Positions 1-64,000 of a stretch of 64,000 bases of DNA are shown one piece after another. This DNA comes from Synergistaceae bacterium (lineage in GTDB: Bacteria; Synergistota; Synergistia; Synergistales; Aminobacteriaceae), in assembly GCA_031274425.1 (NCBI GenBank), contig JAISQE010000067.1, forward strand, positions 1 to 64,000. The letters run 5' to 3'. Numbering within the stretch: position 1 is the stretch's first letter; each line of letters begins with the position of its first letter. The notes below the pieces were generated by a model. It had not been told where the DNA came from and searched no databases. It was given only the letters and a program-made list of their open reading frames with translations. Both the position numbers and the translations under genes were made by a program.

Positions 1-100
1 CCGTCGGCTTGGAGTATCGTCGCGACCTGTCCTGGGCGGAGGGCCTTGATGTCGTTGGTTCGGGCCGTGAGTTCGATTCTTCCTTTTTTCGTGTCCACCA

Positions 101-490
101 TCACCTTGCCGGCGGAGGAAGCCTCCCCGCCAGGCTCTCCATGTCGAGGGTCCCGTCCTCCTGGAACTTGAGGAACGTTTTGATCATGTAAAGAGAAAGA
201 AGCGCCAGCGTGATTCCCGCGCAGACCCCTAACAGCGAGGACATTTCTCTCGACGCCCCGGAGAGGGACGCCGCCAGAGTCACCCACCCATAGCCGACGA
301 AAAGCGCGACAAAGTTTCTGACGGAAAGGTAATCGGAAAGTCCAGCCGCGTCCGCGTCGAAATCGGAGCTCCCACCCCCGGTGGCCCCGCCCTCCGCGTC
401 CTCGACGGTTCCGAAAGTCTGGAAAAGAAAAACGAGCGTCGCTAGGCCGCCTATGGCGACGTGGGCCCACGCCCACGGGTCCATCGTCAT
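101..490 (-). CDS. NfeD-like membrane protein (flotillin-associated); C-terminal OB-fold continues in another frame (apparent frameshift)
   Basis: Hydrophobic N-terminus, acidic linker, 4-nt overlap with the flotillin gene. Reverse complement of bases 1-90 read in a different frame gives ...SSAGKVMVDTKKGRIELTARTNDIKALRPGQVATILQADG, an NfeD-type beta-barrel, running off the window edge. Confidence 0.5.
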   Translation of the reverse strand: MTMDPWAWAHVAIGGLATLVFLFQTFGTVEDAEGGATGGGSSDFDADAAGLSDYLSVRNFVALFVGYGWVTLAASLSGASREMSSLLGVCAGITLALLSLYMIKTFLKFQEDGTLDMESLAGRLPPPAR

Positions 491-2099
491 TTGGGGCGTT
501 TCGCTTGAGGCGTCTCCGGCGGTTTTGTCGTCGGTTCATCCTCGCGCTTGCCGAGGATTCCGGGGCTGGTCACACCCGTCATCCGCAGAAGATCCTGCAA
601 GGGCGGCAGGCTTGTCGCGTAGTCGCGAACCAAGTTCGAGATGGTTTTGCCATCCGCCTGACCGGAGTCCCAGACCGTCACCTTGTCTATCTTGAAGTTG
701 GATATGGCCTGAGCTTGAATACCCATCATCTCTGGGACCTTCTCGGCCATCATGAGGAGGAAAGCCGCGTTTGCGTCGCCCGCGGCGGCCTCCACCAGCT
801 TCCTGATGCCCTCGGAGTTCGCCTCGAACACGGCCTTCATGCCCTCGGAACGGCCGAGCATTTCGTTTCTGATCTTTTCGCCTTCGCCGCGCCCCTCGCG
901 GCTTTGGCGCTCCATCAGCGCCTCGGCCTCCAGGATTATGCGCTGTTTTTCGGCTTCGGCGGCCGGGATAGCGTCCGCGATGCGAGACGCCTTGTCGCGC
1001 TCCGTTCGGGCGGTTTCCGCCTCCATTTCGGCCAGGTAAGCGAGCCGTTTGGTTTCGGCTTCTTTCGTCTTCTCGGCGACCATACCGCGCCTGTTGGACT
1101 CCGCCATCTTCTCGCGCAGCTCCGCGTCGGACTCCGCCTTGATCTGGCGCGCAAGGTTTTCCCCTTTGACGGCTTCGGCGTCGACTGTGGAGACGCCTAT
1201 GCGCTGCTCCCTCACGGCGTCGGCAAGCCCGATCTCCTTCTCCTTGGAAGCGCGGGCTATGGCAATCTCTCGTTCTTTCGCGTTCTCCGCCAGACCGATC
1301 TCTTTTTCCTTGTTGGCCTCGGCTATGCCGATCTCCTTTTCCTTCATGGCCTGAGCGAGTCCGATTTCCCGTTCTTTGTCGGCGCCGGCCACGCCGATCT
1401 CCCGCTCTTTGGCGGCGTTCGCCACGCCGATTTCCTTCTCTTTGTCCGCCTGAGCGACGCCAATCTGGCCGTGCCGCTCCTGTTCGGCCACGTCTATCCT
1501 CGCCTGGTTGATGGCCTCGGATGCCGCCTTTTGCCCTAAGGCTTTGATGTATCCAGACTCATCGTCGATGTCCTTGATATTGACGTTGATGACGCGCAAC
1601 CCCACCTTGGCGAGCTCGACCTCCACGGACTCCATCACGGCCGACTGGAATTTCTCTCTGTCCTTGTTGATCTCCTCGATGTTCATGGTGGCGATCGTCG
1701 CGCGGAACTGGCCAAAGATGATGTCCTCCGCCACCTGCCTCACGGCCGATTGATTCAGTTCGAGGAGGCGCTCGGCGGCGTTCTTCATCACCACCGGTTC
1801 CGTGCTGATGCCGACGGTGAATGTAGAGGGCGCGGCGATGCGTATGTTCTCTTTCGACAACGCCCCCTGCAGAGGTATTTCTATGGAAATCGGGGTCAAG
1901 TCCAGATAGGAATAATCCTGAAGAAGCGGCCAGACGAACGCGCGCCCCCATGAATGCACTTCGCGCTTCCCTCGCCGGTTTTTCCGAAGATGACGAGAAT
2001 TTTGTCCGACGGGCAGCGTTTGTATCGTTTTATCAGCGATATGAACGAAAGAAAAACGAAAACAACAAGCACTGCGGCAAACACTATGGCGACATACAT
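487..2099 (-). pseudogene. flotillin / SPFH (band 7) family protein, frameshifted near 1930-1960 in this sequence
   Basis: 487..1959 ORF has an SPFH domain plus about eight 11-aa EA-rich repeats (EKEIGxAxAxK). The N-terminal hydrophobic hairpin (MYVAIVFAAVLVVFVFLSFISLIKRYKRCPSDKILVIFGK...CIHGG) is the separate 1896..2099 ORF in another frame. RBS GGAGGTG precedes the ATG at 2099. Confidence 0.75.
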
Positions 2100-2150
2100 G
2101 GGATCACCTCCGCGTTTTTTTCAAGATGTTGGATACGACTCGATTGTTTA

Positions 2151-3224
2151 TTATTCCCCGCTGACGACGTCGGAGCTGACGCCGGGGACATCCGTCACGG
2201 GCAGAACTTCTTCTGTTTGGGGCGGGAAAAGGGCGGGGTCGTGAATCACGACGCGAGCCCTGCCGAGCAGTCCCTGGCTGAAATTGGTCACGGCCGCGCG
2301 CTCTTTTTGCTGCTGCAAAAGCATACGAATGTCCGCGCTGACCTCGTCATAAGGTGATATTTTTTCGTCGACCGCTTCGCTCTTGACGCCCACCGCGAAG
2401 TCGTCGCTGGCGACCTCGAAAACGGCACTGACGGCCCCCAGGTCCAGGGACTTCATCGGCGCCAGATAATCGTCGAACGCGGATTCGGGAACGAACATCG
2501 GAGCGGTCGTCACGTTGATCACCTTTGCGGGATCGACGACGTCCCCAGAGGTCGCCGACTCCCACGGAGTCCCCTCAAGGAGCGAATTTCTGACCTTCTC
2601 GGCCTCGTCCTCGGACGCGAAGTTGCCCAAATGGATGTTGAACCCCGCGGGCTGCCTGAAAAAGAGGTTCTTCGTGCTTTCGTAGAACTCCGCCGCTTCG
2701 TCCTCACTGACCGTCACGGCGCCGATGGACTCCTGAAACAAGCGCTGGTTCGCCATCTGCTGGGCGATGTTTTTTTTGTAATCCTCGACCTTTCTTCCCG
2801 ATCGTTCGAGGAATTGATAGAAAGCCTCTCTCGTCGGAAAAACCTGGTCGGCGTACTCTTTCATCGCCTGGTCCGCGTCCGCGTCGGAGATGACGATGCC
2901 GCTCTCTTTAACCTCCTGGTCCATTTGCCGTTCCATAACATATTGGTCGAGCGCGGACTGATAGATGAAGGGCATGTCCGTGGACAAAATCTCTCGATTG
3001 CCTTGTTCTTCGATATACTGCCGAACCCTCTGATCCAGCGTGGATCGCATCAACCGGACGCCGTTGACATCGGCTACGGCGTAATCCGACATCTGGCCGG
3101 AAGAAGACGCTCCGCTACGCGACCCGGACTCGTACATCAAAAAGGTAGACACGAGGAAAGCCAGGACGATGATGACCATAATCCAACGCATTTGCGTTCT
3201 CAACTTATTCATCAAGGAAACCAT
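2151..3224 (-). CDS. SurA N-terminal-domain / PpiD-like membrane-anchored periplasmic chaperone
   Basis: N-terminal TM helix followed by a SurA_N-like region; 357 aa. Confidence 0.5.
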   Translation of the reverse strand: MVSLMNKLRTQMRWIMVIIVLAFLVSTFLMYESGSRSGASSSGQMSDYAVADVNGVRLMRSTLDQRVRQYIEEQGNREILSTDMPFIYQSALDQYVMERQMDQEVKESGIVISDADADQAMKEYADQVFPTREAFYQFLERSGRKVEDYKKNIAQQMANQRLFQESIGAVTVSEDEAAEFYESTKNLFFRQPAGFNIHLGNFASEDEAEKVRNSLLEGTPWESATSGDVVDPAKVINVTTAPMFVPESAFDDYLAPMKSLDLGAVSAVFEVASDDFAVGVKSEAVDEKISPYDEVSADIRMLLQQQKERAAVTNFSQGLLGRARVVIHDPALFPPQTEEVLPVTDVPGVSSDVVSGE

Positions 3225-3321
3225 CTTCTTTCAATAATCTTCTTTAATCTTCTTTTAAAATATAGGGACGCCGTCGGAGTCCGCAGAGTAAAATTTTAAC
3301 ACATCCTCTGGCCTCGATCGT

Positions 3322-4050
3322 TTATCCGTGCTTTTTGTCGCGGGCAAAGCGCCGATACCAAAGCAAGTATCCCGCAGCCAGGGCAACCGCGCAGGCGACG
3401 CTGAGAAATGTCAGCAAATGCAGGTAACGTTCGAGCAATTCCTGATGCTCTCCCAGCAAATAGCCGACCACCGTCAGGACCAGGGCCCAAAGCCCCGCCC
3501 CAATGGAGGTGTAGAGCACGAAAGTCCCCAGTTTCATCCGAACGATGCCGGCCGGAAGGGAGATGTATTGCCGAATGACGGGCAGCAATCGTCCCACCAG
3601 CGTGCTGACGTGGCCGTGGCGTTCGAAAAATGCGTCCGCTTTTCCGAGAGATTCCTCCGAAACGAAAAAATACCTTCCGTACTTGAGCAAAAACGGCCGT
3701 CCGAACTTGAGGGCGAACCAATAGTTGAAAAGGGCCCCCAGAATGCTCCCCGCGATCCCGGCGATCACGACGACGGCGAAGGACATCTCCCCTTTCCAGG
3801 CGAGATATCCCGCCGGCGGCAATACCACTTCGCTGGGAAACGGGAAAAACGAGGATTCTAGAAACATGAGCGTTACGATCCCCGCGTAGCCCAGTCTCCC
3901 GATCGTCGCCACCAGCCAGTTGGTAAGGCCTTTTATCAACGCGATCAGGGTCCCGAGATTATAAAAAAAGATCCCCCCCGCAACGACGACACCCGCCAAG
4001 CCGACAGCGAGAAGCGCTCCGGCCGAAACGCGTTTGCGCTGCTCGCTCAC
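3322..4050 (-). CDS. DedA/SNARE-associated family membrane protein
   Basis: Multi-TM protein with DedA-type motifs (FFPFPSEVVLPPAGYLAW...GRLLPVIRQYISLPAG). Confidence 0.75.
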   Translation of the reverse strand: MSEQRKRVSAGALLAVGLAGVVVAGGIFFYNLGTLIALIKGLTNWLVATIGRLGYAGIVTLMFLESSFFPFPSEVVLPPAGYLAWKGEMSFAVVVIAGIAGSILGALFNYWFALKFGRPFLLKYGRYFFVSEESLGKADAFFERHGHVSTLVGRLLPVIRQYISLPAGIVRMKLGTFVLYTSIGAGLWALVLTVVGYLLGEHQELLERYLHLLTFLSVACAVALAAGYLLWYRRFARDKKHG

Positions 4051-4940
4051 GACGGGATTTCCTCGCGCAAAGCGTCTTCGCGAATTCGCCCCTCCACCAC
4101 CAGCGCGGTCCTCCCTTTAAGCCAGGCATGGCAGGATCTCCTGTCGGGGGCGAAACTCAACCGAACCTCATTGATCCCTCCAGGGTTGCGGACGCGGATC
4201 GTACGCGCCGCATCTTCATGCATGGCATCCTCATGCGCGGCATCCCCGGCGACCGCAAAGGCCACGGCCACGGCTACGCTTCCCGTGCCGCAGGATTCCG
4301 TCAGGTTCTCGACGCCTCTTTCGTAGGTGACGGCTTTCGCCTCGGTTTGCGAGATCGACTGCGCGAAAGACACGTTGCTGCCCTCGGGGAAACGGGTAAA
4401 ATCGTGGGAGATCTCGCGTCCTATCTCGATTTTCGAGGGGGCGTCGATCGCGTCGTAATCCTCCACGAACAGCACGCAATGAGGAACCCCCGCCGTCAGA
4501 AAAATATAGGGAAACTCGACGTCGCGACATCGCAGGCTTTGGCCGAAAACGATCCCCGCGAGATCCAAATTCCCCATATCCAGTTCGACGTAGGGAGACT
4601 CCACGCGGGCGCGCATCAAACCGGCCGGGGTCGTAAAGCTCATGGACGCCTCCGCCAAATTTCTTTCGAAGGCATAACGAGCAAGGGCGCGCGCGCCGTT
4701 TCCGCACATTTCGCCCTCGCTGCCATCCGAATTGAAGATGCGCATGGCGAAATCGGCCGTTTCCCCGTCCGTGTTCTTTGGGTTTTCGACCACCAATATC
4801 CCATCCGCTCCGACCGAAAATTTTCTGCGGCACAAAAGCCTAGCGAACCGCGCGAGTTCCTGGGACGAATAGCGAAGGTCCCGATTTTCCAGCACAATAA
4901 AATCATTCCCGTTTCCATGGACTTTAGTAAAATCGATCAA
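4047..4940 (-). CDS. dapF: diaminopimelate epimerase
   Basis: MIDFTKVHGNGNDFIVLENRD...GEMCGNGARALARY motifs; 4-nt overlap with dedA. Confidence 0.85.
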   Translation of the reverse strand: MIDFTKVHGNGNDFIVLENRDLRYSSQELARFARLLCRRKFSVGADGILVVENPKNTDGETADFAMRIFNSDGSEGEMCGNGARALARYAFERNLAEASMSFTTPAGLMRARVESPYVELDMGNLDLAGIVFGQSLRCRDVEFPYIFLTAGVPHCVLFVEDYDAIDAPSKIEIGREISHDFTRFPEGSNVSFAQSISQTEAKAVTYERGVENLTESCGTGSVAVAVAFAVAGDAAHEDAMHEDAARTIRVRNPGGINEVRLSFAPDRRSCHAWLKGRTALVVEGRIREDALREEIPS

Positions 4941-4967
4941 AAAATATTCCTCTCCGTTCCGTTCGGC

Positions 4968-5237
4968 TCAATCGCGTTCCGAGGAAGGAATCCAAGGATC
5001 CAGGCTTTCCAGTCGCTCCTCCAAGGACTCCAGATTTTTCGAGATTGTTTCCAGGCTGTAGGCCAATTGCAAACACGTCAACATCAACAGATGATCTTGA
5101 TCGGTGCCGTCCCCTATGGCCTGCCCGACCTCGTCCACGATGGAGATCACTCGCGCGAGCGTGGGTTCGTCCAGCGCCGTCTGCATACGATAACTTCGCT
5201 TGCCTATGAGGATTCGCACTTCTCGCAGTTTAGCCAA
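4968..5237 (-). CDS. zapA: cell division protein ZapA
   Basis: 89 aa; VRILIGKRSYRM beta-hairpin motif plus C-terminal coiled coil. Confidence 0.7.
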   Translation of the reverse strand: MAKLREVRILIGKRSYRMQTALDEPTLARVISIVDEVGQAIGDGTDQDHLLMLTCLQLAYSLETISKNLESLEERLESLDPWIPSSERD

Positions 5238-5243
5238 GGAAGA

Positions 5244-5537
5244 TCAGCTCCGTTCGCCGTCGGCGTTGCGCACCAAGGCGATCAGCTTGTCGTTCAATTC
5301 CTGAAGTTTCGACTCTATCCTGAATTGCTCCTGTTCGAAACGCAACGCGTTCGTTTGAGCGACCTCCAGCTCGGACCTCATTTCCTGCGAGGTTTTCACG
5401 GCCTCTTTGTCTCTCTCCGTCAAGCAAACGCGCAGGCGCGTTATCTCCCCCAGCATTTCTTCACGCTCGTCGAGAAGCAACCTGACCTTGTTCATCAAAT
5501 ACTCGACCAGATTCTCAATATTCTCCAATGTGTTCAT
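5244..5537 (-). CDS. ZapB-like coiled-coil protein
   Basis: 97 aa all-coiled-coil; start MNTLENIENL at 5537 has RBS AGGTGGAG 7 nt upstream. Position upstream of zapA fits. Confidence 0.4.
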   Translation of the reverse strand: MNTLENIENLVEYLMNKVRLLLDEREEMLGEITRLRVCLTERDKEAVKTSQEMRSELEVAQTNALRFEQEQFRIESKLQELNDKLIALVRNADGERS

Positions 5538-5630
5538 GCCATCTCCACCTTGAAGTTTTTCTCGGGGACGCCGAGTTTCAGCCAAATCGCCCCGGAATAT
5601 AGGGATGTAGGGAGCCAGGAGCTTTCAATA

Positions 5631-5690
5631 ATCAACGCGATGTCAACGCAGTATCAATATCGACATCAACGCGATATCAACGCATATTGT
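5631..5690. repeat. array of five ~11-bp direct repeats ((A/G)TCAA(C/T)GC(G/A)(A/G)T) in the pheT-zapB spacer
   Basis: ATCAACGCGAT GTCAACGCAGT ATCAATATCGAC ATCAACGCGAT ATCAACGCATA, with periodicity 11/11/12/11 bp; the last unit overlaps the pheT stop codon. Confidence 0.6.
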
Positions 5691-8166
5691 ATCCTTTTTT
5701 ACTCAAGGCGTCGCGTACCGAGTTGTGAATTTTATCAACTTCTTCGTCGTTCAGAGTTCGGTCGAAGGCGCGATAGCAGAGCGAAAACGCCATGCCTCGG
5801 TATCCTTCGGGGATCCCCTTGCCGCTGTAAATATCGAACAGTTTCACGCTTTCCAGAATTTTCGCGGAAGATCGCTCGTCGACGGAAGCGCGTATCTCGG
5901 CCAGTACCTCGTCCTGTGTTCTGTCGTTCGAAACCAGCATCGAGATGTCGCGGAAGCTGGCGGGGAAGGACGAAGCCGGCGTATAGACGGGTTTTTCGGC
6001 GTTCTCCAGAACGGTCAGAGTCAGCTCGAAGACGTAGACGGGCTCGGCGAAGCCCAGCTCTCGTTCGATGGCGGGCGAAAGGCGCGCCAGATAGCCGATG
6101 CCCGGAATAAGCGCGGTCTGACCGGCATGTCCGAAGGGCTCGGAGCCTCGGGTAAACGCCGCGCCGCGCCCTCGGATCTCCAGCAAGGCGAGGACATCGG
6201 CCTTGACGCTGAGGAAGTCGTCGCGCGTCTCCGCCCACGGAGTGCGAGGATCCGTGCCGCTGTAAACCAACCCCGCCAGGACGTCCAGCTCGCGATGTCC
6301 CGCGGAATGAGAGCGGGAGTCAGAGTGAGGCTCGTCGCGCAGGAAGACCCGCCCGATCTCGAAAAGCCGGACGGGGCCGCGCCACCCGGAGGCGACGCTT
6401 TCCCTCAGGCCGTTCAGCAACCCAGGAAGCAAGGTGGTGCGCATGGTCATCCAGTCCTGGCTGATGGGGTTCGCCAAAAAGAGCGGGTGAGCGCGTAGGT
6501 CGTCGTCAGGCAGCCGCAACGTCGAGACGAAGGACTCCGGCAGGAAACTGTAGGTGATCGCTTCCACGTAACCTCGAGCGATGGCGCAGGCGCGCAGAAC
6601 GCCCGCCAGCGACGTCTCCGCGCCGATGTCGCCGCGCCTCGGCAGCACGCCCGGCAGGCGAACGGGGGCTTTGTCGTAACCGCGATAGCGCCCGATTTCC
6701 TCGATCAAATCCTCCTCGATGGCGATGTCGGGACGCCATGTCGGAGGCGTGAAGGCGCGAACGTTCTCCCCAAATTTTTCGCTTTCGAACTTGTTCGCGC
6801 GGCGGATGCCGTAGCCCTCGAGGATTTGGGTCGACTCCTCCATGTCGCTCCACAGGAGGTAGGTCTGGAGTTTTTTCTTCGTCAAAACGACGGGTTGGGG
6901 CTCCGGTTGGGCGTTGAACGCGGAGATCTTCTTGTATCCGGTCGTCGCCCCGCTCCACTCGCTCATCAAAAAGAGGGCATAATCGACGCCCAGAGCGGAA
7001 AGAGTGGGGTCCACGCCGCGGGAGTAACGGAACGCGGCCTCCGAGGCGACGCCCAGGCGGCGCGACGTGTGCCCGACGCGCCGGGCGGAAAAGCTGGCCC
7101 CCTCCAAAACGACGATGCCGGTGTCGTCGTGGACTCCGGTCTGTTTGCCGCCCATGACGCCCGCGAGGGATATCGGCCGAGTCCTTGCGCCGAGCGTCTC
7201 TTTGCCGCTGGTGACGAGCATGTCTTTTGCGGTCAAAAGACGCTCTTTGCCGTCCAAGGTGACGATCTTCTCTCCCTCGGAGGCGGAGCGCACCGTAATC
7301 TCCCGCTCCGGGAGGGTGTTCAGGTCGAACGCGTGCAAGGGCTGTCCCAAGAGAAGCATCACGTAGTTCGTCGCGTCCACGATATTCGAGATGGGGCGCA
7401 TTCCCAAACGGGCGAGCGCCACGCGGATCTCCAGGGGGGACGGGGCGATCCCGACGTTCGTCGCGAGCCCCAGGTGGTAGTTCAGACACCCGTCGTCGGG
7501 CAGGGCGATCGTCCCGAACTCCACAGGCCAATCTTTAGTTCCGGCAACGTTTTCCTCCCAGGGCATCGGCTTCAGGACGGAATCGGGGTAGAGTCCCTTC
7601 AGTTCCCGGGCTATGCCGAGGACGCTCAAAAGGTCGCCCCGGTTGGGAGTGACGGAAATATCCAGAAGGACGTCTCCGAGGCCGTAAAGCGAAAGGGCGT
7701 CCGCTCCCACCGGAGCGTCTCCCGGCAGCACGAGAATTCCCTCGACGATGTCCACGTCGGGGAGTCCCAGCTCCGCCGCGGAGAGCATCATGCCCTCGCT
7801 GCGGACCTCTCCGAAATCGCGCAGCCCCAACTCCACTTTCTCCGAGGCGGCGCCGTGGGGTGTGATCCCAGGCAGCGTCGCGCCCGGAGCGCCGTAAAAA
7901 ACTTTGTCTCCCGCCTTCAGGTTCGTCGCCGCCGTGACGCAGACGGCTTTGCCTTTGCTGGTATCCAGTTCCGCGACGAAAAGGTTTTCCTTCGACGGGT
8001 GCCTTTCGAGAGATTGGACGCGGGCCACGACGACGCCCGAAATCAGAGCGCCCGGGCGTTCTATGGACTCCACCTCCGCGCCGGACATGGTCAGGCGGAA
8101 CGCCGCCTCCTCGGGCGACGCGGATAAATCCACGAAGCGGTTCAGCAACTGCCACGACACGATCAT
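5677..8166 (-). CDS. pheT: phenylalanine--tRNA ligase beta subunit
   Basis: Full-length PheT homology starting MIVSWQLLNRFVDL; ATGA overlap with the pheS stop. The upstream ORF extension to 8361 is an artefact. Confidence 0.95.
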   Translation of the reverse strand: MIVSWQLLNRFVDLSASPEEAAFRLTMSGAEVESIERPGALISGVVVARVQSLERHPSKENLFVAELDTSKGKAVCVTAATNLKAGDKVFYGAPGATLPGITPHGAASEKVELGLRDFGEVRSEGMMLSAAELGLPDVDIVEGILVLPGDAPVGADALSLYGLGDVLLDISVTPNRGDLLSVLGIARELKGLYPDSVLKPMPWEENVAGTKDWPVEFGTIALPDDGCLNYHLGLATNVGIAPSPLEIRVALARLGMRPISNIVDATNYVMLLLGQPLHAFDLNTLPEREITVRSASEGEKIVTLDGKERLLTAKDMLVTSGKETLGARTRPISLAGVMGGKQTGVHDDTGIVVLEGASFSARRVGHTSRRLGVASEAAFRYSRGVDPTLSALGVDYALFLMSEWSGATTGYKKISAFNAQPEPQPVVLTKKKLQTYLLWSDMEESTQILEGYGIRRANKFESEKFGENVRAFTPPTWRPDIAIEEDLIEEIGRYRGYDKAPVRLPGVLPRRGDIGAETSLAGVLRACAIARGYVEAITYSFLPESFVSTLRLPDDDLRAHPLFLANPISQDWMTMRTTLLPGLLNGLRESVASGWRGPVRLFEIGRVFLRDEPHSDSRSHSAGHRELDVLAGLVYSGTDPRTPWAETRDDFLSVKADVLALLEIRGRGAAFTRGSEPFGHAGQTALIPGIGYLARLSPAIERELGFAEPVYVFELTLTVLENAEKPVYTPASSFPASFRDISMLVSNDRTQDEVLAEIRASVDERSSAKILESVKLFDIYSGKGIPEGYRGMAFSLCYRAFDRTLNDEEVDKIHNSVRDALSKKGYNMR

Positions 8167-9254
8167 CAGGCATCCCTCCCCGATAGAAAATAGGAGACGT
8201 TTCCGTCGAACAAATAGCGAAGATCGTTGATTCCATACTTCAGCATCGCCATGCGGTCGAGTCCCATGCCGAAGGCGAATCCGTTGTATTCTTCTGGGTC
8301 GATGCCGCCCGCGCGGATCACGAACGGATGCGTCATGCCCATGCCGCAGACCTCGAGCCATCCCGTTCCCCTACAGACCCGGCAGTTCGAATTTTTCCCG
8401 CCGCACTCCACGCACTCGATATCGAGCTCCATGGAGGGCTCCGTGAATGGAAAATAGCTGGCGCGAAAACGGCTTTTCAGCTCCCGGCCGAAGAAGCCGT
8501 TCATCAGTTCGATCAAAGAGCCCTTTAAAACGGAAAACGACACGTCCTTCTCGACCAACAGCCCTTCGAGTTGGTTGAACATGGGCGAGTGCGTGGGGTC
8601 GTTGTCGCGGCGGTAGACCCTTCCGGGACAGACGATGCGCAGCGGCGCTCCGTATCGCAGCATCGCCCGCACCTGCACCGGCGAGGTGTGCGTTCTCAGG
8701 AGCCGCCTCTTCGAGGTTTCCCCGTCGCTTTCTTCCGAGTCCGGAAAGTAAAACGTGTCCTGCATGTCGCGCGCCGGATGCCAAGACGGCATGTTGAGGC
8801 ATTCGAAATTGTAATAATCCTCCTCGATCTCCGGCCCCAACGCCACAGAGTAACCCAACCCCTGCATGATGGCGACGATCTCGTGCATCGTCTGGGCCAC
8901 CGGGTGGAAAGCGCCCGCCGGCCGGCCCCGCGGAGGCAGCGTGACGTCGACTCTTCCCAGGGCCTCGGCCTCGGCGTCCTCCGCTCGAATCAGGGTTTGT
9001 CTCTTATCTTCGATTTTTTGCTCCAGCGCGTCCCGAAGTGCGTTCAAGGTCTCTCCGGCAAGGGGGCGTTCTTCGGGCGACAGGCTTCCCAACGACTTCA
9101 AAAGGACCGTCAAAGCCCCTTTTTTCCCCAGGTACTGGACCTTCAATTTCTGCAAAGCGTCCGTCGTCGCGATGGATACGACAGCGCGATCGAAGGAGCT
9201 TTTGACCTCCTCCACCTGATTTTCCAAATCGCTCACTACAGTTTCCTCCTTCAT
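8166..9254 (-). CDS. pheS: phenylalanine--tRNA ligase alpha subunit
   Basis: PheS class II core. The true start may be GTG at 9236, which is preceded by a perfect AAGGAGG spaced 8 nt upstream and lying inside the annotated first codons. Confidence 0.95.
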   Translation of the reverse strand: MKEETVVSDLENQVEEVKSSFDRAVVSIATTDALQKLKVQYLGKKGALTVLLKSLGSLSPEERPLAGETLNALRDALEQKIEDKRQTLIRAEDAEAEALGRVDVTLPPRGRPAGAFHPVAQTMHEIVAIMQGLGYSVALGPEIEEDYYNFECLNMPSWHPARDMQDTFYFPDSEESDGETSKRRLLRTHTSPVQVRAMLRYGAPLRIVCPGRVYRRDNDPTHSPMFNQLEGLLVEKDVSFSVLKGSLIELMNGFFGRELKSRFRASYFPFTEPSMELDIECVECGGKNSNCRVCRGTGWLEVCGMGMTHPFVIRAGGIDPEEYNGFAFGMGLDRMAMLKYGINDLRYLFDGNVSYFLSGRDA

Positions 9255-9420
9255 TATAAAAGGCAGATATAGTGCTTTAACAAAAGAACGTACTGGTAAA
9301 AATGAGTTAAACCCTTCAAAAAACTGTTTTTAGCTATTCTAACTTTAGGCCTTTTACTTCAATTCACTATAAAAAGGCAGATATTAAGAGGGCTCCTGCC
9401 GTAAAGGACAGGAACCCGAT
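9255..9420 (-). promoter_or_regulatory. rplT-pheS spacer: duplicated 16-18-nt element TATAAAA(A)GGCAGATAT flanking a terminator-like hairpin
   Basis: Copies at 9255-9270 and 9368-9385. Imperfect hairpin 9393-9414 (TCCTGCC-GTAAA-GGACAGGA) followed on the minus transcript by a U-rich run. Confidence 0.4.
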
Positions 9421-9467
9421 ATTGTTCTTTGCGGCACGCAGAGAACGCGAGTCTCCATAAAAAGACC

Positions 9468-9821
9468 CTATTTCAGCGTGGATTTTGCTTGAGCGACAAG
9501 TTCACGGAACGCGGTCATATCGTGAATGGCCAGCTCCGAGAGCATTTTACGATTCATCGTGACGCCCGCTTTTTTGATGCCGTTGATGAAGGTGCTGTAG
9601 CTCATACCCTCCGCGCGAGTCGCCGCGCTGATGCGTGTGATCCATAGTTTGCGATAATCTCGTTTTTTGCGTTTTCTATCGCCGTAAGCCCTGGAAAGAG
9701 CGGCTAAAAAGGCTTCTTTCGCCCGGCGATATACATTTTTATGCTGACCCCAATATCCTTTTGTAATGGAAAAAAGTTTTTTCCTCTTTTGATTGCTGAT
9801 GCTTCCGCCTTTGACGCGCAT
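9468..9821 (-). CDS. rplT: 50S ribosomal protein L20
   Basis: 117 aa, canonical L20 sequence. Confidence 0.95.
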   Translation of the reverse strand: MRVKGGSISNQKRKKLFSITKGYWGQHKNVYRRAKEAFLAALSRAYGDRKRKKRDYRKLWITRISAATRAEGMSYSTFINGIKKAGVTMNRKMLSELAIHDMTAFRELVAQAKSTLK

Positions 9822-9882
9822 TCAACTTCATCCTTTCGTTAAGAAGTGCTCGAAATTTACTCGAATAAAGAGTCTCGACGCC

Positions 9883-10080
9883 CTAGGCGTAGGGAAGCAT
9901 CCTCTTCATCTGGTCCATGAGGGTAGGGGAGACATACCCTGTTTTGCGCATCCTGCGCGTGCGTTTGGCGCTTTTGTGCTCCAGAATATGAGAGCGTCCA
10001 ACCTTACGATAAGCGAGCTTACCTGTCGCCGTATAAGAAAACCTTTTCTTCGCACCGGAGTGCGACTTCAATTTCGGCAT
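9883..10080 (-). CDS. rpmI: 50S ribosomal protein L35
   Basis: [14 protein letters not shown]...; start at the internal Met of the 71-aa ORF. Confidence 0.9.
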
Positions 10081-10211
10081 ACGAATGTCCCCTTCCAATG
10101 TAAACGGCGTCTACGCCGTCGTCGATTTTTACACATTTTTAAAAATGTCAAAAACATTTCCTTCCGCCGGAGCGGAAAGCAACCGGTCCGTAAGACCCGC
10201 CGGCTCTATGT

Positions 10212-10805
10212 TCATGCCGAATCCTCCGTGGCGGCGGCGGATTCTAGAGTTTCCTCTTTCGGTTTGATTTTTTCCTTTTTTGTTTCCGATTTTGCTTCTG
10301 AAGGCGGAATCGACGCGCCCGTATGGCTTTTCTTGGGTTTGGCCGGCGCGACGGGGGTCAACATGATGCGCATGTAACGCCCCTCCATTTTGGGCGAACC
10401 CTCATTTTTGCCCAGGCCCTCGCATTCCGCGACGACGCGGTTCAGCACCTCTTCTCCTTTGGAAAGAAAAGACATCTCGCGCCCTCTGAAAAACACGGAG
10501 ACTTTCACCCGATGCCCTTCTTCAAGGAAATTTTTTATGGCCCGCACTTTGAAGTCGTAATCATGCTCGTCGATTTTGGGGCGCATTTTCATTTCCTTCA
10601 ACGTTTGCACCTTTTGTTTTTTGCGGGCGTCTTTTTCTTTCTTTTGGAGCTGGTATCGGTATTTGCCGTAGTCCATGATCCGGCATACCGGCGGTTTCGC
10701 CAAAGGCGCCACTTCCACCAAATCCAGCATACGCTCCTCGGCCATCTTCACAGCCTCAACTGTCGCAATCTGCCCGACCTTGACTCCATTCTCGTCTACC
10801 AACAA
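10212..10805 (-). CDS. infC: translation initiation factor IF-3 (start codon uncertain, probably non-canonical)
   Basis: IF3 N- and C-domains. Frame stays open upstream of the TTG at 10805 (…EPRINNEITSPQV LLVDENG) with no ATG/GTG/TTG. IF3 genes classically start with AUU/AUC. Confidence 0.85.
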   Translation of the reverse strand: MLVDENGVKVGQIATVEAVKMAEERMLDLVEVAPLAKPPVCRIMDYGKYRYQLQKKEKDARKKQKVQTLKEMKMRPKIDEHDYDFKVRAIKNFLEEGHRVKVSVFFRGREMSFLSKGEEVLNRVVAECEGLGKNEGSPKMEGRYMRIMLTPVAPAKPKKSHTGASIPPSEAKSETKKEKIKPKEETLESAAATEDSA

Positions 10806-11399
10806 AACCTGTGGAGAAGTGATTTCGTTATTGATTCTGGGCTCATCTTCTTCAGTTCTCGGGACTATAGCCTTTCACCTCCAGATTTTATAAAAAGCCT
10901 GAAAAGATGCTTCTCAAGCCTAAAACAACAAAAAAGGACCTACCTTTTGGCGGCCCCCGAATACAATACCATCATTTGCTTTTTTCCACGATGGAATTTT
11001 AACCAGGCAACAAAAAAACATCGCGCAGGTGAGAGGGGCTGACCTCTACTTTAACCGATTCGATTATGAAATATACCATACTTTCTTTTGACATACAACC
11101 TAATTTCTCGAATTTTTGTAGTGACTCAAACTTCGTTTTTAAAGCAAGGCCCTTGAAAAATCGATAATGGATAACAAAAACAAGCTAAAAAGAAACAGCA
11201 TGAGTTCTCTTTTTCCGATGATGGTCCGATGATCCATTCTTTCATTGCTCGTTGTGATCGCAGATCATGGCTAGTTAGGATATAATAAAAAGAAAAATCC
11301 CATTTGCGACAAAACATGCTGTTTGCACATTCATTATTCTTTTAAAAAAAATTATGGAATAGTGTTGTTTTCATCTAATCCAAAGGGAGCGGGGATGTC

Positions 11400-12227
11400 A
11401 TGGCAAAGGTAACGATTCAGAAATTGTACGAGATGAAGGGCAAGGGGGAGAAAATTTCCTACGTCACGGCCTATGATTTTGGGCAGGCGAGCTTGGTCGA
11501 AAAGGCGGAAATAGAAATGATCCTCGTCGGAGACTCTCTTTCCATGACCATGCTGGGTAACGCCTCCACCGTTCCATTGACGACCGACGAAATGATCCAT
11601 CACATCAAAGCTGTCGTCAGGGGGGCGTCCTCGCCCATGATCGTGGGCGATCTCGTCTTCGGCTCCTACAACGAGGGCCCGGAACAGGCCATCCGCAGCG
11701 CCAACCGACTGCTGAAGGAGGGCGGCTGCGACGTCGTAAAGCTCGAGGGCTGTATGCCCGAGATCGTCTCGGCTATGGTGAAAGCGGGCATCGGAGTCCA
11801 GGGGCATATCGGCCTGACCCCTCAGACCGCGGGGTTGCTCGGAGGCTTCAAACTGCAGGGCAAAAATCTGGACGCGGCGAAAAGGATCATCGATGAGGCC
11901 AAAGCCCTCGAACAGGCGGGTGCGTTTTCCCTCGTGGTGGAATGCGTCCCCGAGGAACTGGGGCGCGCGATCACCGAGGCCGTCAAAATGCCCGTCATCG
12001 GCATCGGCGCCGGGCGCTGGTGCGACGGCCAGGTGCTGGTGTACCACGATTTACTTGGTCTGTTCGACCGATTTACTCCGAAGTTCGTGAAAAAGTACGC
12101 CAACATTGGCGATCAAATCGTCAATGCCCTGAAGGACTACAAAGACGAGGTGCGTGGGGTGAAATTCCCGAGCGACGAGTACGTCTTCGGCGGCGTCACT
12201 CGGGAAGACATCGAGAAAATACGCTGA
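11400..12227 (+). CDS. panB: 3-methyl-2-oxobutanoate hydroxymethyltransferase
   Basis: KISYVTAYDF...ILVGDSLSMTMLG... PanB signature; RBS GGGAGCGGGG upstream. Confidence 0.9.
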   Translation: MAKVTIQKLYEMKGKGEKISYVTAYDFGQASLVEKAEIEMILVGDSLSMTMLGNASTVPLTTDEMIHHIKAVVRGASSPMIVGDLVFGSYNEGPEQAIRSANRLLKEGGCDVVKLEGCMPEIVSAMVKAGIGVQGHIGLTPQTAGLLGGFKLQGKNLDAAKRIIDEAKALEQAGAFSLVVECVPEELGRAITEAVKMPVIGIGAGRWCDGQVLVYHDLLGLFDRFTPKFVKKYANIGDQIVNALKDYKDEVRGVKFPSDEYVFGGVTREDIEKIR

Positions 12228-12299
12228 AGCCGCGCCTTTATGGTAGCAAGACATGAATCCGCTATGAGCGCTTTAGCGAGTATGAGCGAAAGTTTGAAG

Positions 12300-13238
12300 A
12301 TGAAGATGAAGACAGTAATACTGGGATCCGGAGCAATGGGTTGCCTTTATGGCGGAATGCTGGCGGAAGCCGGATATGATGTCGTTCTGATCGACGTATG
12401 GAAGGAACATATAGATGCCGTCAACGCTTCGGGTCTGAAAATCGAGGGGTTGAGCGGTGATCGAACCGTCCGCAATATTCGGGGCGTCACGAATCCCGCC
12501 GACGCGGGGTCGGCGGATCTGGTGATCGTTTTTGTCAAGGCCACGACGACAGAACAGGCGATGCGCGGCGCCCTCTGCCTAGTTGGAGAGGACACGACCG
12601 TACTCACGCTGCAAAACGGGCTTGGAAACGTGGAAAAGCTTTGCGACGTCGTCGACGCCTCGCGCGTTGTAGCGGGGACGACGGGGCATGGATCGACTCT
12701 CGTCGAGCCGGGACACATCCGCCATGCCGGCGCGGGGGACACCGTGGTCGGGTTCCCGAAGAGCGGGGAATCGAACGACCGCGTCGAAACGCTCGCCGCG
12801 CTCTTAAACGGGGCGAAACTGACGACCCGTGTTTCCACGAACGTCATGGGACTGATCTGGACCAAGCTGGTCGTCAACATTGGCATCAATGCTCTCACCG
12901 CTCTGACGGGCCTGAAGAACGGACGGCTCGTCGACATTCCCGAAACGATGGAACTGATGGAGATGGCTGTCGCGGAGGCCTGCGCCGTCGCGGAAGCGAA
13001 GGGCATTCGTTTCGAGGTTGACAACCCGCTGAAACACACGATGCACATCGCAAGGCTGACGGCCGCCAATCGTTCGTCGATGCTGCAGGATGTGACGGCC
13101 AAACGCCCGACCGAGGTTTCCGTGATCAACGGAGCCATTGTTGAAGAGGGCAAACGGCTCGGCATTGCCACACCGGTCAACGCCGTTCTGACCAACCTGG
13201 TGCTGACGAGGCAGAAGACATACGAAGAAATTCAATAA
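12300..13238 (+). CDS. panE: 2-dehydropantoate 2-reductase
   Basis: MKMKTVILGSGAMGCLYGGML Rossmann N-terminus plus ApbA C-terminal domain. Start placed at the internal Met; exact start uncertain (12240-12306). Confidence 0.8.
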   Translation: MKMKTVILGSGAMGCLYGGMLAEAGYDVVLIDVWKEHIDAVNASGLKIEGLSGDRTVRNIRGVTNPADAGSADLVIVFVKATTTEQAMRGALCLVGEDTTVLTLQNGLGNVEKLCDVVDASRVVAGTTGHGSTLVEPGHIRHAGAGDTVVGFPKSGESNDRVETLAALLNGAKLTTRVSTNVMGLIWTKLVVNIGINALTALTGLKNGRLVDIPETMELMEMAVAEACAVAEAKGIRFEVDNPLKHTMHIARLTAANRSSMLQDVTAKRPTEVSVINGAIVEEGKRLGIATPVNAVLTNLVLTRQKTYEEIQ

Positions 13239-13266
13239 ATCTAAAAACTCAGGAGGGATATGTACT

Positions 13267-14262
13267 ATGAAAAATTGTATTCGAAACGTTGCTCTGTTGC
13301 TTTTGATCGTTCTGCTCCACTCCGCCCCCGCCCTCGCCGCGCCCAAATTCTCCTTCAGACTGGGACACGCCGTCCCGGAGGAGAACGCATACCATTACGG
13401 CGCGACGAAGTTCGCCGAACTGGTGGAGGCAAAGACCAACGGCGAGGTCCACATCGACGTGTTCCCGAACAACCAGCTGGGCACGGGAGAGCGCGACCTC
13501 ATCGAGGGACTTCAGCTGGGGACCGTCGATATTTACGTGGGCTCTACGGGACCTATGGGAGGTTTCGAGAAACGATTTCTGCTTTTCGACTTCCCTTTTC
13601 TTTTCAGGGATAAAAAACACGTGTATTCCGTGCTGGATGGCGAGATCGGACAGCATATCCTGAGCTTGCTGGACGCAAAGGGCATGCGCGGCTTGGCGTG
13701 GATGGAGAACGGGTTCCGCAACCTCACCAATGTGAAACGAGCCGTCAATGGCGTCGAAGACGTCAAAGGACTAAAGATCCGTACAATGGAAAATAAAGTG
13801 CACATGGCGATGTGGCGCACACTAGGCGTCGACCCGACCCCTATGGCCTGGAGCGAGGTCTTCACCGCTCTGCAGCAGGGAACCATCGACGGACAGGAGA
13901 ACCCCATTCCCGTGATCTACACCTCGAAACTTTACGAGGTGCAAAAGCACCTCTCCCTGACCCGTCACGTTTTTTCCCCAGCCATGATTGTCGTGGCGAA
14001 GTCGGTTTTTGACTCCCTGCCCGAGGAGTACAGGACAATTTTCGCGGAAGCCGCGCAGGAGGCCGCGCTTTATGAGCGTGAGGTCTGCGACAAAATGGAA
14101 AACGAGTTCATCGAGTCTCTGAAGCAAAACGGCATGGAAGTTACGACTCCCGACCTCGCCTCGTTCCAGGAGGCGTGCAAGAGCGTATACGAGGAGTTCA
14201 AGGGAGAGCTCGACGAGGACGCCGGGCTGCTGGATCAGATTATCGCGATGGGTAAAGAATAA
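13267..14262 (+). CDS. TRAP transporter substrate-binding protein, DctP family
   Basis: Signal peptide; DctP-family fold motifs. Confidence 0.85.
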   Translation: MKNCIRNVALLLLIVLLHSAPALAAPKFSFRLGHAVPEENAYHYGATKFAELVEAKTNGEVHIDVFPNNQLGTGERDLIEGLQLGTVDIYVGSTGPMGGFEKRFLLFDFPFLFRDKKHVYSVLDGEIGQHILSLLDAKGMRGLAWMENGFRNLTNVKRAVNGVEDVKGLKIRTMENKVHMAMWRTLGVDPTPMAWSEVFTALQQGTIDGQENPIPVIYTSKLYEVQKHLSLTRHVFSPAMIVVAKSVFDSLPEEYRTIFAEAAQEAALYEREVCDKMENEFIESLKQNGMEVTTPDLASFQEACKSVYEEFKGELDEDAGLLDQIIAMGKE

Positions 14263-14277
14263 GGAAGGAATCGTCGC

Positions 14278-14784
14278 GTGGGAACCTGCAGGAAAACGCT
14301 GGACCACATTCAGCGGCTGACGGAATACGTCCTGTTTCTTATGGTGGCGGCGATGGTCGTCATCGTATTCGCGCAGGTGATTTTTCGTTTCGTTCTGCGT
14401 GCGTCTCTGCCCTGGTCGGAGGAGGCCGCTCGTTACATCATGGTCTGGATCTCCATGCTGGGTGCCGGCATCGGAATTCGCCGTAAGGGGCATATCGGAG
14501 TCGAGGCGGTGGTCATGCTTCTTCCCTCCGCGCTCAAAAAAGCCGTCGCCGTCCTGACGGCCCTGATCGCGTCCGGCTTTTTCCTCGGCATGGTCGTGTA
14601 CGGAGTGCAAATCTGTCGGGTCGTCGCGGCTCAGGAGTCTCCCGCTATGGAAATTTCAATGGCGATTCCTTACAGTTCCTTGGTCGCCGGAGGGCTCTTG
14701 ATGCTTTTCTATTCTCTGGAAGAGGCCCTGAACCTGACGATTGCCCCCGCGTCGTTGGAGGAGTTGGAGGAGGGCGGACGATGA
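14278..14784 (+). CDS. TRAP transporter small permease, DctQ family
   Basis: 168 aa, 4 TM; sits between dctP and dctM. Confidence 0.85.
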   Translation: MGTCRKTLDHIQRLTEYVLFLMVAAMVVIVFAQVIFRFVLRASLPWSEEAARYIMVWISMLGAGIGIRRKGHIGVEAVVMLLPSALKKAVAVLTALIASGFFLGMVVYGVQICRVVAAQESPAMEISMAIPYSSLVAGGLLMLFYSLEEALNLTIAPASLEELEEGGR

Positions 14785-16058
14785 TTACGATTCTTTTCGC
14801 CGCCCTGATCGTCTTTTTCGTCCTGAACATCCCCATAGCGATCGCCATCGGTTCGGCGACGTTTTTGGCGCTTTTCGTCAGCCCGATCCCTCCGATTGTC
14901 CTCGTTCAGAAGATGTTCACCGCCATGGATTCGTTCCCTCTGATGGCCGTGCCCTTCTTTATTCTGGCCGGGGCGCTGATGGAAAACGGCGGGATTTCTC
15001 GCCGCCTCATCCACCTGGCCAACACCTTCGTGGGGCATTTCGCCGGAGGGCTCGCTTTCGTCGCGATCATCGCCAGCATGTTCTTCGGCGCTATTTCCGG
15101 CGCGGCGGCGGCATGCGTCGCGGCCATCGGGTCCGTGATCATCCCAGAAATGGTCGCCCGCGGATATGGAAAGCCCTACACCGCAGCCGTTCAGGCAACG
15201 GCGGGAACGTTGGGCGTCATGATCCCCCCGAGCATTCCCATGATCATCTACGGGGTCATGACCGGCGTCTCGATCGGCGCACTTTTCATGGCGGGCTTTA
15301 TTCCCGGCGTTCTGGTGGGTGCGTCCCTGATGTTTGCGGCGTGGCGCATCGCGCGCAAACGCGGCTACCGGGGCGAGCGGCGCTTCACATGGAGCGAGCG
15401 CAAGGCCGCCTTCAAGGACGCGTTCTGGGCGCTCCTGATGCCCGTGATCATCCTGGGCGGCATCTACGGAGGAGTATTCACTCCGACGGAGGCTGCGGTC
15501 ATCGCGGTGGTCTACGGGCTCTTCGTCGGCTTCTTCATGTACAGGGAACTGCACTTCGCCCAGATGAAGAGCATCTTCGTCAACTGCGCGGTCAGTACGG
15601 CGATCGTCATGTTCATCATCGCGACGTCCTCCGCGTTCAGTTGGGTCATCACCTCGAAGCGCGTGCCTCAGATGGTCGCGGAGGGAATGTTGGCGTTCTC
15701 CTCGAACCCTTTCGTCATCCTCCTGATGGTCAACCTGCTGCTGCTTTTCATCGGCACCTTCATGGAAACGGTCGCCTCCATCATCATTTTGGTTCCCGTG
15801 CTGTTGCCCGTGCTGAAAAGCATCGGCGTCGATCCTCTGCACTTCGGCATCGTCATCGTGGTCAACCTTGCCATCGGCATGGTGACCCCGCCCTTGGGGG
15901 TCTGTCTTTTCGTGAGCTGCGGCATCGCCAAAATTTCGCTGGAGGACATTTCCCGCGCCGCGCTTCCCTTCATCGCGGTGATGATTCTGGACGTGTTGCT
16001 GCTGACCGCTTTCCCGGCGCTCAGCACCGTTCTTCCCAAACTGATGGGACTGTATTGA
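14781..16058 (+). CDS. TRAP transporter large permease, DctM family
   Basis: 425 aa polytopic protein; 4-nt overlap with dctQ. Confidence 0.9.
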   Translation: MITILFAALIVFFVLNIPIAIAIGSATFLALFVSPIPPIVLVQKMFTAMDSFPLMAVPFFILAGALMENGGISRRLIHLANTFVGHFAGGLAFVAIIASMFFGAISGAAAACVAAIGSVIIPEMVARGYGKPYTAAVQATAGTLGVMIPPSIPMIIYGVMTGVSIGALFMAGFIPGVLVGASLMFAAWRIARKRGYRGERRFTWSERKAAFKDAFWALLMPVIILGGIYGGVFTPTEAAVIAVVYGLFVGFFMYRELHFAQMKSIFVNCAVSTAIVMFIIATSSAFSWVITSKRVPQMVAEGMLAFSSNPFVILLMVNLLLLFIGTFMETVASIIILVPVLLPVLKSIGVDPLHFGIVIVVNLAIGMVTPPLGVCLFVSCGIAKISLEDISRAALPFIAVMILDVLLLTAFPALSTVLPKLMGLY

Positions 16059-16147
16059 TCAAGCGCCGGGGTCGCCACGCGTGGGCAATCGCCGCCTACG
16101 TTTTGAGTTTTGAGAAGTGGTTCCCGATGAATGACCACGCGTGTCGG

Positions 16148-17305
16148 TCACAAATACTTTTCAAAAGCGCTGATGAGAACGGGGATTTCATCCTCCTCTA
16201 GGCACTGCGGATTGATGACGAGTTCGGCGCCGGAAAGTCCGGTATAAATTTGCGGGTCGAGCCCCAGAAGTTCCGCATAAAGCTGCGGGGCCGTTTTACG
16301 GGTAGGTTTGACGTACACTCTCAGGATGTCGGCGGGTTGTATGCCGGGTTCCGTGGGAAATCCCTCCCGCACGGCGGCGTAAGGGATTTGAGATAGTTTT
16401 TCGCTGATCCGGCGCGTCATGGACTCCCAAATGACGACCTGCCGGTCGTAATCTTTGGCGACGAACAACTCCACCGCTTTTACGATGCCGGCGATGGTTT
16501 CCTTGTCGATTTTCATGGCGCGCCCGATGCTATAGTTGGGACAACAATTGGCGTCGCAGGCGGCGACCAGTTCCGCGTTCCCTAGGATCAAACCGGAGGA
16601 CTGAGGTCCGCGCAGTTCCTTGCCTCCGCTGAAAATCACCAGATCCGCGCCTTTTTCCAGATATTTGCGAATGTTGGATTTGGGGGGAATTTCCGCTGCG
16701 GCGTCTACAACTACGGGAACTTTGTACTTTTTCAAGATGGGGATGATGAGGCTCAAGTCGATGGAGCCGCGCATCGGCTCGGCTTCCGATGCGTAAAAGA
16801 AAAGCGCGGTCCGGTCGGAAACGGCGGCCTCCACCTGCTCGACGCAGGCAAAAGATGTCGTGCCGATTTCCTTCACTTTTATACCGGAAAGCAACAGCGC
16901 TTGATCGTATAACGTCCTGTGGCACTTGAGCACCAAGGCTTCATCCGGCATACCCGCGGTGTCGGGAAGCTGGAGTTTTTTCGCCTCGTCCCCGCGCGTC
17001 ATGCACGCGGCGGCCGCAATCGCGATGCCGGCAGCCGCGCCGCACGTTATGCAGCACGCGTCGACTCCCAGCAGTGCCGCGATGCGCTTGCCGGCGGCCT
17101 CGTGCAGCGTCGAGATTTCGACATAATGCCTCGAAGCCTCCCTCATGGCTTCGAGCACCTCCGGCGCCATCTTGGAACCGCCGACCTTCGTCACCGTACC
17201 CCACGCGTTGACCATTGTCTTCACATTCAGTTGTTCGTATATCGATTGCGTCATCGTATCGTCAGCGTCTTCTTTCTTTAAAAAATATCGATCTGAAACT
17301 TCCAT
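16148..17305 (-). CDS. SelA-like PLP-dependent enzyme (L-seryl-tRNA selenium transferase-related / DgaE-like family)
   Basis: 385 aa with SelA-related fold motifs. TAGATG junction with the upstream PIG-L gene. Confidence 0.6.
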   Translation of the reverse strand: MEVSDRYFLKKEDADDTMTQSIYEQLNVKTMVNAWGTVTKVGGSKMAPEVLEAMREASRHYVEISTLHEAAGKRIAALLGVDACCITCGAAAGIAIAAAACMTRGDEAKKLQLPDTAGMPDEALVLKCHRTLYDQALLLSGIKVKEIGTTSFACVEQVEAAVSDRTALFFYASEAEPMRGSIDLSLIIPILKKYKVPVVVDAAAEIPPKSNIRKYLEKGADLVIFSGGKELRGPQSSGLILGNAELVAACDANCCPNYSIGRAMKIDKETIAGIVKAVELFVAKDYDRQVVIWESMTRRISEKLSQIPYAAVREGFPTEPGIQPADILRVYVKPTRKTAPQLYAELLGLDPQIYTGLSGAELVINPQCLEEDEIPVLISAFEKYL

Positions 17306-18109
17306 CTAAATAATATGCCGATATTTTTCATAGTATCGCAGGTCTTCCCTTATCGGTTTCGATTCGATCAAGGCTTTCTTGATAAAATCCCGTTTATCTT
17401 TATAGAGCGGGTACCCGTTTACCGCCAGGTGCTCCTTCCACATATTATCGATGGGTGTCTGATGCATCTCGATCGCATCTATCTTTTTTTCAAGGACGTC
17501 CGAGATATCCACAATCAAATTGCTCTCCTGCGGGCCGCGCGCGCAATAATATTTTTCGGTCACAAAATGCGGAACAATCCCCATGTCTTTGAGTTCCGGC
17601 AAGTCGAGTTGCCGACCGGACATCCAGCAGGCCTGCTCTACCGCCATGGCGGTGATGTAGTGGTCAGGGTTTTCCTCGTAGTGCCCCCAAGGGTCAAATG
17701 AAATCACCGTGTCGACTTTTAAAAAACGGAACAACGCAATCAACCTGTGGCGCATTTCCGTTAAAAGAGCATGATCCAGATAATGATTCTTGTAGTTGAG
17801 ATCGTATACTTTTTGAATTCCGAAAAAATTGGCAACCGCCCGTGTTTCCTGTTCGATGCGGAATATGGTCTCCCCTGCCGTGAGGTCGTATGAATCCATT
17901 TCATCATTGGAGGTGCGGATGAAATATCCGGCGTACCCCTCGCCGATCAATTTGATGATCAACCCCCCCGCGGATAGGGAAAAATCGTCGGAATGAGGAA
18001 ATACCGCCGCACATACTTTCCCTTTGTGGGGAGAGCCCTTTTTCCAGGTCTCGATAACGATGTCGTCCATGCCGAATTTGACTCCCCTTTGCGCCTTAAA
18101 GCACGGCAT
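17306..18109 (-). CDS. PIG-L/LmbE family deacetylase
   Basis: AVFPHSDDFSLSAGG metal-binding motif typical of PIG-L N-acetyl deacetylases. Start could be the internal MDDIV. Confidence 0.75.
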   Translation of the reverse strand: MPCFKAQRGVKFGMDDIVIETWKKGSPHKGKVCAAVFPHSDDFSLSAGGLIIKLIGEGYAGYFIRTSNDEMDSYDLTAGETIFRIEQETRAVANFFGIQKVYDLNYKNHYLDHALLTEMRHRLIALFRFLKVDTVISFDPWGHYEENPDHYITAMAVEQACWMSGRQLDLPELKDMGIVPHFVTEKYYCARGPQESNLIVDISDVLEKKIDAIEMHQTPIDNMWKEHLAVNGYPLYKDKRDFIKKALIESKPIREDLRYYEKYRHII

Positions 18110-18124
18110 TGCCTGTTATCGGCG

Positions 18125-18892
18125 TCAGTTGTTGAATGTAGAGAGAAACTCCTTGAGTCTATCGGACTTCCGCTCCTCAAAAATTTCAGTGGGCGTGCCC
18201 ATCGAGGCGATTTTACCATTGTCCATAAAAACGACCTTGTCTGAAACCTCATAGGCAAAACGCATCTCATGCGTGACGATCAACATCGTCGCTCCGTCCG
18301 CGGCAAGTTGTTTGATGACGTTCAAAACCTCGCCTACAAGCTCGGGGTCGAGAGCCGACGTGGGTTCGTCGAACAAAAGAATTTTGGGGTTCATGGCGAT
18401 CGCGCGGGCAATAGCCACTCGTTGCTGTTGTCCGCCCGAGAGTTGCGACGGGCGGGAATGAGTTCTGTCCCCCAGTCCGACGCGCTCCAGCCAACGGGAT
18501 GCCTCTTTTTCCGCCTCCGCCCTAGGAAGTTTTTTTACCTTGCGCAACCCAAGGGAAACATTACCCAACGCCGTCATATGAGGAAACAGATTGAATTGTT
18601 GGAACACCATGCCCGTCAGCAAACGTTGACGAGCAATGATTCTTTCAGGAAAACGCTTTCTTTTAGAGTTTTCCTCGTGATACCCCACCGGATTTCCGTC
18701 CAAAAGAATCGAACCGGCCTGAAACGTTTCCAAAAGGTTGATGCAGCGCAGCAACGTCGTCTTGCCGGAACCGCTGGCGCCGATGATGGACACGACCTCT
18801 CCGGCGTTGACGTCCAAATCCACACCCTCGAAGACCTTCAGGGACCCAAACCATTTCCCCAGTCTTCTGATTCGCAGCAAGCTATCTTCCAT
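18125..18892 (-). CDS. amino-acid ABC transporter ATP-binding protein (polar amino acid type)
   Basis: Walker [28 protein letters not shown] signature, Walker [12 protein letters not shown]. Confidence 0.9.
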
Positions 18893-18897
18893 TAAAA

Positions 18898-19575
18898 TTA
18901 CCCCCCGTCAAAACGAAGTCGTTTCTCGGCCGCTTTGCCCGTAAATTCGATAACGGTGTTCAGCAGAAAATAGATCAGACCGATGAAACAATAATATTTT
19001 AAGGCATGGTTGTTGGTCGCGATCAGTTGTTGCGTTACCAAAAGCAGATCCGAAATGCCGATCAGCATCAATAACGTAGTCCCCTTGACCGTTTCGGTCG
19101 CGCTGTTCACCCAAGGCGGAAGCATTTGGATCAACGCCTGCGGCAGAAGAATGTAGTACAAAATTTGTCCGAAACGAAAACCGATCGCTTTACCGGCCTC
19201 GATTTGTCCTCTAGGAATGGCCTGTAGAGCCCCACGCGTCAATTCGGCCATTTGCGCGGTGTTCGTGACGGAAAGAGCGATAATTCCAGCCATCAGCGCC
19301 GGCAGTTTGACGCCATAAGATCGAAGGAAAACGTCCAGAAAATAATAAATGGTGAAAACGACGACCAACCCAGGAATTCCACGAACCACGTCTACGAAAA
19401 GACGAAAAGGAAACACGACGTACTTACGCGCGAACGTCATGATAAAGCCCATGACGATGCCGCAGAATGAACCGATCGCGATCGCGCAGACAGCCGCGAA
19501 CATCGAATGAAAAATTCCGATAAAAACAGCCATCCTCGCCGCCAGCAAACTTTCCCAAAAACCCACGGGGCTCAT
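18898..19575 (-). CDS. amino-acid ABC transporter permease
   Basis: His/Gln-type permease with EAA-like motif. Confidence 0.85.
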
Positions 19576-19601
19576 GTTTTTTCCTCCGAGTCAGGGGGGC
19601 G

Positions 19602-20261
19602 TCATTGGATTGCGAACCTGCGCTCGATACGCCTCAAAATAAAGGCCATCAGATAGCAGGCGATCACGTAGAGAGCGGCGGTTATCAACCATACTTCGAA
19701 CACCCGAAACGTGAGAGTGTTGATTTTTTTTGCGTTATAGGTCAGCTCTGGGATGGTGATGGACGCGGCAAGCGAGGTATCTTTGAAAAGAGATATCAGA
19801 TAATTGCCCAACGAGGGCAGAACGTTCTTAAACATGATCGGAAGCTGGATGTTCCAGAAAATCTGCAAAGGAGTCAACCCTATAGCCTGACCGGCTTCGA
19901 GAATTCCCGTCGGAATCGCCTCTAACCCCGCGCGGAAAACCTCGGTCATATACGCGCCGGCGTAAAGCGACAGGGCAAAAATAAACGACTCGCTCTTACC
20001 CAGTCGAATATGGAGGTCCGGCAGACCGAAATACGCTATAAAAATCAGCACCAGCAGAGGCGTATTGCGCAAAAGCGTCACATAGAACCGCGCAATCCCT
20101 CTGAGGAGGGGGTGCTTGGAAATCGCCGCAAGCGCCATGAACAATCCCAACGCCATGCCGATCATCAGTGAAGCCAGCGCCAGCAAAAAACCCAGGAGGA
20201 GCCCGTCGAGCAATAAATTTATCTGAGCGAACACGATATTGAAATTCCAAAAATATCTCAA
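19602..20261 (-). CDS. amino-acid ABC transporter permease
   Basis: Second permease of the same family. Confidence 0.85.
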   Translation of the reverse strand: MRYFWNFNIVFAQINLLLDGLLLGFLLALASLMIGMALGLFMALAAISKHPLLRGIARFYVTLLRNTPLLVLIFIAYFGLPDLHIRLGKSESFIFALSLYAGAYMTEVFRAGLEAIPTGILEAGQAIGLTPLQIFWNIQLPIMFKNVLPSLGNYLISLFKDTSLAASITIPELTYNAKKINTLTFRVFEVWLITAALYVIACYLMAFILRRIERRFAIQ

Positions 20262-20298
20262 TCGTTCTACCTCCTGGATGAAACTCTAAACGACGGGC

Positions 20299-21168
20299 TC
20301 AACGATACATGAGTGGTTTTCCGATAGGGGGCGTGGGGAGTTTTTCCCCAAACCATTTTTCGTAAGCGGTATTGTAGAGCTCGTAGGTCGAACCCGCCAT
20401 GCAATCGATAAACACGGTGTTCACGTAATTCAGCCATTCCTGCTCGTCGGGTCTCACTCCGCCGCCGTAAAGTTGTGGGTTGAACCCAAAACCGGAATCG
20501 ACATAGAGTTCCGGCTGTTTGCTGGCCAACCATTTAATCGAAGAAAGATCTACCGCGCCGGCATCCGCGCGGCCAGACGTGACCGCCTGATAAACCAGGC
20601 CCTGGTTTTCGTACTGATCGTCCTTGCTGCCCGGAACCATTCTCTGCACGTTATTGGCGGCGTCCGCGTTTTGCAGTATCGCGATGGTCACCGTCTTACC
20701 CGCCTGCACCGCCGCCACGAGGTCGTCGTATTTTTTATATTGGCTTTTAGGCGATAGAATGAGTCCGATGCCTTCCGTATAATAGGGAACGGTGAACGCA
20801 ATTTGCTGGGCTCGGGCCGGAGTGATCGTCATGAACTGAAGACAGATATCGACTTTATCCGCGAGCAAATTGGGAATACGCTGATCGGGCGCTTGCTCTA
20901 CGAACTCGACCTTCGTCTCGTCGCCAAACAACCCGCGTGCCAAAATTTTACCCATCTCAATGTCCATGCCTTCATATTCGCCGTTGTTATTTTTGAGATG
21001 CCAGGGAACGTTAGTGCTGCCCGTGCCCACGACCAACTTGCCCCGAGCAAGAATTTCCTGTAGTTTCCCGGCCGCCTCGGCGTTTCCGACCATACAAGCG
21101 AAAATGAGCGCCAAACAAAAAAAACCAACACACGACAGTTTTGCGAACTTTTTCATTACCCTCTCCAT
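20299..21168 (-). CDS. amino-acid ABC transporter substrate-binding protein
   Basis: Signal peptide plus type-3 SBP family; first gene of the minus-strand operon. Confidence 0.85.
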   Translation of the reverse strand: MERVMKKFAKLSCVGFFCLALIFACMVGNAEAAGKLQEILARGKLVVGTGSTNVPWHLKNNNGEYEGMDIEMGKILARGLFGDETKVEFVEQAPDQRIPNLLADKVDICLQFMTITPARAQQIAFTVPYYTEGIGLILSPKSQYKKYDDLVAAVQAGKTVTIAILQNADAANNVQRMVPGSKDDQYENQGLVYQAVTSGRADAGAVDLSSIKWLASKQPELYVDSGFGFNPQLYGGGVRPDEQEWLNYVNTVFIDCMAGSTYELYNTAYEKWFGEKLPTPPIGKPLMYR

Positions 21169-21318
21169 CTCCTTTTTTTAAAATAACCGATGAGCTTTTA
21201 TTATATTACCCCGATGTCTAAATAGGTCAAGTAGCATAAGCGATTGCCGGGTGCTCAAAGAAGTCGTCCAATGCTGGTCAAACTTCTTTAGAAATGGGTA
21301 AGATCCAGACGGGCTTCT

Positions 21319-22296
21319 TTAATAGCCCACGGCGTCGCGATCGGCAAGGCTGCCTCGGGCAATTTTGCGAGAGTTTCCTAAAAGCTGCCACAGCGCGACT
21401 TCAAAGCCGATCCAACCCTCGGCGAGCGAGGTTTTTTCGAGGTAGGAAAGGCGTATCAGGCTCAACATGAAGTGTTTGACGTTTTCTCGTCCAAAATGAT
21501 CGAGGGCGTTGCGCGCCATGCGCAGCGCGTATTCGCGTGTGGCTCCGATAGCCGAGAGGGCCTGCCCTTCCGTTTGGGGCGAGGAGCAAGCGATGTAAAG
21601 CGCTGGGCGCAGTCGGTTGTAGAGAGCGGTTAAAAGCGGAAGAGGGGATGGGTCCGATTCGAGGTATTTCAGAGCGTTCAGCACGTCTTTGTGGCGGGCC
21701 TGACAGACGCCGTCCAAAAAACGTAAAAGGGCGTTGCCCCCCTCGTCGAACGAAAGCTGCTTGACGGTCTCGACGGCGATGAGTTCCCCGGCTTTATAAA
21801 ACGCCAATTTGTCCAGTTCCGCGCGCAATTCCTCCAGCGACTCCAGCGACTCCGCCAAAAGCGCGGCGGCCGCTCCGTCCAGTCGGCAGGATTTTTCTCT
21901 CGCGAGGTTGATGAGCCACTCCCGACGCTTCCAGGGAGGAACGGAGGCGTCGGAGCGGATAAAAGCGATTTTTTGCAGAATTTCCTTCGCGAAGATCTTC
22001 TTCGTGTCCCCGTTGAAGACGGCGACGATAACGTCGTCCGCGTCGTCTTCCAGAAGGTCTACGAGGGAAAGCGGGAAGGCTCCGAGTTGCTCGGCGCCCT
22101 CTAGGATCGTCATTCTCTTATCGTCGAAAAGGCCCCCGCTGCGGGAGGCCGCGATCACCCCCGGCCAGCCGCCCGGCACGGACGCGGCCTCGAATTTGCC
22201 GGTCAAGGCGTATCCTTTCTTCGTGAGGTCCGACAGCGATTCTTCCAGTTTTCGACGCTGACTCTCGTGTCCCTCGATGGCGATCAGCTTCGGCAT
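21319..22296 (-). CDS. holA: DNA polymerase III delta subunit
   Basis: 325 aa HolA-like; lies immediately downstream of leuS (conserved leuS-holA linkage). Confidence 0.75.
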   Translation of the reverse strand: MPKLIAIEGHESQRRKLEESLSDLTKKGYALTGKFEAASVPGGWPGVIAASRSGGLFDDKRMTILEGAEQLGAFPLSLVDLLEDDADDVIVAVFNGDTKKIFAKEILQKIAFIRSDASVPPWKRREWLINLAREKSCRLDGAAAALLAESLESLEELRAELDKLAFYKAGELIAVETVKQLSFDEGGNALLRFLDGVCQARHKDVLNALKYLESDPSPLPLLTALYNRLRPALYIACSSPQTEGQALSAIGATREYALRMARNALDHFGRENVKHFMLSLIRLSYLEKTSLAEGWIGFEVALWQLLGNSRKIARGSLADRDAVGY

Positions 22297-22303
22297 TCGG
22301 GTT

Positions 22304-24880
22304 TTAAAGATCCTTGACGACGATGTTGACGAGCTTGTCGGGTACGGCGATGATTTTGACGATCTCCTTAGGGATGCCCTGGGGCGCGATCTTCTCCTTG
22401 ACCTGCGCGTCGCTCATCACGATGTCCTTCAACTGCGTTTCATCGAGTCCCGCCGGCATGGAGAGTTTGACGCGCACCTTGCCGTTCACCTGCACGACGA
22501 TGGTGACGACGTCCGCGACGAGCGCGTCCTCCTCCGAAACGGGCCAGGGCGTCTTGGCGAGCAAGGTTTTGTTGCCCAACATCCGCCAGAGTTCCTCGGC
22601 GATATGCGGGCTGAAGGGAGACAGGCAGTTCAAAAGGACGTCCACCGCTTCGCGCCGCAGCTTGTATCCGACGGGCTCGGCGGGCTGAAACGCATAAAGC
22701 GCGTTCGTCAGTTCCATCAAACGGGCGATGGCGGTGTTGAACTGCTTCTCCTCGTTGATGTCGCGCGTCACGGAGAAAATCGTGTTGTGGATCTTGCGCT
22801 TGAAATCGCGCTGAACCGGGTCGGACAGGGCGGACATGGGGACGCGGGCAGGATCGGACTCGGAGTAAACGTCCCCCGAGCTAGGCTCATGGGTCAGTCC
22901 CTCCAGGTTGTCCTCCACGAAGCGCCACACCCGGTTCAGAAAACGATGCGCGCCCTCCACGCCTTGTTCCGACCAGTCCAAGTCGTTCTGGGGCGGAGAG
23001 GCGAAAAGGATGAAAAGACGCACGGTGTCGGCACCGTATTTGTCGACGATCTCCGTCGGGTCCACCACGTTGCCCAGAGACTTCGACATCTTGGCGCCCT
23101 CTTTGATGACCATTCCCTGGGTCAAAAGATTGGTGAACGGCTCGCGCACGTTGCAGGGCAAGAGGCCGGCATCCGACAGGAACATCGTGAAGAAGCGCGC
23201 GTAGATCAAGTGGAGGCAGGCGTGTTCGATTCCCCCGATGTATTGGTCGACGGGCATCCAGTAATCCGTGTCCTTCGCGTTGAACGGCGCTTTGTCGAAT
23301 CCAGGCGAGCAGTAGCGGTCGAAATACCAGGACGAGCAGAAGAACGTGTCCATAGTCTCGGCCTCCCGCCGCGCCTTTCCCCCACAGACCGGACACGCGG
23401 TTTCGAGCCACTCCGGCAGGTCCAGAAGCGGAGAACGTCCCACGTCGACGACTTGAACGTCCTCGGGCAGCAACACGGGAAGCTGGTCCTCGGGTACGGG
23501 AACCAGGCCGCACTTCGGGCAGTGCACGAAGGGAATGGGCGTTCCCCAATAACGCTGGCGCGAGATCAGCCAGTCGCGCAAACGGAAGTTCACCTCGCGC
23601 TTGCAGAGCCCTTCTTTCTCGCCCCAGTCGATCATCGCCTGTATGGCCTTTTGCGTCGGCAGTCCGTTGAATTGCGCGGAGTTGCAGCTCAGCCCGTCGT
23701 CCTCGAACGCGGCCTCCATCGTCGCGCCGTCCAGCGTTTCCCCCTCCGGCTGAATGACCGGAATGATCGGGATGCCGTACTTGCGGCAGAAGTCGAAGTC
23801 GCGCTGGTCGTGCGCCGGAACGCCCATGATCGCGCCCGTGCCGTAGTCCATGAGAATGTAATTGGCGATCCAGATGGGGACGGGCTCGCCCGTGACGGGG
23901 TGCGCGCCGGTGAAGGGCGTCTTGAGGCCCAGCTTCTCTCCCCCCGCGTCGGAGCGTTCGATGGCGCTCTGGGCCGCGCATCGGGCCACGAAATCGGACA
24001 TTTGTTTCGCCTCGGAGGAACCGCCGTCCCCCGAGCCCTTTTTTTCGGCTTTTTCGGACAATTTGTCGATCATGGCCTTGATCAGCTCGTGCTCCGGGGC
24101 CAGGGCAATGAAGGTGATGCCGTATACCGTGTCGAAGCGGGTGGTGAAGGCTTCGATCGTGTAGTCCAGTTCCTCGACTCTGAAGGAGAGCCGCGCGCCC
24201 TCCGAGCGGCCGAGCCAATTGCGCTGCATGATGCGGACGCGCTCGGGCCAACCGGTGAGCTGCGTGTCGATGTTGTCCAGAAGCTCCTGCGCGTAGTCCG
24301 TGATCTTAATGAACCACTGTTCCAGGTTTTTCTTGACGACGGGCGTCTCGCAGCGCCAGCACGCGCCATTTACGACCTGTTCGTTGGCGAGCACGGTCCC
24401 GCAGGGCTCGCACCAGTTGACGGGAGCTTGTTTGCGGTACACCAGTCCCTTTTTGTACATTTGAAGAAAAATCCACTGGTTCCAGCGATAGTAGTCCGGG
24501 TTGCAGCTCTCGACGCGCCGCCTCCAGTCGTAGCTGTAACCCATGCGCTTGAGCTGATTCGTCATGTATTCGATGTTGTTCCAGGTCCACTCGTGGGGTT
24601 TGGTCTTGTATTTGATCGCGGCGTTCTCCGCCGGCATGCCGAAGGCGTCGAAGCCCATCGGGTAGAGAACGTTGAATCCCTTCTTGCGGAGGAAACGGGC
24701 AAGCATGTCTCCCATGGAGTAATTGCGCACGTGCCCCATGTGCAGCGCGCCGCTAGGGTAGGGAAACATCTCCAGGCAATAGAACTTGGGCTTGCCCGGA
24801 TCGGTCTCCACCTCGAAACTTTTTTGATTTTCCCATATCTTTTGCCACTTTGTCTCGATTGCCTGAAAATCGTAGCCCAT
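22304..24880 (-). CDS. leuS: leucine--tRNA ligase
   Basis: 858 aa; HMGH and KMSKS class I motifs plus CP1 editing domain. Confidence 0.97.
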
Positions 24881-25131
24881 CGTACATTTCCCCCCGAAAT
24901 TTTAAGAAAAAGGCTTGAGGCCGGAATCGCTGAAAACCCCTACGAACATCGCCCGGCAATTCAATATCAGAAAGGATTATAGCGTTTAACCCTCTCCGTG
25001 GCAAAGGCGGCGGGCATACGCTCCGCGCGGCGGGGAAAGCCGCGTTCCAAACCGGTATTATTATCGGTAAAGGCTTGCGTCGCCGCCTCCGAAAGTCGAG
25101 TATAATGAAAAATTATACGCGATAAGGGGGT

Positions 25132-26499
25132 ATGACTGTGCCGAACATAGACGCGAACGCTGGGGGAAGCACGGAAAAAATTCAGGGAAAAAATCAAGAT
25201 TTGAAAGAGCGCGCGTGGAAGGCGATCGACGAACGCGCGGAGGATCTCGGGCGCTTTGTTCGGGACATCGGAAAAAACGCCGAGGTCGGTTTCTTTGAAA
25301 CGCGGACCTCGGAGAAGGTCGCGGATTTTTTGCGGAGCCTGAGGTTGCCCGTCGAGAACGGATTTGCGTTGACGGGCGTCGAGGGGCTGTTCGACACGGG
25401 GAAACCGGGCCCGAAGGTGGCGGTGTTGGGGGAGTTGGACTCCGTGGTCTGTTTCGACGCGCCCGACGCGAACCCGGAGACGGGGGCGGCGCACCAGTGC
25501 GGGCACCATGTGCAGCTCGGGGTCATGCTGGCGACGGCGGTGGGGCTGACGGGTTCCGGAGCGGCGTCCGAACTTGCCGGCAAGGTGGTTTTTATGGGGG
25601 TCCCCGCGGAGGAATACATCCAAATCGAGCGACGCCTGAAACTCAAAGATGAGGGTAAAATCCACTTTATCGGCGGCAAAGCGGAGCTGATTCGCCTTGG
25701 GCGATTCGATGACGTGGACATGACGATGATGATCCACGCCTCCTCTAATCGTCCGAGGGCCAGTGTGGACCGAGGGCGGACGAGCAACGGCTTCGTCGGG
25801 CTCACGATTCGCTACATCGGGCGTCAAGCCCATGCCGCGGGCAGCCCGGACCAGGGGATCAACGCCCTCTCCGCCGCCGTTCTGGGCATTTCCGCAGTGA
25901 ACGCTTTGCGCGAAACGTTCCGCGACGAGGATCATGTACGGGTTCACTTCATCATCACCAAGGGCGGGGACCTGGTGAACTGCGTGCCCGACGACGTGCG
26001 GCTCGAAGCCTACGTCCGCGCCAGTTCCGTACCCGTGATCGAGGAGACCCTGACCCGAGTCGCCCGCGCGTTCAAAGCGGGAGGCGACGCCGTCGGGGCG
26101 AAGACGGAATGCAAGGTGTTGCCGGGCATGTTTCCCCTTGCCGGCTGCCCCGACCTGTACGAATTGTTCTATGAAAATTCCGAGCCCTTCGTCGCCCCGG
26201 AGGACTTCTTCGACGGCGGGCACATGGCGGGTTCCACGGACATGGGGGACATCAGTCAGATCATGCCGGCCTGTCATCCCATGACGGGCGGGATGGACGG
26301 GGTGCTCCACGGGGCGGACGCGCGGGTCGTGGACTACGGCGCGGCGGTGATCGCTCCCGGAAAGGCGATGGCCGCCACCGTGATCGACCTCTTGTTCAAC
26401 GACGCGGAGAAGGCCCGGCGCATCCTGTCCTCGTTCAAACCCAACCTGACGAAAGAAGTCTACCTCAAAAAACTGAACGATTATTTCGAGTACAAGTAG
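25132..26499 (+). CDS. M20 family amidohydrolase / peptidase
   Basis: AHQCGHH metal-binding motif and M20D-like fold; RBS AAGGGGG. Confidence 0.7.
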   Translation: MTVPNIDANAGGSTEKIQGKNQDLKERAWKAIDERAEDLGRFVRDIGKNAEVGFFETRTSEKVADFLRSLRLPVENGFALTGVEGLFDTGKPGPKVAVLGELDSVVCFDAPDANPETGAAHQCGHHVQLGVMLATAVGLTGSGAASELAGKVVFMGVPAEEYIQIERRLKLKDEGKIHFIGGKAELIRLGRFDDVDMTMMIHASSNRPRASVDRGRTSNGFVGLTIRYIGRQAHAAGSPDQGINALSAAVLGISAVNALRETFRDEDHVRVHFIITKGGDLVNCVPDDVRLEAYVRASSVPVIEETLTRVARAFKAGGDAVGAKTECKVLPGMFPLAGCPDLYELFYENSEPFVAPEDFFDGGHMAGSTDMGDISQIMPACHPMTGGMDGVLHGADARVVDYGAAVIAPGKAMAATVIDLLFNDAEKARRILSSFKPNLTKEVYLKKLNDYFEYK

Positions 26500-26523
26500 A
26501 ACACGTCACGTAGCATATAGAAC

Positions 26524-27138
26524 ATGGAGGAAATGAACATGCGCAGATTTTTGATTTTAACGGTCCTTGTTTCGATTTTTGCGTCGGGGACCGCGTTTGC
26601 GGAATACGACGTCAGTGGTTTGTGGCTGCTGGAGGGCAGCGGGTACGCCGAAAAAAGCCCCGTGCGGTCCGAGCTGACGGACACCGGGACGCTCGACATC
26701 AAAACCGAGACAAAGGACGGGGTCCAGTATATTGTGGGCTATTCCCTGGAACTGCGGCTCGACGCGTCGCGGTTCAACATCAACGCGTGGAAGGACTCCA
26801 AGATCGTGCTTCTGGACATCCCCGTCGTGGTTCCGGAGTTGAACCCCACGACGAACCGCCCCTTCGAGCTGCCCCCCGTCACCATCGACGGCTTGACCTA
26901 CGAGGTGACGTTCACCACCACGACGTCAGGAACCGTGAAGATTTACGGCTACATCGACGTGGACGTGGTGGGCAGCGTCGAGATCAACTCCATAAGCGTC
27001 ATTTGGAAAAGCGGAACCTCCAAACCGGATGTCCCCCAAATGACCAGCGGCTGCGATTCGGGTATGTCCTGGGTCTTGTTGGCGTTGGTTCTAGGGAGCG
27101 GGAGGGTTTGCCGACGCTTCCGGCGAGGCGGACTCTAA
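26524..27138 (+). CDS. small secreted protein with a C-terminal sorting-signal-like tail (SGC-DSG + TM helix + Arg-rich end)
   Basis: N-terminal signal peptide (MRRFLILTVLVSIFASGTAFA). C-terminus ...TSGCDSGMSWVLLALVLGSGRVCRRFRRGGL, tripartite like PEP-CTERM/GlyGly-CTERM-type signals. Confidence 0.6.
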   Translation: MEEMNMRRFLILTVLVSIFASGTAFAEYDVSGLWLLEGSGYAEKSPVRSELTDTGTLDIKTETKDGVQYIVGYSLELRLDASRFNINAWKDSKIVLLDIPVVVPELNPTTNRPFELPPVTIDGLTYEVTFTTTTSGTVKIYGYIDVDVVGSVEINSISVIWKSGTSKPDVPQMTSGCDSGMSWVLLALVLGSGRVCRRFRRGGL

Positions 27139-27900
27139 AACCCGGCGGAGGCCGGCGACGGTGAATCCGTTGGCTTCCAGAGCTTCTTTGACGGCGAACG
27201 CCAACTTTGCGGCGCCGTTGTAATCTCCGTGGATACCGATGGAGGATGCCTTCATCGGTATCGGCGTTCCGTTCGCGGACAAAAGCACGCCCTCCTTCAT
27301 CAGTTGTACCATGCGTTGGGCCGCGGTGGGGGGATCGGAAATAATCTCGCCCCGTTCGCCTTTCGGGATCAAGGAACCGTCCTCGCGATATCCGCGATCC
27401 GCGAAGACTTCGCTCGCAAAGGATATGCCCACGTCGGACGCCGCGGACTCGAAACAGGTTCCGCTTTGTCCCAAAAGGACCGCGCTCTTGTCCGTATCCC
27501 TGACGGCGCAGGCGATGGACTTCGCCGCCGCCAGCTCCGCGGCGGCCCTTCTATAGAGCGCGCCGTGGGGTTTTACGTACTCGAGCCTCACGTTGTTCGC
27601 CCGGCATATCGCCGCCAGCGCGCCTATCTGGTAGAGCGAGTAAACGTAAATTTCGTAGGGAGTCATACCGAGATCCCGCTGTCCGTAGCCCTGGAGATCC
27701 GGATAGCCCAATTCAGCCCCGATGTTGACGCCCGCGCGTCGAGCCGATCCGACCGTCGTCTGCATGACGATGGGGTCGCCCGCGTGCAGTCCGCAGGCGA
27801 TCGACGCCGAACTTACGATGCGCAGCATCGCGTCGTCCATCCCTCTTTGCCAGATCCCGAAGCTTTCGCCCAGTGTGCTGTTCAAGTCGATCAAAGGCAT
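27091..27900 (-). CDS. pxpA: LamB/YcsF family protein (5-oxoprolinase subunit A-like)
   Basis: MPLIDLNSTLGESFG...; no pxpB/pxpC nearby. Confidence 0.8.
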   Translation of the reverse strand: MPLIDLNSTLGESFGIWQRGMDDAMLRIVSSASIACGLHAGDPIVMQTTVGSARRAGVNIGAELGYPDLQGYGQRDLGMTPYEIYVYSLYQIGALAAICRANNVRLEYVKPHGALYRRAAAELAAAKSIACAVRDTDKSAVLLGQSGTCFESAASDVGISFASEVFADRGYREDGSLIPKGERGEIISDPPTAAQRMVQLMKEGVLLSANGTPIPMKASSIGIHGDYNGAAKLAFAVKEALEANGFTVAGLRRVLESASPEASANPPAP

Positions 27901-27907
27901 GTGGCGC

Positions 27908-29338
27908 TCAATCCTCCTGCTTGCGTGGAGCGAACATTTGAAGAAACGTCTTATGGGTGTCGCGCGGCAAAATACGATATCCTTTTTTTTCTTTGGTGAT
28001 CCATAAAAAATAATCTTTGTAAAACGAGGTCGCCATTTCCAGAATCGATTTGCCTTTATTGTCTTTGATGGTTTCGTAAGCGTTCTTCAAGATGCGGTCC
28101 TCGTCGCTGTCCCATCGAAACGTGCCCGCTCCGTAGGCGATGGCCTTTTCGGCGGATGTGGTCGGAAAGACCGGCAGGAGGATCGTATGATCCGCCCAAT
28201 CGTACGTCCCCAACCCCTGCCCGGGAATGAAGATCACCTGCGGAACGCCGTACATGCGAATGCGAGGCACCCCGAACATGTCCATGTCCAGGTCGCTCAT
28301 TTCTTCCATTATTCGAGACGCGGTTTCGTAAAGCATGGGCTCGGAGTCATGGGGGCACAAAAGCGATTGTTCGCAACGGGCGACCTTGGCGGGGACCGCC
28401 ATGTATTCTTTTTTCTTGGTCAGCATGTTCTTGAGTTCTTTACGCATCATCTGCTGAGAAAACTGGGCGCACGCGTGGGAAATTTTTTCGGCCTTGCGCC
28501 GGATTTTATCGCTTTCCTGCCGGCAGTAGATGATTTTACGCGCCAGGATTTTCGTGGATTCGTGAAGAGCGGTGAACATCTCGAGTTCCGGTAGCCCCAG
28601 CGGCTCTTCTTCGTCCTTTTGGGCTATGGAGAGCTGGGTCTCCATCACGCGTTCCGCTTCGTTGTAGCGAAAACGGTCCTGCGACATCGCCTGTTTCAGG
28701 TCGTCTTTAGCCTCGCGATATTCTTTGGTCCGCATGGAGGCCTTTGTGGCGGAGATCAGCGTCCGGCTCATGTCGGAGACCAGGGCGTCCAAATCGGTGC
28801 CCGTCATGTTCTTGCTGCGGGAGACGATCTTCAGGATCTCAGAGTTTCGTTTTTCCTGCAAGGCGGACAATCGTTTTTCGAGTTCCTCGATTTTGTCCTC
28901 CGTCTTTTCTCCCGACGGGGAGACCGGGAGGGGATTCCTCGTGATCATGCCCCAACAGTCCGCGATGAAGTCCGAAAAAGCTCGGTAGGAAAAAACCCCA
29001 AGGGCAAACTTCGACGTCAGGGCGAGGGACGCGTCGAATTTTTTGTTGCGCGGCGTGATTTCGTCGTGCAAAAATCCGAAGTCGATAAAGAGGCGCTCTT
29101 CCTCGTCGAAGGTCAAGGCGGAGGGAAATGACTCCGTCTGCGCGTCCAAAATCGCGAACAGAAGATCCCAATATTTATCCGAGAGCTGCCCCCAGGTTTT
29201 CCTGGCTTGCGCTTTGTCCTCGCTTTTATTCGAGGAAGCGTACTGCAGATATTTATCGGCGATCTTCCCGATTTCCTCCGCCGTGTTGACGACGTCGGGC
29301 ACGTTTTTCCATCGTTTGAACTCGATTTTCGCGGCCAT
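27908..29338 (-). CDS. hypothetical cytoplasmic protein, K/E-rich with coiled-coil segment; lower GC than neighbours
   Basis: 476 aa from ATG 29338 (RBS AGGGGGA 6 nt upstream; the TTG at 29368 is less likely). No recognisable domain. Confidence 0.5.
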   Translation of the reverse strand: MAAKIEFKRWKNVPDVVNTAEEIGKIADKYLQYASSNKSEDKAQARKTWGQLSDKYWDLLFAILDAQTESFPSALTFDEEERLFIDFGFLHDEITPRNKKFDASLALTSKFALGVFSYRAFSDFIADCWGMITRNPLPVSPSGEKTEDKIEELEKRLSALQEKRNSEILKIVSRSKNMTGTDLDALVSDMSRTLISATKASMRTKEYREAKDDLKQAMSQDRFRYNEAERVMETQLSIAQKDEEEPLGLPELEMFTALHESTKILARKIIYCRQESDKIRRKAEKISHACAQFSQQMMRKELKNMLTKKKEYMAVPAKVARCEQSLLCPHDSEPMLYETASRIMEEMSDLDMDMFGVPRIRMYGVPQVIFIPGQGLGTYDWADHTILLPVFPTTSAEKAIAYGAGTFRWDSDEDRILKNAYETIKDNKGKSILEMATSFYKDYFLWITKEKKGYRILPRDTHKTFLQMFAPRKQED

Positions 29339-29654
29339 CTCGATCCCCCTGAGTGGAATATCCAACATTCAGTGCTTACGTTCCTCCGCAAACTCCGAAA
29401 CTTGTTTTAAGTATAACACTTTCGTACGTTTGACCCAAAGGAAGAGCGAGACCCCAAAACCGTAAGGGAAAATATTGAAACGGAAGTTCGCCATTTGAAT
29501 CTTCGAAAAATCACCGTCCCCCCGGTCGCGCCGGGGTTCTTTCGCCGTTTCCCCCAAAGACGCGTCGCGTGAGACGTTTTATGTTGTTTCATGCGACGTT
29601 TCACGCGGCTTTCAGAGAAAATTTTAAGAGCAAAAGGCGGGCAGGGAATATTCA

Positions 29655-29725
29655 AGCAAATACAAAAACCGCATCCGTTCAATTCCCGAGCGCTTCAGGG
29701 AAGCTCTTGGGAATTGAACGGATGC
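29655..29725 (-). terminator. rho-independent terminator, 17-bp perfect stem (GCATCCGTTCAATTCCC / GGGAATTGAACGGATGC) plus U-tract
   Basis: Perfect inverted repeat 29671-29687 / 29709-29725 with a 21-nt loop. Minus-strand transcript continues GGUUUUUGUAUUUG. Lies 20 nt past the stop of the large oxidoreductase gene. Confidence 0.8.
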
Positions 29726-29744
29726 AGTATGTTCCGCTCTGACG

Positions 29745-32700
29745 TTACAGCGCCATCTCGGCCGCGGGGATCTCCTTACCCAACTTGCGCAGGGCGGAGG
29801 CTAAAATCCAGCGCAGGCTCCGCGCGCCCTGAGGCGGCAGCGGGCCCATGCGCACTTCCAGCTTCGCGCCGCTGAACGCGCCGGTGTAGGTTCCCTCGCG
29901 TTCCGCCCAAGCCGTGATCGGCAGAAGCAGGTCGAAAGAGCCTTCGCAAACGTTGGAGGCTAACAGAACTTTCTTCGCGCTTTTCGCTTCTTTCGGCATG
30001 TCCGCGAGACCGAAATCGTCGGGCGTGCAGTCGACGAAGAGGGCCACGTTGGCGTCGCCGGTTTTTATCGCGTCGACCGCCGCCTCCGGGCTGTGGGTGA
30101 CCAGGTTCGAACCCAGAAGCCCTCCCGCGTTCGCGCCCAGGGAAGAAAGGCTCTTCAAGTTTTCGGGGAAAGCGGACAGGTCGCCCCCGAACTCCACGGC
30201 TTTGGCCAAAAGCGTCGTCTTCCGAACCAACTCGGCGACGTCCGCCTTTACCTTGCCCTTCGGCGTCTCGGACTCGAAGGACGCCAGCAGCGCGTTCACC
30301 TGGGCGGCGTCGACCCCGAAACCCTTCGCGGCCACGACGCACCTCTGGCCTTCGCGGTCGCAGGCGTCGCGAAGGGACTTGACCGCCGCGATCTCCTGAT
30401 CCGTCAAAGAAGTCCCCAAAAATATGGCGACCTTGGCGTCCGCGGATTCCGAGGGGCTCAAAATTTCCGAGAGCTTTTCGACGGCCTCGCTCCAATCGAT
30501 GGATTTTTTTTCGGTTTTTCCGGCCATCGGTTCCGCCAAACGGTTGTTCGTCACGTCCTGGAAGTGATAGCGGCCCCGCAGACAGGTCAGACCGCGATTC
30601 GGGGAATCCACCGCGTCCATGTCCGTCGTGACGCGGGCGATTCGGGTGCGTTCCGCGTCCGTGTTCACAAGCAGCTCGCAGCCCAGGGGGCAGTGCGGGC
30701 AGGTGGTCTTCGTCGTCTTCATCTTGTTTTGGTGCGGCAGCCGCTCCACCCGGCGTTCCAATAGAGCCCCCACGGGGCAAAGCTGCGAGCACAATCCGCA
30801 GAACGTGCAGTCGGAGTGTTCCATGTCCTTGTAGAACTGCGGAGACAGAATCGATTCGAATCCGCGTTGGGCGAAATCGATGGCGTGAACCCCCGCCACC
30901 TCGTCGCAGACGCGGACGCAGCGCCCGCAGAGAATGCACTTGTCCATATTGCGGACGTAATAGCGGTTCACGACCTCCCGCTTCGGAACGTGAGCGCCAG
31001 CCACCCTCTCGGGGTGGACTTCCAGGTCAATGGCGAACTCCCTCAGCCGGCACTCGTGCACGTCGGGGCAGCCGCACTCCATGCAACGGGAGGCTTCGTG
31101 AAGCGCCTGAGGCTCCGTGAAGCCGTAGTTGTATTCCACGTCGGGGGCCTTCAGGCGCACCTCCGCGGGCTCCTCTCGGGGGTGCTCGCGCGGGGTTTTC
31201 TCCACGTGGGTGAAGTCCTTCGGTCCCAAATCGGGATTGGTGACGTCGTAGACGAATTTCTTTTTCGGCGTTCCCTGTTTGAAATAATGATCCACCGACT
31301 CCGCGCACCAGTGGCCGTTGCCGATCGCCTCGATGGCGATTTTCGCGCCGGTCTGCTGGTCGCCGCAGGAAAACACACCGGGCAGCGGCGTGGCGTAGTT
31401 TTCGTCCACCTTCATGCGCCGCCCGTCGTGCAGCTCGACGGGCACGTCGGCGAAGTTCACTCCCTGCCCGATGGCGGCGATGACGTTGTCCACGTCGAGA
31501 ACGAGTTCCTCGCCCGTGGGGACGGGGCTGCGCCGGCCGGAGGCGTCGGGCTCTCCCAGCTTCATGCGCTCGCACACCAGGCGCTCGACCTTGCCGTTCC
31601 CCTCGATGGCTTTGGGGGCCGCCAGGTAGACGAACTCCACCCCTTCCTCCATGGCCTCGCGAATTTCCACGTCCTCGGCGGGCATCTCCTCGCGCGTTCG
31701 GCGATAGACGACGTAAACTTTTTCCGCGCCCAGACGGCGGGCGCTGCGGCAGGCGTCCATCGCGGTGTTGCCCCCGCCGACGACGGCCACGCGATTGCCG
31801 AGCCGGAACCCGGGCTCGGGGAGGATGGTTCCGCCGAGCCCTCCCCTCGGATTGCGGGTGTTGACCGTGTAGAGAAAGTCGATGCCCCCCACGACCCCCG
31901 GCAGGTTCTCGCCCTCTACCCGCATGGACGAGGACTTCCAGCAACCCATCGCCAGCACGACGGCGTCGTAGCGAGAACGCAAAGCCGTCAGGCTGATGTC
32001 CTTGCCCAGCGCCGCGCCGGTCTCCACCGTCACTCCATGGTCCAGGATCCACCGCGCTTCGGCGTCCACCACCGAAGGGGGCAGGCGATAGTCCGGGATT
32101 CCGTAGCGCATCATTCCGCCCAACTGCCGTTCCCGCTCGTAGATCGTGACGCCGTAGCCCATACGCCGCGCAAAGTACGCGAAGGACAGCCCCGCGGGGC
32201 CGCCTCCGACCACGGCGATCTTCTTCCCGTTTTCGATGATCTTGGGGATGTCGCCCAGTCCCCGCTCCTCGCGGCTCATCGCCCAGTCCGCCACGAATCG
32301 TTTGATCTCTCGAATCGAGACCGTTTCGTCCACTAAGTTTCTGCGGCATTTCGTTTGGCATGGAGCGGGGCAGACGCGTCCGATGCTGGCGGGCATGGTC
32401 ACATGGTCGTGGAGCTCGTCGAGGGCCTCCCGATATTTTCCCTGCGCCGTCAGGTTGACGTAGGACTGCACCTTCCCCTGAGCGGGGCAGGCCAGGTTGC
32501 AGGGGGGGCGGCAGTCTCCCACATGGTCGGAAAGCATCAGCTCCAGGGCCAGCCGGCGGGCCGCCAAGACGCGGGTCGTGTCGGTGCGGACCACCATGCC
32601 GGGCGCAATGGCGTTGGTGCAGGCCCGCATCAGGGCGCGCGCGCCCTCGATCTCCACGAGGCACACCGAGCATCCTCCGTGAACGGACAAATGGGGGTCG

Positions 32701-32828
32701 TAGCAAAGCGTCGGGATCTTGATTCCGGCTTCGCCGCACAGCTCCAGCACCTTCTGCCCCGGATAGCCGTAAACGGCCTTTCCGTCGATCGTCACTTTTA
32801 TCGTTCTGTCGATTCTATTCATCGTCAT
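29745..32828 (-). CDS. NuoG-like Fe-S subunit with inserted GltD-like FAD/NAD(P)-binding domain (Nfn-Bfu-type catalytic subunit)
   Basis: N-terminal 2Fe-2S (CYDPHLSVHGGCSVC), GltD-like domain (AVVGGGPAGL...VAVVGGGNTAMD), 2x4Fe-4S (CILCGRCVRVC, CTFCGLCSQLCP), MopB-type Fe-S (TCPHCPLGC) and a truncated molybdopterin-oxidoreductase-like C-terminus. True start ATG 32828 with GGGAGG RBS; the 1171-aa ORF N-terminus is artefact. Confidence 0.8.
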   Translation of the reverse strand: MTMNRIDRTIKVTIDGKAVYGYPGQKVLELCGEAGIKIPTLCYDPHLSVHGGCSVCLVEIEGARALMRACTNAIAPGMVVRTDTTRVLAARRLALELMLSDHVGDCRPPCNLACPAQGKVQSYVNLTAQGKYREALDELHDHVTMPASIGRVCPAPCQTKCRRNLVDETVSIREIKRFVADWAMSREERGLGDIPKIIENGKKIAVVGGGPAGLSFAYFARRMGYGVTIYERERQLGGMMRYGIPDYRLPPSVVDAEARWILDHGVTVETGAALGKDISLTALRSRYDAVVLAMGCWKSSSMRVEGENLPGVVGGIDFLYTVNTRNPRGGLGGTILPEPGFRLGNRVAVVGGGNTAMDACRSARRLGAEKVYVVYRRTREEMPAEDVEIREAMEEGVEFVYLAAPKAIEGNGKVERLVCERMKLGEPDASGRRSPVPTGEELVLDVDNVIAAIGQGVNFADVPVELHDGRRMKVDENYATPLPGVFSCGDQQTGAKIAIEAIGNGHWCAESVDHYFKQGTPKKKFVYDVTNPDLGPKDFTHVEKTPREHPREEPAEVRLKAPDVEYNYGFTEPQALHEASRCMECGCPDVHECRLREFAIDLEVHPERVAGAHVPKREVVNRYYVRNMDKCILCGRCVRVCDEVAGVHAIDFAQRGFESILSPQFYKDMEHSDCTFCGLCSQLCPVGALLERRVERLPHQNKMKTTKTTCPHCPLGCELLVNTDAERTRIARVTTDMDAVDSPNRGLTCLRGRYHFQDVTNNRLAEPMAGKTEKKSIDWSEAVEKLSEILSPSESADAKVAIFLGTSLTDQEIAAVKSLRDACDREGQRCVVAAKGFGVDAAQVNALLASFESETPKGKVKADVAELVRKTTLLAKAVEFGGDLSAFPENLKSLSSLGANAGGLLGSNLVTHSPEAAVDAIKTGDANVALFVDCTPDDFGLADMPKEAKSAKKVLLASNVCEGSFDLLLPITAWAEREGTYTGAFSGAKLEVRMGPLPPQGARSLRWILASALRKLGKEIPAAEMAL

Positions 32829-32836
32829 GTCCTCCC

Positions 32837-34726
32837 CTAGTCCACCGAAATACACGAAACCGGGCAGTTTTTCTTGCAGAGGCCGCAGCGGACGCAGACG
32901 TCGTCGTCGATACGGTGCGGCGTTTTCACGGTTCCCGTGATCGCGCTCACCGGGCAGGCCTTCGTGCAGCGCGTGCACCCGATGCAGCGCGACGCGTCGA
33001 TGGAGTAATGGATCAGCGGCGCGCATACCTTTGCCGGGCATTTTTTGTCGACGATATGAGCGATATACTCGTCCCGGAAGTATTTGAGCGTCGTCTGCAC
33101 GGGGTTCGGCGCGGTTTGCCCCAATCCGCAGAGGGAGCCGTCCTTGATTTGTCCGGCGAGGCTCGACAGTTTGTCGATGTCTTCGAGCACGCCCTCGCCT
33201 CTCGTGATCTTCTCCAGAATTTCGAGCATCCGTTTGGTGCCGATGCGGCAGAACGGGCATTTTCCGCAGGATTCCTTCTGCACGAAGGCCAGGAAGAAGC
33301 GCGCCACATCCACGACGCAGGTGTCCTCGTCCATGACGACCATGCCCCCCGACCCCATGATGGCGCCCGTGGCGTTGATGGACTCGTAGTCCACCGGCGT
33401 GTCCAGAAGATGTTCGGGCACGCAGCCCCCCGACGGGCCTCCAAGCTGCACCGCCTTGAACTTGCGGTCGTTTTCGATGCCCCCCGCGATGTCGTAGATG
33501 ACCTCGCGCAGGGGCATTCCCATCGGCACCTCGGCCAAGCCGCCTTTTTTGATTTTTCCGGCCAAGGCGAAGACCTTCGTTCCCTTACTGCGGCCGTGTC
33601 CGTACTGGTTGAACGCGCTCGCCCCGTGCAGCAGAATCCAGGGCACGTTGGCGTAGGTCTCCACGTTATTGATGTTCGTGGGTTTTTTCCATACCCCGCT
33701 GTTGGCGGGGAAAGGGGGGCGCGGACGCGGCATCCCGCGTTGCCCCTCGATCGAGGCGATCAGCGCCGTTTCCTCGCCGCAGACGAACGCGCCGGCGCCT
33801 TCTTTGACGTAGACGTCGAAGTCGAAATCCGGGTCGCCCAGGATGCTTTTTCCCAAAAACCCTCGTTCCCGCGCTTGGTCCAGAGCGATGTTGACGTGCT
33901 GGATCGCCATGGGGTACTCCGCGCGGCAATAAATCACCCCGTGGGAGGCCCCGACGGAGTAAGCGCCGATGGCCATTCCCTCGATGACGCTGTGGGGGTC
34001 GCTCTCCAGGACGGAGCGGTCCATGAACGCGCCGGGGTCGCCCTCGTCCGCGTTGCAAACCATGTATTTATCGACGCCGTTCGGGTTCGAGGCGTTGGAT
34101 TGACCGGCCTTGGCGTCGCGGGCGAAACGCCACTTCATCCCCGTGGGGAAACCCGCTCCTCCTCTGCCGCGAAGCCCGCTGTCCAGAACCTCTTTGATGG
34201 CGTCGTCGCGAGTCATCTCCTTGACCGCTCTGGAGAGCCCTCTATATCCGTCGCGGGCGATATATTCGTCGATGTTTTTGGGGTCGATGAGTCCGCTGTT
34301 GCGCAGAACGATGCGCACTTGTTTGTCCGCGCGCGGGTTCTCGCTGCCTTTTTCGGTCTCGTTTTCGGCCCCGCCGCCTGGCGAAGCCTCCGATCCCGTC
34401 AGGATCAAGTGTTCTTTCACAATGCTGTTTTTATTCACGTGTTCGTCGACGACGCGGCGCAGGACTTCCACGTCCACTTTGCCGTAGGTGTAGCTTTTTC
34501 CATCCCGTATCACGCTCACCAGAGGCTCCATGTAGCAGTAGCCGATACAGCCCACCTTTTTGATCTCCACGTCCTCGCGGCCGGCCAGGAGCTTTTCCAA
34601 CTCCTCGGCGACAGGAAGCCCGCCCGAGGCGACTCCGCAGCTTGCCAGCCCAATCGTTACCGTCGTCTTGTTCAATGCGACACCCCCGTTTGTTTCAACT
34701 CGTGTATTTGCAAACTCCGCGGACAA
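32837..34726 (-). CDS. NuoF-like NADH-binding flavoprotein subunit (HydB/HndC-like) with extra N-terminal 2Fe-2S and C-terminal 2x[4Fe-4S] domains
   Basis: 629 aa: FMN/NADH-binding core (GGAGFPTGMKW), SLBB, 4Fe-4S, plus ferredoxin motifs CIGCTRCTKACP / CVRCGLCKKNCP. Confidence 0.9.
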   Translation of the reverse strand: MSAEFANTRVETNGGVALNKTTVTIGLASCGVASGGLPVAEELEKLLAGREDVEIKKVGCIGYCYMEPLVSVIRDGKSYTYGKVDVEVLRRVVDEHVNKNSIVKEHLILTGSEASPGGGAENETEKGSENPRADKQVRIVLRNSGLIDPKNIDEYIARDGYRGLSRAVKEMTRDDAIKEVLDSGLRGRGGAGFPTGMKWRFARDAKAGQSNASNPNGVDKYMVCNADEGDPGAFMDRSVLESDPHSVIEGMAIGAYSVGASHGVIYCRAEYPMAIQHVNIALDQARERGFLGKSILGDPDFDFDVYVKEGAGAFVCGEETALIASIEGQRGMPRPRPPFPANSGVWKKPTNINNVETYANVPWILLHGASAFNQYGHGRSKGTKVFALAGKIKKGGLAEVPMGMPLREVIYDIAGGIENDRKFKAVQLGGPSGGCVPEHLLDTPVDYESINATGAIMGSGGMVVMDEDTCVVDVARFFLAFVQKESCGKCPFCRIGTKRMLEILEKITRGEGVLEDIDKLSSLAGQIKDGSLCGLGQTAPNPVQTTLKYFRDEYIAHIVDKKCPAKVCAPLIHYSIDASRCIGCTRCTKACPVSAITGTVKTPHRIDDDVCVRCGLCKKNCPVSCISVD

Positions 34727-34739
34727 TGCGGCCGCCTGG

Positions 34740-35228
34740 CTACCTCTTGCGCAGCTCTTCCAACACCCCTACCGCCTTTTCGGGCGTCAGGCGGCCATGG
34801 ACTTCGGTCCCCACCAGCATCACCGGAGCTAGACTGCAACAGCCCAGGCACGCCACGTATTGCAGGGTGAACATCAAGTCCTCCGTCGTTTCCCCGTCTT
34901 TTATCCCCAAGGATCTTTCGATTTGCTCCGCAACGCGCCCGGAGCCCTGAACATGGCAGGCTGTTCCCCGGCACAGGCGAATGACGTGCTTTCCCTGCGG
35001 CCGAAAACGGAACATCGCGTAGAACGTCGCGACTCCGAAAAGCTCCGCCGCCGGAATCGCAAGCTGCGAACTGACGTAGTTCACGGCCTCCTCGGCTACG
35101 TAACCCACCTCCCTTTGTACGTCCGCCAACAGCGGAATGGCGACCCCCTCTTTACCGCGATACTTTTCGACGATCGGAGCAAGTCGAGCCTCCAGGTCCG
35201 GAATGGCTCCTGCAACAGCCGTGGTCAT
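34740..35228 (-). CDS. NuoE-like thioredoxin-fold 2Fe-2S subunit
   Basis: 162 aa; CRGTACHVQG...CLGCCSLAPV cysteine pattern of NuoE/HndA. Confidence 0.9.
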   Translation of the reverse strand: MTTAVAGAIPDLEARLAPIVEKYRGKEGVAIPLLADVQREVGYVAEEAVNYVSSQLAIPAAELFGVATFYAMFRFRPQGKHVIRLCRGTACHVQGSGRVAEQIERSLGIKDGETTEDLMFTLQYVACLGCCSLAPVMLVGTEVHGRLTPEKAVGVLEELRKR

Positions 35229-35315
35229 TAAACATCAGCCCCTCTATTGTGATATCATTTGCGATGACGGAGAACATTGCTTTAGTGTATCCTCAGGAAG
35301 TCATGAACGCAAGGC

Positions 35316-35336
35316 GACTTTCCGGGTGACTTTCCG
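35316..35336. promoter_or_regulatory. tandem direct repeat GACTTTCCG-GGT-GACTTTCCG in the divergent nuoE-like / V4R intergenic region
   Basis: Two exact 9-mers with a 12-bp period, seen directly in the sequence. Confidence 0.35.
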
Positions 35337-35415
35337 AGCGATCGAGGGTCCGCCGGCGAAAGCGCGAACTTGAAAATGAGATTCTCGAAAAAATCTTGAA
35401 GGAGGTTGTAACGAA

Positions 35416-35949
35416 GTGGAAAATGTATTTTCTGAGGGCATGGGACACAGTTCGTTTTCTTGGGAGAACCTTGGGGACATCAAAGAGGGCCGGGGAGATC
35501 TGGGCGAGGATATGCCGGTGTTGGTGTATCGTCTCATGCAGTACACGATGCTGGACGAGCTGAGCAAGGCTTACGGACCGGAGGTGGCCAACGACCACTT
35601 CCGCAACGCCGGGTTTTTGGCGGGTACCGAGTTTGCCAAAAACGTGTTGGATCTGACGCTGGATTTCAACGCCTTCGTCGCCAATCTGCAAAAAACTTTG
35701 CAAGAACTTAAAGTCGGTATTTTGCGCATGGAGGCCTTCGACGCCGGCACCGGAAATATCGTGTTGACCGTGGGGCAGGACCTGGACTGCAGCGGTCTCC
35801 CGGTGACCAATGAAACCGTCTGCAATTACGACGAGGGGTTCATCGCCGGGATTCTGGAGGCGTACACCGGTAAAAAGTACAACGTGCGCGAGGTCGACTG
35901 CTGGGCGAATGGAGACCGAGTCTGCAGATTCCAAGGCGCTGTTCTGTAG
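35416..35949 (+). CDS. V4R (4-vinyl reductase) domain protein
   Basis: 177 aa; V4R signature near the C-terminus (ETVCNYDEGFIAGILEAYTGKKY) with conserved Cys pair. GTG start with AAGGAGG RBS. Confidence 0.7.
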   Translation: MENVFSEGMGHSSFSWENLGDIKEGRGDLGEDMPVLVYRLMQYTMLDELSKAYGPEVANDHFRNAGFLAGTEFAKNVLDLTLDFNAFVANLQKTLQELKVGILRMEAFDAGTGNIVLTVGQDLDCSGLPVTNETVCNYDEGFIAGILEAYTGKKYNVREVDCWANGDRVCRFQGAVL

Positions 35950-35987
35950 TGTAAAGACGGCGTAAGGACAAGGAGGGAGAACGCATC

Positions 35988-38501
35988 TTGGCGGAGGATC
36001 GCCTCCAGGTTCTCGACGAGCACCTGTTCAAATACCTGCGTGATGTGATGTATGCCCCCTCCAAAGCGAAGTTGGATCTGAGCCTGATTCCAGACGAGCT
36101 GCAGCGGTTTGGCAAAGGGTTGCTGTTTTTTTGCGAGTGTGCGATGGAGACCGCTTCGGTGGCAAAAGCGATGTCGAAGGGGGCTTTGAGCGGCTCCTTC
36201 CCCTCGCGGCAGAACGAGATGGCGTCCCCGCTGAAATCGTTGCACGCTTCTCTGAGTCATTTGACCTGGCAGACGCAACAGGTTGCCCAAGGCGACTACA
36301 GTCAGCGCGTGAATTTTATGGGAGATTTTGCCGACGCTTTCAATACCATGGTCCAACAGCTGGACGAGCGCTGGAAATCCCTGGAGGACCTCTATCATCG
36401 GAACAGCGCGTATATCCGACTCATCCATAAGGTCGGGGGAAATTTGCTGTCTATCGGCGGTTCCGGATACGCCGACGCCGTGGTCAACTCCTTGAAAGAT
36501 CTGTGCGAGACCTTCGATTGCGCGGGTTTGTCGCTGTGGCAGGCGGACAACGAAGGAAAACGCTTCAAGCGCCTGTTCCACTGGCCGACGGACGACGGCG
36601 GTTTTTCGTTCATGATAAAAAAAGACTGGCCGACGGATTGGTTGGAAAAACTGTTCGCCGGAGAATCGATTTCCCTCGTTGGGGGGGTGTCCTGGGAGGG
36701 GCTTTTTCCTCAGGACGTCCATGCGTTTACGGCAATCCCGCTCGTGATCAAGGGCAGTTTCTGGGGGTTTATGGCCATGCCGAGCCGCCAAGAAAGGTCC
36801 TACTCCCAAGAGGAGATGTCGGTCATGACGGCCATCGGAATTTTGGTCGTTTCCGCCATTCTCGAAAAAGAGATGACCGACTCCCTGATCGCCGTCAAGG
36901 ACGCCGCGCTGAAGGCGACGCGCGTAAAAAGCGAGTTTTTGTCTCGAATGAGCCATGAGATGCGCACGCCGATGAACGCCATCATCGGCATGGCCAGTAT
37001 CGCCGAGGGAACGGACGACAAGGAGAAACTGCGTTTCTGCCTTTCCACCATCGGAACGTCGGCGAACCATCTGTTGAATTTGATCAACGACGTGCTCGAC
37101 ATGTCCAAGATCGAGGCCGGAAAACTCGAACTCGACGCCAGCCCTTTCGACATCGAAAAAATGCTGATGAAGGTCTGCAACATTCTCGAGGAAAAGGTGG
37201 ACCAGAAAAACCAGGACCTGCGCGTCGTGATAGAAAAAGGAACGGCTCTGCGCTACGTCGGAGACGAAATGCGCCTCTCGCAGGTGGTGACCAATCTCTT
37301 CGGCAACGCGGTGAAATTCACGCCGGAAAAAGGAAAGATCCTGTTGACCGTCAAGGAGGTGGAACGCCGAGGGGATCGCAGCCGGCTCCGATTTTCCGTT
37401 TCCGACACCGGAATCGGAATGACCCGGGAACAAACGGAACGGCTTTTCGGCGCTTTTCAACAGGCCGACGCCAGCATCGCCAAGCGTTATGGCGGGACGG
37501 GGCTCGGGCTCGCCATTTCGCAGAAGATCGTCGAACAAATGGACGGACGGATAGAGGTCGCGTCAGAGCCCGGTAAGGGAACCACGTTTGTCTTCGAGGT
37601 GGAGATCGAACGCGACCCCCGTCAGGAGAGCGACGCGGTTTTCGGCGGGCCGCCGGGGATTCGGGTGCTGATCGTAGACGCGGACCCCGATTCGTCGGAG
37701 CAGTTCAAGGCCGTTACCGACCGATTCGGCATTGCCTCGGACGTCGTCGCGACCTCCTCGGAGGCGATGCCGCTTCTGGACGCCGCGGTCCAAAACGGAA
37801 GCCCCTACGACGCGATTTTTCTGGATCAGGACCTGCCGGACGAGGACGTGCTCGAAGCCGTCGGCTCGCTCTCCTCCGGGATAGACAAAAATACCGTGGT
37901 CATCGTGACGTCCTTTCTAAAATGGAATAAAATCGAACAGGAGGCAAACCGGCTCGGGGTTCATCGATTTTTGACAAAACCTTTGTTTCCCTCCTCCCTG
38001 CGGGACGTGATCGAAGAACTGATCGAAAGCGGCAAAAGCGGCCCGAAAAGCGAGGCGGGCGAGGACGCCCCGGAGGGTTCCGAGGATCAGGCGATTGAAA
38101 ATCAGGCGATCGATCTTTCCGGAAAACGAATTCTCTTGACCGACGACGTGGAGATCAATCGCCTGATCGTCAGAGAGCTGTTGGAGGACACGAACGTCAG
38201 TATCGACGAGGCGGAAAACGGCGAAAAGGCCTTGTTCCTATTCGAACAATCGGCGGAGAATTACTACGACATGGTGTTCATGGATATTCAGATGCCCGGG
38301 ATCGACGGTTATGAAACGGCTCGACGCATTCGGGCATTGACGCGTTCGGACGCCAAAAGCGTGCTTATCATAGCATTGACGGCGAACGCCTACAAAGAAG
38401 ACGCCGAAAAAGCGCTGGAAGCGGGGATGGATGGGCACCTTGCGAAGCCAATCGATATCGACGAAGTACGGAATTTTCTCGCGGAACGATTGAAAAAGTG
38501 A
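35988..38501 (+). CDS. soluble hybrid sensor histidine kinase (HAMP-like, GAF, HisKA, HATPase_c, two receiver domains)
   Basis: H-box [14 protein letters not shown]; N/G boxes; two C-terminal REC domains (second has [10 protein letters not shown]...[13 protein letters not shown]). No TM segments. Confidence 0.9.
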
Positions 38502-38551
38502 TGACTGCCCTATCGAGTAAAATCTGGGATTTTTGAGAGGAGGTTTTACGG

Positions 38552-39937
38552 GTGAACGAAAAAACGCTTTTGTCGCTGGCTTATGGAGCGGCGTTCACGG
38601 GGGGCGAACGCGCCGTCGCCTTTTCCGAACTGGAGAGCTTGGCGCCGCGATTCAAAGACGGCGACGCCTGGTTGCGTAAAAACGCCTTGGAGGGCAAGGA
38701 AGGTTTTGGATGGATCGGCCTGCCCAAACGCAACGTAGACGACGTCCAAACCTTGTCGCGCTGGCTGGCGACGCGGGATTCGATCGTGCAAGTGGGAATC
38801 GGCGGCTCCGCCCTGGGGAATCTGATGCTTCACGGTGCGCTTCTGCCTCCGTATTGGAACGAGCGCTCGAAGGCAAAGCGAGGGGGGCCCCGCTTCTTTA
38901 TGTCCGACAACGTGGACCCCGTCGACAACCGCGCTATATGGGAGCTGATCGACCCCGAGAGCACCGCCGTGATCGTCGTCAGCAAGTCCGGCAGCACGGC
39001 GGAGACGGCCTCGAATTTCTTGTTCTTCTGGGAAAAGCTTAGGGATACCCTGGGCGAGGCCGCGGCGCGGGAGCGCGTCGTCGTCGTGACGGACAAAGAA
39101 AAGGGCATTCTGCGCCCCTTCGTCGACGAGACGGGCTGCAAAAGTTTGATCCTTCCCGAGGACGTGGGAGGTCGCTTTTCCGTTCTGTCCTGCGTGGGGC
39201 TGCTTTCGGCGTGGGCGTTGGGCATCGACTGCAAGGCGCTTCTCTCCGGAGCCGCCGCTGTGGACGAGTCTATCGCGAAAGCCGGATCGGTCTTGGAAAA
39301 TCCCGCTTGGATCCTGGCGGGGCTTTCTTATCTTCACATGAAAAAAGGACGTAACGTCAACGTCCTGATGCCCTACGTCGACGCGCTGGAGCGTTTTGGC
39401 GAGTGGTTCGCTCAGCTATGGGGCGAGTCCATAGGGAAGGACGGCCAGGGCTCGACGCCGGTGCGGGCGTTAGGGGCCGTCGACCAGCATTCGCAAATTC
39501 AGCTTTACACGTCGGGGCCGGACGACAAGCTCTACACGATCCTGACCGTGACCCAGGGACAAAAAGACATCGCTTTGCCCGCGGCCCCGGAAAAAGCCTT
39601 CGAAAAACTTTCGTATCTTTATGGGAAATCTATGGACGAACTGCGCAACTTCGAGGCCTTCGCCACCGCAGCCGCGCTGTCCAAAGAAGGGCGGCCCGTG
39701 ACGACGCTTTCGATTCCCGTTCTGGACGCTTACCACCTGGGCGGGTTGATCCAGTTTTACGAGTACGTCACGGGGATGATGGGGCATCTGATGCAGGTGA
39801 ACCCCTTCGACCAACCCGGAGTGGAGCAGGGCAAAAACTACACCTACGGTTTGATGGGACGGAGCGGTTTCGAGAACCAAGCGCGGGAGGTGCGGGCCCT
39901 TGCTTCCAAAATCAACGAGCGCGCGGTGACGTTCTAG
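38552..39937 (+). CDS. pgi: glucose-6-phosphate isomerase
   Basis: 461 aa bacterial-type PGI; QVGIGGSALGN motif. Confidence 0.85.
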   Translation: MNEKTLLSLAYGAAFTGGERAVAFSELESLAPRFKDGDAWLRKNALEGKEGFGWIGLPKRNVDDVQTLSRWLATRDSIVQVGIGGSALGNLMLHGALLPPYWNERSKAKRGGPRFFMSDNVDPVDNRAIWELIDPESTAVIVVSKSGSTAETASNFLFFWEKLRDTLGEAAARERVVVVTDKEKGILRPFVDETGCKSLILPEDVGGRFSVLSCVGLLSAWALGIDCKALLSGAAAVDESIAKAGSVLENPAWILAGLSYLHMKKGRNVNVLMPYVDALERFGEWFAQLWGESIGKDGQGSTPVRALGAVDQHSQIQLYTSGPDDKLYTILTVTQGQKDIALPAAPEKAFEKLSYLYGKSMDELRNFEAFATAAALSKEGRPVTTLSIPVLDAYHLGGLIQFYEYVTGMMGHLMQVNPFDQPGVEQGKNYTYGLMGRSGFENQAREVRALASKINERAVTF

Positions 39938-39982
39938 TTCCAATTTAAAGCTGACAAAGCCGATGAAGAAGGTGCGAACGCG

Positions 39983-40357
39983 GTGTTGAGGGTGATCGTC
40001 GGAGGACAGATGGAGAAACAACGCATTGCCGACTTGGTGAAAAAACTGGGGGGCGAGGGCGTCAGCGTTCAGGTCAAAAGCGATATCGAGGCGGCGATGC
40101 TGATAAAACGGGGCGAAGCCGACTACTACCTTGGATGTTGCGCCACGGGAGGCGGAGGATCCCTCGCGGGGGCGATCGCGATTTTGGGTTACGGCCGGTG
40201 CGTTTCCGTTTCCATGCCGGGCATCGCGCCGGAAAAGAACAAAGTCGAGCAGGCCGTGAACGAGGGAAAGCAGGCGTTCGGGTTTACCGACAATCACGTG
40301 GACGCGGCTGTCGGCATGATCATGGAGGCTATTTCAAACAGGCAATCCGCGCAATGA
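39983..40357 (+). CDS. DUF2620 protein (YhfU-like)
   Basis: 124 aa; YYLGCCATGGGGSLAGAIAILG motif as in E. coli YhfU. Confidence 0.7.
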   Translation: MLRVIVGGQMEKQRIADLVKKLGGEGVSVQVKSDIEAAMLIKRGEADYYLGCCATGGGGSLAGAIAILGYGRCVSVSMPGIAPEKNKVEQAVNEGKQAFGFTDNHVDAAVGMIMEAISNRQSAQ

Positions 40358-41484
40358 ACCGGGTCGACACGATAGAGACCCATCCCCTCGAAAGCCTGAG
40401 CGTAGCGGAGGCGAAGGCCATGCAGTTTCGGCTGGTAGACGCGGCGGCGCGGCGGCTGAGCGGAACGGAGGCGCTTTCGACCGGCGATCTGGGGGTTGCC
40501 GCGCGCCACGGTCGCCCCGAAACGACGGAGAAGATTGAGGGCGTTGTCGCGGATTTTTTCGGAGCGGAGGCCGCCGCGCTGGTGCGCGGAGCGGGCAGCG
40601 GCGCCGTTCGCTTTGCCGTGTGGGCCGTGGCGCGGGCGGGCGACGGCGTGTTGACCCACGACGCCCCCATTTACGACACCACAAAACTTTTGTTCGATTC
40701 CATGGGCTTGAAGGTGGGTTCTTGCGATTTCAACTCCTTGGAAAAGACGGCGGAAACCCTTCGGAATGGGAATTTCGCTTTGGCTTTGGCGCAGCACGCC
40801 CGCCAAAAGATAGAAGACCGATACGCTCTGGCCGACGTGATTTCCGTTTTAAAACGGAACGCGCCTGAAATGCCCGTCGTGACGGACGACAACTACGCGG
40901 CGTTGAAGGTCCCTCGCATCGGCATCGAACTGGGCGCGGACCTGTCGACCTTTTCGGCTTTCAAGCTCCTGGGGCCCGAGGGGGTGGGGTGCGTCGCCGG
41001 CAGAGCGGATCTGGTGGAACGCATCCATAAAATGAACTACTCGGGAGGCGGCCAGGTGCAGGGGCATGAGGCCATGGAGGTTCTGCGAGGGATGATTTGC
41101 GCGCCTGTGCTTCTGGCGCTGCAGGCCGAGGTGGTGGAGGAACTCCACGCCCGGTTGAACGCCGCGGAGATCCAGGGCGTCAAACGCGCTTTTATCGCCA
41201 ATGCCCAATCCAAAGTATTGCTCGTCGAACTGGAGCGCCCGTTTGCCCGCAAGGTTTTGGAGCGGGCGGAGCCTCTGGGGGCCGCGCCCTGGCCCGTGGG
41301 GGCGGAGTCGAAATATGAGTTTGCCCCGATGTTTTACCGAGTGTCGGGAACCTTTCTCGCGTCGAACCCCTGGCTGGCGGAGCGCATGATTCGCATCAAT
41401 CCGATGAGGGCGGGGGCCGATACGGTCCTCGGAATATTGGAAAGAGCGATAGCGGCCGCCTCGCCCGGCCGGGGATTTGCATAG
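40354..41484 (+). CDS. YhfS-like PLP-dependent enzyme
   Basis: Starts MNRVDTIETHPLESL with ATGA overlap to the DUF2620 stop; about 376 aa, size and order match E. coli yhfS. Confidence 0.6.
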   Translation: MNRVDTIETHPLESLSVAEAKAMQFRLVDAAARRLSGTEALSTGDLGVAARHGRPETTEKIEGVVADFFGAEAAALVRGAGSGAVRFAVWAVARAGDGVLTHDAPIYDTTKLLFDSMGLKVGSCDFNSLEKTAETLRNGNFALALAQHARQKIEDRYALADVISVLKRNAPEMPVVTDDNYAALKVPRIGIELGADLSTFSAFKLLGPEGVGCVAGRADLVERIHKMNYSGGGQVQGHEAMEVLRGMICAPVLLALQAEVVEELHARLNAAEIQGVKRAFIANAQSKVLLVELERPFARKVLERAEPLGAAPWPVGAESKYEFAPMFYRVSGTFLASNPWLAERMIRINPMRAGADTVLGILERAIAAASPGRGFA

Positions 41485-41495
41485 GGGGATTCTGT

Positions 41496-42653
41496 GTGTT
41501 TTTAGGAAAAGTGAGAGCGCGTAATCCCAAACTTTTGGACAAGGCGTTGGAACTCCACGCGTCAGGGCAAATTCGCCCCGATACCTGGGTTATCGATTTG
41601 GATTCGCTGTTGAGCAACGCTTCTTCGATCCTGAATGAAGCGAGAAAATACGGCGTCGAGCTTTACTATATGACGAAGCAATTCGGCAGAAATCCCCTCA
41701 TCGCGCGGAAATTGCAGGATCTGGGCTACGCGGGAGCCGTTGCGGTCGACCACAAAGAGGCGTCCGTTCTGCTAAAAAATGGGCTGCGCTTGGGGCACGT
41801 GGGGCATCTCGCGCAAATTCCGGCCGCCGACGTCCCGAAAATCGTGGCGGCGCGTCCTGAAATCGTCACCGTTTACTCTTACGAGAAGGCCGAGCACCTG
41901 TCCGCGGAGACGTTGAAAGCGGGACGGGTTCAACCCATCATGCTCCGAATGTGGGATGAAAAAAACCCCGTGTTCTTGGGGCAGGAGGCGGGCTACAGCC
42001 TCACCCAGCTGCAGGCGTTGCTCTGGAGGCTCGACGCGTTGAAGGGAGTCCGCGTCGCCGGCGTCACGGCTTTCCCTTGCTTTGTTTTCGACCCGGACGT
42101 GGGGGACATCGTCCCCACGAAAAACGCGGAGCTGCTGGGCCGCGCCAAAGAATGGCTGAAACGGAATTGGGCGGACTCCTCCTCTTTGCAGATCAACATG
42201 CCTTCCGCGACCTGCCTGAGGACGTTGCCGCTCATCGCCGAGAGAGGAGGAACCCATGCCGAGCCGGGACATGGGTTGACGGGCACGACGCCGCTGCACG
42301 CGGCGACGGACCAGCCGGAGGTTCCCGCCATGGTGTACGTCACGGAGGTGTCGCACCATTGGAAGAGGTCCTCCATGGTGTACGGCGGGGGCTTTTACCG
42401 GCGGGGACACCTGCGTAACGCCTTCGTGGCGGGGAAAGCGACGATGGTCTATCCCTTGGATCCTTTGACGATCGATTATCATTTCGAGATCGATGGACAA
42501 TTTCCCGTGGGAACGCCGGTGTTGATGGCTTTTAGAGCGCAGGCTTTCGTAACCCGCAGCGATATTGCCGTGGTACGGGGAATCCACGCGAAAAAAGGCA
42601 AAAGCAAGCTCTTGGGCATTTTCGATCCGCTGGGGGGGAAAATCGCATCGTGA
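41496..42653 (+). CDS. YhfX-like putative amino-acid racemase (alanine racemase N-domain fold)
   Basis: 385 aa; MFLGKVRARNPKLLDKALELHASG... similar to YhfX. Confidence 0.6.
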   Translation: MFLGKVRARNPKLLDKALELHASGQIRPDTWVIDLDSLLSNASSILNEARKYGVELYYMTKQFGRNPLIARKLQDLGYAGAVAVDHKEASVLLKNGLRLGHVGHLAQIPAADVPKIVAARPEIVTVYSYEKAEHLSAETLKAGRVQPIMLRMWDEKNPVFLGQEAGYSLTQLQALLWRLDALKGVRVAGVTAFPCFVFDPDVGDIVPTKNAELLGRAKEWLKRNWADSSSLQINMPSATCLRTLPLIAERGGTHAEPGHGLTGTTPLHAATDQPEVPAMVYVTEVSHHWKRSSMVYGGGFYRRGHLRNAFVAGKATMVYPLDPLTIDYHFEIDGQFPVGTPVLMAFRAQAFVTRSDIAVVRGIHAKKGKSKLLGIFDPLGGKIAS

Positions 42654-43930
42654 AAAGATTTGTCGTCGTCGTTCTCGACGGATTGGGGATCGGGGCTATG
42701 GAGGACGTGCCCGCCGTGCGCCCCGAGGACATGGGAGCCTGCACTCTGGGCTCGATTCTGGAGTCCCGCCCCGATCTGCGCCTGCCGAACCTGGAGCGCC
42801 TGGGTCTCATGAACGCGCTGGGAAGGGAAAGCGCCCGTATGCGCTTTTCCGCGTCCGGGATCTGGGGGAGGGGATCTTTGATGCACTGGGGCGCGGACAC
42901 CTTCTGGGGACACCAGGAGATCCTGGGGACCCTGCCCAAACGCCCCCGGTGCGAGCCGTTCTCGACCGTGGCGGAGAAGATCGAAAGCCTGTTGCTGGGG
43001 AAGGGCTATAAGGTCCGCCGCGTGGGATTGGGCGGGCTCCGTCCCCCTGGGGTTGAGGTTGGAGTTGGAGTTGAGGTTGAACCTTTACAAAATCTTTATC
43101 TGCTGCAGGTGGAGGACGCCGTGACCTTGGGCGACAACCTGGAGGCCGATCCTGGACAAAACTACAACGTAACGGCGGTTTTGGACAGAATTTCTTTCGA
43201 CGAAGCGCTTCGAATCGGGCGCTACGTGCGGGAAAGCGTGGAGGTCTCCCGCGTGATCTGTTTCGGGAACCCGTCCGTGAACATGGATTGCCTTTTGAGC
43301 GCCATGGAAGTGAGAGACGCGCGGTATATGGGGGTCAGCTCCGCGCGAAGCGGGGTATACGGCGAAGGATATCGGTGCATCCACATGGGCTACGGCGTGG
43401 ACTCCGCTCTTCAGATCCCGGCGTTGCTGGCGGAGCGCGGCGTCCCCGTCCTTTTGTTCGGCAAGGTCGCGGATATCGTGGAAAATCCGCGGGGGGAGTC
43501 CGTCTCCTGGGTCGACACGGAAGAGGTCCTCTCCATGACGATGGGCGCGCTGACGGCGCTGGAGAGGGGATTTGTCTGCACCAACGTTCAGGAGACGGAC
43601 CTGGCCGGGCACATGCAGAGCGCCGAGCGGTACGCGGAGGCTCTGGAAAAAGCGGACCCTTGGATCGGGCGCTTGATGGAGCGCTTGCGCGACGACGACG
43701 TTTTGTTGGTGATGGCGGACCACGGCAACGACCCCAACATAGGGCATACCCACCATACCCGGGAAAAAGTTCCGATTTTGGTTTACTCCCCCCGCGTTGC
43801 GCGGCCGGACGGTCTTGAACTGGGCGAACGCGACACGCTTTCCGACGTGGGGGCCACCGTGGCCGCCTACTTCGGCGCTCGCGCGCCGGAGAACCCCCAC
43901 GCGAAACCGATAAAAGAGCTGCTCATATAG
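42650..43930 (+). CDS. YhfW-like phosphopentomutase-family metalloenzyme
   Basis: MKRFVVVVLDGLGIGAMEDVP..., alkaline-phosphatase-superfamily mutase motifs; 4-nt overlap with the previous gene. Confidence 0.65.
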   Translation: MKRFVVVVLDGLGIGAMEDVPAVRPEDMGACTLGSILESRPDLRLPNLERLGLMNALGRESARMRFSASGIWGRGSLMHWGADTFWGHQEILGTLPKRPRCEPFSTVAEKIESLLLGKGYKVRRVGLGGLRPPGVEVGVGVEVEPLQNLYLLQVEDAVTLGDNLEADPGQNYNVTAVLDRISFDEALRIGRYVRESVEVSRVICFGNPSVNMDCLLSAMEVRDARYMGVSSARSGVYGEGYRCIHMGYGVDSALQIPALLAERGVPVLLFGKVADIVENPRGESVSWVDTEEVLSMTMGALTALERGFVCTNVQETDLAGHMQSAERYAEALEKADPWIGRLMERLRDDDVLLVMADHGNDPNIGHTHHTREKVPILVYSPRVARPDGLELGERDTLSDVGATVAAYFGARAPENPHAKPIKELLI

Positions 43931-43933
43931 ATA

Positions 43934-43972
43934 GACTTATTGATAGAGAGACTTATTATTGATTATTGATAT
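43934..43972. promoter_or_regulatory. TTATTGAT direct-repeat cluster immediately upstream of the TetR gene (candidate operator)
   Basis: GACTTATTGATAGAGAGACTTATTATTGATTATTGATATC; three TTATTGAT copies within 40 bp, ending 12 bp before the tetR ATG. Confidence 0.4.
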
Positions 43973-43984
43973 CGAGGGACCAGG

Positions 43985-44617
43985 ATGCCGACTCAGACTT
44001 TTTACAACCTGCCCGCCGAAAAGCGGGAAAGAATATTACAGGCCGCCATCGAGGAATTCGGCCGGCGCAACGTGCAGGAAGCGAATCTTTCGAACATCGT
44101 GAGCGCGGCGAATATCTCTCGCGGTAGCCTGTATCAGTATTTTTCGAACAAAGAAGACATGTACGTTTACATCTTCGACACCTTGCGGGCTCGCCGCGCC
44201 GAGTACGTCAAACCCGCGTTCTCGCTCTACAAAAAAGAGCCGTTCCTCAATTTCTTCGAGGCGTTTTATCTGCGCGACAGCGAGTTTTTGCTGAGAAACC
44301 CCAGCCATATCGAGCTGGGCAAGCAACTGTACAGCCACGCTCACGGCGTCTCGCGCGGTTTGATTCAGCGCGCGCAAAGTCACTACAAGGAGACTTTTCT
44401 TTTGGCCATCGAGTTCGACAAGGAGCGCGGCATCATCTCTCTCGAGATCGATTCCTCGGCGCTGGCGGATTTATGCGTCCACTTCGTCACCGACATTTTC
44501 ATCTTTCAAAGCGTGATGAGCCAACTCTCCATGTCCAATATCGAGCGACACGCGCGCCAAACGCTTTACATCCTCCAAAACGGGACAAATCCCAAGCGGA
44601 TGCCCGAGGGGTTATAA
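43985..44617 (+). CDS. TetR/AcrR family transcriptional regulator
   Basis: N-terminal HTH (EANLSNIVSAANISRGSLYQYFSNKEDMY). Confidence 0.85.
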   Translation: MPTQTFYNLPAEKRERILQAAIEEFGRRNVQEANLSNIVSAANISRGSLYQYFSNKEDMYVYIFDTLRARRAEYVKPAFSLYKKEPFLNFFEAFYLRDSEFLLRNPSHIELGKQLYSHAHGVSRGLIQRAQSHYKETFLLAIEFDKERGIISLEIDSSALADLCVHFVTDIFIFQSVMSQLSMSNIERHARQTLYILQNGTNPKRMPEGL

Positions 44618-45343
44618 CCGCATCCCGCCGTTGACGCTCAAAACATGCCCCGTGACGTAGCTGCTCTCGTCGCTGGCTAGGAACAGGGCGGCGCGCGCTA
44701 TCTCCTCCGGCTGGCCCAGACGGCCCAGCATGGTCAAGGCGGCGAACTTGTCCAGGAGGTCCTGCGGCACGGTCTTCATCATGTCCGTCATGACATAACC
44801 CGGCGCTATGGCGTTTGAGCGCACGGCGGCGCCTTTGCGCGCGAACTCCTTCGCCCAGGTCTTCGTCATGCCGATGACGCCCGCCTTGGTGGCCGCGTAG
44901 TTGGTCTGCCCGATGTTGCCGAATTCGCCCACCACGGAGGAGATGTTGATGATGGAGCCGTAGCCCTTTTCCATCATGAGGGGGCCGATGAGACGCGCCA
45001 TGTTGAAGACGCCTTTCAAGTTCACGTCGACGACCACGTTCCACAGTTCGTCGGTCATTTTGTGGATCAGGGCGTCGCGCGTGATGCCGGCGTTGTTCAC
45101 CAGCACGTCGATCCTGCCGTGTTTGGCGGCCAGCTCATCCACTACCTGCTTGCAATTGCCCACGTCGGTCACGTTCAGCTTGACGTACCCGACGCCGGGG
45201 GCCTCGTAGGACGGCGGGTTCATATCGGCGGCTATCGCGACCGCCCCCTCGGCGGCGAACAGTTTGCAGCATTCCCCTCCGATGCCGGCCGCGCCCCCTG
45301 TCACCAGCGCAATTTTCCCTTCCAGACGTTTTGACATAACCAT
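44612..45343 (-). CDS. SDR family oxidoreductase (FabG-like 3-oxoacyl reductase)
   Basis: TGGAAGIG Rossmann motif, NNAG, YxxxK catalytic tetrad. Confidence 0.85.
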   Translation of the reverse strand: MVMSKRLEGKIALVTGGAAGIGGECCKLFAAEGAVAIAADMNPPSYEAPGVGYVKLNVTDVGNCKQVVDELAAKHGRIDVLVNNAGITRDALIHKMTDELWNVVVDVNLKGVFNMARLIGPLMMEKGYGSIINISSVVGEFGNIGQTNYAATKAGVIGMTKTWAKEFARKGAAVRSNAIAPGYVMTDMMKTVPQDLLDKFAALTMLGRLGQPEEIARAALFLASDESSYVTGHVLSVNGGMRL

Positions 45344-45368
45344 GACCTCCTAATATATAATTAATAAA

Positions 45369-46187
45369 TTATGATACAACGCGGATGTCGAGGTCGCTGC
45401 CGACAAATCCTAGCACCAGCGAAACGAACTCCGCGGGTTTTTCGTACATCACCGCGTGCCCGGCGTTTTGTACGGTCACGTGGCTCGCGTTGGGGATCGC
45501 TTCCGCCAGCTCCTTCTGTTGGTACGGAGGCGTGACGAAATCGTATTCGGACGAGATGACGAGCGTGGGCGAGGCGATGGCGCTCAGGTTCCCACGCTCG
45601 TCGTGGGTTTCGGCGCTGCGGATCAGCCGTCCGAAAGCGTCGTAGACCTCTGGAGTGAAATGCGTCACGAACAGATCCTCCCGCGCCGCGACCCACGTGT
45701 AATGTTTTTCATAAAACCGCGGGGAGTAGACGATGGGGATGCAGGTTTTGAAGAACTGGCGGCCGTCGTGGCTCCGACAGGCGTCGTCCCAAGAGCGGCC
45801 GATGTCCCGCAGCCACTTGGACGTATAGGCTGCCGTATTCGATAAAATCAGCTTTTTCACCTTATCCGGACAGCGGGCTGCCGCCTTCATGGCTACCTCG
45901 CCGCCGTAGCTGACGCCCATCAGGTTGACCGACTCCAGTTTTATTTCCTCAAGGAGCGCCAGTACCATATCCGCCTGCGTGGAGAGCGAATATTCGCCAT
46001 CCATTTTCCCGCTTTTGCCCTGATCGAGGAAATCCACTAGAATCAGGCGATTTTTCGCCGCAAAACTGGGGACGAACGCCTCCCAGGAGGCGCAGGACAT
46101 GAAAATCCCGTTCAGGACCAACAGGGGCTCGCCCTTACCCATGTCCTCGTAATACACCCGGCGCTTGCCGAACGCGAACGTCGCCAT
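45369..46187 (-). CDS. alpha/beta hydrolase
   Basis: Start MATFAFGKRRVYYEDMGKGEPLLVLNG; nucleophile elbow GVSYGG. Upstream ORF extension is artefact. Confidence 0.75.
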   Translation of the reverse strand: MATFAFGKRRVYYEDMGKGEPLLVLNGIFMSCASWEAFVPSFAAKNRLILVDFLDQGKSGKMDGEYSLSTQADMVLALLEEIKLESVNLMGVSYGGEVAMKAAARCPDKVKKLILSNTAAYTSKWLRDIGRSWDDACRSHDGRQFFKTCIPIVYSPRFYEKHYTWVAAREDLFVTHFTPEVYDAFGRLIRSAETHDERGNLSAIASPTLVISSEYDFVTPPYQQKELAEAIPNASHVTVQNAGHAVMYEKPAEFVSLVLGFVGSDLDIRVVS

Positions 46188-46198
46188 GTGCCCCTCGC

Positions 46199-47521
46199 CT
46201 AAAGCCAATATTGCAGGTTTTTCGCGGCGGCCCGCAGCCCCTCCCGAAACCTTGGGTGGGCGATGGCGATCAAACGTTCGGCGCGCTCCCGCAGCGTGGT
46301 CCCCCGCAAATTCACGGCGCCGTGTTCGGTCACGACCCAATCCACGTCGTTACGGGAAAGCGAGACCGCCGCGCCTTGCCGGAGCAGCGGCACGATCTTC
46401 GAGACCTCTTCTCTTTCGCCGTTTTCCGCGTTTTTCACCATGGCTGTGCTATAGAGCGCGATGACGCTTCGCCCGTTTTTGCTTCTCTGGGCGCCAACGG
46501 CGGTATCGCCTTGGCCGCCGGTCCCGGAGATCTGCATCGGCCCTACGCTTTCGCTGCAACACTGGCCGGTCAGGTCTATTTCCACCGACGTATTGATGCT
46601 CACCTGGTTGTCGTTGCCGGCGATGGCGTAGGGATCGTTGACCCAACTGCCGCGGCTCACCCAAATGTCCGGGTTGTCGTTCATGAACTCGTACATCTCC
46701 TGGCTGCCCAACGCGAAAGCGCACACCACCTTGCCCACGTTCATCTGCTTTTTGCTGCCGCTCACCACGCCTTTTCTCATCAGGTTCATGATGCCGGTGG
46801 TCATCATCTCGGTGTGAATGCCCAGGTCCTTCTTTTCGGCCAAAAACTCGCACACGGCGTTGGGGATGCCGCCGATCCCCACTTGAATGCAGTCGCCGTC
46901 GTCGATGAGTCCGGCAATATGTCTGCCGATGTCTCGGTCTTTTTCGTTGGGCGGCACGTCGGGAATGGTGGGAAGAAAATAGTCGCACTCGACCACGTGG
47001 TCCACGTCGTCCCATTCGAGATAGTTGTCGCCGAAGCTGTGGGGCGCGTGAGGGGTGATCTCCAGGATGACGATATCGGCCAGCTTCGCGATCTCCTCCT
47101 CGTAGACGTTGCCGCAGGAAAAACGAACGCGGCCGTTTTCCTCCGGCATCGAGGCCGAGCAGACGAAAACGTTCGCTTTTTTATGGTAGTTACGCTTGGA
47201 GCCCGCAAAATGCAGATGGTTGGGAATGAAAGAGACCCTGCCGGTCTTGTGCAGCTTGCGCAAAATGGGAGAGTAGAACCAGGAGTCCAGCTTAAAAGCC
47301 GTTTCCAGATATTTTTCCGAAAGGTACTCGCCGGAGACGGTGGAAAGGCAACTGGTGACGGTTACGTCCTTTACGCGGTCGGCGATGGTGTGGAGGCGGC
47401 TCAGGAATTCGACCGGCTCCGCGCCCGCCATGCCCACCGTGATGTTGTCGCCGGATTTCACCATGTTCAGCGCCTGCTCCGTCGTAATTTTTTTCGAACT
47501 ATAGTCAAACATCGGAGTCAT
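46199..47521 (-). CDS. acetyl-CoA hydrolase/transferase family protein (4-hydroxybutyrate CoA-transferase-like)
   Basis: About 440 aa; family I CoA-transferase fold motifs. Start placed at MTPMFDY. Confidence 0.75.
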   Translation of the reverse strand: MTPMFDYSSKKITTEQALNMVKSGDNITVGMAGAEPVEFLSRLHTIADRVKDVTVTSCLSTVSGEYLSEKYLETAFKLDSWFYSPILRKLHKTGRVSFIPNHLHFAGSKRNYHKKANVFVCSASMPEENGRVRFSCGNVYEEEIAKLADIVILEITPHAPHSFGDNYLEWDDVDHVVECDYFLPTIPDVPPNEKDRDIGRHIAGLIDDGDCIQVGIGGIPNAVCEFLAEKKDLGIHTEMMTTGIMNLMRKGVVSGSKKQMNVGKVVCAFALGSQEMYEFMNDNPDIWVSRGSWVNDPYAIAGNDNQVSINTSVEIDLTGQCCSESVGPMQISGTGGQGDTAVGAQRSKNGRSVIALYSTAMVKNAENGEREEVSKIVPLLRQGAAVSLSRNDVDWVVTEHGAVNLRGTTLRERAERLIAIAHPRFREGLRAAAKNLQYWL

Positions 47522-48597
47522 CCCCTCTTGCCCCAGCGCACGCAGGTGGAGGCCCATACATATCCGATGCCCGCCGCAATCATGGCGACCACCGTGCCGT
47601 CTTCGATTTTGCCCTGCTCGATGCCCAGCGCTAGGGAGAGGATCTGATCGATCTGCCCCATGTGCCCGTAGTCCTCCAAATAAAGGCTCTGCTCGGGCGC
47701 GAGCCCCAGTTCCGCTACCATAGACAGGTGCTGGCTTCGCTTGAAATGCAGAATGGCGAGATAACCGATGTCCTTTCGGGAGAGCCCTCCGCTCTTGCGC
47801 AGGCTTTCGTCGATGCAGCGGTACCAGTTCGATATGCTCACTTCGTTCAATCGGGTCTTCATGTGTCCGGGGTTCATCACGCGCAAAGACCTGTAGCCCT
47901 CCTCCACGTTGTCGGGAGTGAAGGGTTTCGCGATGCCGCCGATCTCCACGCCGGCGTCCCGGGCCAGAGACCCGTCGGCCATGACGTGGGTGCCCAACAC
48001 CAGGTTTTTGTCCATGCCTTTTTGTAAAATCAACGCGCCGCCGCCCGCCGACAGGTTGTACATCATGCTCATGTCTTTATCGGTGTAGTCCACAAAATCG
48101 CCGTTGCGGTAGCCTCCGGCGATCAGGACGGTCTTGATTTCGTCGTCCGCGTTCAACATGTCTTTCGCCATTTTGATGGCGGTGCAGGTGGTGCAGCATC
48201 GGTTCGCCACATCGATGCCCCAGGCGTTCGCCGCGCCGATCTCGTCCTGGATGTAGAGCGCCGAGGTGGTGAGCGGATATTCCTTCCACTCCTCGCCCAT
48301 GCAAAGGATCACGTCGATTTCTTTCGGGTCCAGCCCCGTGCGGTTCAGCGCGTCCTGCGCGGCGCGCGCGCCCATTTTCTGAGTGCCGTCGTTCGGCCCC
48401 GGTATCGTTTTCCGCACGACGCCCAGTTTCTCCACCACGGCGTCTTCGCTCCACACGCCCTTCGTCGCTTCCGATATCTCCTTCGCGGTCATGACCCGCG
48501 AAGGCAAATACAGTCCGTAACCCAGAATGCCGACATTTTCGTTTTTCACATTTTCGTTCTTCACCCTACAAATCCCCTTTCCCGCAAATTCATACAA
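47518..48597 (-). CDS. 3-oxoacyl-ACP synthase III-like (KAS III / FabH-like) condensing enzyme
   Basis: Active-site Cys context NRCCTTCTAIKMA, C-terminal His/Asn region. N-terminal region contains a 15-bp tandem duplication (VKNENVKNEN); true start likely a GTG within it. Confidence 0.75.
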   Translation of the reverse strand: MYEFAGKGICRVKNENVKNENVGILGYGLYLPSRVMTAKEISEATKGVWSEDAVVEKLGVVRKTIPGPNDGTQKMGARAAQDALNRTGLDPKEIDVILCMGEEWKEYPLTTSALYIQDEIGAANAWGIDVANRCCTTCTAIKMAKDMLNADDEIKTVLIAGGYRNGDFVDYTDKDMSMMYNLSAGGGALILQKGMDKNLVLGTHVMADGSLARDAGVEIGGIAKPFTPDNVEEGYRSLRVMNPGHMKTRLNEVSISNWYRCIDESLRKSGGLSRKDIGYLAILHFKRSQHLSMVAELGLAPEQSLYLEDYGHMGQIDQILSLALGIEQGKIEDGTVVAMIAAGIGYVWASTCVRWGKRG

Positions 48598-48687
48598 GAT
48601 TCAGATTAAAAATATGACAACCATGTCATTTTTATTTTTCAGTATAACAGGCGTAATTGATTATTTCAAGAAAATGCGCGGACCTTA

Positions 48688-48716
48688 TTGCAAAGTTAGA
48701 AAACGGCAGTTATAAT
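48688..48716 (+). promoter_or_regulatory. sigma70-like promoter TTGCAA-17-TATAAT for the liv operon
   Basis: TTGCAA 48688-48693, 17-nt spacer, TATAAT 48711-48716; about 75 nt upstream of the livH ATG. Confidence 0.5.
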
Positions 48717-48793
48717 GGCGCTATACTTTCCTATTGGACAGCGTCGCCGCGGAATATTTTTAAAGTGTGACCCATATAAAAGGGAGGATAATA

Positions 48794-49696
48794 ATGACAA
48801 TGTTGTCATTGACCAACGAGTTGGGAACCGTCCTGCAATTGTTCATGCGCAGCCTGGAGACCGGAAGCGTGTATGCTCTTGCGGCCCTGGGCATCATCAT
48901 TATTTATCGCACGAGCAATATCGTGCATTTTGCTCAAGGTTCGCTGGGCATGTTCAACACGTTCGTGGTCACTTACGTGTTTTTGTCCTTCCGCCTGCCC
49001 CTGTGGGCCTCCACCCTGTGCGGCGTCGCCGCCGCCATAGGTTTGGGTTTTCTGGTTGACCTGCTCATCATCCGACATACCAAAAAAGTGTCCCCTCTGG
49101 CCAAGCAGATCATCACCCTGGGGCTCATCATGGTCTTTCTGGGGCTCGCTCCCATGTTGTTCGGCGTGGACCCGCTGTCGCTGCCCCGTTTTCTCCAGAG
49201 CGGAGACGTGAATTTCGGGGGCGCGTCCATCTCTCACAACGCTATCTTGAACATCAGCCTGGGCCTTGTGCTGATGGGCATTTTGTTCTACGTGCTGCAA
49301 AAAACCAAAATGGGGCTGGCCGTGCGGACCACGGCCTCCAACGAGCCCGTGGCGCGTTTGATGGGCGTGCCCACTCGGCGGGTGACTCTGGCGGCGTGGG
49401 CTCTGGCCGGGGTGCTGGGCTGCCTTTCCGGCGTGATGATCGCCCCGACCACAACGGTGACCACCTCCCTGATGGACGCCGTGCAGGTGAACGCCCTGTT
49501 CGGATGCGTGCTGGGCGGCTTCCAGACCTTCTACGGGCCGGTGCTCGGGGCCTACATCATCGGCGTAGGGCGCAATTTCCTCGTGTACTACGTCAGCTCT
49601 ATATGGGGCGAACAGATCATGTACCTGCTCATCCTGATCTTTCTCATCTTTCGTCCGAACGGGCTCATCGGTAAAAAATTCATCAAAAAAGTGTAA
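48794..49696 (+). CDS. livH: branched-chain amino acid ABC transporter permease
   Basis: LivH family; ATG 48794 follows RBS AAAGGGAGG. Confidence 0.85.
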   Translation: MTMLSLTNELGTVLQLFMRSLETGSVYALAALGIIIIYRTSNIVHFAQGSLGMFNTFVVTYVFLSFRLPLWASTLCGVAAAIGLGFLVDLLIIRHTKKVSPLAKQIITLGLIMVFLGLAPMLFGVDPLSLPRFLQSGDVNFGGASISHNAILNISLGLVLMGILFYVLQKTKMGLAVRTTASNEPVARLMGVPTRRVTLAAWALAGVLGCLSGVMIAPTTTVTTSLMDAVQVNALFGCVLGGFQTFYGPVLGAYIIGVGRNFLVYYVSSIWGEQIMYLLILIFLIFRPNGLIGKKFIKKV

Positions 49697-49710
49697 GGGG
49701 GTGTGATCTA

Positions 49711-50760
49711 ATGAACGATTTGTCTTCGCCTTTCACGAACGCCAAACCTGCGCTGTGGCGTAACGCTTATCTGCGGTTCGTCCTCTTCGGGCTGCTCATC
49801 GCCACGCTGCCGCTTTTTTCCAGCTTGGGGCTGATGAAGAGCAGCACGTTGAACTATATCGGCAACGTGCTGGTGTACGCCGTCGCGGCTTTGGGGTTGA
49901 ACCTGCTGTTGGGGTACGCCGGCCTCATATCCCTGGGGACGGCCGGTTTCATGGGGCTTGGATCCTATATCGCCGCCTACATCGTGAAGGACATGGGCAT
50001 GTCCTTTTGGGCGGCGCTTGTGGCGGCCGTTCTCATTCCGACGCTCATCGGGCTGCTCATCGGCCTCATCTCGCTGCGCATCGAGGGCATTTATTTGGCC
50101 ATCGCCACGCTGTGCGTGTCCGAAATTCTGCTGAAAAGCTTCGAACAGGCGGATTCGATTACAGGCGGTATGCAGGGCAAGAGCGTGTCCTACCCCGTCG
50201 TTTTCGGACACGCCTTCAACCGCAGTTCCACCTACCTCATGCTTGTCGTGGTGCTCACGTTGGTGATGATGCTGACCCACAGCTTCGTGAACGGCCAAAA
50301 GGGGCGCGCCCTTCACGCGATGCGGGGCAGCGAGGTGGCGGCCCAGGCCATGGGCGTCAACCTGCTGCAGTATCGTCTCATAGCTTTTTCCCTGGCCACG
50401 GCCTATTCCGCGCTTTCCGGCGTGCTGTACGTCTTTTTCGTCAAGTTTTCCTATCCCTCGGTGTGGAACATGAACCTTTCTCTTTACGTGCTGGCGGCGG
50501 TGGTCATCGGAGGTCTTCGCTCCATCTACGGCACCGTCATCGGCACCTTTGTGGTGTGGGCCGTGCCGGACCTCATCCTCAAAAACCTGCCGGTCGTCGG
50601 CGGCATCAACGGCCTGCCTTACATCTTCAACGGCATTCTGATCATCGTCGTCGTCATGTTCGCCCCGCAGGGCATCTCCGGTTTGTGGCCCCTGAAGAAA
50701 AAAAAGAAACGGCAGCAAGTTCCCCAGCAAGTCCCCCCGAGCGGAAAGGAGGCCGGGTGA
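49711..50760 (+). CDS. livM: branched-chain amino acid ABC transporter permease
   Basis: 349 aa LivM family. Confidence 0.85.
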   Translation: MNDLSSPFTNAKPALWRNAYLRFVLFGLLIATLPLFSSLGLMKSSTLNYIGNVLVYAVAALGLNLLLGYAGLISLGTAGFMGLGSYIAAYIVKDMGMSFWAALVAAVLIPTLIGLLIGLISLRIEGIYLAIATLCVSEILLKSFEQADSITGGMQGKSVSYPVVFGHAFNRSSTYLMLVVVLTLVMMLTHSFVNGQKGRALHAMRGSEVAAQAMGVNLLQYRLIAFSLATAYSALSGVLYVFFVKFSYPSVWNMNLSLYVLAAVVIGGLRSIYGTVIGTFVVWAVPDLILKNLPVVGGINGLPYIFNGILIIVVVMFAPQGISGLWPLKKKKKRQQVPQQVPPSGKEAG

Positions 50761-50762
50761 GC

Positions 50763-51611
50763 ATGGTGGAGCCTCTTATGGATCTGACGCTCGCCCCCCA
50801 AACGACCACCCGCACCCTGGCGGAGGATGACGCGCTGCGAGTGGAGCGCCTTTCTATCAGCTTCGGCGGGCTCAGGGCCGTGGATGACCTGAGCTTCGCC
50901 GTGAAAAAAAAGGAGATCTTCGGTCTCATCGGCCCCAACGGCGCGGGCAAGACCACGGTCTTCAACTGCATCACGCAGTTTTACAGGCCCGACGAGGGCA
51001 ACGTCTTCTTCCGTACCGGGAAAGGGGACGGCGTGGTCAACCTGGTGGGCCGTCCCGTGCACAGCATCATCGGCCTGGGGTTGGTGCGTACTTTCCAGAA
51101 CGTGGAGGTCATCCAGGAGCTTTCGTTGCTGGAAAACGTCCTTATCGGCGCTCACATCGACTTCAAGGCCACGATTTTCGAACAGGCCTTCAAGCTGCCG
51201 CGCGCCCGGCGCGAGGAAAGGCTGTTCCAGAAGAAGGCCGAGGAGGCGCTGGCCTTTTTGGGCATCATCGACCGGAGGGACCTGCTCGCCGGCGGGCAGC
51301 CCTACGGAGTCCTGAAAAAAGTGGAGCTGGCCCGCACGCTGATGGCGAATCCTCGTTTGATCATCCTGGACGAGCCGGCTGCCGGGCTGAACGACAGCGA
51401 GACCCACGAGCTGGCGTCGACGATCCGCCAGATACGCGACGCCTACGACTGCACCATCCTCCTGGTGGAACACGACATGCGCCTGGTGATGGGGGTATGC
51501 GACAGGATCTGCGCCATCTCCTTCGGCAAGTTCCTGGCCTGCGACGTCCCGGAGGGCATCAAGCGCAACAAATTGGTGCAAGAAGCCTATCTTGGAGAGG
51601 AAGAAGCATGA
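50763..51611 (+). CDS. livG: branched-chain amino acid ABC transporter ATP-binding protein
   Basis: GPNGAGKTT Walker A; the true ORF is the C-terminal 282 aa of the 534-aa frame. Confidence 0.85.
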   Translation: MVEPLMDLTLAPQTTTRTLAEDDALRVERLSISFGGLRAVDDLSFAVKKKEIFGLIGPNGAGKTTVFNCITQFYRPDEGNVFFRTGKGDGVVNLVGRPVHSIIGLGLVRTFQNVEVIQELSLLENVLIGAHIDFKATIFEQAFKLPRARREERLFQKKAEEALAFLGIIDRRDLLAGGQPYGVLKKVELARTLMANPRLIILDEPAAGLNDSETHELASTIRQIRDAYDCTILLVEHDMRLVMGVCDRICAISFGKFLACDVPEGIKRNKLVQEAYLGEEEA

Positions 51612-52327
51612 AGGGGACCGCCTTGAGCATAAAGGGTTTGAAAGTGCGTTATGGCGCCATCGAGGCCGTCAAGGGCATCGACATCGACGTTTCGGAGGGG
51701 CAGGTGGTCGCGCTTCTGGGGGCGAACGGCGCCGGAAAAACCTCCACGCTGCGCACGGTCTCCGGCCTGACGCCGGCCGCCGGGGGCCGGATTTCCTATT
51801 ACGGCCGCGACATCACCAACATGGACGCCGAAAAAATAGCGGGGTTGGGCGTCACGCAATCGCCGGAGGGAAGGCAGATTTTCGGCGATTTGACGGTGGA
51901 GGAAAACCTGAAGGTGGGAGCCTTCACCTTGCGCGACAAACGGGTGATTCAGGAATGCTTCCAGCGTTGTTACCGTTATTTCCCCCGCCTTCAGGAGCGG
52001 AAAAGGCAAATGAGCTATACGCTCTCGGGCGGCGAACTGCAAATGCTGGCCATCGCCCGCGCGATGATGGCGAATCCGAAAGTCCTGCTGCTCGACGAAC
52101 CGTCTTTGGGCCTGGCGCCCTTGGTGGTGCGCGACATCTTCGCCATCATCGACGAGATCCGGCAAGAGGGCACGACGGTGATCATCGTGGAACAAAATGC
52201 CCTGCAAACTTTAAAGATCGCCGACTACGGTTATGTGCTGGAGGTTGGCGAAATCCGCATCCACGGTCCGGCAGCCGAACTGATCAAGGATACTCGTTTG
52301 GTGGAAGCCTATCTGGGCTCGGAGTGA
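51608..52327 (+). CDS. livF: branched-chain amino acid ABC transporter ATP-binding protein
   Basis: GANGAGKTST Walker A; ATGA overlap with livG. Confidence 0.85.
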   Translation: MKGTALSIKGLKVRYGAIEAVKGIDIDVSEGQVVALLGANGAGKTSTLRTVSGLTPAAGGRISYYGRDITNMDAEKIAGLGVTQSPEGRQIFGDLTVEENLKVGAFTLRDKRVIQECFQRCYRYFPRLQERKRQMSYTLSGGELQMLAIARAMMANPKVLLLDEPSLGLAPLVVRDIFAIIDEIRQEGTTVIIVEQNALQTLKIADYGYVLEVGEIRIHGPAAELIKDTRLVEAYLGSE

Positions 52328-52403
52328 TCCGTTCCCCAGAGCTTTACATTAAATGTTTACGCGACGAGCGTAGAACATATATCTCAATCGATCTGGAGGG
52401 AAA

Positions 52404-53633
52404 GTGATGAAAAAAGCGTTTGTTGTAGTGCTGGCGGTACTGATGGTCTTCAATATGGCTGCCTGCGGAAGCGCCGCCAAGAAGTACTCTCAGGGAGTCG
52501 ACGACGCCCAAGTTGTGGTCGGCAATTCCGCGGCCACGTCCGGACCTTACGCCCCCGTCGGCGTGCCCTTCCTGGCGGGCATCGAGGCTTATATGGAGAT
52601 GGTGAACGCGGAGGGCGGCATCGATGGGCGCAAGATCGTCTTCAACCACATCACGGACGACGAGTTCGACCCCGCCAAGGGCAAGGCCGCTCTAGCCAAC
52701 CTGGTGGAGGACGAGAAAGTTTTCGCCATCGTCGGCCACTTCGGCACCCCCGTGGTGGCGGCCACGGTGGAGGACCTGAAGGAGTACGGGATTCCCGCCG
52801 TCTACTTCGCCACCGGCATCGGGCAGTTGTACGCCGATAACGCCAAAACCAACGCCGAGGGCTACAACATCTTCCCGGTGCAGCCCATCTACATCACCGA
52901 GGGCCGCATCATGGTCGCCTACGCCGCGGGCAAGTTCAACGCCAAGAAAATAGGGATCATTTACACCAACGACGACGCCGGCGTGAACCTCTATCACGGC
53001 GCGACCGCGCAAATCGAGGAAACAAGCGGACTCGAAGCGGTAGCCGCGCAGGTCACCGCCGGAACGGCCGACGTCTCGGCCGCCGTGACCACCATGAAAA
53101 ACGCCGGCGTGGATTTCGTCATCGTCGCCTCCATTCAAGGAACCATGCCCACCATCGTGAAAGAGCTGGCCGCTCAGAGCGTGAACAAGGATTGCATCAC
53201 CACTTACGTCAACGAGGCCCTGGCCATGAGCGAGGCCGTCGTGAACGACATCAAGGGCAAATTCGACGTCTACACTCTGGGTTGGGTCGAATACGCCGAC
53301 AAGGCCGCGCTGGACCTTTACGTCAAATGGGCGCCCGAGCGATACGCGATGAATATTTACGCCCAGACCGGCTGGATAGCGGGTCATTTCTTCTGCGAGG
53401 GGCTGCGTCGTCTGAAGGACAAGGACATCACCTGGGAAGCCTACATGGAGGCGTTGGAGAACGGGGGCCCCATCAAGAACCCGTTCGGCGGCGTCATCGA
53501 CTACGCCAACGGCAAACGCCGCGGCACTCAGGAGATGCACCTGTCCAAAGCCGTTCCCGTCTCCGAACAGTGGCCCTCCGGTTGGGAGCTGGTCTTCCCG
53601 CTGGCCAGCGTGGATTCCTTGCTGAGCAAATAG
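52404..53633 (+). CDS. branched-chain amino acid ABC transporter substrate-binding lipoprotein (LivJ/K-like)
   Basis: Lipoprotein signal MMKKAFVVVLAVLMVFNMAACGS; type-1 SBP. Located last in the operon. Confidence 0.8.
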   Translation: MMKKAFVVVLAVLMVFNMAACGSAAKKYSQGVDDAQVVVGNSAATSGPYAPVGVPFLAGIEAYMEMVNAEGGIDGRKIVFNHITDDEFDPAKGKAALANLVEDEKVFAIVGHFGTPVVAATVEDLKEYGIPAVYFATGIGQLYADNAKTNAEGYNIFPVQPIYITEGRIMVAYAAGKFNAKKIGIIYTNDDAGVNLYHGATAQIEETSGLEAVAAQVTAGTADVSAAVTTMKNAGVDFVIVASIQGTMPTIVKELAAQSVNKDCITTYVNEALAMSEAVVNDIKGKFDVYTLGWVEYADKAALDLYVKWAPERYAMNIYAQTGWIAGHFFCEGLRRLKDKDITWEAYMEALENGGPIKNPFGGVIDYANGKRRGTQEMHLSKAVPVSEQWPSGWELVFPLASVDSLLSK

Positions 53634-53698
53634 GCAAGCAGGCAAAGTAGACAAACAATCGAATCGTCGGCGACGGCGAGGCCGAGCGGCGCGGTTTG

Positions 53699-53750
53699 TC
53701 CCCAAGGGGCCGGCGCTCGGCCCCTTGGGGTTCGAACGTTTATTTATTTT
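53699..53750 (+). terminator. rho-independent terminator, perfect 13-bp stem CCCCAAGGGGCCG/CGGCCCCTTGGGG plus T-rich tract
   Basis: Inverted repeat 53699-53711 / 53717-53729 followed by TTCGAACGTTTATTTATTTT; lies between convergent liv SBP and pcm genes. Confidence 0.8.
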
Positions 53751-54451
53751 CAATCGATGCCTATGAGGAGAGGGACGAAACGGCAATAGTCGTACCACGT
53801 GTTGCGAAAGCCGGGCTCCAAATTTTCCCGCACCAACAGGCGTTGTCCTCCCGTCATGACGCTCAAGGGGACGATCAGACGTCCATTGGGGCGCAGCTGT
53901 CGATCCCAGGCGGGCTCCACGCGCGACGAGGCCGCCGTGACGATGATTCTGTCGTAAGGGGCTTCGCGGGGGTACCCGTTGCGTCCATCGCCGTGGATCA
54001 CCGAGACGTTGAAGCTCAAACTCCGCAGCCTTTCTCGAGCTTGGCGGGCAAGCGACTCCACCCGCTCCATCGACCAGACTCGAAGGCCCATTGTCGCGAG
54101 GATCGCGGACTGGTAACCGGAGCCCGTCCCTATCTCCAGGATCTTCATGCCGGGCTCCGCGGACAAGAGCTCCGTCATTTTGGCGACCATATAAGGCTGG
54201 GATATCGTCTGCCGTTCGCCTATGGGCAAAGGCCGATCGATATAGGCGCTTTCCGTGTACTCCTCCGGCACGAAAAGATGACGCGGCACGGAGGTCATCG
54301 CGTCGAGAACCCGTGTGTCCTTCACGTCGCGTCCGATGATTTGCTCCTCTACCATATCCGAGGCCTGCAAACACCACTTTTGCGTTTTCTTATCCTCCAT
54401 CAGAGGAATCGCCCCCCAGCGTGAGACCTCTCCGCGTCGTTCGGGAGACAC
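53750..54451 (-). CDS. pcm: protein-L-isoaspartate O-methyltransferase
   Basis: LEIGTGSGYQSAILA SAM motif. Start uncertain (GTG 54451 or ATG 54400). Confidence 0.85.
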   Translation of the reverse strand: MSPERRGEVSRWGAIPLMEDKKTQKWCLQASDMVEEQIIGRDVKDTRVLDAMTSVPRHLFVPEEYTESAYIDRPLPIGERQTISQPYMVAKMTELLSAEPGMKILEIGTGSGYQSAILATMGLRVWSMERVESLARQARERLRSLSFNVSVIHGDGRNGYPREAPYDRIIVTAASSRVEPAWDRQLRPNGRLIVPLSVMTGGQRLLVRENLEPGFRNTWYDYCRFVPLLIGID

Positions 54452-54469
54452 GGCGGTCGTGTCGTCGTC

Positions 54470-56389
54470 TTACTCCGTCCAGACGGTTACCACGGGAAAA
54501 CCGAGACGCGAATGTTTGATCTCGAAACGGGGAGCCAAAACGGCAGCCAGGCGCTCCGTCGATTTGGACGCGATCCAGAGAGGCGATTTCTCGTCCCCCG
54601 CGTCCATTGCGAAGATATTCGCTTTTTCGAGCAACCGTATCAAGGCGTTCTTGTCCGCGGTTCTATTTGTGTTCCCTCCCTTGTTTTCCGGCAGATCTAC
54701 CTGTATCAACAGGCTATAGGGCGGCAGGTTCAAAGATTTGCGTTCCTCCAGCTCCCGCCTCCAGAAATGTTCCCATCCGAGCCATAGAGAGCTTTGCCAA
54801 CTGCTTCCCGGACGGCGGGTCTGCATCAGAACGGTCCGCTCCTCTCCGCGTTCGTCCCGACCAAGTCCTCGCCAATAGGATTCCCACACCATACTGAAAG
54901 TCTGAAACCTCGCGTTATACTCCACCTTGCGGGCCTCGGCATCCAGGTCCAGCCACGCCACAAGCCCCACGTCAAGCGAAGCGCACGAGGACAAAAGCCT
55001 TCGAGTGCCCAAGATCAAAGATGGCGCGGTCAATTTTTGCCCTGCGTCGAGCAAAACTTCGCATCCTTTTAGATATCGCGCCGCCAGGGGAAGCAACGCC
55101 TCCAGCCCGGGCCTTTTTCCCAAAAGAAGGGTCCCTCGGCAGGTGGGGCACTGCGCGGGGAGAGCTTCGCGCAATCCGCACCTGAAGCAGCGCAAAATCG
55201 CGTTTGTCGGGCCGGAGTCCCGAAGGTTTTCGTTTTTCGCCACTCCGCCTCTTGCGCTCTCGACCCGCATGACGGAACCGCAGCGCGAACAGTAAAGAGC
55301 GTCGCCGCAATCGGCGCAACATACTTCCCCCGCTTGCCCCTTGCGGTCCATAATCCAAAACGCGTGACGCCCCTGATCCAAGGTCGTCCGGGTACGCTCG
55401 ATCAACGCCTTCGTGATGGGAATTTGCCCTTCGGTTCCGCGTATCTCGGTTTTGAAGGAACGCCCCATATCCACGAACACGAGGTTCCTGCGCTGCGGCA
55501 AAATCCGGCACTCGGGGCGAGAGCGCAAAGAGGTTTTAGCCGACGGCATGCGTCCCCCCAGGACGAGTCTCGCTTTCAGGAAAAGGGCCCGTCGGCCGGT
55601 CAGACTGCGAGCCGAAAGGCGAGGCGCCCGTTGGGATAAATAGGCCGGGTTGGATTCATCGTCCACGATGAACTCGTCGAAAGAAAAAGGGGCAAACACG
55701 GCGCCTCTCGCGCCAATTACGACGCGGACCTGGCCGGAAGCTGTTTTGTTCCACGCGTCCCATAGTTTTTTTCCTCCGGCGGAGGGCCACAAAAGCGCGT
55801 TTGTCTTGAGCGCTTTGGGCAAACGCGCAAAAAAAGCCGCGCTTTCTTTCGCCTCGGGGAAGAGAAGAAGGGTACGCGCCTCATTGCTGGAAAGCCTTTC
55901 GCGGTAATAGGCGAAACGTTCCTCGTCCAAGGGGTGGTAGAAGGAAATTTCCTGAAAGGTCCCTTCCTTTATCGCCGTCGTCGCCGATGACGGACGAGGG
56001 GAAAAAGGCTCTCCTCGCAGGATGGGGTTGGGGCAGATGACCTGAAGGGCTTCGCCCATGCCGCACAGGAAGGTTTTTCCTATCCAGCCGGCAAGGTCCC
56101 AAAGTTCGTCCCCCAACGCGGACGTTTCGTCCAAAACCTCCTTGACGTTTTTGAGCGTCGCGTTCGCAGGCGTTCCCCCTTCGCAAAGATCATAACTGGG
56201 GCGCGCCACAAAACCGACGCGCTCGCCTCTCCCCAAGGGCACCTTCACCCGCGCGCCCTCCGTTGGAAGCGGCTTTCCGTCGAAAACATAGGTCAAGGCA
56301 TTCCACCAAGGGCCGGGGACAACGACGTCGATACATCGCAAATCGGGCTCTCCGGCTAAAAGAGGCCGCCCGTGATCAGTTCTTCCCAC
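54470..56389 (-). CDS. priA: primosomal protein N' (PriA) homologue with degenerate helicase motifs
   Basis: 3'BD-like N-terminus, Cys4-Cys4 zinc region (CADCGDALYCSRCG...CFRCG...CPTCRG), conserved gmk-rpoZ-coaBC-priA synteny. Walker A is absent (PLDEERFAYY where GxGKT is expected) and DEAH reads DDES. Confidence 0.75.
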   Translation of the reverse strand: MGRTDHGRPLLAGEPDLRCIDVVVPGPWWNALTYVFDGKPLPTEGARVKVPLGRGERVGFVARPSYDLCEGGTPANATLKNVKEVLDETSALGDELWDLAGWIGKTFLCGMGEALQVICPNPILRGEPFSPRPSSATTAIKEGTFQEISFYHPLDEERFAYYRERLSSNEARTLLLFPEAKESAAFFARLPKALKTNALLWPSAGGKKLWDAWNKTASGQVRVVIGARGAVFAPFSFDEFIVDDESNPAYLSQRAPRLSARSLTGRRALFLKARLVLGGRMPSAKTSLRSRPECRILPQRRNLVFVDMGRSFKTEIRGTEGQIPITKALIERTRTTLDQGRHAFWIMDRKGQAGEVCCADCGDALYCSRCGSVMRVESARGGVAKNENLRDSGPTNAILRCFRCGLREALPAQCPTCRGTLLLGKRPGLEALLPLAARYLKGCEVLLDAGQKLTAPSLILGTRRLLSSCASLDVGLVAWLDLDAEARKVEYNARFQTFSMVWESYWRGLGRDERGEERTVLMQTRRPGSSWQSSLWLGWEHFWRRELEERKSLNLPPYSLLIQVDLPENKGGNTNRTADKNALIRLLEKANIFAMDAGDEKSPLWIASKSTERLAAVLAPRFEIKHSRLGFPVVTVWTE

Positions 56390-57588
56390 ACGGCGTCGGC
56401 CACTTCTTCCTTGCTGCCGGAAATGGAGATCTCGCCACCGGTACGCGAGATCATGTGGACGACGTTGGTGTCGACCCCAAACCCGCTGCTCGGCGCGGAA
56501 ACGTCGTTGGCCAGCATCACGTCCAGCCCTTTGCGCTCCAGTTTAGCGCGCGCGTTCGCCACGAGGTCGTCGGTCTCCGCGGCGAACCCGATCAACAACT
56601 GATCGGCTCTTTTCCGAGCGCCAACCTCCGCCGCGATGTCCGGATTTTGCACCAAAGAAAGCGAAAACGTTCTCTCTTGGTCATTTCCTCCCGTGTTTCG
56701 CTTGATTTTGTGATCGGCTTTCTCCTCCGCGCGATAGTCGCCTACCGCGGCGGCCTTGACGATGCAATCCGCCCACTCCAGGTTCTCCATGACCGCGTCG
56801 CGCATCTCCAGCGTCGAGACGACGCCGTGAATTTCCAAGCCGTGAGCGCTGCCGGCAGGCGACGCCGGCCCCAGGATCACCCGGACTTCCGCCCCGCGAT
56901 ACCAAGCGGTCCGCGCCATCGCCAACCCCATTTTGCCGCTGGAGGGATTCGAGATGAAGCGCACGGGATCCAAATACTCTCGGGTTGGGCCGGCTGTGAC
57001 AAGAATATGCTTTCCCGCCAGGTCGCGTCGAGGCGAAAGGGCGTAAGCGATTTCCTCCAAAATCAAATCGGTGTCCGGCAGCCTTCCCTTGCCCTCATAT
57101 CCGCACGCCAAGAGGCCGAACGCGGGGTCCACCACCCGTACGCCCCGCTGCGTCAAAATCTCCAGGTTCCGCCGCGTGGCCGGGTTTTCGAACATGTGGA
57201 CGTTCATTGCCGGGAAGAGCACCACCGGCGCTTGCGTGGCCAGGAGGGCGGCCTCTACGATGCCGCCGGCTCGCCCCTGCGCGACGCCGAACGCGGTGTT
57301 GGCGGAACAGGGGGCGACGACGACGACCTCCGCCCAGTCGGCCAAGTGGATGTGGGGGATTTCGAACCCCCGGGACGAGGCAAGAAAATCGCTCTGCAGC
57401 CAAGCGCGGCGATTCGACAACGTCGAAAGAGCCAACGGACTGACCAATGTCTCCGCCGCCTCGGTCATCGCTATCTCCACCTCGCAATCCAGCTTTCTCA
57501 ACCGGCTGACGAGATCGGGGATTTTATAGGCGGCGATGCCTCCCGTGACGCATAAAAGTATCTTTCGAGAGCGTTTCCAGGCTAACAT
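56356..57588 (-). CDS. coaBC: bifunctional phosphopantothenoylcysteine decarboxylase / phosphopantothenate--cysteine ligase
   Basis: 410 aa; N-terminal flavoprotein (ILLCVTGGIAAYK) and C-terminal CoaB domains. Confidence 0.9.
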   Translation of the reverse strand: MLAWKRSRKILLCVTGGIAAYKIPDLVSRLRKLDCEVEIAMTEAAETLVSPLALSTLSNRRAWLQSDFLASSRGFEIPHIHLADWAEVVVVAPCSANTAFGVAQGRAGGIVEAALLATQAPVVLFPAMNVHMFENPATRRNLEILTQRGVRVVDPAFGLLACGYEGKGRLPDTDLILEEIAYALSPRRDLAGKHILVTAGPTREYLDPVRFISNPSSGKMGLAMARTAWYRGAEVRVILGPASPAGSAHGLEIHGVVSTLEMRDAVMENLEWADCIVKAAAVGDYRAEEKADHKIKRNTGGNDQERTFSLSLVQNPDIAAEVGARKRADQLLIGFAAETDDLVANARAKLERKGLDVMLANDVSAPSSGFGVDTNVVHMISRTGGEISISGSKEEVADAVWEELITGGLF

Positions 57589-57609
57589 TTTTAAAGGTCA
57601 AAAAACGAT

Positions 57610-57915
57610 TCACGCGCCAACGGATTCCGTTGGTTCAATGTCGGGGACGTGTTGGGCGTTCGAGGCGTTTGGGGTATTTTTGGCATTGTGGTGGAACGAC
57701 GTTTTTTCGAGTCCTTCGACCCAGTCTCCGGGAATCGCGCCTTGTTCGATCTCCAAAAGAGCGGCCGAAAGATATTTTTCGTTTGCCGGCAGGGCGTCGA
57801 TCACCGTTTTCCTTTCGCTCAACCACCGAGCCCTGGCCGCCACCAGGGCCGTAATTTCATATTTGTTGTCCGTGCCGCACGTATTCTCGAGGGCATCTAT
57901 ATCGTAGAATTTCAT
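57610..57915 (-). CDS. rpoZ: DNA-directed RNA polymerase subunit omega
   Basis: 101 aa; NKYEITALVAARARWL motif; gmk-rpoZ synteny. Confidence 0.8.
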   Translation of the reverse strand: MKFYDIDALENTCGTDNKYEITALVAARARWLSERKTVIDALPANEKYLSAALLEIEQGAIPGDWVEGLEKTSFHHNAKNTPNASNAQHVPDIEPTESVGA

Positions 57916-57947
57916 ATTCGTTTACCCGCCTTTCGTAACTTTTCGCT

Positions 57948-58550
57948 TCACTGGTTTTCCCGTGATTGTTTTCTGTAATGCAGGATGATGCGACGCAGTT
58001 CCTCGGAAGCGCGTTCCAGAACGTCGTTGAGAACGACGTGATCGTATTCTTTCGCCCGCTCCATCTCCTTCTTGGCGTCCTCGAGCCTCAGATCGATCTT
58101 CTCCTCGGATTCCGTTCTGCGTCTGCGCAGCCGTTCCTCCAGAACCTCCAGCGAGGGCGGCAGAATGAAAATGAGAACGCTCTCCGGAAGGAGCGACCGA
58201 ATCTGTTGCGCTCCCTGGACGTCGATCTCCAGCAGGGCGTCCCGTCCCGATTCCAACTCGCGCACGATATCCTCCCGCAAGGTGCCGTAACGATCTCCGT
58301 GGACGACGGCGTGTTCCAGAAACAACCCCCCCGCGATCTTCTCCTCGAACTCCTCTCTCGTGACGAAATGATAGTCCACCCCGTCGCGTTCGCCGTTACG
58401 CGGCTTTCGCGTGGTGCAGGATATGGAATAAGTCAAATTTTCGACGTCCGCCAGCGCTCGCGTCCTCAACGTTCCCTTACCCACTCCGCTGGGTCCGGCA
58501 AGTACGAAAAGTCTTCCTTTATGCCTTTGTTCGCTCAACACGCAACCCTC
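57948..58550 (-). CDS. gmk: guanylate kinase
   Basis: GPSGVGKGT P-loop. GTG start at 58550 (VLSEQRHKGRLFVLAG). The 452-aa ORF extension is artefact. Confidence 0.9.
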   Translation of the reverse strand, partial: EGCVLSEQRHKGRLFVLAGPSGVGKGTLRTRALADVENLTYSISCTTRKPRNGERDGVDYHFVTREEFEEKIAGGLFLEHAVVHGDRYGTLREDIVRELESGRDALLEIDVQGAQQIRSLLPESVLIFILPPSLEVLEERLRRRRTESEEKIDLRLEDAKKEMERAKEYDHVVLNDVLERASEELRRIILHYRKQSRENQ

Positions 58551-58775
58551 TATTCCGCTTCCCCAAATCCAAGGTTTTCTTGGGCCTTCTCGATTTCTAT
58601 ATGATACGGCATTACCGACGGATATAGCAAGCGTTGTCTTTTTTGGAGGACTTGCGATAGAATAAACAGCGCATTTCCGAAAGGGGCGGAATATCATGGC
58701 AGAGATGAAAAACCTCAGGCTCCGTCCGCGGAGGGGATCTCCCCGATGTTGAAATCGGCCTCCGCAAAAGCCTCT

Positions 58776-59225
58776 ATGGTGAAAATGGACGCGACGAGCC
58801 TTGAAATCATAAAGCGTCTCAGTTGCCGCGAACAATCCGTCGCGCAGATCGCCCAGGAACTGGATGTCTCGGAGGGCACGGTGCGCAACCGCATCGCCAG
58901 ACTGGAAGAAGCCGGGATCTTGAATCGCTGCGCCATCGTGGACACGGACGCCTTGCCCGGACACATGGTCATCTTCATCGGGATGAAACTCACCAGCCCC
59001 CATATCGTGGGGAAGGCCGAAGAATTGCGGGATTTGAAAGGCGTCGTCTCCGTAGCCGCGGTGACGGGCAGTTACGATATCATCCTGATCGTCATGTTGA
59101 ACGAAAATTTCGGACTGCTCGAGTTTTTCAACGAGGAGTTTTCCGCTCATTCCGACGGAGTTCAATCCACGGAGACGTTCGTGGTCTATAAGGGCTTCAA
59201 CTTCAAGCTGCCGTATATGCTGTAA
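58776..59225 (+). CDS. Lrp/AsnC family transcriptional regulator
   Basis: HTH (LEIIKRLSCREQSVAQIAQELDVSEGTVRNRIARLEEAGIL) plus RAM domain. Confidence 0.85.
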   Translation: MVKMDATSLEIIKRLSCREQSVAQIAQELDVSEGTVRNRIARLEEAGILNRCAIVDTDALPGHMVIFIGMKLTSPHIVGKAEELRDLKGVVSVAAVTGSYDIILIVMLNENFGLLEFFNEEFSAHSDGVQSTETFVVYKGFNFKLPYML

Positions 59226-59294
59226 AAATGCCCCTTTTGGGCTATAATCTGCGTTGATGCGTCGGTGCGCGACATCCGCCGGATGTCGTCGGTC

Positions 59295-59918
59295 ATGGTT
59301 GGTCACTCTGAATGCTGGAGGTTTGGTCCCTTGAATCCCAAAACGAAGATTAAGGTTTTGAATTTACCGAATACGCTCAGCCTTGTGCGCGTTTTTTTGG
59401 CTCCCTTGGTGCTGTTGTTTCTTTCCCTGAGGATCAGCACTCCGGTCCCTTACGTGCCCGACATGGGGGGAGGGAGCCCCACCTGGGGGGATTTCCTGGC
59501 CGGCGGGGTCTTCATCGTCGCGGCGATAACGGACTCGTTGGACGGGTATATCGCCCGCAAGCACAAGTTGGTGACCACATTGGGGAAATTTATCGACCCC
59601 CTTGCGGATAAAGTCCTGGTCATTGCTGCGATGGTGGCGCTGGTGGAGTTGCAGCGCGTTCCGGCGTGGATGGTGGTCGTGATCATCACGCGGGAGTTCG
59701 TCGTAACGGGGCTGCGCTTGGTCGCGTCCGCGGAAGGGGTCGTCATCGCCGCCTCGCGCGGGGGCAAGATCAAAACGGTCTTTCAGATCATCGCCATCAG
59801 CCTCCTCATCTTGAAACTGCCGGGCGGAATGTGGCTGATGTGGGTGGCGATGTTCCTCACGGTTTGGTCGGGGATGGAATACCTTATCGACGGCGCGAAG
59901 ATGTTGATCGAGGAATGA
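59295..59918 (+). CDS. pgsA: CDP-diacylglycerol--glycerol-3-phosphate 3-phosphatidyltransferase
   Basis: CDP-alcohol phosphatidyltransferase motif DSLDGYIARK...GKFIDPLADK. Start uncertain (59265-59358). Confidence 0.85.
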   Translation: MVGHSECWRFGPLNPKTKIKVLNLPNTLSLVRVFLAPLVLLFLSLRISTPVPYVPDMGGGSPTWGDFLAGGVFIVAAITDSLDGYIARKHKLVTTLGKFIDPLADKVLVIAAMVALVELQRVPAWMVVVIITREFVVTGLRLVASAEGVVIAASRGGKIKTVFQIIAISLLILKLPGGMWLMWVAMFLTVWSGMEYLIDGAKMLIEE

Positions 59919-59960
59919 ACATAGTGAATATAGAGGAACGAACATAGGGAGGAAAACTCG

Positions 59961-61148
59961 GTGAAGCTCAAGACATTCGATTTCAAGGACGTGGAAAAAA
60001 AGAAGGTGCTGGTGCGCGTCGATTTCAACGTGCCTTTCAAAAACGGGAAAGTTCAGGACGACGCTCGTATTCGAGCTCACGCGTCCACGATCGATAAACT
60101 CGTGAACGCCGGAGCCAAGGTGGCTTTGGTCTCCCATTTCGGACGCCCCAAGGGGAAACCCATTCCCGAGATGTCCCTGGGACAGATCGCGGGCGATGTG
60201 GAGAAAGCCTACGGTAAAAAAGTGCGTTTCGTCGACGATTGCGTGGGCGAGAAGGTCGAGAGGGCGCTGGACTCGCTGGCGAAAGGGGAGCTGCTTTTGC
60301 TGGAGAACGTGCGCTTCCACGACGAGGAGCAGAAGAACGACGCGGGTTTTGCCGCGCGATTGGGGAAGCCCTTCGACGCGTTCGTCATGGACGCCTTCAG
60401 CGCGTCGCACAGAGCCGACGCCTCCACCAACGGAATCATGTCCGTGCTGCCCTCCTTCGCGGGAGACGTCCTTGTCAAGGAGGGCGAGATGCTGGGAGCC
60501 GTCAGCGAATCCCCCGCCAAGCCCTATGTCCTCATCCTCGGAGGGGCTAAGGTATCCGACAAAATCGACGTTGTGGGAAACTTATTGGACAAGGCCACGA
60601 CGATACTGATCGGCGGGGGAATGGCCTATACCTTCCTGAAGGCGCAAGGGCGCCCCATCGGAAAGTCCCTGTGCGAGGAGGATCGACTGGACTTCGCGCG
60701 GGCGACCCTGGAGAAGGCCAAGGCCAAAGGAGTGACGGTCCTTCTTCCCGTGGATAATATTGTCGCCGACGGCCTGGAGGCCACGGAAACGGAGACGGCG
60801 GAAAGCGACGCGATGCCGGAGGGCAAGATGGGGCTCGATATCGGCCCGAAAACGGCGAAGCTCTTCGCGGATGCCTTGAACGGCGCAAAATCCATTCTGT
60901 GGAACGGCCCTATGGGAGTGTTCGAAAACAAGCTCTTTGCCGCGGGCACGATTGCGGTGGGCGAGGCCGTCGCAAAGGCCACGGCCGCGGGGGCGACCTC
61001 CGTCATAGGAGGCGGCGACACGGCCTCCGCCGTTCGACAATTCGGTTTCGAGGCAAAAGTTTCCTACGTTTCCACGGGCGGAGGAGCCAGCCTCGAATAC
61101 TGCGAGGGTAAGAAGTTGCCGGGGATGGCCCCGTTGGAGGTCAAGTAA
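59961..61148 (+). CDS. pgk: phosphoglycerate kinase
   Basis: 395 aa PGK; GTG start with GGGAGG RBS. Confidence 0.95.
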   Translation: MKLKTFDFKDVEKKKVLVRVDFNVPFKNGKVQDDARIRAHASTIDKLVNAGAKVALVSHFGRPKGKPIPEMSLGQIAGDVEKAYGKKVRFVDDCVGEKVERALDSLAKGELLLLENVRFHDEEQKNDAGFAARLGKPFDAFVMDAFSASHRADASTNGIMSVLPSFAGDVLVKEGEMLGAVSESPAKPYVLILGGAKVSDKIDVVGNLLDKATTILIGGGMAYTFLKAQGRPIGKSLCEEDRLDFARATLEKAKAKGVTVLLPVDNIVADGLEATETETAESDAMPEGKMGLDIGPKTAKLFADALNGAKSILWNGPMGVFENKLFAAGTIAVGEAVAKATAAGATSVIGGGDTASAVRQFGFEAKVSYVSTGGGASLEYCEGKKLPGMAPLEVK

Positions 61149-61198
61149 AGAGCGCCGCGTTCGGCTTAGATTGATTGACGAAAGGAGTCTCTCCCAAT

Positions 61199-61993
61199 AT
61201 GAAGAAGATTTATCTCTACGGCAACTGGAAAATGAACATGAATCGAGAGGAAACGGAAAAATTTTACAAGGACTTCGGCGGGCAGGTTGCGGGCGACCCA
61301 GCGCTTCTCGCCGCGATGGGGAAGACGCTGGAGGTCGCGGTGTTTCCGCCTTTCACGTCTCTTGCGGCCGCGGAGGGCGCTTCGAAAAATCTCGATAAAA
61401 GAACCGTTCCGTTTCTGGGGGCGCAGAATGTCTACTTCGAGCCCAAGGGAGCTTTCACCGGCGAGATCTCCATCCCCATGCTGAAGGATTTCGGTTGCGC
61501 TCACGTCATTCTAGGGCACAGCGAACGCCGAACGATCTTCGGCGAGCCCGACGAACTGATCGCCGGAAAAGTCAAAGCCGTTTTGGACGCGGCGCTCGTT
61601 CCCGTGTTCTGCTATGGGGAGACGCTTGCGGAGCGGGAGGGGGACAAGACCTTCGACGTGGTGTCGAGACAGCTGCGCGCGGCGCTGTCCGGCCGGACCC
61701 CCGGGGAGGCGGAAAAGATCGTTTACGCCTACGAGCCCGTTTGGGCCATAGGGACGGGAAAGTCCGCAACCTCCAACGAGGCGCAGGAGGTTTGCGCCTA
61801 CAGCAAAAAACTGATTCGAGAGCTTGCCGGAAGCGCGGCGATGCCCGTCGTCGTGCTCTACGGCGGCAGCGTCAAGCCGGACAACGCCAAAGAGCTTTTA
61901 TCCATGGAGGCCATAGACGGCGCTCTGGTGGGAGGGGCATCCTTGAAAGCGGATTCTTTCCTGCAGATCTACAAAGCTTACGCCAATAATTAA
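61199..61993 (+). CDS. tpiA: triose-phosphate isomerase
   Basis: MKKIYLYGNWKMN...; AIGTGKSAT and ILGHSERR catalytic region. Confidence 0.95.
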   Translation: MKKIYLYGNWKMNMNREETEKFYKDFGGQVAGDPALLAAMGKTLEVAVFPPFTSLAAAEGASKNLDKRTVPFLGAQNVYFEPKGAFTGEISIPMLKDFGCAHVILGHSERRTIFGEPDELIAGKVKAVLDAALVPVFCYGETLAEREGDKTFDVVSRQLRAALSGRTPGEAEKIVYAYEPVWAIGTGKSATSNEAQEVCAYSKKLIRELAGSAAMPVVVLYGGSVKPDNAKELLSMEAIDGALVGGASLKADSFLQIYKAYANN

Positions 61994-62007
61994 GGGAGGT
62001 ATCACTA

Positions 62008-63750
62008 TTGTATAGACTACGTAAAGCCGCTTTCGCGGTGTTGTTCGTTTTCTCGTCGCTCGTTTTCTCCCCCGCCGCCGGCGCATGGGCGGCGAACCCG
62101 GAGGACGCGTTCAGCGCGAGGCCCGAGGCGTCCCTTTATTTCGCGTTGCGCCTGGAGGATCTGGGCGGGATGCTCAAAAAAATTTTTTCGCCGGCCAATA
62201 TGGAGATGCTCGCGAGCCTGGTGGATCCCGAGGACGCTCAGGGAATCCGGATCGCGGCGAATTTGGCGTCTCAGCTTCCCGCGAAGTCGGTCGCTTTCAT
62301 CGCGGGGATGGCGGGCAAGGCGGACCAAGAACTTCCCTTCCTCCAAATAGCGGCCTCCATGCCCGAGGAGGTTCGGGCCAAGCTGGACTTGGTCGCTCAG
62401 GGCAAGGCCACGCCCGAGGACCTGATCACGCTTCTTCTGGGCGACGCGGGACTGTTGTTCGCGGGAGAGCTGAACCCCGTCGTTCGAGAGGGCTCGAAGG
62501 GCCTGTATTACCTCCTCGACGAACTCGACGCGGGGAGCCCGGTTCTGGCCGCCCGAGAGAATTTGCTCTTGATCGCCCTTTCCTCGGCTGACCTGGAGGC
62601 CTCTTTAGCCGCGACGGAGAAGGCGGAAAACCGCCTTGCCTTCAAGCGCCGTTTCGAGAGCCCCAATTACTGGCTGATGCACTTGGACGTTCCGGCGCTC
62701 GCCAGCTTTGCCGAGGACGACCTGAAAAAGGAATTCGATCTGAAGCTCCTGAAATCGTACTTCAAAGCGCCGCTGGATTTCGAGGTGGCCTTCGACGCAA
62801 AGCCCGGGAGCTTCCTCGTTTCCAGTGAGGTCAACGCTCTGGAGGCTTTGACGGACGCATCCCGCTGGGAAAAAATAAAGCCGATACCCGGCGCGGGCCT
62901 GTTTCTTGCGGGAGGGGGCAAATTGTTTCTCGGTCTGAGCAGCGTGTACGCCTTTAAGGCGTCGGACTGGAACGTCTACCCGGAAATCGCCGCGACGTGG
63001 GGTAAATTCCTCAAGGAACTGGAAAAGAGGGGCCTCGCCGAAAAAGACGTGGAGGACCTTCTGACGGGCGCCATTTCCCTGGTCTTCGGAAGCGACGCCA
63101 CGATTTTGGGTAATCGGGCTCCGGGAGGGTACATCGCCTTGAGCGGGCAAGAGGGCGCCGCGTCCAAAATTTTGAACGCGATTTTGGAGGACGAGGCCTT
63201 TTCGCAGGCTGTCCCTCTATCGCCCTTGACGGTGGACGGCTGGAGTTCGCTCTTCATGGTGGATCCCGCCTTGGTTCCCGTTTCGCTGCTTTTGGGGGTT
63301 TCGAAAGACACGCTCTTCCTGGGCGTCGTTGACCCCAAAGGATTGGACAAGAAGCCGGAGTTCCCCTCGGAAGCCGCCGATCTGTTCGAAAACGACCTAT
63401 GTGTCTCGGGATTTTTCGACATTGCGGCGACGTGGGAATTTTGGAGAAAAGAGGCCTCCGACTCGACGTCGCCTTTGGGAGCGCTGCTGGCTCAGGATCC
63501 CGCCGAACTGGACATCATAAAAAATCTTCTGGAGTCGGAGCTTGCGGTGAGTTCCTTCAAGCTCTGGGCACCCACGCTGGAAACGTCCTTCGCGGAGCTC
63601 AAGATCGTCGACGTTCCGCGGGAAAAACGCCTTTTGCCCAAACTCCTGAAAGCGGTCGAGGCGTGGGAAAGTAAAGAAGAAGATAGAGAAGAAGAAAAAG
63701 GGGAAGGAGAGGAAAAAGAAGGGGAAGAGGAGCCTTCCGACCCCGAGTGA
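62008..63750 (+). CDS. secreted hypothetical protein with acidic Glu-rich C-terminal tail
   Basis: Signal peptide (MYRLRKAAFAVLFVFSSLVFSPAAGAWA); 580 aa; C-terminus KEEDREEEKGEGEEKEGEEEPSDPE. No recognisable domain. Confidence 0.5.
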   Translation: MYRLRKAAFAVLFVFSSLVFSPAAGAWAANPEDAFSARPEASLYFALRLEDLGGMLKKIFSPANMEMLASLVDPEDAQGIRIAANLASQLPAKSVAFIAGMAGKADQELPFLQIAASMPEEVRAKLDLVAQGKATPEDLITLLLGDAGLLFAGELNPVVREGSKGLYYLLDELDAGSPVLAARENLLLIALSSADLEASLAATEKAENRLAFKRRFESPNYWLMHLDVPALASFAEDDLKKEFDLKLLKSYFKAPLDFEVAFDAKPGSFLVSSEVNALEALTDASRWEKIKPIPGAGLFLAGGGKLFLGLSSVYAFKASDWNVYPEIAATWGKFLKELEKRGLAEKDVEDLLTGAISLVFGSDATILGNRAPGGYIALSGQEGAASKILNAILEDEAFSQAVPLSPLTVDGWSSLFMVDPALVPVSLLLGVSKDTLFLGVVDPKGLDKKPEFPSEAADLFENDLCVSGFFDIAATWEFWRKEASDSTSPLGALLAQDPAELDIIKNLLESELAVSSFKLWAPTLETSFAELKIVDVPREKRLLPKLLKAVEAWESKEEDREEEKGEGEEKEGEEEPSDPE

Positions 63751-64000
63751 GCCGCTTGGAGCGGGCTCTGCTCCCGTGAGCCGCGCCGCAAAGCAAAGTC
63801 CGATATTGCCCGAACGTTTACGTCCGGGCAATTAAATTTTTTCGAGAAGCGTCTATGTCAAATATGTTATTGTAGAATATCTTCATCGGCCGGATAAACG
63901 GCCGATGAGTTTTTTCGAGCCGAATTCGTGGGTTCGTTTGTATGAGTTCGTTTATAAAGGAGTGTCCGTCTTTGAATCGTTCGTTGAAAGAACGTTTTGC

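Follow-up and report, generated by a model that had tools for sequence, protein, structure and literature searches.

A six-gene cassette in a Synergistaceae bacterium that most likely serves the catabolism of an amino-sugar acid

Results

Which compound is taken up, and what becomes of it, by an operon that joins an amino-acid-type ABC importer to a PIG-L deacetylase and a PLP enzyme of the SelA superfamily? In the 64-kb stretch of Synergistaceae DNA analysed here (the window), such an operon occupies positions 16148–21168 of the minus strand, in the order family-3 solute-binding protein, two permeases, ABC ATPase, PIG-L/LmbE (CE14) deacetylase and SelA-like enzyme. All six ORFs are co-directional and tightly spaced, as originally described, with intergenic gaps of 5–54 nt (37, 26, 5, 54 and 51 nt when the likely true starts are used; those of the binding protein, the PIG-L protein and the SelA-like enzyme are likely to lie slightly inside their ORFs). 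A promoter-like site (TTGACC, 16 nt, TAATAT; 21203..21230, minus strand; 9/12 matches) was found within the 162 nt that separate holA from the binding-protein gene. Because the region holds no more such sites than shuffled sequence does (6 versus 4.3 ± 2.0), it is only a candidate promoter.

Loci with these six genes in unchanged order occur in Synergistota, in Candidatus Lumbricidophila and in several lineages of Bacillota; most of these hosts we take to be gut or digester anaerobes. Genome contexts, whose comparison had been proposed as a check, were sampled from 30 non-redundant relatives that shared at least 50% identity and had a locus of 7 kb or more, with neighbours counted up to 8 kb from the PLP gene. 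PIG-L was near the PLP gene in 16 of these 30, and a full ABC system together with PIG-L in 11. Since the six-gene order recurs in 11/30 non-redundant loci from different phyla, these genes are not together by chance. With PIG-L as the query, all four new contexts contained a SelA-like gene; the two clades thus adjoin in either query direction. Cultured strains that carry the PIG-L/SelA-like pair include Cohnella silvisoli NL03-T5 and Paenibacillus koleovorans NBRC 103111.

The first gene (20299..21168, minus strand) encodes a periplasmic or lipoprotein-type binding protein of the polar-amino-acid class (Pfam SBP_bac_3, 90.1 bits; cut-off 26.4), with a likely start at 21156 (MKKF...) downstream of GGAGAGG and a hydrophobic N-terminal leader. 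It is followed on the same strand by permease 1 (19602..20261; BPD_transp_1, 77.4 bits; TIGR01726 HEQRo_perm_3TM, 90.6 bits), permease 2 (18898..19575; 69.5 and 59 bits, respectively; TIGR01726 cut-off 42.2) and the ATPase (18125..18892; ABC_tran, 126.6 bits), whose top NCBIfam matches, EhuA, GlnQ and TcyN, each score below their cut-offs. At the family level, these proteins would form a two-permease, one-ATPase importer. None of the substrate-specific NCBIfam models reached its cut-off for the binding protein, and among solved structures it is closest to arginine-binding proteins and AncCDT-1 (E 2e-30). Its R119 and D207, the equivalents of GlnBP Arg75 and Asp157, are kept in all orthologues, including those from cassettes that lack PIG-L. 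This pair normally holds a free alpha-ammonium and a carboxylate, and may therefore suit D-glucosaminate better than its N-acetyl form. Because the binding protein keeps these free-alpha-amino-acid anchors, the acetyl group can be placed only tentatively.

The fifth gene (17306..18109, minus strand) encodes a metal-dependent N-deacetylase of the PIG-L/LmbE family (CAZy CE14; Pfam PIG-L, 58.4 bits; cut-off 28.2). The likely start is at 18070, preceded by AAAGGGGAG, and gives a protein of 254 aa (homologues, 252–262 aa). The HSDD motif reported earlier is present as PHSDD at residues 38–42 of the long ORF (17998–17984), and the third metal ligand lies within NPDH (17671–17660), so that the full HxDD + H motif is retained (H39, D41, D42 and H150 in long-ORF numbering). 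The closest solved relatives are archaeal diacetylchitobiose deacetylases (Dac; PDB 3WL4, 8BGN and 3WE7; E 1e-21 to 2e-18), which have the same HxDD + H metal site. However, Asn takes the place of the first His of the Dac HPDH motif (all orthologues read NPDH or NPEH), and the partner genes encode an amino-acid-type importer and a PLP lyase rather than chitinolytic functions.

The sixth gene (16148..17305, minus strand) encodes a fold-type-I PLP enzyme of the SelA superfamily (Pfam SelA, 51.8 bits; cut-off 22.8), with a likely start at 17254 (368 aa; homologues, 366–368 aa). It had been assigned to the family of DgaE, the ammonia-lyase that acts on D-glucosaminate-6-phosphate. HMM and structural classification instead indicated that it is neither SelA nor an orthologue of DgaE: it scored 200 bits with TIGR01437 (subfamily cut-off 385), 193 bits with NF047797 DgaE (equivalog cut-off 600) and 69 bits with TIGR00474 SelA (cut-off 268). 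Ala/Glu replace DgaE His162/His163, a pair reported to be strictly conserved among DgaE enzymes, and DgaE Arg226 is not conserved. The PLP lysine is retained (K212, counted from M18; 16621–16619). Sequence matches in the PDB included 7lc0 (E 2e-46) and 8t7j (E 7e-42), and the AlphaFold model (pLDDT 91.8) gave TM-scores of 0.88–0.91 to Cap15, 0.87 to DgaE and approximately 0.70 to SelA. The enzyme belongs to a separate, well conserved clade, sister to DgaE and Cap15.

Both of these relatives act on beta-hydroxy-alpha-amino acids borne on a sugar-like chain, and we predict that the SelA-like enzyme is an ammonia-lyase acting by alpha,beta-elimination. DgaE is its closest characterised sequence relative (E 2e-46); the two have their fold and PLP lysine in common, and probably also elimination on a 2-amino-2-deoxy-aldonate. 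KDPG aldolase, the downstream partner of DgaE, is seen in cassette relatives as well. DgaE, however, is PTS-linked in Salmonella, whereas the cassette has an ABC system, so its substrate is presumably unphosphorylated; cassette relatives also carry a separate KDG kinase. Structurally, the best match is Cap15 (PDB 8T7J), which depends on O2 and PLP and takes part in capuramycin biosynthesis; it is 31–32% identical over a full-length alignment. By contrast with the SelA-like gene, which lies in an uptake operon of apparently anaerobic lineages, Cap15 uses oxygen (entry title) and is part of a cluster for antibiotic biosynthesis.

The neighbours of the cassette in relatives point to the fate of the product. 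Several lineages have KDG kinase and KDPG aldolase within the cassette operon; the linked kinase is KDG-kinase-like, and the linked aldolase scored 267.7 bits against an Eda cut-off of 241. One locus (L034) carries Eda, KdgK, RidA, the ABC system, PIG-L and the SelA-like gene on a single strand, and a version from human-gut Oscillospiraceae, present on more than 30 contigs, combines Eda, KdgK, an aminotransferase, RidA, the ABC system, the SelA-like gene and a racemase. In Synergistaceae relatives, DgoD-like and Eda genes lie immediately upstream. Among the 30 non-redundant relatives, KdgK or Eda was found in only 6 and a RidA-like gene in 14; a YheO-type regulator is a further addition. Candidate N-deprotecting hydrolases of any kind were present in 22, with an EF_0837-like amidohydrolase or a DDAH-like hydrolase replacing or accompanying PIG-L in some lineages. 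Frequent neighbours also included class I/II aminotransferases, a D-amino-acid-transaminase-like protein and an alanine/serine racemase, and other contexts contained sugar-type ABC systems, a sulfatase, a GHL6-like protein and sugar-acid dehydratases. Across its full 64 kb, the window lacks kdgK, eda and ridA as well as any gene for a YheO-type regulator; those functions are therefore encoded elsewhere in the genome or absent.

Discussion

The most likely role of the six genes together is the catabolism of an amino-sugar acid resembling an alpha-amino acid. The likeliest substrate is 2-acetamido-2-deoxy-D-gluconate (N-acetyl-D-glucosaminate, GlcNAc1A), its free amine D-glucosaminate, or a C2/C4 epimer. 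We lean towards a route in which (N-acetyl)-D-glucosaminate or an epimer is imported, deacetylated and converted by PLP-dependent elimination to a 2-keto-3-deoxy acid. The ABC system with its family-3 binding protein would import the compound, and the PIG-L zinc hydrolase would strip the N-acetyl group, freeing acetate. The SelA-like enzyme would then bind the free 2-amino group as an external aldimine and eliminate the 3-hydroxyl, and the released 2-keto-3-deoxy-hexonate enamine/imine would hydrolyse to KDG (or KDGal) and ammonia; we infer this elimination from DgaE, the closest characterised relative, and from the gene neighbours. Quenching of the enamine/imine would, in relatives, fall to a RidA-like protein, and KDG kinase followed by KDPG aldolase would yield pyruvate and glyceraldehyde-3-phosphate.

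Every part of the cassette has a family assignment and intact catalytic residues. The coupling of PIG-L to the SelA-like gene and the linkage to KDG kinase and KDPG aldolase support, at the level of prediction, the order first proposed for this locus: uptake of an N-acetylated amino compound, deacetylation and PLP-dependent elimination. That the characterised LmbE-family enzymes all act on GlcNAc-derived substrates (PMC4101496) speaks for it as well. Several observations count against it. The known PIG-L substrates contain a pyranose GlcNAc rather than an open-chain aldonate. KdgK/Eda linkage is confined to 6 of the 30 groups, the window has none of the expected accessory genes, and the simple scheme does not explain the aminotransferase, D-amino-acid-transaminase-like and racemase neighbours. 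GlcNAc1A, moreover, is known to arise from the action of oxygen-dependent LPMOs, an origin at odds with the mostly anaerobe-like hosts.

In an unlikely alternative, the substrate is an amino acid whose side chain bears an N-acetylhexosamine, such as O-GlcNAc- or O-GalNAc-serine/threonine or GlcNAc-asparagine released from degraded glycoproteins. Its free head group would be held by the binding protein, whose canonical anchors are suited to it, PIG-L would deacetylate the sugar, and beta-elimination of the glycosyl group from serine by the SelA-like enzyme would give pyruvate, ammonia and hexosamine. An aglycone-attached GlcNAc ring is what all characterised LmbE enzymes act on, and a 2-aminoacrylate product would suit the RidA-like partners. 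However, the typed neighbours include no hexosamine-catabolic gene, with KDG kinase and KDPG aldolase linked instead; cassettes without PIG-L keep the same anchors, and deacetylation before elimination has no chemical reason.

Next in rank, and improbable, is general salvage of D-amino acids or N-acetyl-D-amino acids such as N-acetyl-D-serine or -threonine, with PIG-L as a D-aminoacylase analogue and the SelA-like enzyme as a D-serine/D-threonine dehydratase. This would fit the amino-acid-type transporter, the transaminase-like, racemase and RidA-like neighbours and the YheO-type regulators, and OngC, the analogous deaminase of the Ong pathway discussed below, also deaminates D-Ser and D-Thr. 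Pyruvate or 2-oxobutyrate, however, needs neither KDG kinase nor KDPG aldolase, yet both are in the operon in several lineages; the sugar-related genes of other contexts also argue against it, and no known PIG-L enzyme acts on simple N-acetyl amino acids.

We consider a biosynthetic role, in a bacillithiol/mycothiol-type low-molecular-weight thiol or in Cap15-like tailoring of a nucleoside natural product, very improbable. BshB1 and BshB2 are the sole NCBIfam models that PIG-L matches, and structurally the PLP enzyme is closest to Cap15, but the BshB scores are far below cut-off (55.6 versus 182.5 bits for BshB1; 40.3 versus 195 for BshB2). The genes typed in the 30 contexts include no glycosyltransferase, cysteine ligase or other biosynthetic gene, no bacillithiol or mycothiol gene was among those typed around the cassette, an importer is always the partner, catabolic genes recur, and the O2 requirement of Cap15 chemistry (entry title) does not suit the many hosts that appear anaerobic. 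The PLP enzyme has a negligible probability of being a true selenocysteine synthase: it matches the Pfam SelA family and its homologues are named 'L-seryl-tRNA selenium transferase' in several databases, but this identity is contradicted by the TIGR00474 score, by the TM-score (approximately 0.70 versus approximately 0.9 for Cap15 and DgaE), by its length (368 aa versus 452–463 aa for solved SelA chains), by an alignment that begins only at about residue 67 of Aquifex SelA, so that the SelA N-terminal domain has no counterpart, and by its constant location within transport and catabolic operons.

The amino-sugar-acid route that we favour resembles two described schemes. Chitin-degrading natronoarchaea have a predicted, hypothetical GlcNAc route via glucosaminate, in which GlcNAc or chitobiose is first deacetylated and then oxidised by glucose dehydrogenase (PMC12343721). 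It likewise pairs a CE14 deacetylase with a DgaE homologue to give KD(P)G, and its clusters contain a galactonate dehydratase and a RutC/RidA-family protein (PMC12343721), comparable to the DgoD-like and RidA-like neighbours of cassette relatives. We found no dehydrogenase in the cassette, and its amino-acid-type transporter, unlike the natronoarchaeal scheme, indicates uptake of the acid itself. The Ong pathway of Pseudoalteromonas prydzensis catabolises GlcNAc1A, an oxidised chitin product (PMC9537276, PMC12017989); its deacetylase, PLP deaminase giving KDG, RidA and KdgK have been proven experimentally (PMC9537276). The predicted cassette steps run in parallel (a transporter, an N-deacetylase yielding glucosaminate and acetate, a PLP deaminase yielding KDG and ammonia, and RidA-family and KDG-kinase partners in relatives), but all components come from different families. 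The sodium-solute symporter OngIT stands against an ABC importer with a family-3 binding protein, the D-aminoacylase-fold OngB against PIG-L/CE14, the fold-type-III OngC against a fold-type-I SelA-like enzyme, and the RpiR-type OngR against a YheO-type regulator or none; the hosts are marine Gammaproteobacteria in one case and Synergistota, Bacillota and others in the other. As the original prediction held, no characterised pathway matches this combination, and no route with these enzyme families has been described so far for the breakdown of an N-acetylated amino-sugar acid. The cassette route would thus parallel the Pseudoalteromonas Ong pathway with non-homologous components.

Organization of the cassette

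The six ORFs of the cassette all lie on the minus strand within 16148–21168, and the co-directional, tightly spaced run described in the original prediction was present as stated, with gaps of 37, 26, 5, 54 and 51 nt after revision of three starts. Homologue lengths and ribosome-binding sites led us to move these starts inward, to likely positions of 21156 for the binding protein, 18070 for the PIG-L protein and 17254 for the PLP enzyme. Pfam searches assigned the first gene to the family-3 solute-binding proteins (SBP_bac_3, 90.1 bits), the next two to the binding-protein-dependent permeases (77.4 and 69.5 bits) and the fourth to the ABC ATPases (ABC_tran, 126.6 bits); the last two genes matched a PIG-L deacetylase (18070–17306; PF02585, 58.4 bits, gathering score 28.2) and a SelA-family PLP protein (17254–16148; SelA, 51.8 bits, gathering score 22.8). 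Upstream are leuS (1035 bits) and holA (96 bits, cut-off 80), and a 162-nt gap containing one promoter-like site separates holA from the cassette. The convergent downstream neighbours are panB and the genes for a DctPQM TRAP transporter and a PanE/ApbA-like reductase.

Neither promoter-like sites (6 versus 4.3 ± 2.0 in shuffled sequence) nor terminator-like sites (13 versus 7.6 ± 3.3) were in excess across 15900–21500, and the same scan gave no convincing minus-strand terminator after 16148; a hairpin at 16079–16101 looks like the plus-strand terminator of dctM. An Rfam scan of 11000–26000 (E up to 0.1) returned neither a riboswitch nor any other RNA family. Long ORFs at 22277–24982 (plus), 14741–16201 (plus) and 14709–15842 (minus) were rejected as genes, being shadow ORFs opposite or out of frame to leuS and dctM. 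Their translations are rich in arginine and histidine, and third-position G+C is low in the two plus-strand ORFs (0.57 and 0.46, respectively).

Just beyond leuS are an M20-dimer-domain amidohydrolase or peptidase (25132–26499, plus), a LamB/YcsF family protein (27091–27900, minus) and a 486-amino-acid protein with only a weak DUF4315 match (27908–29368, minus); we found no link between these genes at 25132–29368 and the cassette. Elsewhere in the window, a same-strand run (38552–44617, plus) begins with a PGI-like gene (38552–39937) and includes an ORF at 40135–41484, a YhfX-like fold-type-III PLP protein (41496–42653; PF21279 and Ala_racemase_N), a phosphopentomutase-like metalloenzyme (42650–43930) and a TetR regulator. 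We take this run to resemble the uncharacterised yhfS–X cluster of E. coli.

The PLP enzyme adjoins DgaE and Cap15

The PLP enzyme had been placed in the family of DgaE, the ammonia-lyase acting on D-glucosaminate-6-phosphate. Its best solved relatives by sequence were DgaE (7lc0, E = 2e-46) and Cap15, a capuramycin-biosynthesis enzyme (8t7j, E = 7e-42), with SelA next at about 1e-11. A Foldseek search with an AlphaFold model (26 homologues in the alignment; mean pLDDT 91.8) likewise matched Cap15 (TM 0.88–0.91) and DgaE (TM 0.87) ahead of SelA (about 0.70). The top structural match, Cap15, is an O2- and PLP-dependent enzyme. At the equivalog level, however, we rejected DgaE orthology: the enzyme scored 200.1 bits against a cut-off of 385.3 for the DgaE-family subfamily model (NCBIfam TIGR01437) and 193.3 bits against 600 for the DgaE equivalog (NF047797), and the DgaE histidine pair is absent.

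To place these residues we used an alignment that covered DgaE residues 1–283 and 12 family members, phmmer having left the C-terminal third unaligned. The lysine of an FSGGK motif aligned with the SGAK lysine of DgaE in all members, so that the PLP-binding lysine of the fold-type-I core is kept. The positions of His162 and His163 were occupied by alanine (asparagine in one member) and glutamate, respectively, in all 12 members, next to the motif SEA-EPMRGS. This pair is reported to be strictly conserved in all DgaE sequences, with His163 the C3 proton donor, and a cluster of Arg301, Arg332 and Arg346 is the proposed binder of the 6-phosphate (PMC9529869). DgaE Arg226, a proposed carboxylate binder, is variable in the clade of the PLP enzyme.

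A genuine selenocysteine synthase was ruled out by the SelA equivalog score (TIGR00474, 69.4 bits versus a cut-off of 267.9), the shorter chain and the TM score of about 0.70. SelA proteins have about 450–465 residues (452–463 in solved chains), with an N-terminal domain before the PLP core, whereas the window enzyme has neither feature: it has 368 residues (366–368 with its homologues), and the alignment of Aquifex SelA to it begins at about residue 67 of SelA. Classification by HMM and structure among DgaE, SelA and other thus came out as other. By these comparisons, the enzyme is an orthologue of neither SelA nor DgaE and belongs to a distinct, tightly conserved clade adjoining DgaE and Cap15, so that what survives of the family assignment is DgaE as one of the nearest relatives, in a sister clade. 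Clade members are 55–83% identical across phyla and share the invariant signatures FFYxSEAEPMRGS, AAAE(I/L)PPK and CDANCCPNYSIGR. Databases name them 'L-seryl-tRNA(Ser) selenium transferase', 'selenocysteine synthase' or 'aminotransferase class V-fold', names that the tested cut-offs do not support. The settings differ as well: DgaE shares its operon with a mannose-family PTS and the KDPG aldolase DgaF, whereas in the window the importer is an ABC system and an aldolase gene is absent, and we saw no PTS gene among the neighbours typed in relatives.

The deacetylase and the transporter

LmbE-like zinc hydrolases are defined by an HxD1D2 motif and a further histidine that provide metal binding and the general base (PMC4101496). 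Both are intact in the PIG-L protein (H39-S-D41-D42, and H150 in NPDH) and are kept in 16/16 aligned orthologues; together with its PF02585 score, the metal motif assigns the protein, on sequence criteria, to the LmbE/PIG-L family (CAZy CE14). Its closest solved relatives are archaeal diacetylchitobiose deacetylases (E = 1e-21). Every characterised LmbE/PIG-L member acts on a substrate with an N-acetylglucosamine moiety, and the known substrates are pyranosides (PMC4101496); such a moiety in the substrate of the window protein is putative. We found no support for a role in bacillithiol or mycothiol metabolism, the context that had been named as speaking against the original prediction: the BshB models fell far short of their cut-offs (TIGR04001, 55.6 bits versus 182.5; TIGR04000, 40.3 versus 195.25), and no bacillithiol gene was present among the window genes typed beside the cassette. 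One orthologue carries the database name 'bacillithiol biosynthesis deacetylase BshB1', which the tested cut-offs likewise do not justify.

Both permeases contain the three-transmembrane N-terminal domain TIGR01726 (90.6 and 59 bits; cut-off 42.2), and with the family-3 binding protein and the single ATPase they have the make-up of a polar-amino-acid (PAAT) ABC importer. No substrate-specific NCBIfam model (histidine, arginine, glutamine, cystine, glutamate/aspartate or ectoine) came near its cut-off for any part of the transporter; ArtJ, for example, reached 64.5 of the 510 bits required, and the cystine model 71 of 312. The closest solved relatives of the binding protein are arginine-binding proteins and the ancestral protein AncCDT-1. 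As the reference for ligand-anchoring residues we used E. coli GlnBP. Equivalents of its Arg75 (carboxylate) and Asp157 (ammonium) were kept in all orthologues, and equally so in cassettes with and without PIG-L. Such anchors are expected for a ligand whose alpha-amino-acid head group is free, and they are our main caution against placing the acetyl group on the alpha-amine.

The cassette recurs across lineages

Loci carrying relatives of the PLP gene came from a one-genome-per-species scan (23 loci), a metagenome scan (80 more) and individual protein look-ups, and cassette order was established by tblastn with the six window proteins. Clustering of the PLP enzyme at 90% identity, followed by removal of groups whose sequence was shorter than 7 kb, left 30 groups, in which neighbours were counted within 8 kb. 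The complete cassette occurred in the same order in Synergistales (L006; 78–90% identity), Synergistaceae (L012, L013 and L032), Aminobacteriaceae (L015), Candidatus Limiplasma (L008), other Bacillota/Clostridiales metagenome-assembled genomes (L009–L011 and L026), Candidatus Lumbricidophila (L027, L035 and L036) and unassigned metagenome contigs (L029, L034 and L037). PIG-L was near the PLP gene in 16/30 groups and was accompanied by the ABC system in 11; two groups had the ABC system without PIG-L. With PIG-L as the query, a SelA-like gene was present in 4/4 additional contexts and the same ABC system in three of them. The coupling of importer, deacetylase and PLP enzyme that had been predicted from the window therefore recurs in the same order in several lineages and is found from PLP and PIG-L queries alike. 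Sugar-type ABC transporters accompany the PIG-L/SelA-like pair of Paenibacillus and Cohnella instead, and because of this exchange we regard the enzyme pair as the conserved core and the transporter as exchangeable.

In four Synergistaceae/Aminobacteriaceae loci, a second module directly follows the cassette (L012, 11229–13662; L013, 11362–13784; L015, 11218–13649; and L032); it is missing from the window. It comprises a SelA-like paralogue of 33% identity together with an EF_0837-like amidohydrolase/deacetylase, two large ORFs, and permeases and ATPases of the Opp type, and would seem to repeat the logic of deacylase plus lyase with another deacylase and transporter. An ORF at 2997–4259 (plus) of L012 was treated as the shadow of a GC-rich gene and left out of the analysis. 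In termite-gut relatives, the SelA-like gene stands alone beside sugar-sensor two-component genes, a context uninformative on function.

The cassette region has a G+C content of 0.51–0.53, below most of the window (0.55–0.64). The flanks of its closest relative, L006 (PglD-like acetyltransferase and SDR genes upstream, GrpE downstream), are wholly unlike the leuS–holA and TRAP transporter flanks of the window. The lower G+C and the different flanks suggest that the cassette moves as a unit.

Neighbouring genes point to KDG metabolism

Three independent architectures tie the PLP enzyme to the metabolism of 2-keto-3-deoxygluconate (KDG). In gut Clostridia (L002–L004, L014, L040, L043 and L049), genes for a DDAH-like hydrolase, the SelA-like enzyme, a PfkB kinase (KDG kinase, KdgK), the KDPG aldolase Eda and an aminotransferase lie behind a sigma-54 activator. 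In human-gut Oscillospiraceae (more than 30 contigs), Eda, KdgK, a class I/II aminotransferase, RidA, the ABC system, the SelA-like gene and an alanine/serine racemase occur together; this version without PIG-L (L021, L025, L066–L093, L102 and L110) also has a YheO regulator and is very common in human-gut metagenome contigs. In L034, an IclR regulator, Eda, KdgK, a 232-amino-acid ORF and RidA precede the full six-gene cassette, PIG-L included, on a single strand. The linked kinase best matched KDG/KDGal kinase models, and the linked aldolase scored above Eda cut-offs. Upstream, the Clostridia loci also encode another DDAH-like protein and an ABC system of the Opp type, and their operon hydrolase is of the guanidino-modifying type, with a DDAH/arginine-deiminase fold.

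Sugar-acid dehydratases were nearby in further loci (DgoD-like in L012/L013, ILVD_EDD family in one context and MR_MLE family in L030). In Spirochaetes/Sphaerochaetaceae (L023, L024 and L106), the PLP gene accompanies a carboxylate transporter (TctABC), a YheO regulator, a GHL6-like protein, an amidohydrolase of the EF_0837-like type, RidA and a sulfatase whose C-terminal domain is of the N-sulphoglucosamine-sulphohydrolase type, which hints at a sulfated amino-sugar-acid substrate there. Across the 30 groups, RidA-like proteins (PF14588) were found in 14, the YheO-type PAS_6/HTH_22 regulator in 11, EF_0837-like proteins in 7 and DDAH-like hydrolases in 2; KdgK or Eda was present in 6 (Eda in 6, KdgK in 4), and some candidate N-deprotecting hydrolase in 22. 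When the 64-kb window was searched by tblastn for the YheO regulator, RidA, EF_0837 amidohydrolase, Eda, KdgK, D-transaminase, aminotransferase, DDAH and sigma-54 activator, the sole match was the SelA-like gene itself.

Proposed function and alternatives

The kinase, aldolase, dehydratase and sulfatase contexts point to conversion of a 2-amino-2-deoxy-aldonate to a 2-keto-3-deoxy-aldonate by the cassette. The outline proposed originally, of import, deacetylation and PLP-dependent elimination, is supported by these contexts, the intact PIG-L motif and the conserved PLP lysine. Its N-acetylated substrate is more tentative, above all in where the acetyl group would sit: a candidate deprotecting hydrolase is frequent near the PLP gene, but the anchor residues of the binding protein favour a free amine. 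We consider it somewhat better than an even chance that an N-acylated hexosaminate, or hexosaminate itself, is converted to a 2-keto-3-deoxy acid, and we hold 2-acetamido-2-deoxy-D-gluconate (GlcNAc1A) as the specific substrate with less confidence. We go no higher because the window has no accessory genes, KdgK/Eda occur in a minority of groups, the anchors fit a free amine, aminotransferase, D-transaminase-like and racemase partners fall outside the scheme, and known PIG-L substrates are pyranosides. A glycosylated amino acid, one of two main rivals, would present both a free amine and a pyranoside; set against the KDG-linked contexts, we judge it improbable. Simple N-acetyl-D-amino acids, the other rival, we rate as unlikely despite the D-transaminase-like and racemase partners.

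Conversion of a hexosaminate to KDG has a proven counterpart in the Ong pathway of Pseudoalteromonas, in which OngB deacetylates GlcNAc1A and OngC deaminates the product to KDG, with RidA (OngD) and KdgK as essential partners (PMC9537276). The fold of OngB is that of a D-aminoacylase (PMC12017989), OngC belongs to the fold-type-III PLP enzymes and transport is by a sodium-solute symporter (PMC9537276), whereas the cassette combines PIG-L with a fold-type-I PLP enzyme. The Ong cluster includes RidA and KDG kinase, both absent from the window and found in 14/30 and 4/30 groups of relatives. Because the deacetylase, deaminase and transporter families all differ, the cassette would be a non-homologous equivalent, its likeness to Ong functional. 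A natronoarchaeal route combining CE14 and glucose dehydrogenase with a DgaE-like enzyme was predicted without experiments in a 2025 genome paper (PMC12343721), the only place in the literature searched where we found the PIG-L/DgaE-like pairing discussed. Searches on DgaE/glucosaminate, GlcNAc1A with PIG-L/LmbE, 8T7J and YheO/DauR, with results partly crowded by unrelated terms, returned no paper describing the bacterial cassette, in keeping with the initial view, which could name no characterised pathway of exactly this kind.

More speculatively, and with considerable doubt, the SelA-like clade with PIG-L could mark a nutrient niche, so far overlooked, among the anaerobes of gut and digester communities, based on a glycosylated amino acid or amino-sugar acid outside the reach of known pathways. 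Candidates would be 2-aminogluconate units, from oxidised chitin or bacterial envelopes, or O-hexosaminyl-serine; the reaction would be that of an ammonia-lyase for non-phosphorylated hexosaminate or of a glycosyl-serine beta-lyase, gene-unassigned in these phyla, and the accessory racemase, together with the D-transaminase and aminotransferase, would point to an undescribed epimerisation or transamination branch.

The cassette is widely distributed and consistently misannotated. If our prediction is right, anaerobes may feed on glucosaminate-type compounds, raising the question of their source, the one documented source that we found being oxygen-dependent chitin oxidation. It would also give a function to two clades: a large one now labelled 'L-seryl-tRNA selenium transferase' or 'aminotransferase class V', and one within CE14 that is at times mislabelled BshB1. 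Transport, N-deacetylation and deamination to KDG would then have been reinvented with unrelated protein families, in a package that passes between phyla.

Follow-up and report, generated by a model that had tools for sequence, protein, structure and literature searches.

We have analyzed a 64,000-nucleotide stretch of DNA (the window, 64 kb) from a Synergistaceae bacterium, and we describe here a small gene on its plus strand that encodes a 199-aa precursor (Table 1). The nearest neighbours of this gene encode LeuRS, an M20 peptidase, a LamB/YcsF protein and a DUF4315-like protein, and at a greater distance lie genes for PheRS-beta, for a hybrid histidine kinase and for other housekeeping functions. 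An ORF of 204 codons at 26524-27138 had been proposed by the sequence-only reading. This ORF is present, and it ends as described in TSGCDSGMSWVLLALVLGSGRVCRRFRRGGL followed by the stop codon, but its true start is the ATG at 26539. On the one hand, the GGAGGA stands just upstream of this ATG and falls inside the proposed ORF. On the other hand, the translation of 26539-27135 shows 100% identity over 100% coverage to a 199-aa NCBI protein, P0001, annotated as 'MAG: hypothetical protein LBQ42_05560 [Synergistaceae bacterium]'. Accordingly, we place the coding sequence at 26539-27138, with a product of 199 rather than 204 residues. This is a real coding sequence, considering its GC3 of 0.80, which is similar to that of confirmed genes nearby, its 54 full-length homologs reaching down to 31% identity, and its confident AlphaFold2 model. 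Two overlapping ORFs, 26622..27164 on the plus strand and 26481..26702 on the minus strand, showed no comparable coding support. The last 16 codons (27091-27138) overlap the convergent LamB/YcsF gene, and a scan of the plus strand for promoters and terminators gave nothing useful.

Table 1. Features of the 199-aa precursor gene, in window coordinates.
Feature	Position	Strand	Basis
CDS of the 199-aa precursor, stop codon included	26539..27138	+	ORF list, sequence, identity to P0001
Shine-Dalgarno-like GGAGGA	26526..26531	+	7 nt 5' of ATG 26539; read from sequence
Putative Sec-type signal peptide, residues 1-21 (MRRFLILTVLVSIFASGTAFA)	26539..26601	+	n-/h-/c-regions read by eye
Mature passenger, residues 22-158, 8-stranded up-and-down beta-barrel	26602..27012	+	
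Linker, residues 159-169 (GTSKPDVPQMT)	27013..27045	+	pLDDT 56-79
Signature motif S170-G171-C172-D173-S174-G175	27046..27063	+	Homolog conservation, TIGR04564 alignment
C172, invariant Cys	27052-27054	+	GC in 54/54 homologs
Hydrophobic transmembrane segment, residues 176-188 (MSWVLLALVLGSG)	27064..27102	+	Sequence, AlphaFold2 helix 175-195
Basic cytoplasmic cluster, residues 189-196 (RVCRRFRR), then GGL	27103..27135	+	Sequence

The precursor consists of a signal peptide, a barrel passenger, a linker and a short C-terminal tail. As read from the sequence, the signal peptide has a basic n-region, a hydrophobic h-region and an A-x-A c-region. Signal peptidase I would likely cut between AFA and EY at a putative site whose surroundings, namely A21 and the AFA-x-YD context, are conserved across the family, and the signal peptide holds no lipobox Cys. 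The AlphaFold2 model of the 199-aa protein, built on the family alignment, reached a mean pLDDT of 82, with values of about 90 in the stretch 25-158. In this model, long strands cover residues 27-157 and are followed by the linker and then by a helix at residues 175-195, and the earlier description of the protein as beta-rich thus agrees with the model. The linker, which is modeled with low confidence and follows the consensus GTxKPDIPDxx in the family, is probably flexible. The tail reads C172-DSG-MSWVLLALVLGSG-RVCRRFRR-GGL, so that the Gly/Ser/Cys motif, hydrophobic helix and Arg cluster noticed in the first reading are all present at the end of the ORF. The hydrophobic run of the tail extends over only 13 residues without interruption. 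The basic cluster starts at R189, 16 residues after C172, and its RRFRR core follows after 19 intervening residues (173-191).

Homologs were collected in two steps, 23 in a first search and 55 by a profile search, with lengths of 135-227 aa. The tail statistics were calculated on 54 of these 55, leaving out one truncated fragment, and these 54 full-length sequences are 31-100% identical to the 199-aa protein. Every named homolog comes from Synergistaceae or Synergistales, and the identical P0001 itself comes from a Synergistaceae MAG, in line with the assignment to Synergistetes that had been made without knowledge of the origin. A scan with the family profile found three loci in reference genomes, all from uncultured Synergistaceae or Synergistales MAGs, and seven very short loci in metagenomes. 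We found no conserved synteny around the subclade of the 199-aa protein. A distant subclade, to which the window does not belong, showed the order ODP, methyltransferase, deacetylase-like protein and barrel, with a C39-like peptidase next in two loci.

In the tails of this family, conservation is concentrated at the Cys motif. Gly-Cys is present in all 54 homologs and Ser-Gly-Cys in 51 of them, and G171 and C172 are two of the eight invariant columns in the 54-sequence alignment. The position directly after the Cys is N or D in 45 of 54 homologs, and the third position after it is G, also in 45 of 54. The distance from the Cys to the basic cluster is 16-23 residues in 51 of 53 homologs, with a median of 18, while the residues of the transmembrane segment vary freely; a Pro occurs in this segment in 29 of 54 homologs and is absent from the 199-aa protein as from 25 of the 54. 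Judged from the alignment, an invariant Gly-Cys at a fixed distance from the membrane-stop is the pattern expected of a recognition motif joined to a generic helix, and not of a plain anchor.

A C-terminal sorting domain with these properties has been described. Synerg-CTERM consists of a Ser/Gly cluster ending in an invariant Cys, followed without a spacer by a short transmembrane segment with an invariant Pro in its Leu-rich stretch and by an Arg cluster, and it is found in Synergistales only (doi 10.1101/2023.06.07.544157). The protein in the window shows the Ser/Gly cluster ending in a single Cys (T-S-G-C172), the transmembrane segment without spacer and then the basic cluster, as well as an N-terminal signal peptide on the same protein (MRRFLILTVLVSIFASGTAFA followed by EY, by eye). 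The named homologs and the three reference-genome loci show the same restriction to Synergistales/Synergistota. The Pro in the transmembrane segment is the exception, and it is present in all six of the homologs that pass the curated model.

This curated model is TIGR04564 (NCBIfam, Synerg-CTERM), which spans 27 positions with a cutoff of 22.5 bits. A search with C-terminal sorting-domain models had been suggested as a check, and it gave no match for the protein of the window: TIGR04564 did not hit the 199-aa protein, whole or as the tail alone, even at E <= 10. Six of the 54 homologs reach the cutoff, namely P0028 (35.9 bits), P0030 (32.5 bits), P0027 (26.5 bits), P0036 (25.5 bits), P0026 (23.2 bits) and P0032 (22.5 bits). 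In each case, the match lies at the C-terminal site that corresponds to the tail of the 199-aa protein, and TIGR04564 is the sole NCBIfam model matched by any of the 54 members at that stringency. Since these six proteins are 56-61% identical to the 199-aa protein across the barrel, their tails are homologous to that of the 199-aa protein, both in position and by descent. Sub-threshold matches were obtained for 10 of the first 23 homologs, always at the SGC position; for example, P0003, which is 75% identical to the 199-aa protein, scored 16.2 bits over model positions 2-26. The SGC region of the homologs aligns to model positions 2-5, and a small N/D-x-G stretch likewise follows the Cys in members that pass the model. 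The earlier comparison to a Synergistetes-specific sorting domain with an invariant Cys was thus well founded, considering the six passing homologs and the JGI name of P0026, 'Synergist-CTERM protein sorting domain-containing protein'.

A model built from the six passing tails only gave the tail of the 199-aa protein 19.8 bits (E 3.4e-5). When searched among 1,260 ORF C-termini in 243 kb (the window and related loci, six frames), it picked out only members of the barrel family, and the next ORF of the window scored 2.8 bits; as the model was trained on the same protein family, this shows homology and not retained function. Because TIGR04564 misses the copy in the window, membership is established through the homologs and this lineage-adapted model. 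By these comparisons, the tail of the 199-aa protein is a diverged Synerg-CTERM signal by descent. A separate tail profile of 29 positions, searched against 1.8 billion proteins, returned only the family's own representative and is too short for significance, and the same profile run on the family recovered 18 of 23 members at E < 10.

Descent from a sorting signal may also have ended in decay. In this case, the tail of the 199-aa protein would be a mere C-terminal anchor that is not processed, and the barrel would remain a periplasmic domain tied to the inner membrane. TIGR04564 passes six homologs and misses this protein, the helix is shortened and has no Pro, and the overlap with the LamB/YcsF gene could have constrained or remodelled the distal part of the tail. 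However, the protein has kept S-G-C together with the small residues behind it, and the Arg cluster still stands at the usual distance (16 residues to R189 and 19 between C172 and the RRFRR core, against the median of 18), and a plain anchor would need no invariant Gly-Cys. In addition, the 25 of 54 homologs that also lack the Pro indicate that it is not required across the family, and the tail is still recognized by the model built from bona fide tails. Accordingly, we consider decay into an anchor unlikely, although it is the best of the alternatives.

The behaviour of such tails can also be seen in a related MAG. We found no second tail-bearing ORF in the 64-kb window, and in the related locus (L001) three different proteins carry Gly-rich-Cys, transmembrane and basic tails within 12 kb: a beta-propeller repeat protein, a member of the barrel family, and an unrelated 366-aa protein adjacent to the latter. 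From the Gly-Cys codons to the stop, the family member and the 366-aa protein are identical at 75 of 90 nucleotides, and 18 of the 22 identical residues in the shared tail use identical codons. Just upstream of the Gly-Cys codons, only 7 of 30 nucleotides match. This pattern suggests that the tail was recently exchanged or duplicated as a module, which would begin at the Cys motif, and we consider it a small but concrete indication that such signals move as modules.

The passenger on this tail is an uncharacterised small barrel that belongs to no Pfam or NCBIfam family. Searches with Pfam, NCBIfam and the family profile against all PDB sequences gave nothing significant for the passenger, and Foldseek returned nothing at E <= 0.001 for the barrel; the comparisons with solved structures yielded generic barrels and no specific relative. 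A weak local match to NF045527 LegT, seen around residues 103-148 in 11 of 23 members, reached 14-17 bits where the cutoff is 1200 and was judged meaningless. The most conserved loop of the passenger is P103-T104-x-N-x-P108-F109-x-L111-P112, and from its conservation the loop P103-P112 is a candidate functional site. The two faces of the strands differ: the hydrophobic face is conserved, with a mean column entropy of 0.71 and 7.5% charged residues, and the polar face is variable, with a mean column entropy of 1.29 and 37% charged residues. This agrees with a soluble barrel that has a hydrophobic core, where the polarity is deduced from conservation and not from coordinates. The modeled fold suggests that the barrel may serve as a small ligand-binding or surface-recognition module.

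Considering that the strands are long and amphipathic, and that the homolog P0045 carries the JGI name 'opacity protein-like surface antigen', the passenger might instead be an integral outer-membrane barrel of the 8-stranded type (OmpA, OmpW, OmpX, opacity). In such a barrel, the hydrophobic side facing the lipid would be expected to be variable and almost without charges, whereas the pattern seen here, with a conserved hydrophobic face and a variable, charged polar face, would be that of a hydrophobic core. Moreover, the turns of the barrel are short at both ends with the exception of the one conserved loop, the best partial Foldseek matches are soluble ligand-binding barrels, no outer-membrane protein model of Pfam or NCBIfam matches, and the chain continues beyond the barrel with a linker, a transmembrane helix and an Arg cluster instead of a C-terminal beta-signal. 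We therefore regard an outer-membrane barrel as improbable.

In terms of the processing machinery, the sequence-only reading had pointed to an exosortase or archaeosortase as the enzyme to look for. The literature leads elsewhere, to a CPBP/Rce1-like protease, MrtS, and a T2SS (doi 10.1101/2023.06.07.544157). Phylogenetic profiling has linked Synerg-CTERM to MrtS (WP_005661921, PF02517, NF040589), a CPBP/Rce1-like glutamic intramembrane protease, and also to a divergent T2SS with GspC/L/M/N (NF041616-NF041619) (doi 10.1101/2023.06.07.544157). The modification of the Cys, the cleavage by MrtS and the dependence on the T2SS are in silico predictions of this 2023 preprint (doi 10.1101/2023.06.07.544157). 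For the sister enzyme MrtX, Cys-dependent cleavage of MYXO-CTERM was demonstrated by experiment, including in E. coli, and the working model for MYXO-CTERM comprises Sec export, lipidation of the Cys, cleavage after the Cys and transport to the surface by the T2SS (PMC11980579). The earlier statement that the processing enzyme is uncharacterised thus holds experimentally for Synerg-CTERM, as MrtX alone has been tested. No gene for MrtS, a CPBP protein, a T2SS component or a sortase-type enzyme was found among the TM-rich ORFs and large genes scanned in the 64-kb window, where all scanned ORFs with at least three predicted transmembrane segments encode transporters, a VTT-domain protein and a CDP-alcohol phosphatidyltransferase. 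Likewise, motif and NCBIfam searches of related loci and the Pfam tables of seven further contigs, covering about 180 kb of flanks, gave no PF02517, NF040589, exosortase or Gsp gene. Since sorting enzymes need not adjoin their substrates, their absence near this gene is uninformative. That the tail instead marks a substrate of an exosortase, archaeosortase, rhombosortase or classical sortase is very improbable: the tripartite shape of motif, transmembrane segment and basic end is common to those systems and P0027 gave a very weak GlyGly-CTERM match (8 bits against a cutoff of 15.5), but the tail contains no PGF or GlyGly motif and, as had been noted, no PEP or LPXTG, the corresponding models gave no match at E <= 10 for the whole protein or the isolated tail, no exosortase-like multi-TM protein occurs among the scanned ORFs of the window, and phylogenetic profiling ties signals of the Cys type to CPBP proteases, as does experiment in the case of MYXO-CTERM.

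Taken together, we consider that the 199-aa protein is probably a surface-destined barrel with a Synerg-CTERM tail, which would undergo modification at Cys172, cleavage by MrtS and display through the T2SS. The Sec signal peptide would carry the precursor across the inner membrane. The 8-stranded barrel would then fold in the periplasm, with the protein kept in the inner membrane by its C-terminal helix and the Arg cluster. Homology and analogy suggest the following steps after export. The side chain of Cys172, the predicted site of both modification and cleavage, would be modified, probably with a lipid as in the analogous MYXO-CTERM/MrtX system, and the CPBP/Rce1-like MrtS would remove the helix and the Arg cluster just after this residue. 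Finally, the T2SS would take the folded barrel across the outer membrane, and the modified Cys would anchor it at the surface.

When compared with known systems, the 199-aa protein shares with Synerg-CTERM/MrtS the lineage, the signal peptide, the Ser/Gly-Cys motif, the short transmembrane segment and the basic end. The barrel family differs in that only 6 of 54 members pass TIGR04564, the Pro is absent in 25 of 54, and N or D follows the Cys in 45 of 54. MYXO-CTERM/MrtX of Myxococcus xanthus (e.g., TraA) likewise has a tripartite C-terminal signal with an invariant Cys, and it is the sole Cys-type system with experimental support. Its pathway of Sec export, presumed Cys lipidation, CPBP cleavage and surface display by the T2SS is the one to which we liken the 199-aa protein by analogy. 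MYXO-CTERM differs in its phylum, in being longer, in its frequent GCGC and in having no Pro in the transmembrane segment (doi 10.1101/2023.06.07.544157). The MYXO-CTERM models (TIGR03901 / TIGR03382) did not match the 199-aa protein, whose lineage is Synergistaceae and not Myxococcota, while some homologs gave weak scores on them, with P0039 as the sole one above the TIGR03382 cutoff (16.4 bits against 15.85). GlyGly-CTERM/rhombosortase (Vibrio cholerae VesB) resembles the proposed pathway in its tripartite signal, the hold in the inner membrane, the intramembrane cleavage, the T2SS and the retention at the surface. It differs in a Gly-Gly without Cys, a rhomboid serine protease and a presumed attachment through transamidation to a lipid, and the GlyGly-CTERM model did not match the 199-aa protein.

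For the passenger, the Neisseria surface lipoprotein barrels (NHBA, fHbp, TbpB, HpuA) and the small soluble 8-stranded barrels YceI, avidins and nitrobindin show likeness at the level of the fold only, with 5-13% identity, and neither the Neisseria proteins nor the small soluble barrels have a sequence relationship to the 199-aa protein. In the Neisseria surface lipoproteins, the anchor is an N-terminal lipobox Cys, and export proceeds through Slam or Lol. The 199-aa protein is an added Synerg-CTERM member on an uncharacterised passenger family, and the known picture of the system is unchanged.

A bolder interpretation would be that the family represents a lineage-specific, Pro-less Synerg-CTERM variant of uncultured Synergistaceae, of which TIGR04564 misses about 90% of the members. 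In this case, the tails would act as exchangeable DNA modules, kept alike by homogenisation among unrelated genes of a genome and presumably tracking the genome's own MrtS, and the passenger would be a previously unrecognised type of small surface barrel with a lipid anchor at its C-terminus, like the Neisseria lipoproteins but from the opposite end. We regard this interpretation as doubtful.

Synerg-CTERM belongs to a set of four C-terminal sorting signals that contain a Cys. The proposal that CPBP/Rce1-like proteases process them is recent, and MYXO-CTERM is the only one on which it has been tested. The barrel family, with about 180 mature residues and a confidently modeled fold, provides a compact substrate for testing cleavage by MrtS and modification of the Cys. 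At the sequence level, it also shows that the 'invariant' Pro is dispensable. Considering that TIGR04564 passes 6 of 54 members while Gly-Cys is present in all 54, the surface proteomes of uncultured Synergistaceae are likely under-annotated.

The Gly-Cys pair of the C-terminal tail is invariant in the barrel family of the target protein, but only 6 of the 54 full-length members reach the cutoff of TIGR04564, the curated model of the Synerg-CTERM sorting domain. The Pro described as invariant for Synerg-CTERM was found in only 29 of these 54 members. In a few members, models of MYXO-CTERM, the related Cys-type signal of Myxococcota, score equally well or better; P0039, for instance, reached 16.4 bits with one of them, TIGR03382, whose cutoff is 15.85.

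Tails of this type were also present on different proteins of one genome. In L001, a locus of a related Synergistaceae MAG, three different proteins with a Gly-rich-Cys segment, a TM helix and a basic end are encoded inside 12 kb (Table). Two adjacent tail-bearing genes are identical at 75 of 90 nt of the tail at the DNA level, and the boundary of the shared similarity is sharp and lies at the Gly-Cys codons. TIGR04564 matched neither of the two tail-bearing proteins of L001 that are outside the barrel family.

Table. Genes adjoining the target and its homologs, tail-bearing proteins, and genes without family assignment
Location	Coordinates	Strand	Feature	Remark
Window	25132-26499	+	M20-family peptidase gene	upstream of target
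Window	27091-27900	-	LamB/YcsF-family gene	convergent to target
Window	27908-29368	-	486-aa protein gene	only sub-threshold DUF4315 match
Window	62008-63750	+	580-aa protein gene	no Pfam match
L001	2-727		tailed protein	Gly-rich-Cys + TM + basic
L001	10001-10603		tailed protein	Gly-rich-Cys + TM + basic
L001	10861-11961		tailed protein	Gly-rich-Cys + TM + basic
L014	10585-11157		Peptidase_C39_2	~190 aa, papain-like; adjoins barrel gene
L016	3699-4265		Peptidase_C39_2	~190 aa, papain-like; adjoins barrel gene

In the window, the 3' ends of the target and the LamB/YcsF-family gene overlap by 48 nt (27091-27138), which covers the last 16 codons of the target from L185 to the stop, spanning LGSGRVCRRFRRGGL. 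Nothing like a terminator separates the two genes, and sharing these 48 nt may have constrained or remodelled the distal part of the target's tail. On the upstream side, the M20-family peptidase stop and the target start are separated by only 39 nt (26499-26539), and the + strand showed no promoter of the sigma-70 type; accordingly, these two genes may be co-transcribed. The barrel locus L013 also has an M20-dimer gene two genes upstream of the homolog.

The 486-aa and 580-aa proteins of the window are without convincing family assignment. NF045527, the model of the Legionella effector LegT, matched 11 of 23 barrel family members weakly and locally in the conserved PFELPPVT...LTYEVTFT region (target residues ~103-148, about 26845-26982); at 14-17 bits, far under the cutoff of 1200, the match is probably a compositional coincidence.

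A distant subclade (L014, L015, L016 and L019) shares an upstream synteny of ODP/flavodoxin, methyltransferase and polysaccharide-deacetylase-like genes. Downstream of the homolog in L015, a long non-coding stretch (~10900-11160) looks like a candidate structured leader or riboswitch-type element, and a (CATA)n microsatellite follows at 11340-11390. Neither this synteny nor a Peptidase_C39_2 neighbour was found in the window. The Peptidase_C39_2 proteins of L014 and L016 have the Cys in YTCGVA and the His in DGHY, and no signal peptide. Their start lies 4 nt ahead of the stop codon of the barrel protein, and this arrangement suggests that the barrel protein and the peptidase are co-translated in L014 and L016.

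Follow-up and report, generated by a model that had tools for sequence, protein, structure and literature searches.

Three adjacent genes in a 64,000-nucleotide stretch of DNA from an uncultured Synergistaceae bacterium (the window) raise the question of which enzyme they encode, and public annotations give diverging answers, namely formate dehydrogenase major subunit (JGI), FAD-dependent oxidoreductase and, by implication of some NCBI names, a glutamate synthase small subunit. The first two of these names are misleading. With a probability of about 0.88, the sequence evidence points to a flavin-based electron-bifurcating transhydrogenase of the Bfu family, with the activity of an NADH-dependent reduced-ferredoxin:NADP+ oxidoreductase. 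Enzymes of this NfnABC/StnABC family balance NADH, NADPH and ferredoxin in anaerobes, and the occurrence of Nfn-Bfu in Synergistetes has been on record since 2022. The statement of an earlier, sequence-only reading that the family is little characterised biochemically is outdated, as its biochemistry and structure are by now well described (PMC10482914, PMC11829005, PMC12018979). In particular, the complexes of Caldicellulosiruptor saccharolyticus (Csac, 9bov), Sporomusa ovata (Sov, 8oh5) and Thermococcus sibiricus (Tsi, 9n5u) have been purified, assayed and solved by cryo-EM as NADH-dependent ferredoxin:NADP+ bifurcating transhydrogenases.

Together, the three genes make up a tricistronic operon, nfnCBA or stnABC (Table 1). 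A three-subunit operon of this kind had been proposed at 29745-35228, and all three open reading frames lie there on the minus strand, in the same direction and with Pfam domains that agree. In other words, the arrangement by which an Nfn-Bfu system is recognised, with NuoE-like, NuoF-like and NuoG-like subunits in one operon, is present. The ATG of nfnC is preceded by an AGAGGGG Shine-Dalgarno sequence. The start of nfnB is TTG 34675 and not 34726, as six related loci have in common the pattern GGGGGTG-N6-TTG/GTG-AAC-AAG with in-frame stops upstream. The mechanical reading frame of nfnA (1171 aa, to 33260) overlaps nfnB; its true start is ATG 32828 or ATG 32822, the latter lies at a more favourable distance from the ribosome-binding site and is the choice of NCBI. 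Residues of NfnA are numbered here from ATG 32828. The genes, described earlier as overlapping or tightly abutting, do abut but do not overlap, with gaps of 64 nt (nfnC-nfnB) and 8-14 nt (nfnB-nfnA), and the ribosome-binding site noticed ahead of the large-subunit gene is a real Shine-Dalgarno sequence. A strong hairpin terminator closes the operon, beginning 17 nt past the nfnA stop codon (RNA fold -52.7 kcal/mol, z = -8.2 against 200 shuffles); the sole match of an Rfam search of the region was a chance hairpin similarity at this terminator. Upstream of nfnC, the minus strand of the divergent intergenic region was scanned for a sigma-70 promoter, with no convincing match. The gene order nfnC-nfnB-nfnA is conserved across 8 related Synergistales genomes.

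Table 1. Features of the nfnCBA locus (nucleotide positions in the window; residues refer to NfnA).
Feature	Position	Strand	Evidence
nfnC (= stnA, bfuC), NuoE-like, 162 aa	34740..35228	-	Pfam 2Fe-2S_thioredx, E 9e-51
nfnB (= stnB, bfuB), NuoF-like, 612 aa	32837..34675	-	Pfam Complex1_51K, NADH_4Fe-4S, Fer4_21
nfnA (= stnC, bfuA), large subunit	29745..32828 (1027 aa) or from ATG 32822 (1025 aa)	-	
NfnA A1 [2Fe-2S] head	residues 8-84		Pfam Fer2_4
NfnA His/Cys ligands and Fer4_20, clusters A6/A7	residues 102-186		Pfam Fer4_20 at 106-186
NfnA FAD and NADPH Rossmann domains	residues 203-518		Pfam Pyr_redox_2 203-504, E 2e-32
NfnA 4-Cys site	residues 582-593		
NfnA 2x[4Fe-4S]	residues 627-689		Pfam Fer4_Nqo3
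NfnA Molybdop_Fe4S4	residues 703-759		Pfam
NfnA reduced MopB remnant	residues 760-1027		only a partial match to Molybdopterin, below threshold (E 0.0037)
nfnB stop codon and nfnA ribosome-binding site GGGGAGG	32829..32845	-	sequence read GTGGACTAGGGGAGGACATGACGATG
Intrinsic operon terminator	29657..29728	-	stem ~25 bp, then UUUUUGUAUUU
Divergent intergenic (promoter) region, nfnC / V4R-domain gene	35229..35415	.	

The two smaller subunits would supply the NADH- and ferredoxin-linked part of the complex. NfnC is predicted to carry the C1 [2Fe-2S] cluster on the mobile thioredoxin-like C-terminal domain typical of BfuC. The ligands of this cluster, Cys86, 91, 127 and 131, align with Tsi C74/C79/C115/C119, and the four cysteines are aligned in all comparisons with the PDB matches, namely Acetomicrobium mobile HydC (7t2r_C, E 3e-53, the best), Csac 9bov_C (3e-43) and Tsi 9n5u_C (1e-42). 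NfnB comprises an N-terminal thioredoxin-like B5 domain, an FMN/NAD(H) Rossmann core, B1, B2 and a C-terminal 2x[4Fe-4S] ferredoxin domain (B3, B4), with Pfam matches to Complex1_51K (1e-45), NADH_4Fe-4S (2e-33) and a C-terminal Fer4 dicluster. Its closest PDB matches are the B subunits 9bov_B, 8oh5_B and 9n5u_B (E 1e-230 to 7e-240), with S. ovata StnB as the best (62% identity, E 7e-240); the FMN/NAD(H) loops GLRGRGGAGFP and TGAIMGSGG are identical in the three, and all NfnB ligands are conserved in the alignments. Specifically, B1 [4Fe-4S] is assigned to C470/C473/C476/C516, and the ferredoxin docking domain of Bfu, holding B3/B4, has CxxCxxCxxxCP twice (residues 564-575 and 594-605). The B2 Zn site (C453, H540, C546, C551) aligns with Tsi C437, H524, C529 and C534; according to Schut et al. 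(PMC9304861), nearly every bifurcating BfuB has the His of this site, which non-bifurcating homologues lack. The C-terminal 2x4Fe-4S of the earlier description thus stands, but its N-terminal 2Fe-2S is a 3Cys+Glu site (C13, C43, C47, E50), the same as in Csac, Tsi and Sov. Although Zn and 2Fe-2S are not distinguishable by sequence at B5, the site probably holds Zn, the metal bound by these ligands in two of the three solved homologues (PMC11829005, PMC12018979). In a more distant relative (L007), the B5 site is found in a 4-Cys version.

These sites bear on the possibility of an NADPH-linked oxidoreductase that does not bifurcate, whether NADPH:NAD+, NADPH:ferredoxin or a sulfur/polysulfide reductase like Thermococcus litoralis Nso as first reported. 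StnABC does possess NADPH:NAD+ and reduced-ferredoxin:NADP+ side activities, NsoC is among the closest StnC homologues and likewise has a partial C-terminal domain (PMC10482914), and the shortened MopB remnant of NfnA resembles archaeal short forms. However, the bifurcating BfuBC core is complete here (B2 His, B3/B4 ferredoxin domain, B5 domain and C1 cluster), and sites B2-B5 are absent in non-bifurcating NuoF/NuoE homologues (PMC9304861). Moreover, tight bifurcation has been shown for T. sibiricus NfnABC, which is closely related to Nso, and the operon ends at its terminator after three genes, with no gene for a fourth Nso-type subunit. A non-bifurcating enzyme is, on balance, unlikely.

Alternatively, the three subunits might belong, as its NADH/ferredoxin module, to a larger Bfu complex of the hydrogenase, WOR or Fdh type, with catalytic subunits encoded elsewhere in the genome. 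Among Synergistota, Bfu-type NiFe-hydrogenase and WOR complexes are known in A. mobile, the organism whose HydC is the nearest structure to NfnC. NfnB, however, scores 770-801 bits against the three Nfn-type B subunits versus 733 against A. mobile HydB, and NfnA has a third-substrate site (FAD/NADPH) of its own. Furthermore, no hydrogenase, formate dehydrogenase catalytic or other partner genes lie inside or adjoining the operon, nor are partner genes for a larger complex present within the 64 kb, and the three genes are conserved as a unit. Such a module is very improbable.

In NfnA, a GltD/NfnL-like FAD/NADPH module follows a NuoG-type 2Fe-2S head. Next come a ferredoxin domain with 2x[4Fe-4S], then Molybdop_Fe4S4 and finally a MopB remnant of ~270 aa. 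The insertion of a GltD/NfnB-like domain between the head and the Fe-S domains, as proposed earlier, is borne out: the module (residues 106-504, Fer4_20 and Pyr_redox_2) lies between Fer2_4 and Fer4_Nqo3, and all the domains that had been named for checking, from 2Fe-2S_thioredx, Complex1_51K and Fer2_4 to Pyr_redox_2, Fer4-type and Molybdop_Fe4S4, were found by Pfam. Both Rossmann motifs are present (GGGPAG 208-213 and GGGNTAMD 351-358, then YRR 375-377), and these FAD and NADPH motifs align exactly to 9bov_A, 8oh5_C and 9n5u_A. YRRTREEMPA and GGGNTAMD differ little or not at all from their counterparts in the three NADPH-using enzymes; to judge solely from motif conservation, the site would be specific for NADPH over NADH.

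The cluster ligands of NfnA are equally well conserved. Four cysteines (C42/C53/C56/C70) serve A1, and 24 ligands, that is, H102, 22 Cys and K176, serve six [4Fe-4S] clusters (H102, C106/C110/C114, C153/C157/C161 and K176; C582/585/587/593; C631/634/637/641; C674/677/680/684; C710/713/717/749). These 28 ligands, K176 included, together with R248, are invariant in 101 homologues, and those of the A7-A6-A3-A2-A1 wire are complete and conserved with respect to Csac and Sov. In particular, the A7 ligands C114, C153, C157 and K176 align with Csac C108, C147, C151 and K170, and Lys as an A7 ligand is family-specific (PMC10482914, PMC11829005). R248, in GIPDYRLP, aligns with Sov R239 / Tsi R234, the Arg near FAD; mutagenesis shows that Sov R239, and K170 too, are needed for activity (PMC10482914). 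Position 120 is Val, as in Tsi, and its S. ovata equivalent is Cys114, whose mutation halves activity, while the Val-bearing T. sibiricus enzyme is active (PMC10482914; PMC12018979). All the family-defining cofactor ligands are found, including A7 Lys, B2 His, the 3Cys+Glu B5 and both dinucleotide motifs. An NfnSL (NfnAB) enzyme was rejected, as there is no NfnS-like gene, the L-like module is internal and Lys occupies the special ligand position.

A further reading takes the operon to encode a molybdopterin enzyme, such as a formate dehydrogenase linked to NAD(P), or else a glutamate synthase small-subunit fusion. It has the public names in its favour, besides the Molybdop_Fe4S4 domain, a weak match to PF00384 and, as the best NCBIfam match, PRK12814 'putative NADPH-dependent glutamate synthase small subunit'. 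The PRK12814 match, however, reaches 570 bits against a cutoff of 916, every NCBIfam equivalog score is far under cutoff, and no gltB partner gene is present. Only ~270 residues follow the Fe4S4 domain and MopB domains I-IV need at least 600; PF00384 covers a partial stretch (E 0.0037), PF01568 is absent, and PDB formate dehydrogenase alpha subunits match at residues ~612-820 only. When NfnA is aligned with the full-length MopB homologue P0106 (1367 aa), it has gaps opposite the Cys-His active-site segment of P0106 (HCARLCHTPT) and opposite a block of ~90 residues, and the solved homologues show no pterin density. Both forms of this reading are extremely improbable. NAD-dependent formate dehydrogenase (FdsABG / Fdh-Bfu) was likewise rejected, as NfnA has no complete MopB subunit (I-IV, Cys/Sec-His, bis-PGD) and no full-length alignment to an FdhA/NuoG with an intact Mo-bisPGD site. 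[FeFe]-hydrogenase HydABC was also discarded: NfnA has no H-cluster and no Pfam hydrogenase large-domain match, and NCBIfam/PDB hydrogenase matches are limited to N-terminal Fe-S parts (residues 10-115 and 582-704). The initial view of a third subunit lacking both an H-cluster and a full molybdopterin domain is confirmed; its MopB-like tail, with A4/A5, is predicted to be a non-catalytic structural remnant, unusually trimmed.

The overall comparison agrees with the Nfn-type Bfu assignment. In a PDB sequence search, NfnA is nearest to Csac 9bov_A (E 1e-206), S. ovata StnC 8oh5_C (7e-192) and T. sibiricus 9n5u_A (1.5e-157), with a moderate 47% identity to Csac NfnA over residues 8-825; the last ~200 residues barely align with characterised large subunits. 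The AlphaFold model (pLDDT 86, pTM 0.80) matches these three full-length (TMq 0.69-0.79), whereas its match to NfnL (TMt 0.80), GltD and DPD is confined to the inserted module. The complex is an ordinary member of the known, structurally solved NfnABC/StnABC family, and its differences from solved members are only lineage-specific, namely a few loop insertions and a shorter MopB remnant (NfnA 1025 aa versus 1172-1178) that keeps the A4 and A5 clusters. The tetramer contacts of the solved enzymes sit in the Fdh-like domain that is reduced here, and in S. ovata deletion of the FdhF-like domain was such that an active complex could not be purified (PMC10482914). The strong shortening of this remnant could in principle alter complex assembly.

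Experiments have established NAD+-dependent ferredoxin reduction by NADPH, and its reverse, in just three enzymes (Sov, Csac and Tsi), and cofactor occupancy, substrates, bifurcation and direction are taken from these by homology. NADP(H) would bind at the FAD of the GltD/NfnL-like module, a flavin expected to perform electron transfer only, without bifurcation. Single electrons would then travel from A7 (3Cys+Lys) through A6, A3, A2 and A1 to B1 of NfnB. The putative bifurcation site is the B1-FMN-C1 'flavobicluster' in NfnB/NfnC, with NAD(H) stacked on FMN, and the mobile C-terminal domain of NfnC would gate the delivery of low-potential electrons via B3/B4 to ferredoxin. For a Synergistaceae bacterium that ferments amino acids, the physiological direction is likely confurcation (NADH + reduced ferredoxin + 2 NADP+ -> 2 NADPH), a reversible reaction that would supply biosynthetic NADPH.

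Among known systems, Csac NfnABC (PDB 9BOV/9BP5, PMC11829005) has the same three subunits, with identical domain order in each, the A1-A7 set with a dead-end A4/A5 branch, 3Cys+Lys A7, 3Cys+Glu B5, 3Cys+His B2 and no pterin. NfnA is here ~150 residues shorter, entirely in the Fdh-like tail, and has Val120 instead of Cys114; 13 disordered residues are inserted ahead of its NADPH motif GGGNTA. In NfnB, one loop carries 10 additional residues, and the Gly/Glu-rich linker is extended. The Csac oligomer is a tetramer of trimers; in general, the bacterial enzymes form D2 tetramers of heterotrimers and the Tsi enzyme a single heterotrimer. Quaternary structure is not strictly defining. S. ovata StnABC (Sporomusa-type Nfn, PDB 8OH5/8OH9, PMC10482914), whose naming is reversed (StnA = NfnC, StnC = NfnA), has the family and cofactor ligands in common, its K170 and R239 being K176 and R248 here; StnC (1172 aa), however, retains a full-size inactive FdhF-like domain mediating tetramerisation, much of which is missing here. 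T. sibiricus NfnABC (PDB 9N5U/9N5V, PMC12018979, PMC9304861), is archaeal, of lower identity and active in bifurcation. Its NfnA is likewise short (955-963 aa), the Fdh-like tail being reduced, and has in common with the present one Val in the position of Cys114 and the C-terminal motif LP..WAE.EGT.T. Cluster A4 and the second ferredoxin cluster, however, are without their Cys ligands in the Tsi enzyme and keep all of them here (CxxCxxCxxxC twice). NfnSL / NfnAB (NfnI; PDB 5JCA, 4YLF) and GltD are homologous to the module at ~105-518, with two [4Fe-4S] and FAD/NADPH Rossmann domains (E 7e-86 for NfnL). In NfnSL, however, bifurcation takes place at the FAD, Glu and not Lys ligates the special cluster, and NfnS is the partner, whereas here the module is a domain within a NuoG-like subunit and would serve as electron entry/exit point only. 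Finally, HydABC [FeFe]-hydrogenase and A. mobile NiFe-HydABCSL have a homologous BfuB/BfuC core and NuoG-like N-terminal Fe-S domains of BfuA; the complex described here has neither an H-cluster domain nor NiFe subunits, and its putative third substrate site is FAD/NADP(H).

The region 29745-35228 of the minus strand is occupied by three consecutive genes, nfnC, nfnB and nfnA, which a sequence-only reading had described as a NuoE-like subunit, a NuoF-like subunit and a large subunit with an inserted GltD-like domain. This anatomy is correct, because the Pfam domains of all three subunits fit. Specifically, NfnA is composed, in this order, of Fer2_4 (residues 8-84), Fer4_20 (106-186), Pyr_redox_2 (203-504), Fer4_Nqo3 (627-689) and Molybdop_Fe4S4 (703-759), and its last 268 residues match Molybdopterin just in part and below threshold (E 0.0037), with no Molydop_binding match. 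In NfnB, Pfam places a two-cluster ferredoxin domain at the C-terminus, and the N-terminus bears an extension of about 110 aa. The coordinates of the genes and the residues of the cofactor sites are collected in the table.

Features of the nfn locus and cofactor sites of its products (NfnA in 1027-aa numbering, NfnB in 612-aa numbering)
Feature	Position	Strand	Details
nfnC	34740-35228	-	162 aa, thioredoxin-like [2Fe-2S] NuoE homologue; Pfam 2Fe-2S_thioredx, E 9e-51
nfnB	32837-34675 (TTG start)	-	612 aa; Pfam Complex1_51K 1e-45, NADH_4Fe-4S 2e-33; NuoF FMN/NADH core
Terminator hairpin	29657-29728	-	stem ~25 bp and U-run, 17 nt past nfnA stop; -52.7 kcal/mol, z = -8.2
V4R-domain gene	35416-35949	+	PF02830, E 2e-15; divergent from nfnC
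Hybrid histidine kinase/response regulator	35988-38501	+	GAF/HisKA/HATPase/receiver; divergent from nfnC
486-aa ORF	27908-29368	-	past the terminator; no significant family, DUF4315 4e-5 below cutoff
901-aa ORF	22277-24982	+	no Pfam match at E <= 1
yhf-like cluster	40135-43930	+	YhfS-like PLP enzyme, YhfX-like alanine-racemase-fold protein, metalloenzyme-superfamily (phosphopentomutase-like) protein, then TetR regulator
NfnA A1	C42/53/56/70
NfnA ligands	H102; C106/110/114; C153/157/161
NfnA A7 ligand	K176		family-specific Lys
NfnA Arg	R248		equivalent of S. ovata R239
NfnA further Cys	C582/585/587/593; C631/634/637/641; C674/677/680/684; C710/713/717/749
NfnB loops			GLRGRGGAGFP; TGAIMGSGG
NfnB B1	C470/473/476/516
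NfnB B2	C453/H540/C546/C551
NfnB B3, B4			both motifs present
NfnB B5	C13/C43/C47/E50		3Cys+Glu
NfnC C1	C86/91/127/131

Two of the gene starts had to be revised. The mechanical nfnA ORF of 1171 aa (start 33260) overlaps the preceding gene and is ruled out by ribosome-binding sites and relatives; the true start is ATG 32828 or, two codons further downstream, ATG 32822, both preceded by a GGGGAGG Shine-Dalgarno sequence, with NCBI (MDR1978185.1, 1025 aa) adopting the second and JGI the first. Likewise, the mechanical nfnB start at 34726 was dropped after inspection of ribosome-binding sites and comparison of relatives. At TTG 34675, in fact, the arrangement GGGGGTG-N6-TTG/GTG-AACAAG is kept in six related loci, where in-frame stops lie farther upstream. 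At the other end, the long stem and U-run just past the nfnA stop close the operon. An Rfam match of this hairpin to the mir-8515 precursor (E 0.028) is spurious, and the Rfam search of 27-37 kb returned nothing beyond it; a sigma-70 scan gave no convincing operon promoter. Moreover, two minus-strand ORFs chosen by length (35293-35934 and 29407-29682) are low-complexity nonsense translations without family match, the former being the antisense of the real V4R-domain gene.

Sequence, fold and cofactor ligands together support the interpretation of the operon as an Nfn-Bfu-type bifurcating oxidoreductase. When compared against all PDB chains, NfnA finds as best matches NfnA of Caldicellulosiruptor saccharolyticus (9bov_A, E 1e-206; 47% identity across residues 8-825), StnC of Sporomusa ovata (8oh5_C, E 7e-192) and the Thermococcus sibiricus subunit (9n5u_A, E 1.5e-157). 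NfnL, GltD and DPD rank far lower and cover only residues ~105-518, and the matches to FDH, NuoG and hydrogenase subunits are limited to the Fe-S domains; neither the domain nor the PDB comparison reveals an H-cluster domain in NfnA. The same holds for NfnB, whose closest PDB chains are the B subunits of the three complexes (770-801 bits; 62% identity to S. ovata StnB), with NiFe-HydB from another member of the phylum, Acetomicrobium mobile, placed under them at 733 bits. In addition, an AlphaFold2 model of NfnA built from 101 homologues (pLDDT 86.3, pTM 0.80) matches 9bov_A, 8oh5_C and 9n5u_A/9n5v_A over the full length (TMq 0.69-0.79), the match to NfnL and GltD being confined to the inserted module.

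The cofactor ligands of the family have been set by three reference papers (PMC11829005, PMC12018979, PMC10482914), and alignment to the three enzymes finds every family-defining one in NfnABC. The listed cluster ligands of NfnA, K176 and R248 are invariant in 101/101 homologues. The GltD-like insertion does carry FAD/NAD(P) motifs, GGGPAG and GGGNTAMD…YRRTREEMPA being near-identical to their counterparts in the three enzymes that use NADPH. V120, a Cys (Cys114) in the S. ovata and C. saccharolyticus proteins, was considered as a lost cluster ligand and rejected, as Cys114 is not among the four A7 ligands, the active T. sibiricus enzyme has Val and this Val is invariant in 101/101 Synergistota-type homologues. 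In NfnB, the B2 site includes the His that marks bifurcating BfuB proteins (PMC9304861). The 'extra N-terminal 2Fe-2S' assigned to this subunit is right as to the presence of a site and probably wrong as to its content: the same 3Cys+Glu pattern binds Zn in the C. saccharolyticus and T. sibiricus structures (PMC11829005, PMC12018979), so B5 is probably a structural zinc site. A different version occurs in a related uncultured Synergistales locus (L007, ~7884-9975), whose B subunit, found as two separate tblastn segments, adjoins an NfnA of 63% identity; its N-terminal thioredoxin-like site has four Cys (CxxxxC…CxxxC) in place of 3Cys+Glu, which suggests that the B5 metal content varies within the phylum.

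Some loops are specific to the lineage. A 13-aa insertion, RGGLGGTILPEPG, lies in the NADPH domain of NfnA, ahead of the NADPH motif (residues 326-338, ~31815-31853, minus strand), is predicted to be disordered (pLDDT <50) and is common only to one homologue (P0006). NfnB has a lineage-specific Gly/Glu-rich linker and, at ~190-199 near the FMN domain, the 10-aa insertion GQSNASNPNG, kept in most close relatives and missing in L005, L007 and every solved structure.

By homology, and following the published model (PMC11829005, PMC12018979, PMC10482914), NADP(H) would swap a hydride with the non-bifurcating FAD of NfnA, and single electrons would be relayed through A7-A6-A3-A2-A1 to B1. The B1-FMN-C1 flavobicluster in NfnBC would then bifurcate or confurcate between NAD(H) at FMN and ferredoxin at B3/B4, with the mobile C-terminal domain of NfnC as a putative gate on this step; A4 and A5 would form a dead-end branch within the inactive Fdh-like remnant. 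The window holds housekeeping and amino-acid transport genes and no hydrogenase or Rnf. This gene content suggests a member of the Synergistaceae that ferments amino acids, in which the likely role of the enzyme would be making NADPH from NADH and reduced ferredoxin.

The nfnC-nfnB-nfnA order is kept in eight related genomes, and no conserved genes were found downstream of nfnA in relatives; the same-strand 486-aa ORF is not kept beside nfn there. Upstream of nfnC lie the divergently transcribed V4R-domain gene, kinase and pgi. The kinase adjoins nfnCBA in 4 relatives (L001, L002, L003, L008) and the V4R gene in 3 (L001, L002, L008), and these two products may regulate the operon. Elsewhere in the window, the 901-aa ORF stands as a separate observation, as does the yhf-like cluster, which resembles the E. 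coli yhfS-yhfX region.

The Nfn-Bfu group was defined in 2020-2022, with its occurrence in Synergistetes stated explicitly (PMC9304861), and three cryo-EM structures are available alongside biochemical and mutagenesis work (PMC11829005, PMC12018979, PMC10482914), which makes the view of a family little characterised biochemically outdated. As mechanism, structure and phylum-level distribution are already published, the locus represents a known kind of enzyme and raises no new question, the naturally shortened Fdh-like remnant being its sole mildly interesting point. Its main value is a corrected annotation. Public databases call NfnA proteins (P0001, P0121 and relatives) 'FAD-dependent oxidoreductase' at NCBI, 'formate dehydrogenase major subunit' at JGI, or else 'glutamate synthase', and no such name conveys the NfnA/StnC identity predicted here. 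About 100 close homologues are mislabelled likewise. Naming them NfnABC/StnABC would give them a concrete role, linking the pools of NADH, NADPH and ferredoxin in uncultured Synergistaceae that ferment amino acids. This role is relevant to models of the metabolism of these gut and digester organisms.

NfnA belongs to a Synergistaceae clade with large subunits of 958-1034 aa lacking a PF00384 match, and MAG isolate names suggest gut metagenomes as its sources. Other Synergistota and Bipolaricaulota homologues measure 1075-1127 aa, and still longer relatives have 1243 and 1367 aa. The same NfnL-like FAD/NADPH insertion is found in P0101 and P0102 (~1243 aa) and in P0106 and P0108 (1367 aa), the latter two with a complete MopB domain (PF00384 and PF01568). 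In P0106, the only one aligned, there is a motif like a Cys-His active site, and this stretch falls in a gap of NfnA. Such homologues could represent Bfu-type formate dehydrogenases linked to NADP, and the decayed Nfn tail may plausibly descend from them; the length series of 1367, 1243, ~1100 and ~1000 aa offers a neat picture of domain decay. The remnant retained here folds with confidence in the model (pLDDT of ~85-95 at residues 860-1020) and is well conserved, with nearly invariant P970, W974, E976 and G979; it is structural and not decaying.

In the enzymes of S. ovata and Caldicellulosiruptor, tetramers form through the Fdh-like domain (PMC10482914, PMC11829005), and the shortening of this domain in NfnA may alter oligomerisation. 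That termite-gut-type Synergistaceae combine a naturally minimised bacterial NfnA (958-1034 aa), which keeps the dead-end A4/A5 clusters and, having lost much of this domain, acts in one heterotrimer as in the archaeon, with dedicated regulation of nfn expression by the V4R protein and the GAF hybrid kinase is, taken as a whole, a rather unlikely proposition. If true, the minimised NfnA would pinpoint the portion of the 'vestigial' domain that the structure cannot do without. The short form could also be a handy minimal bacterial construct for structural work. Unlike the short archaeal NfnA of T. sibiricus, the protein described here retains all the A4 and second-ferredoxin-cluster cysteines.
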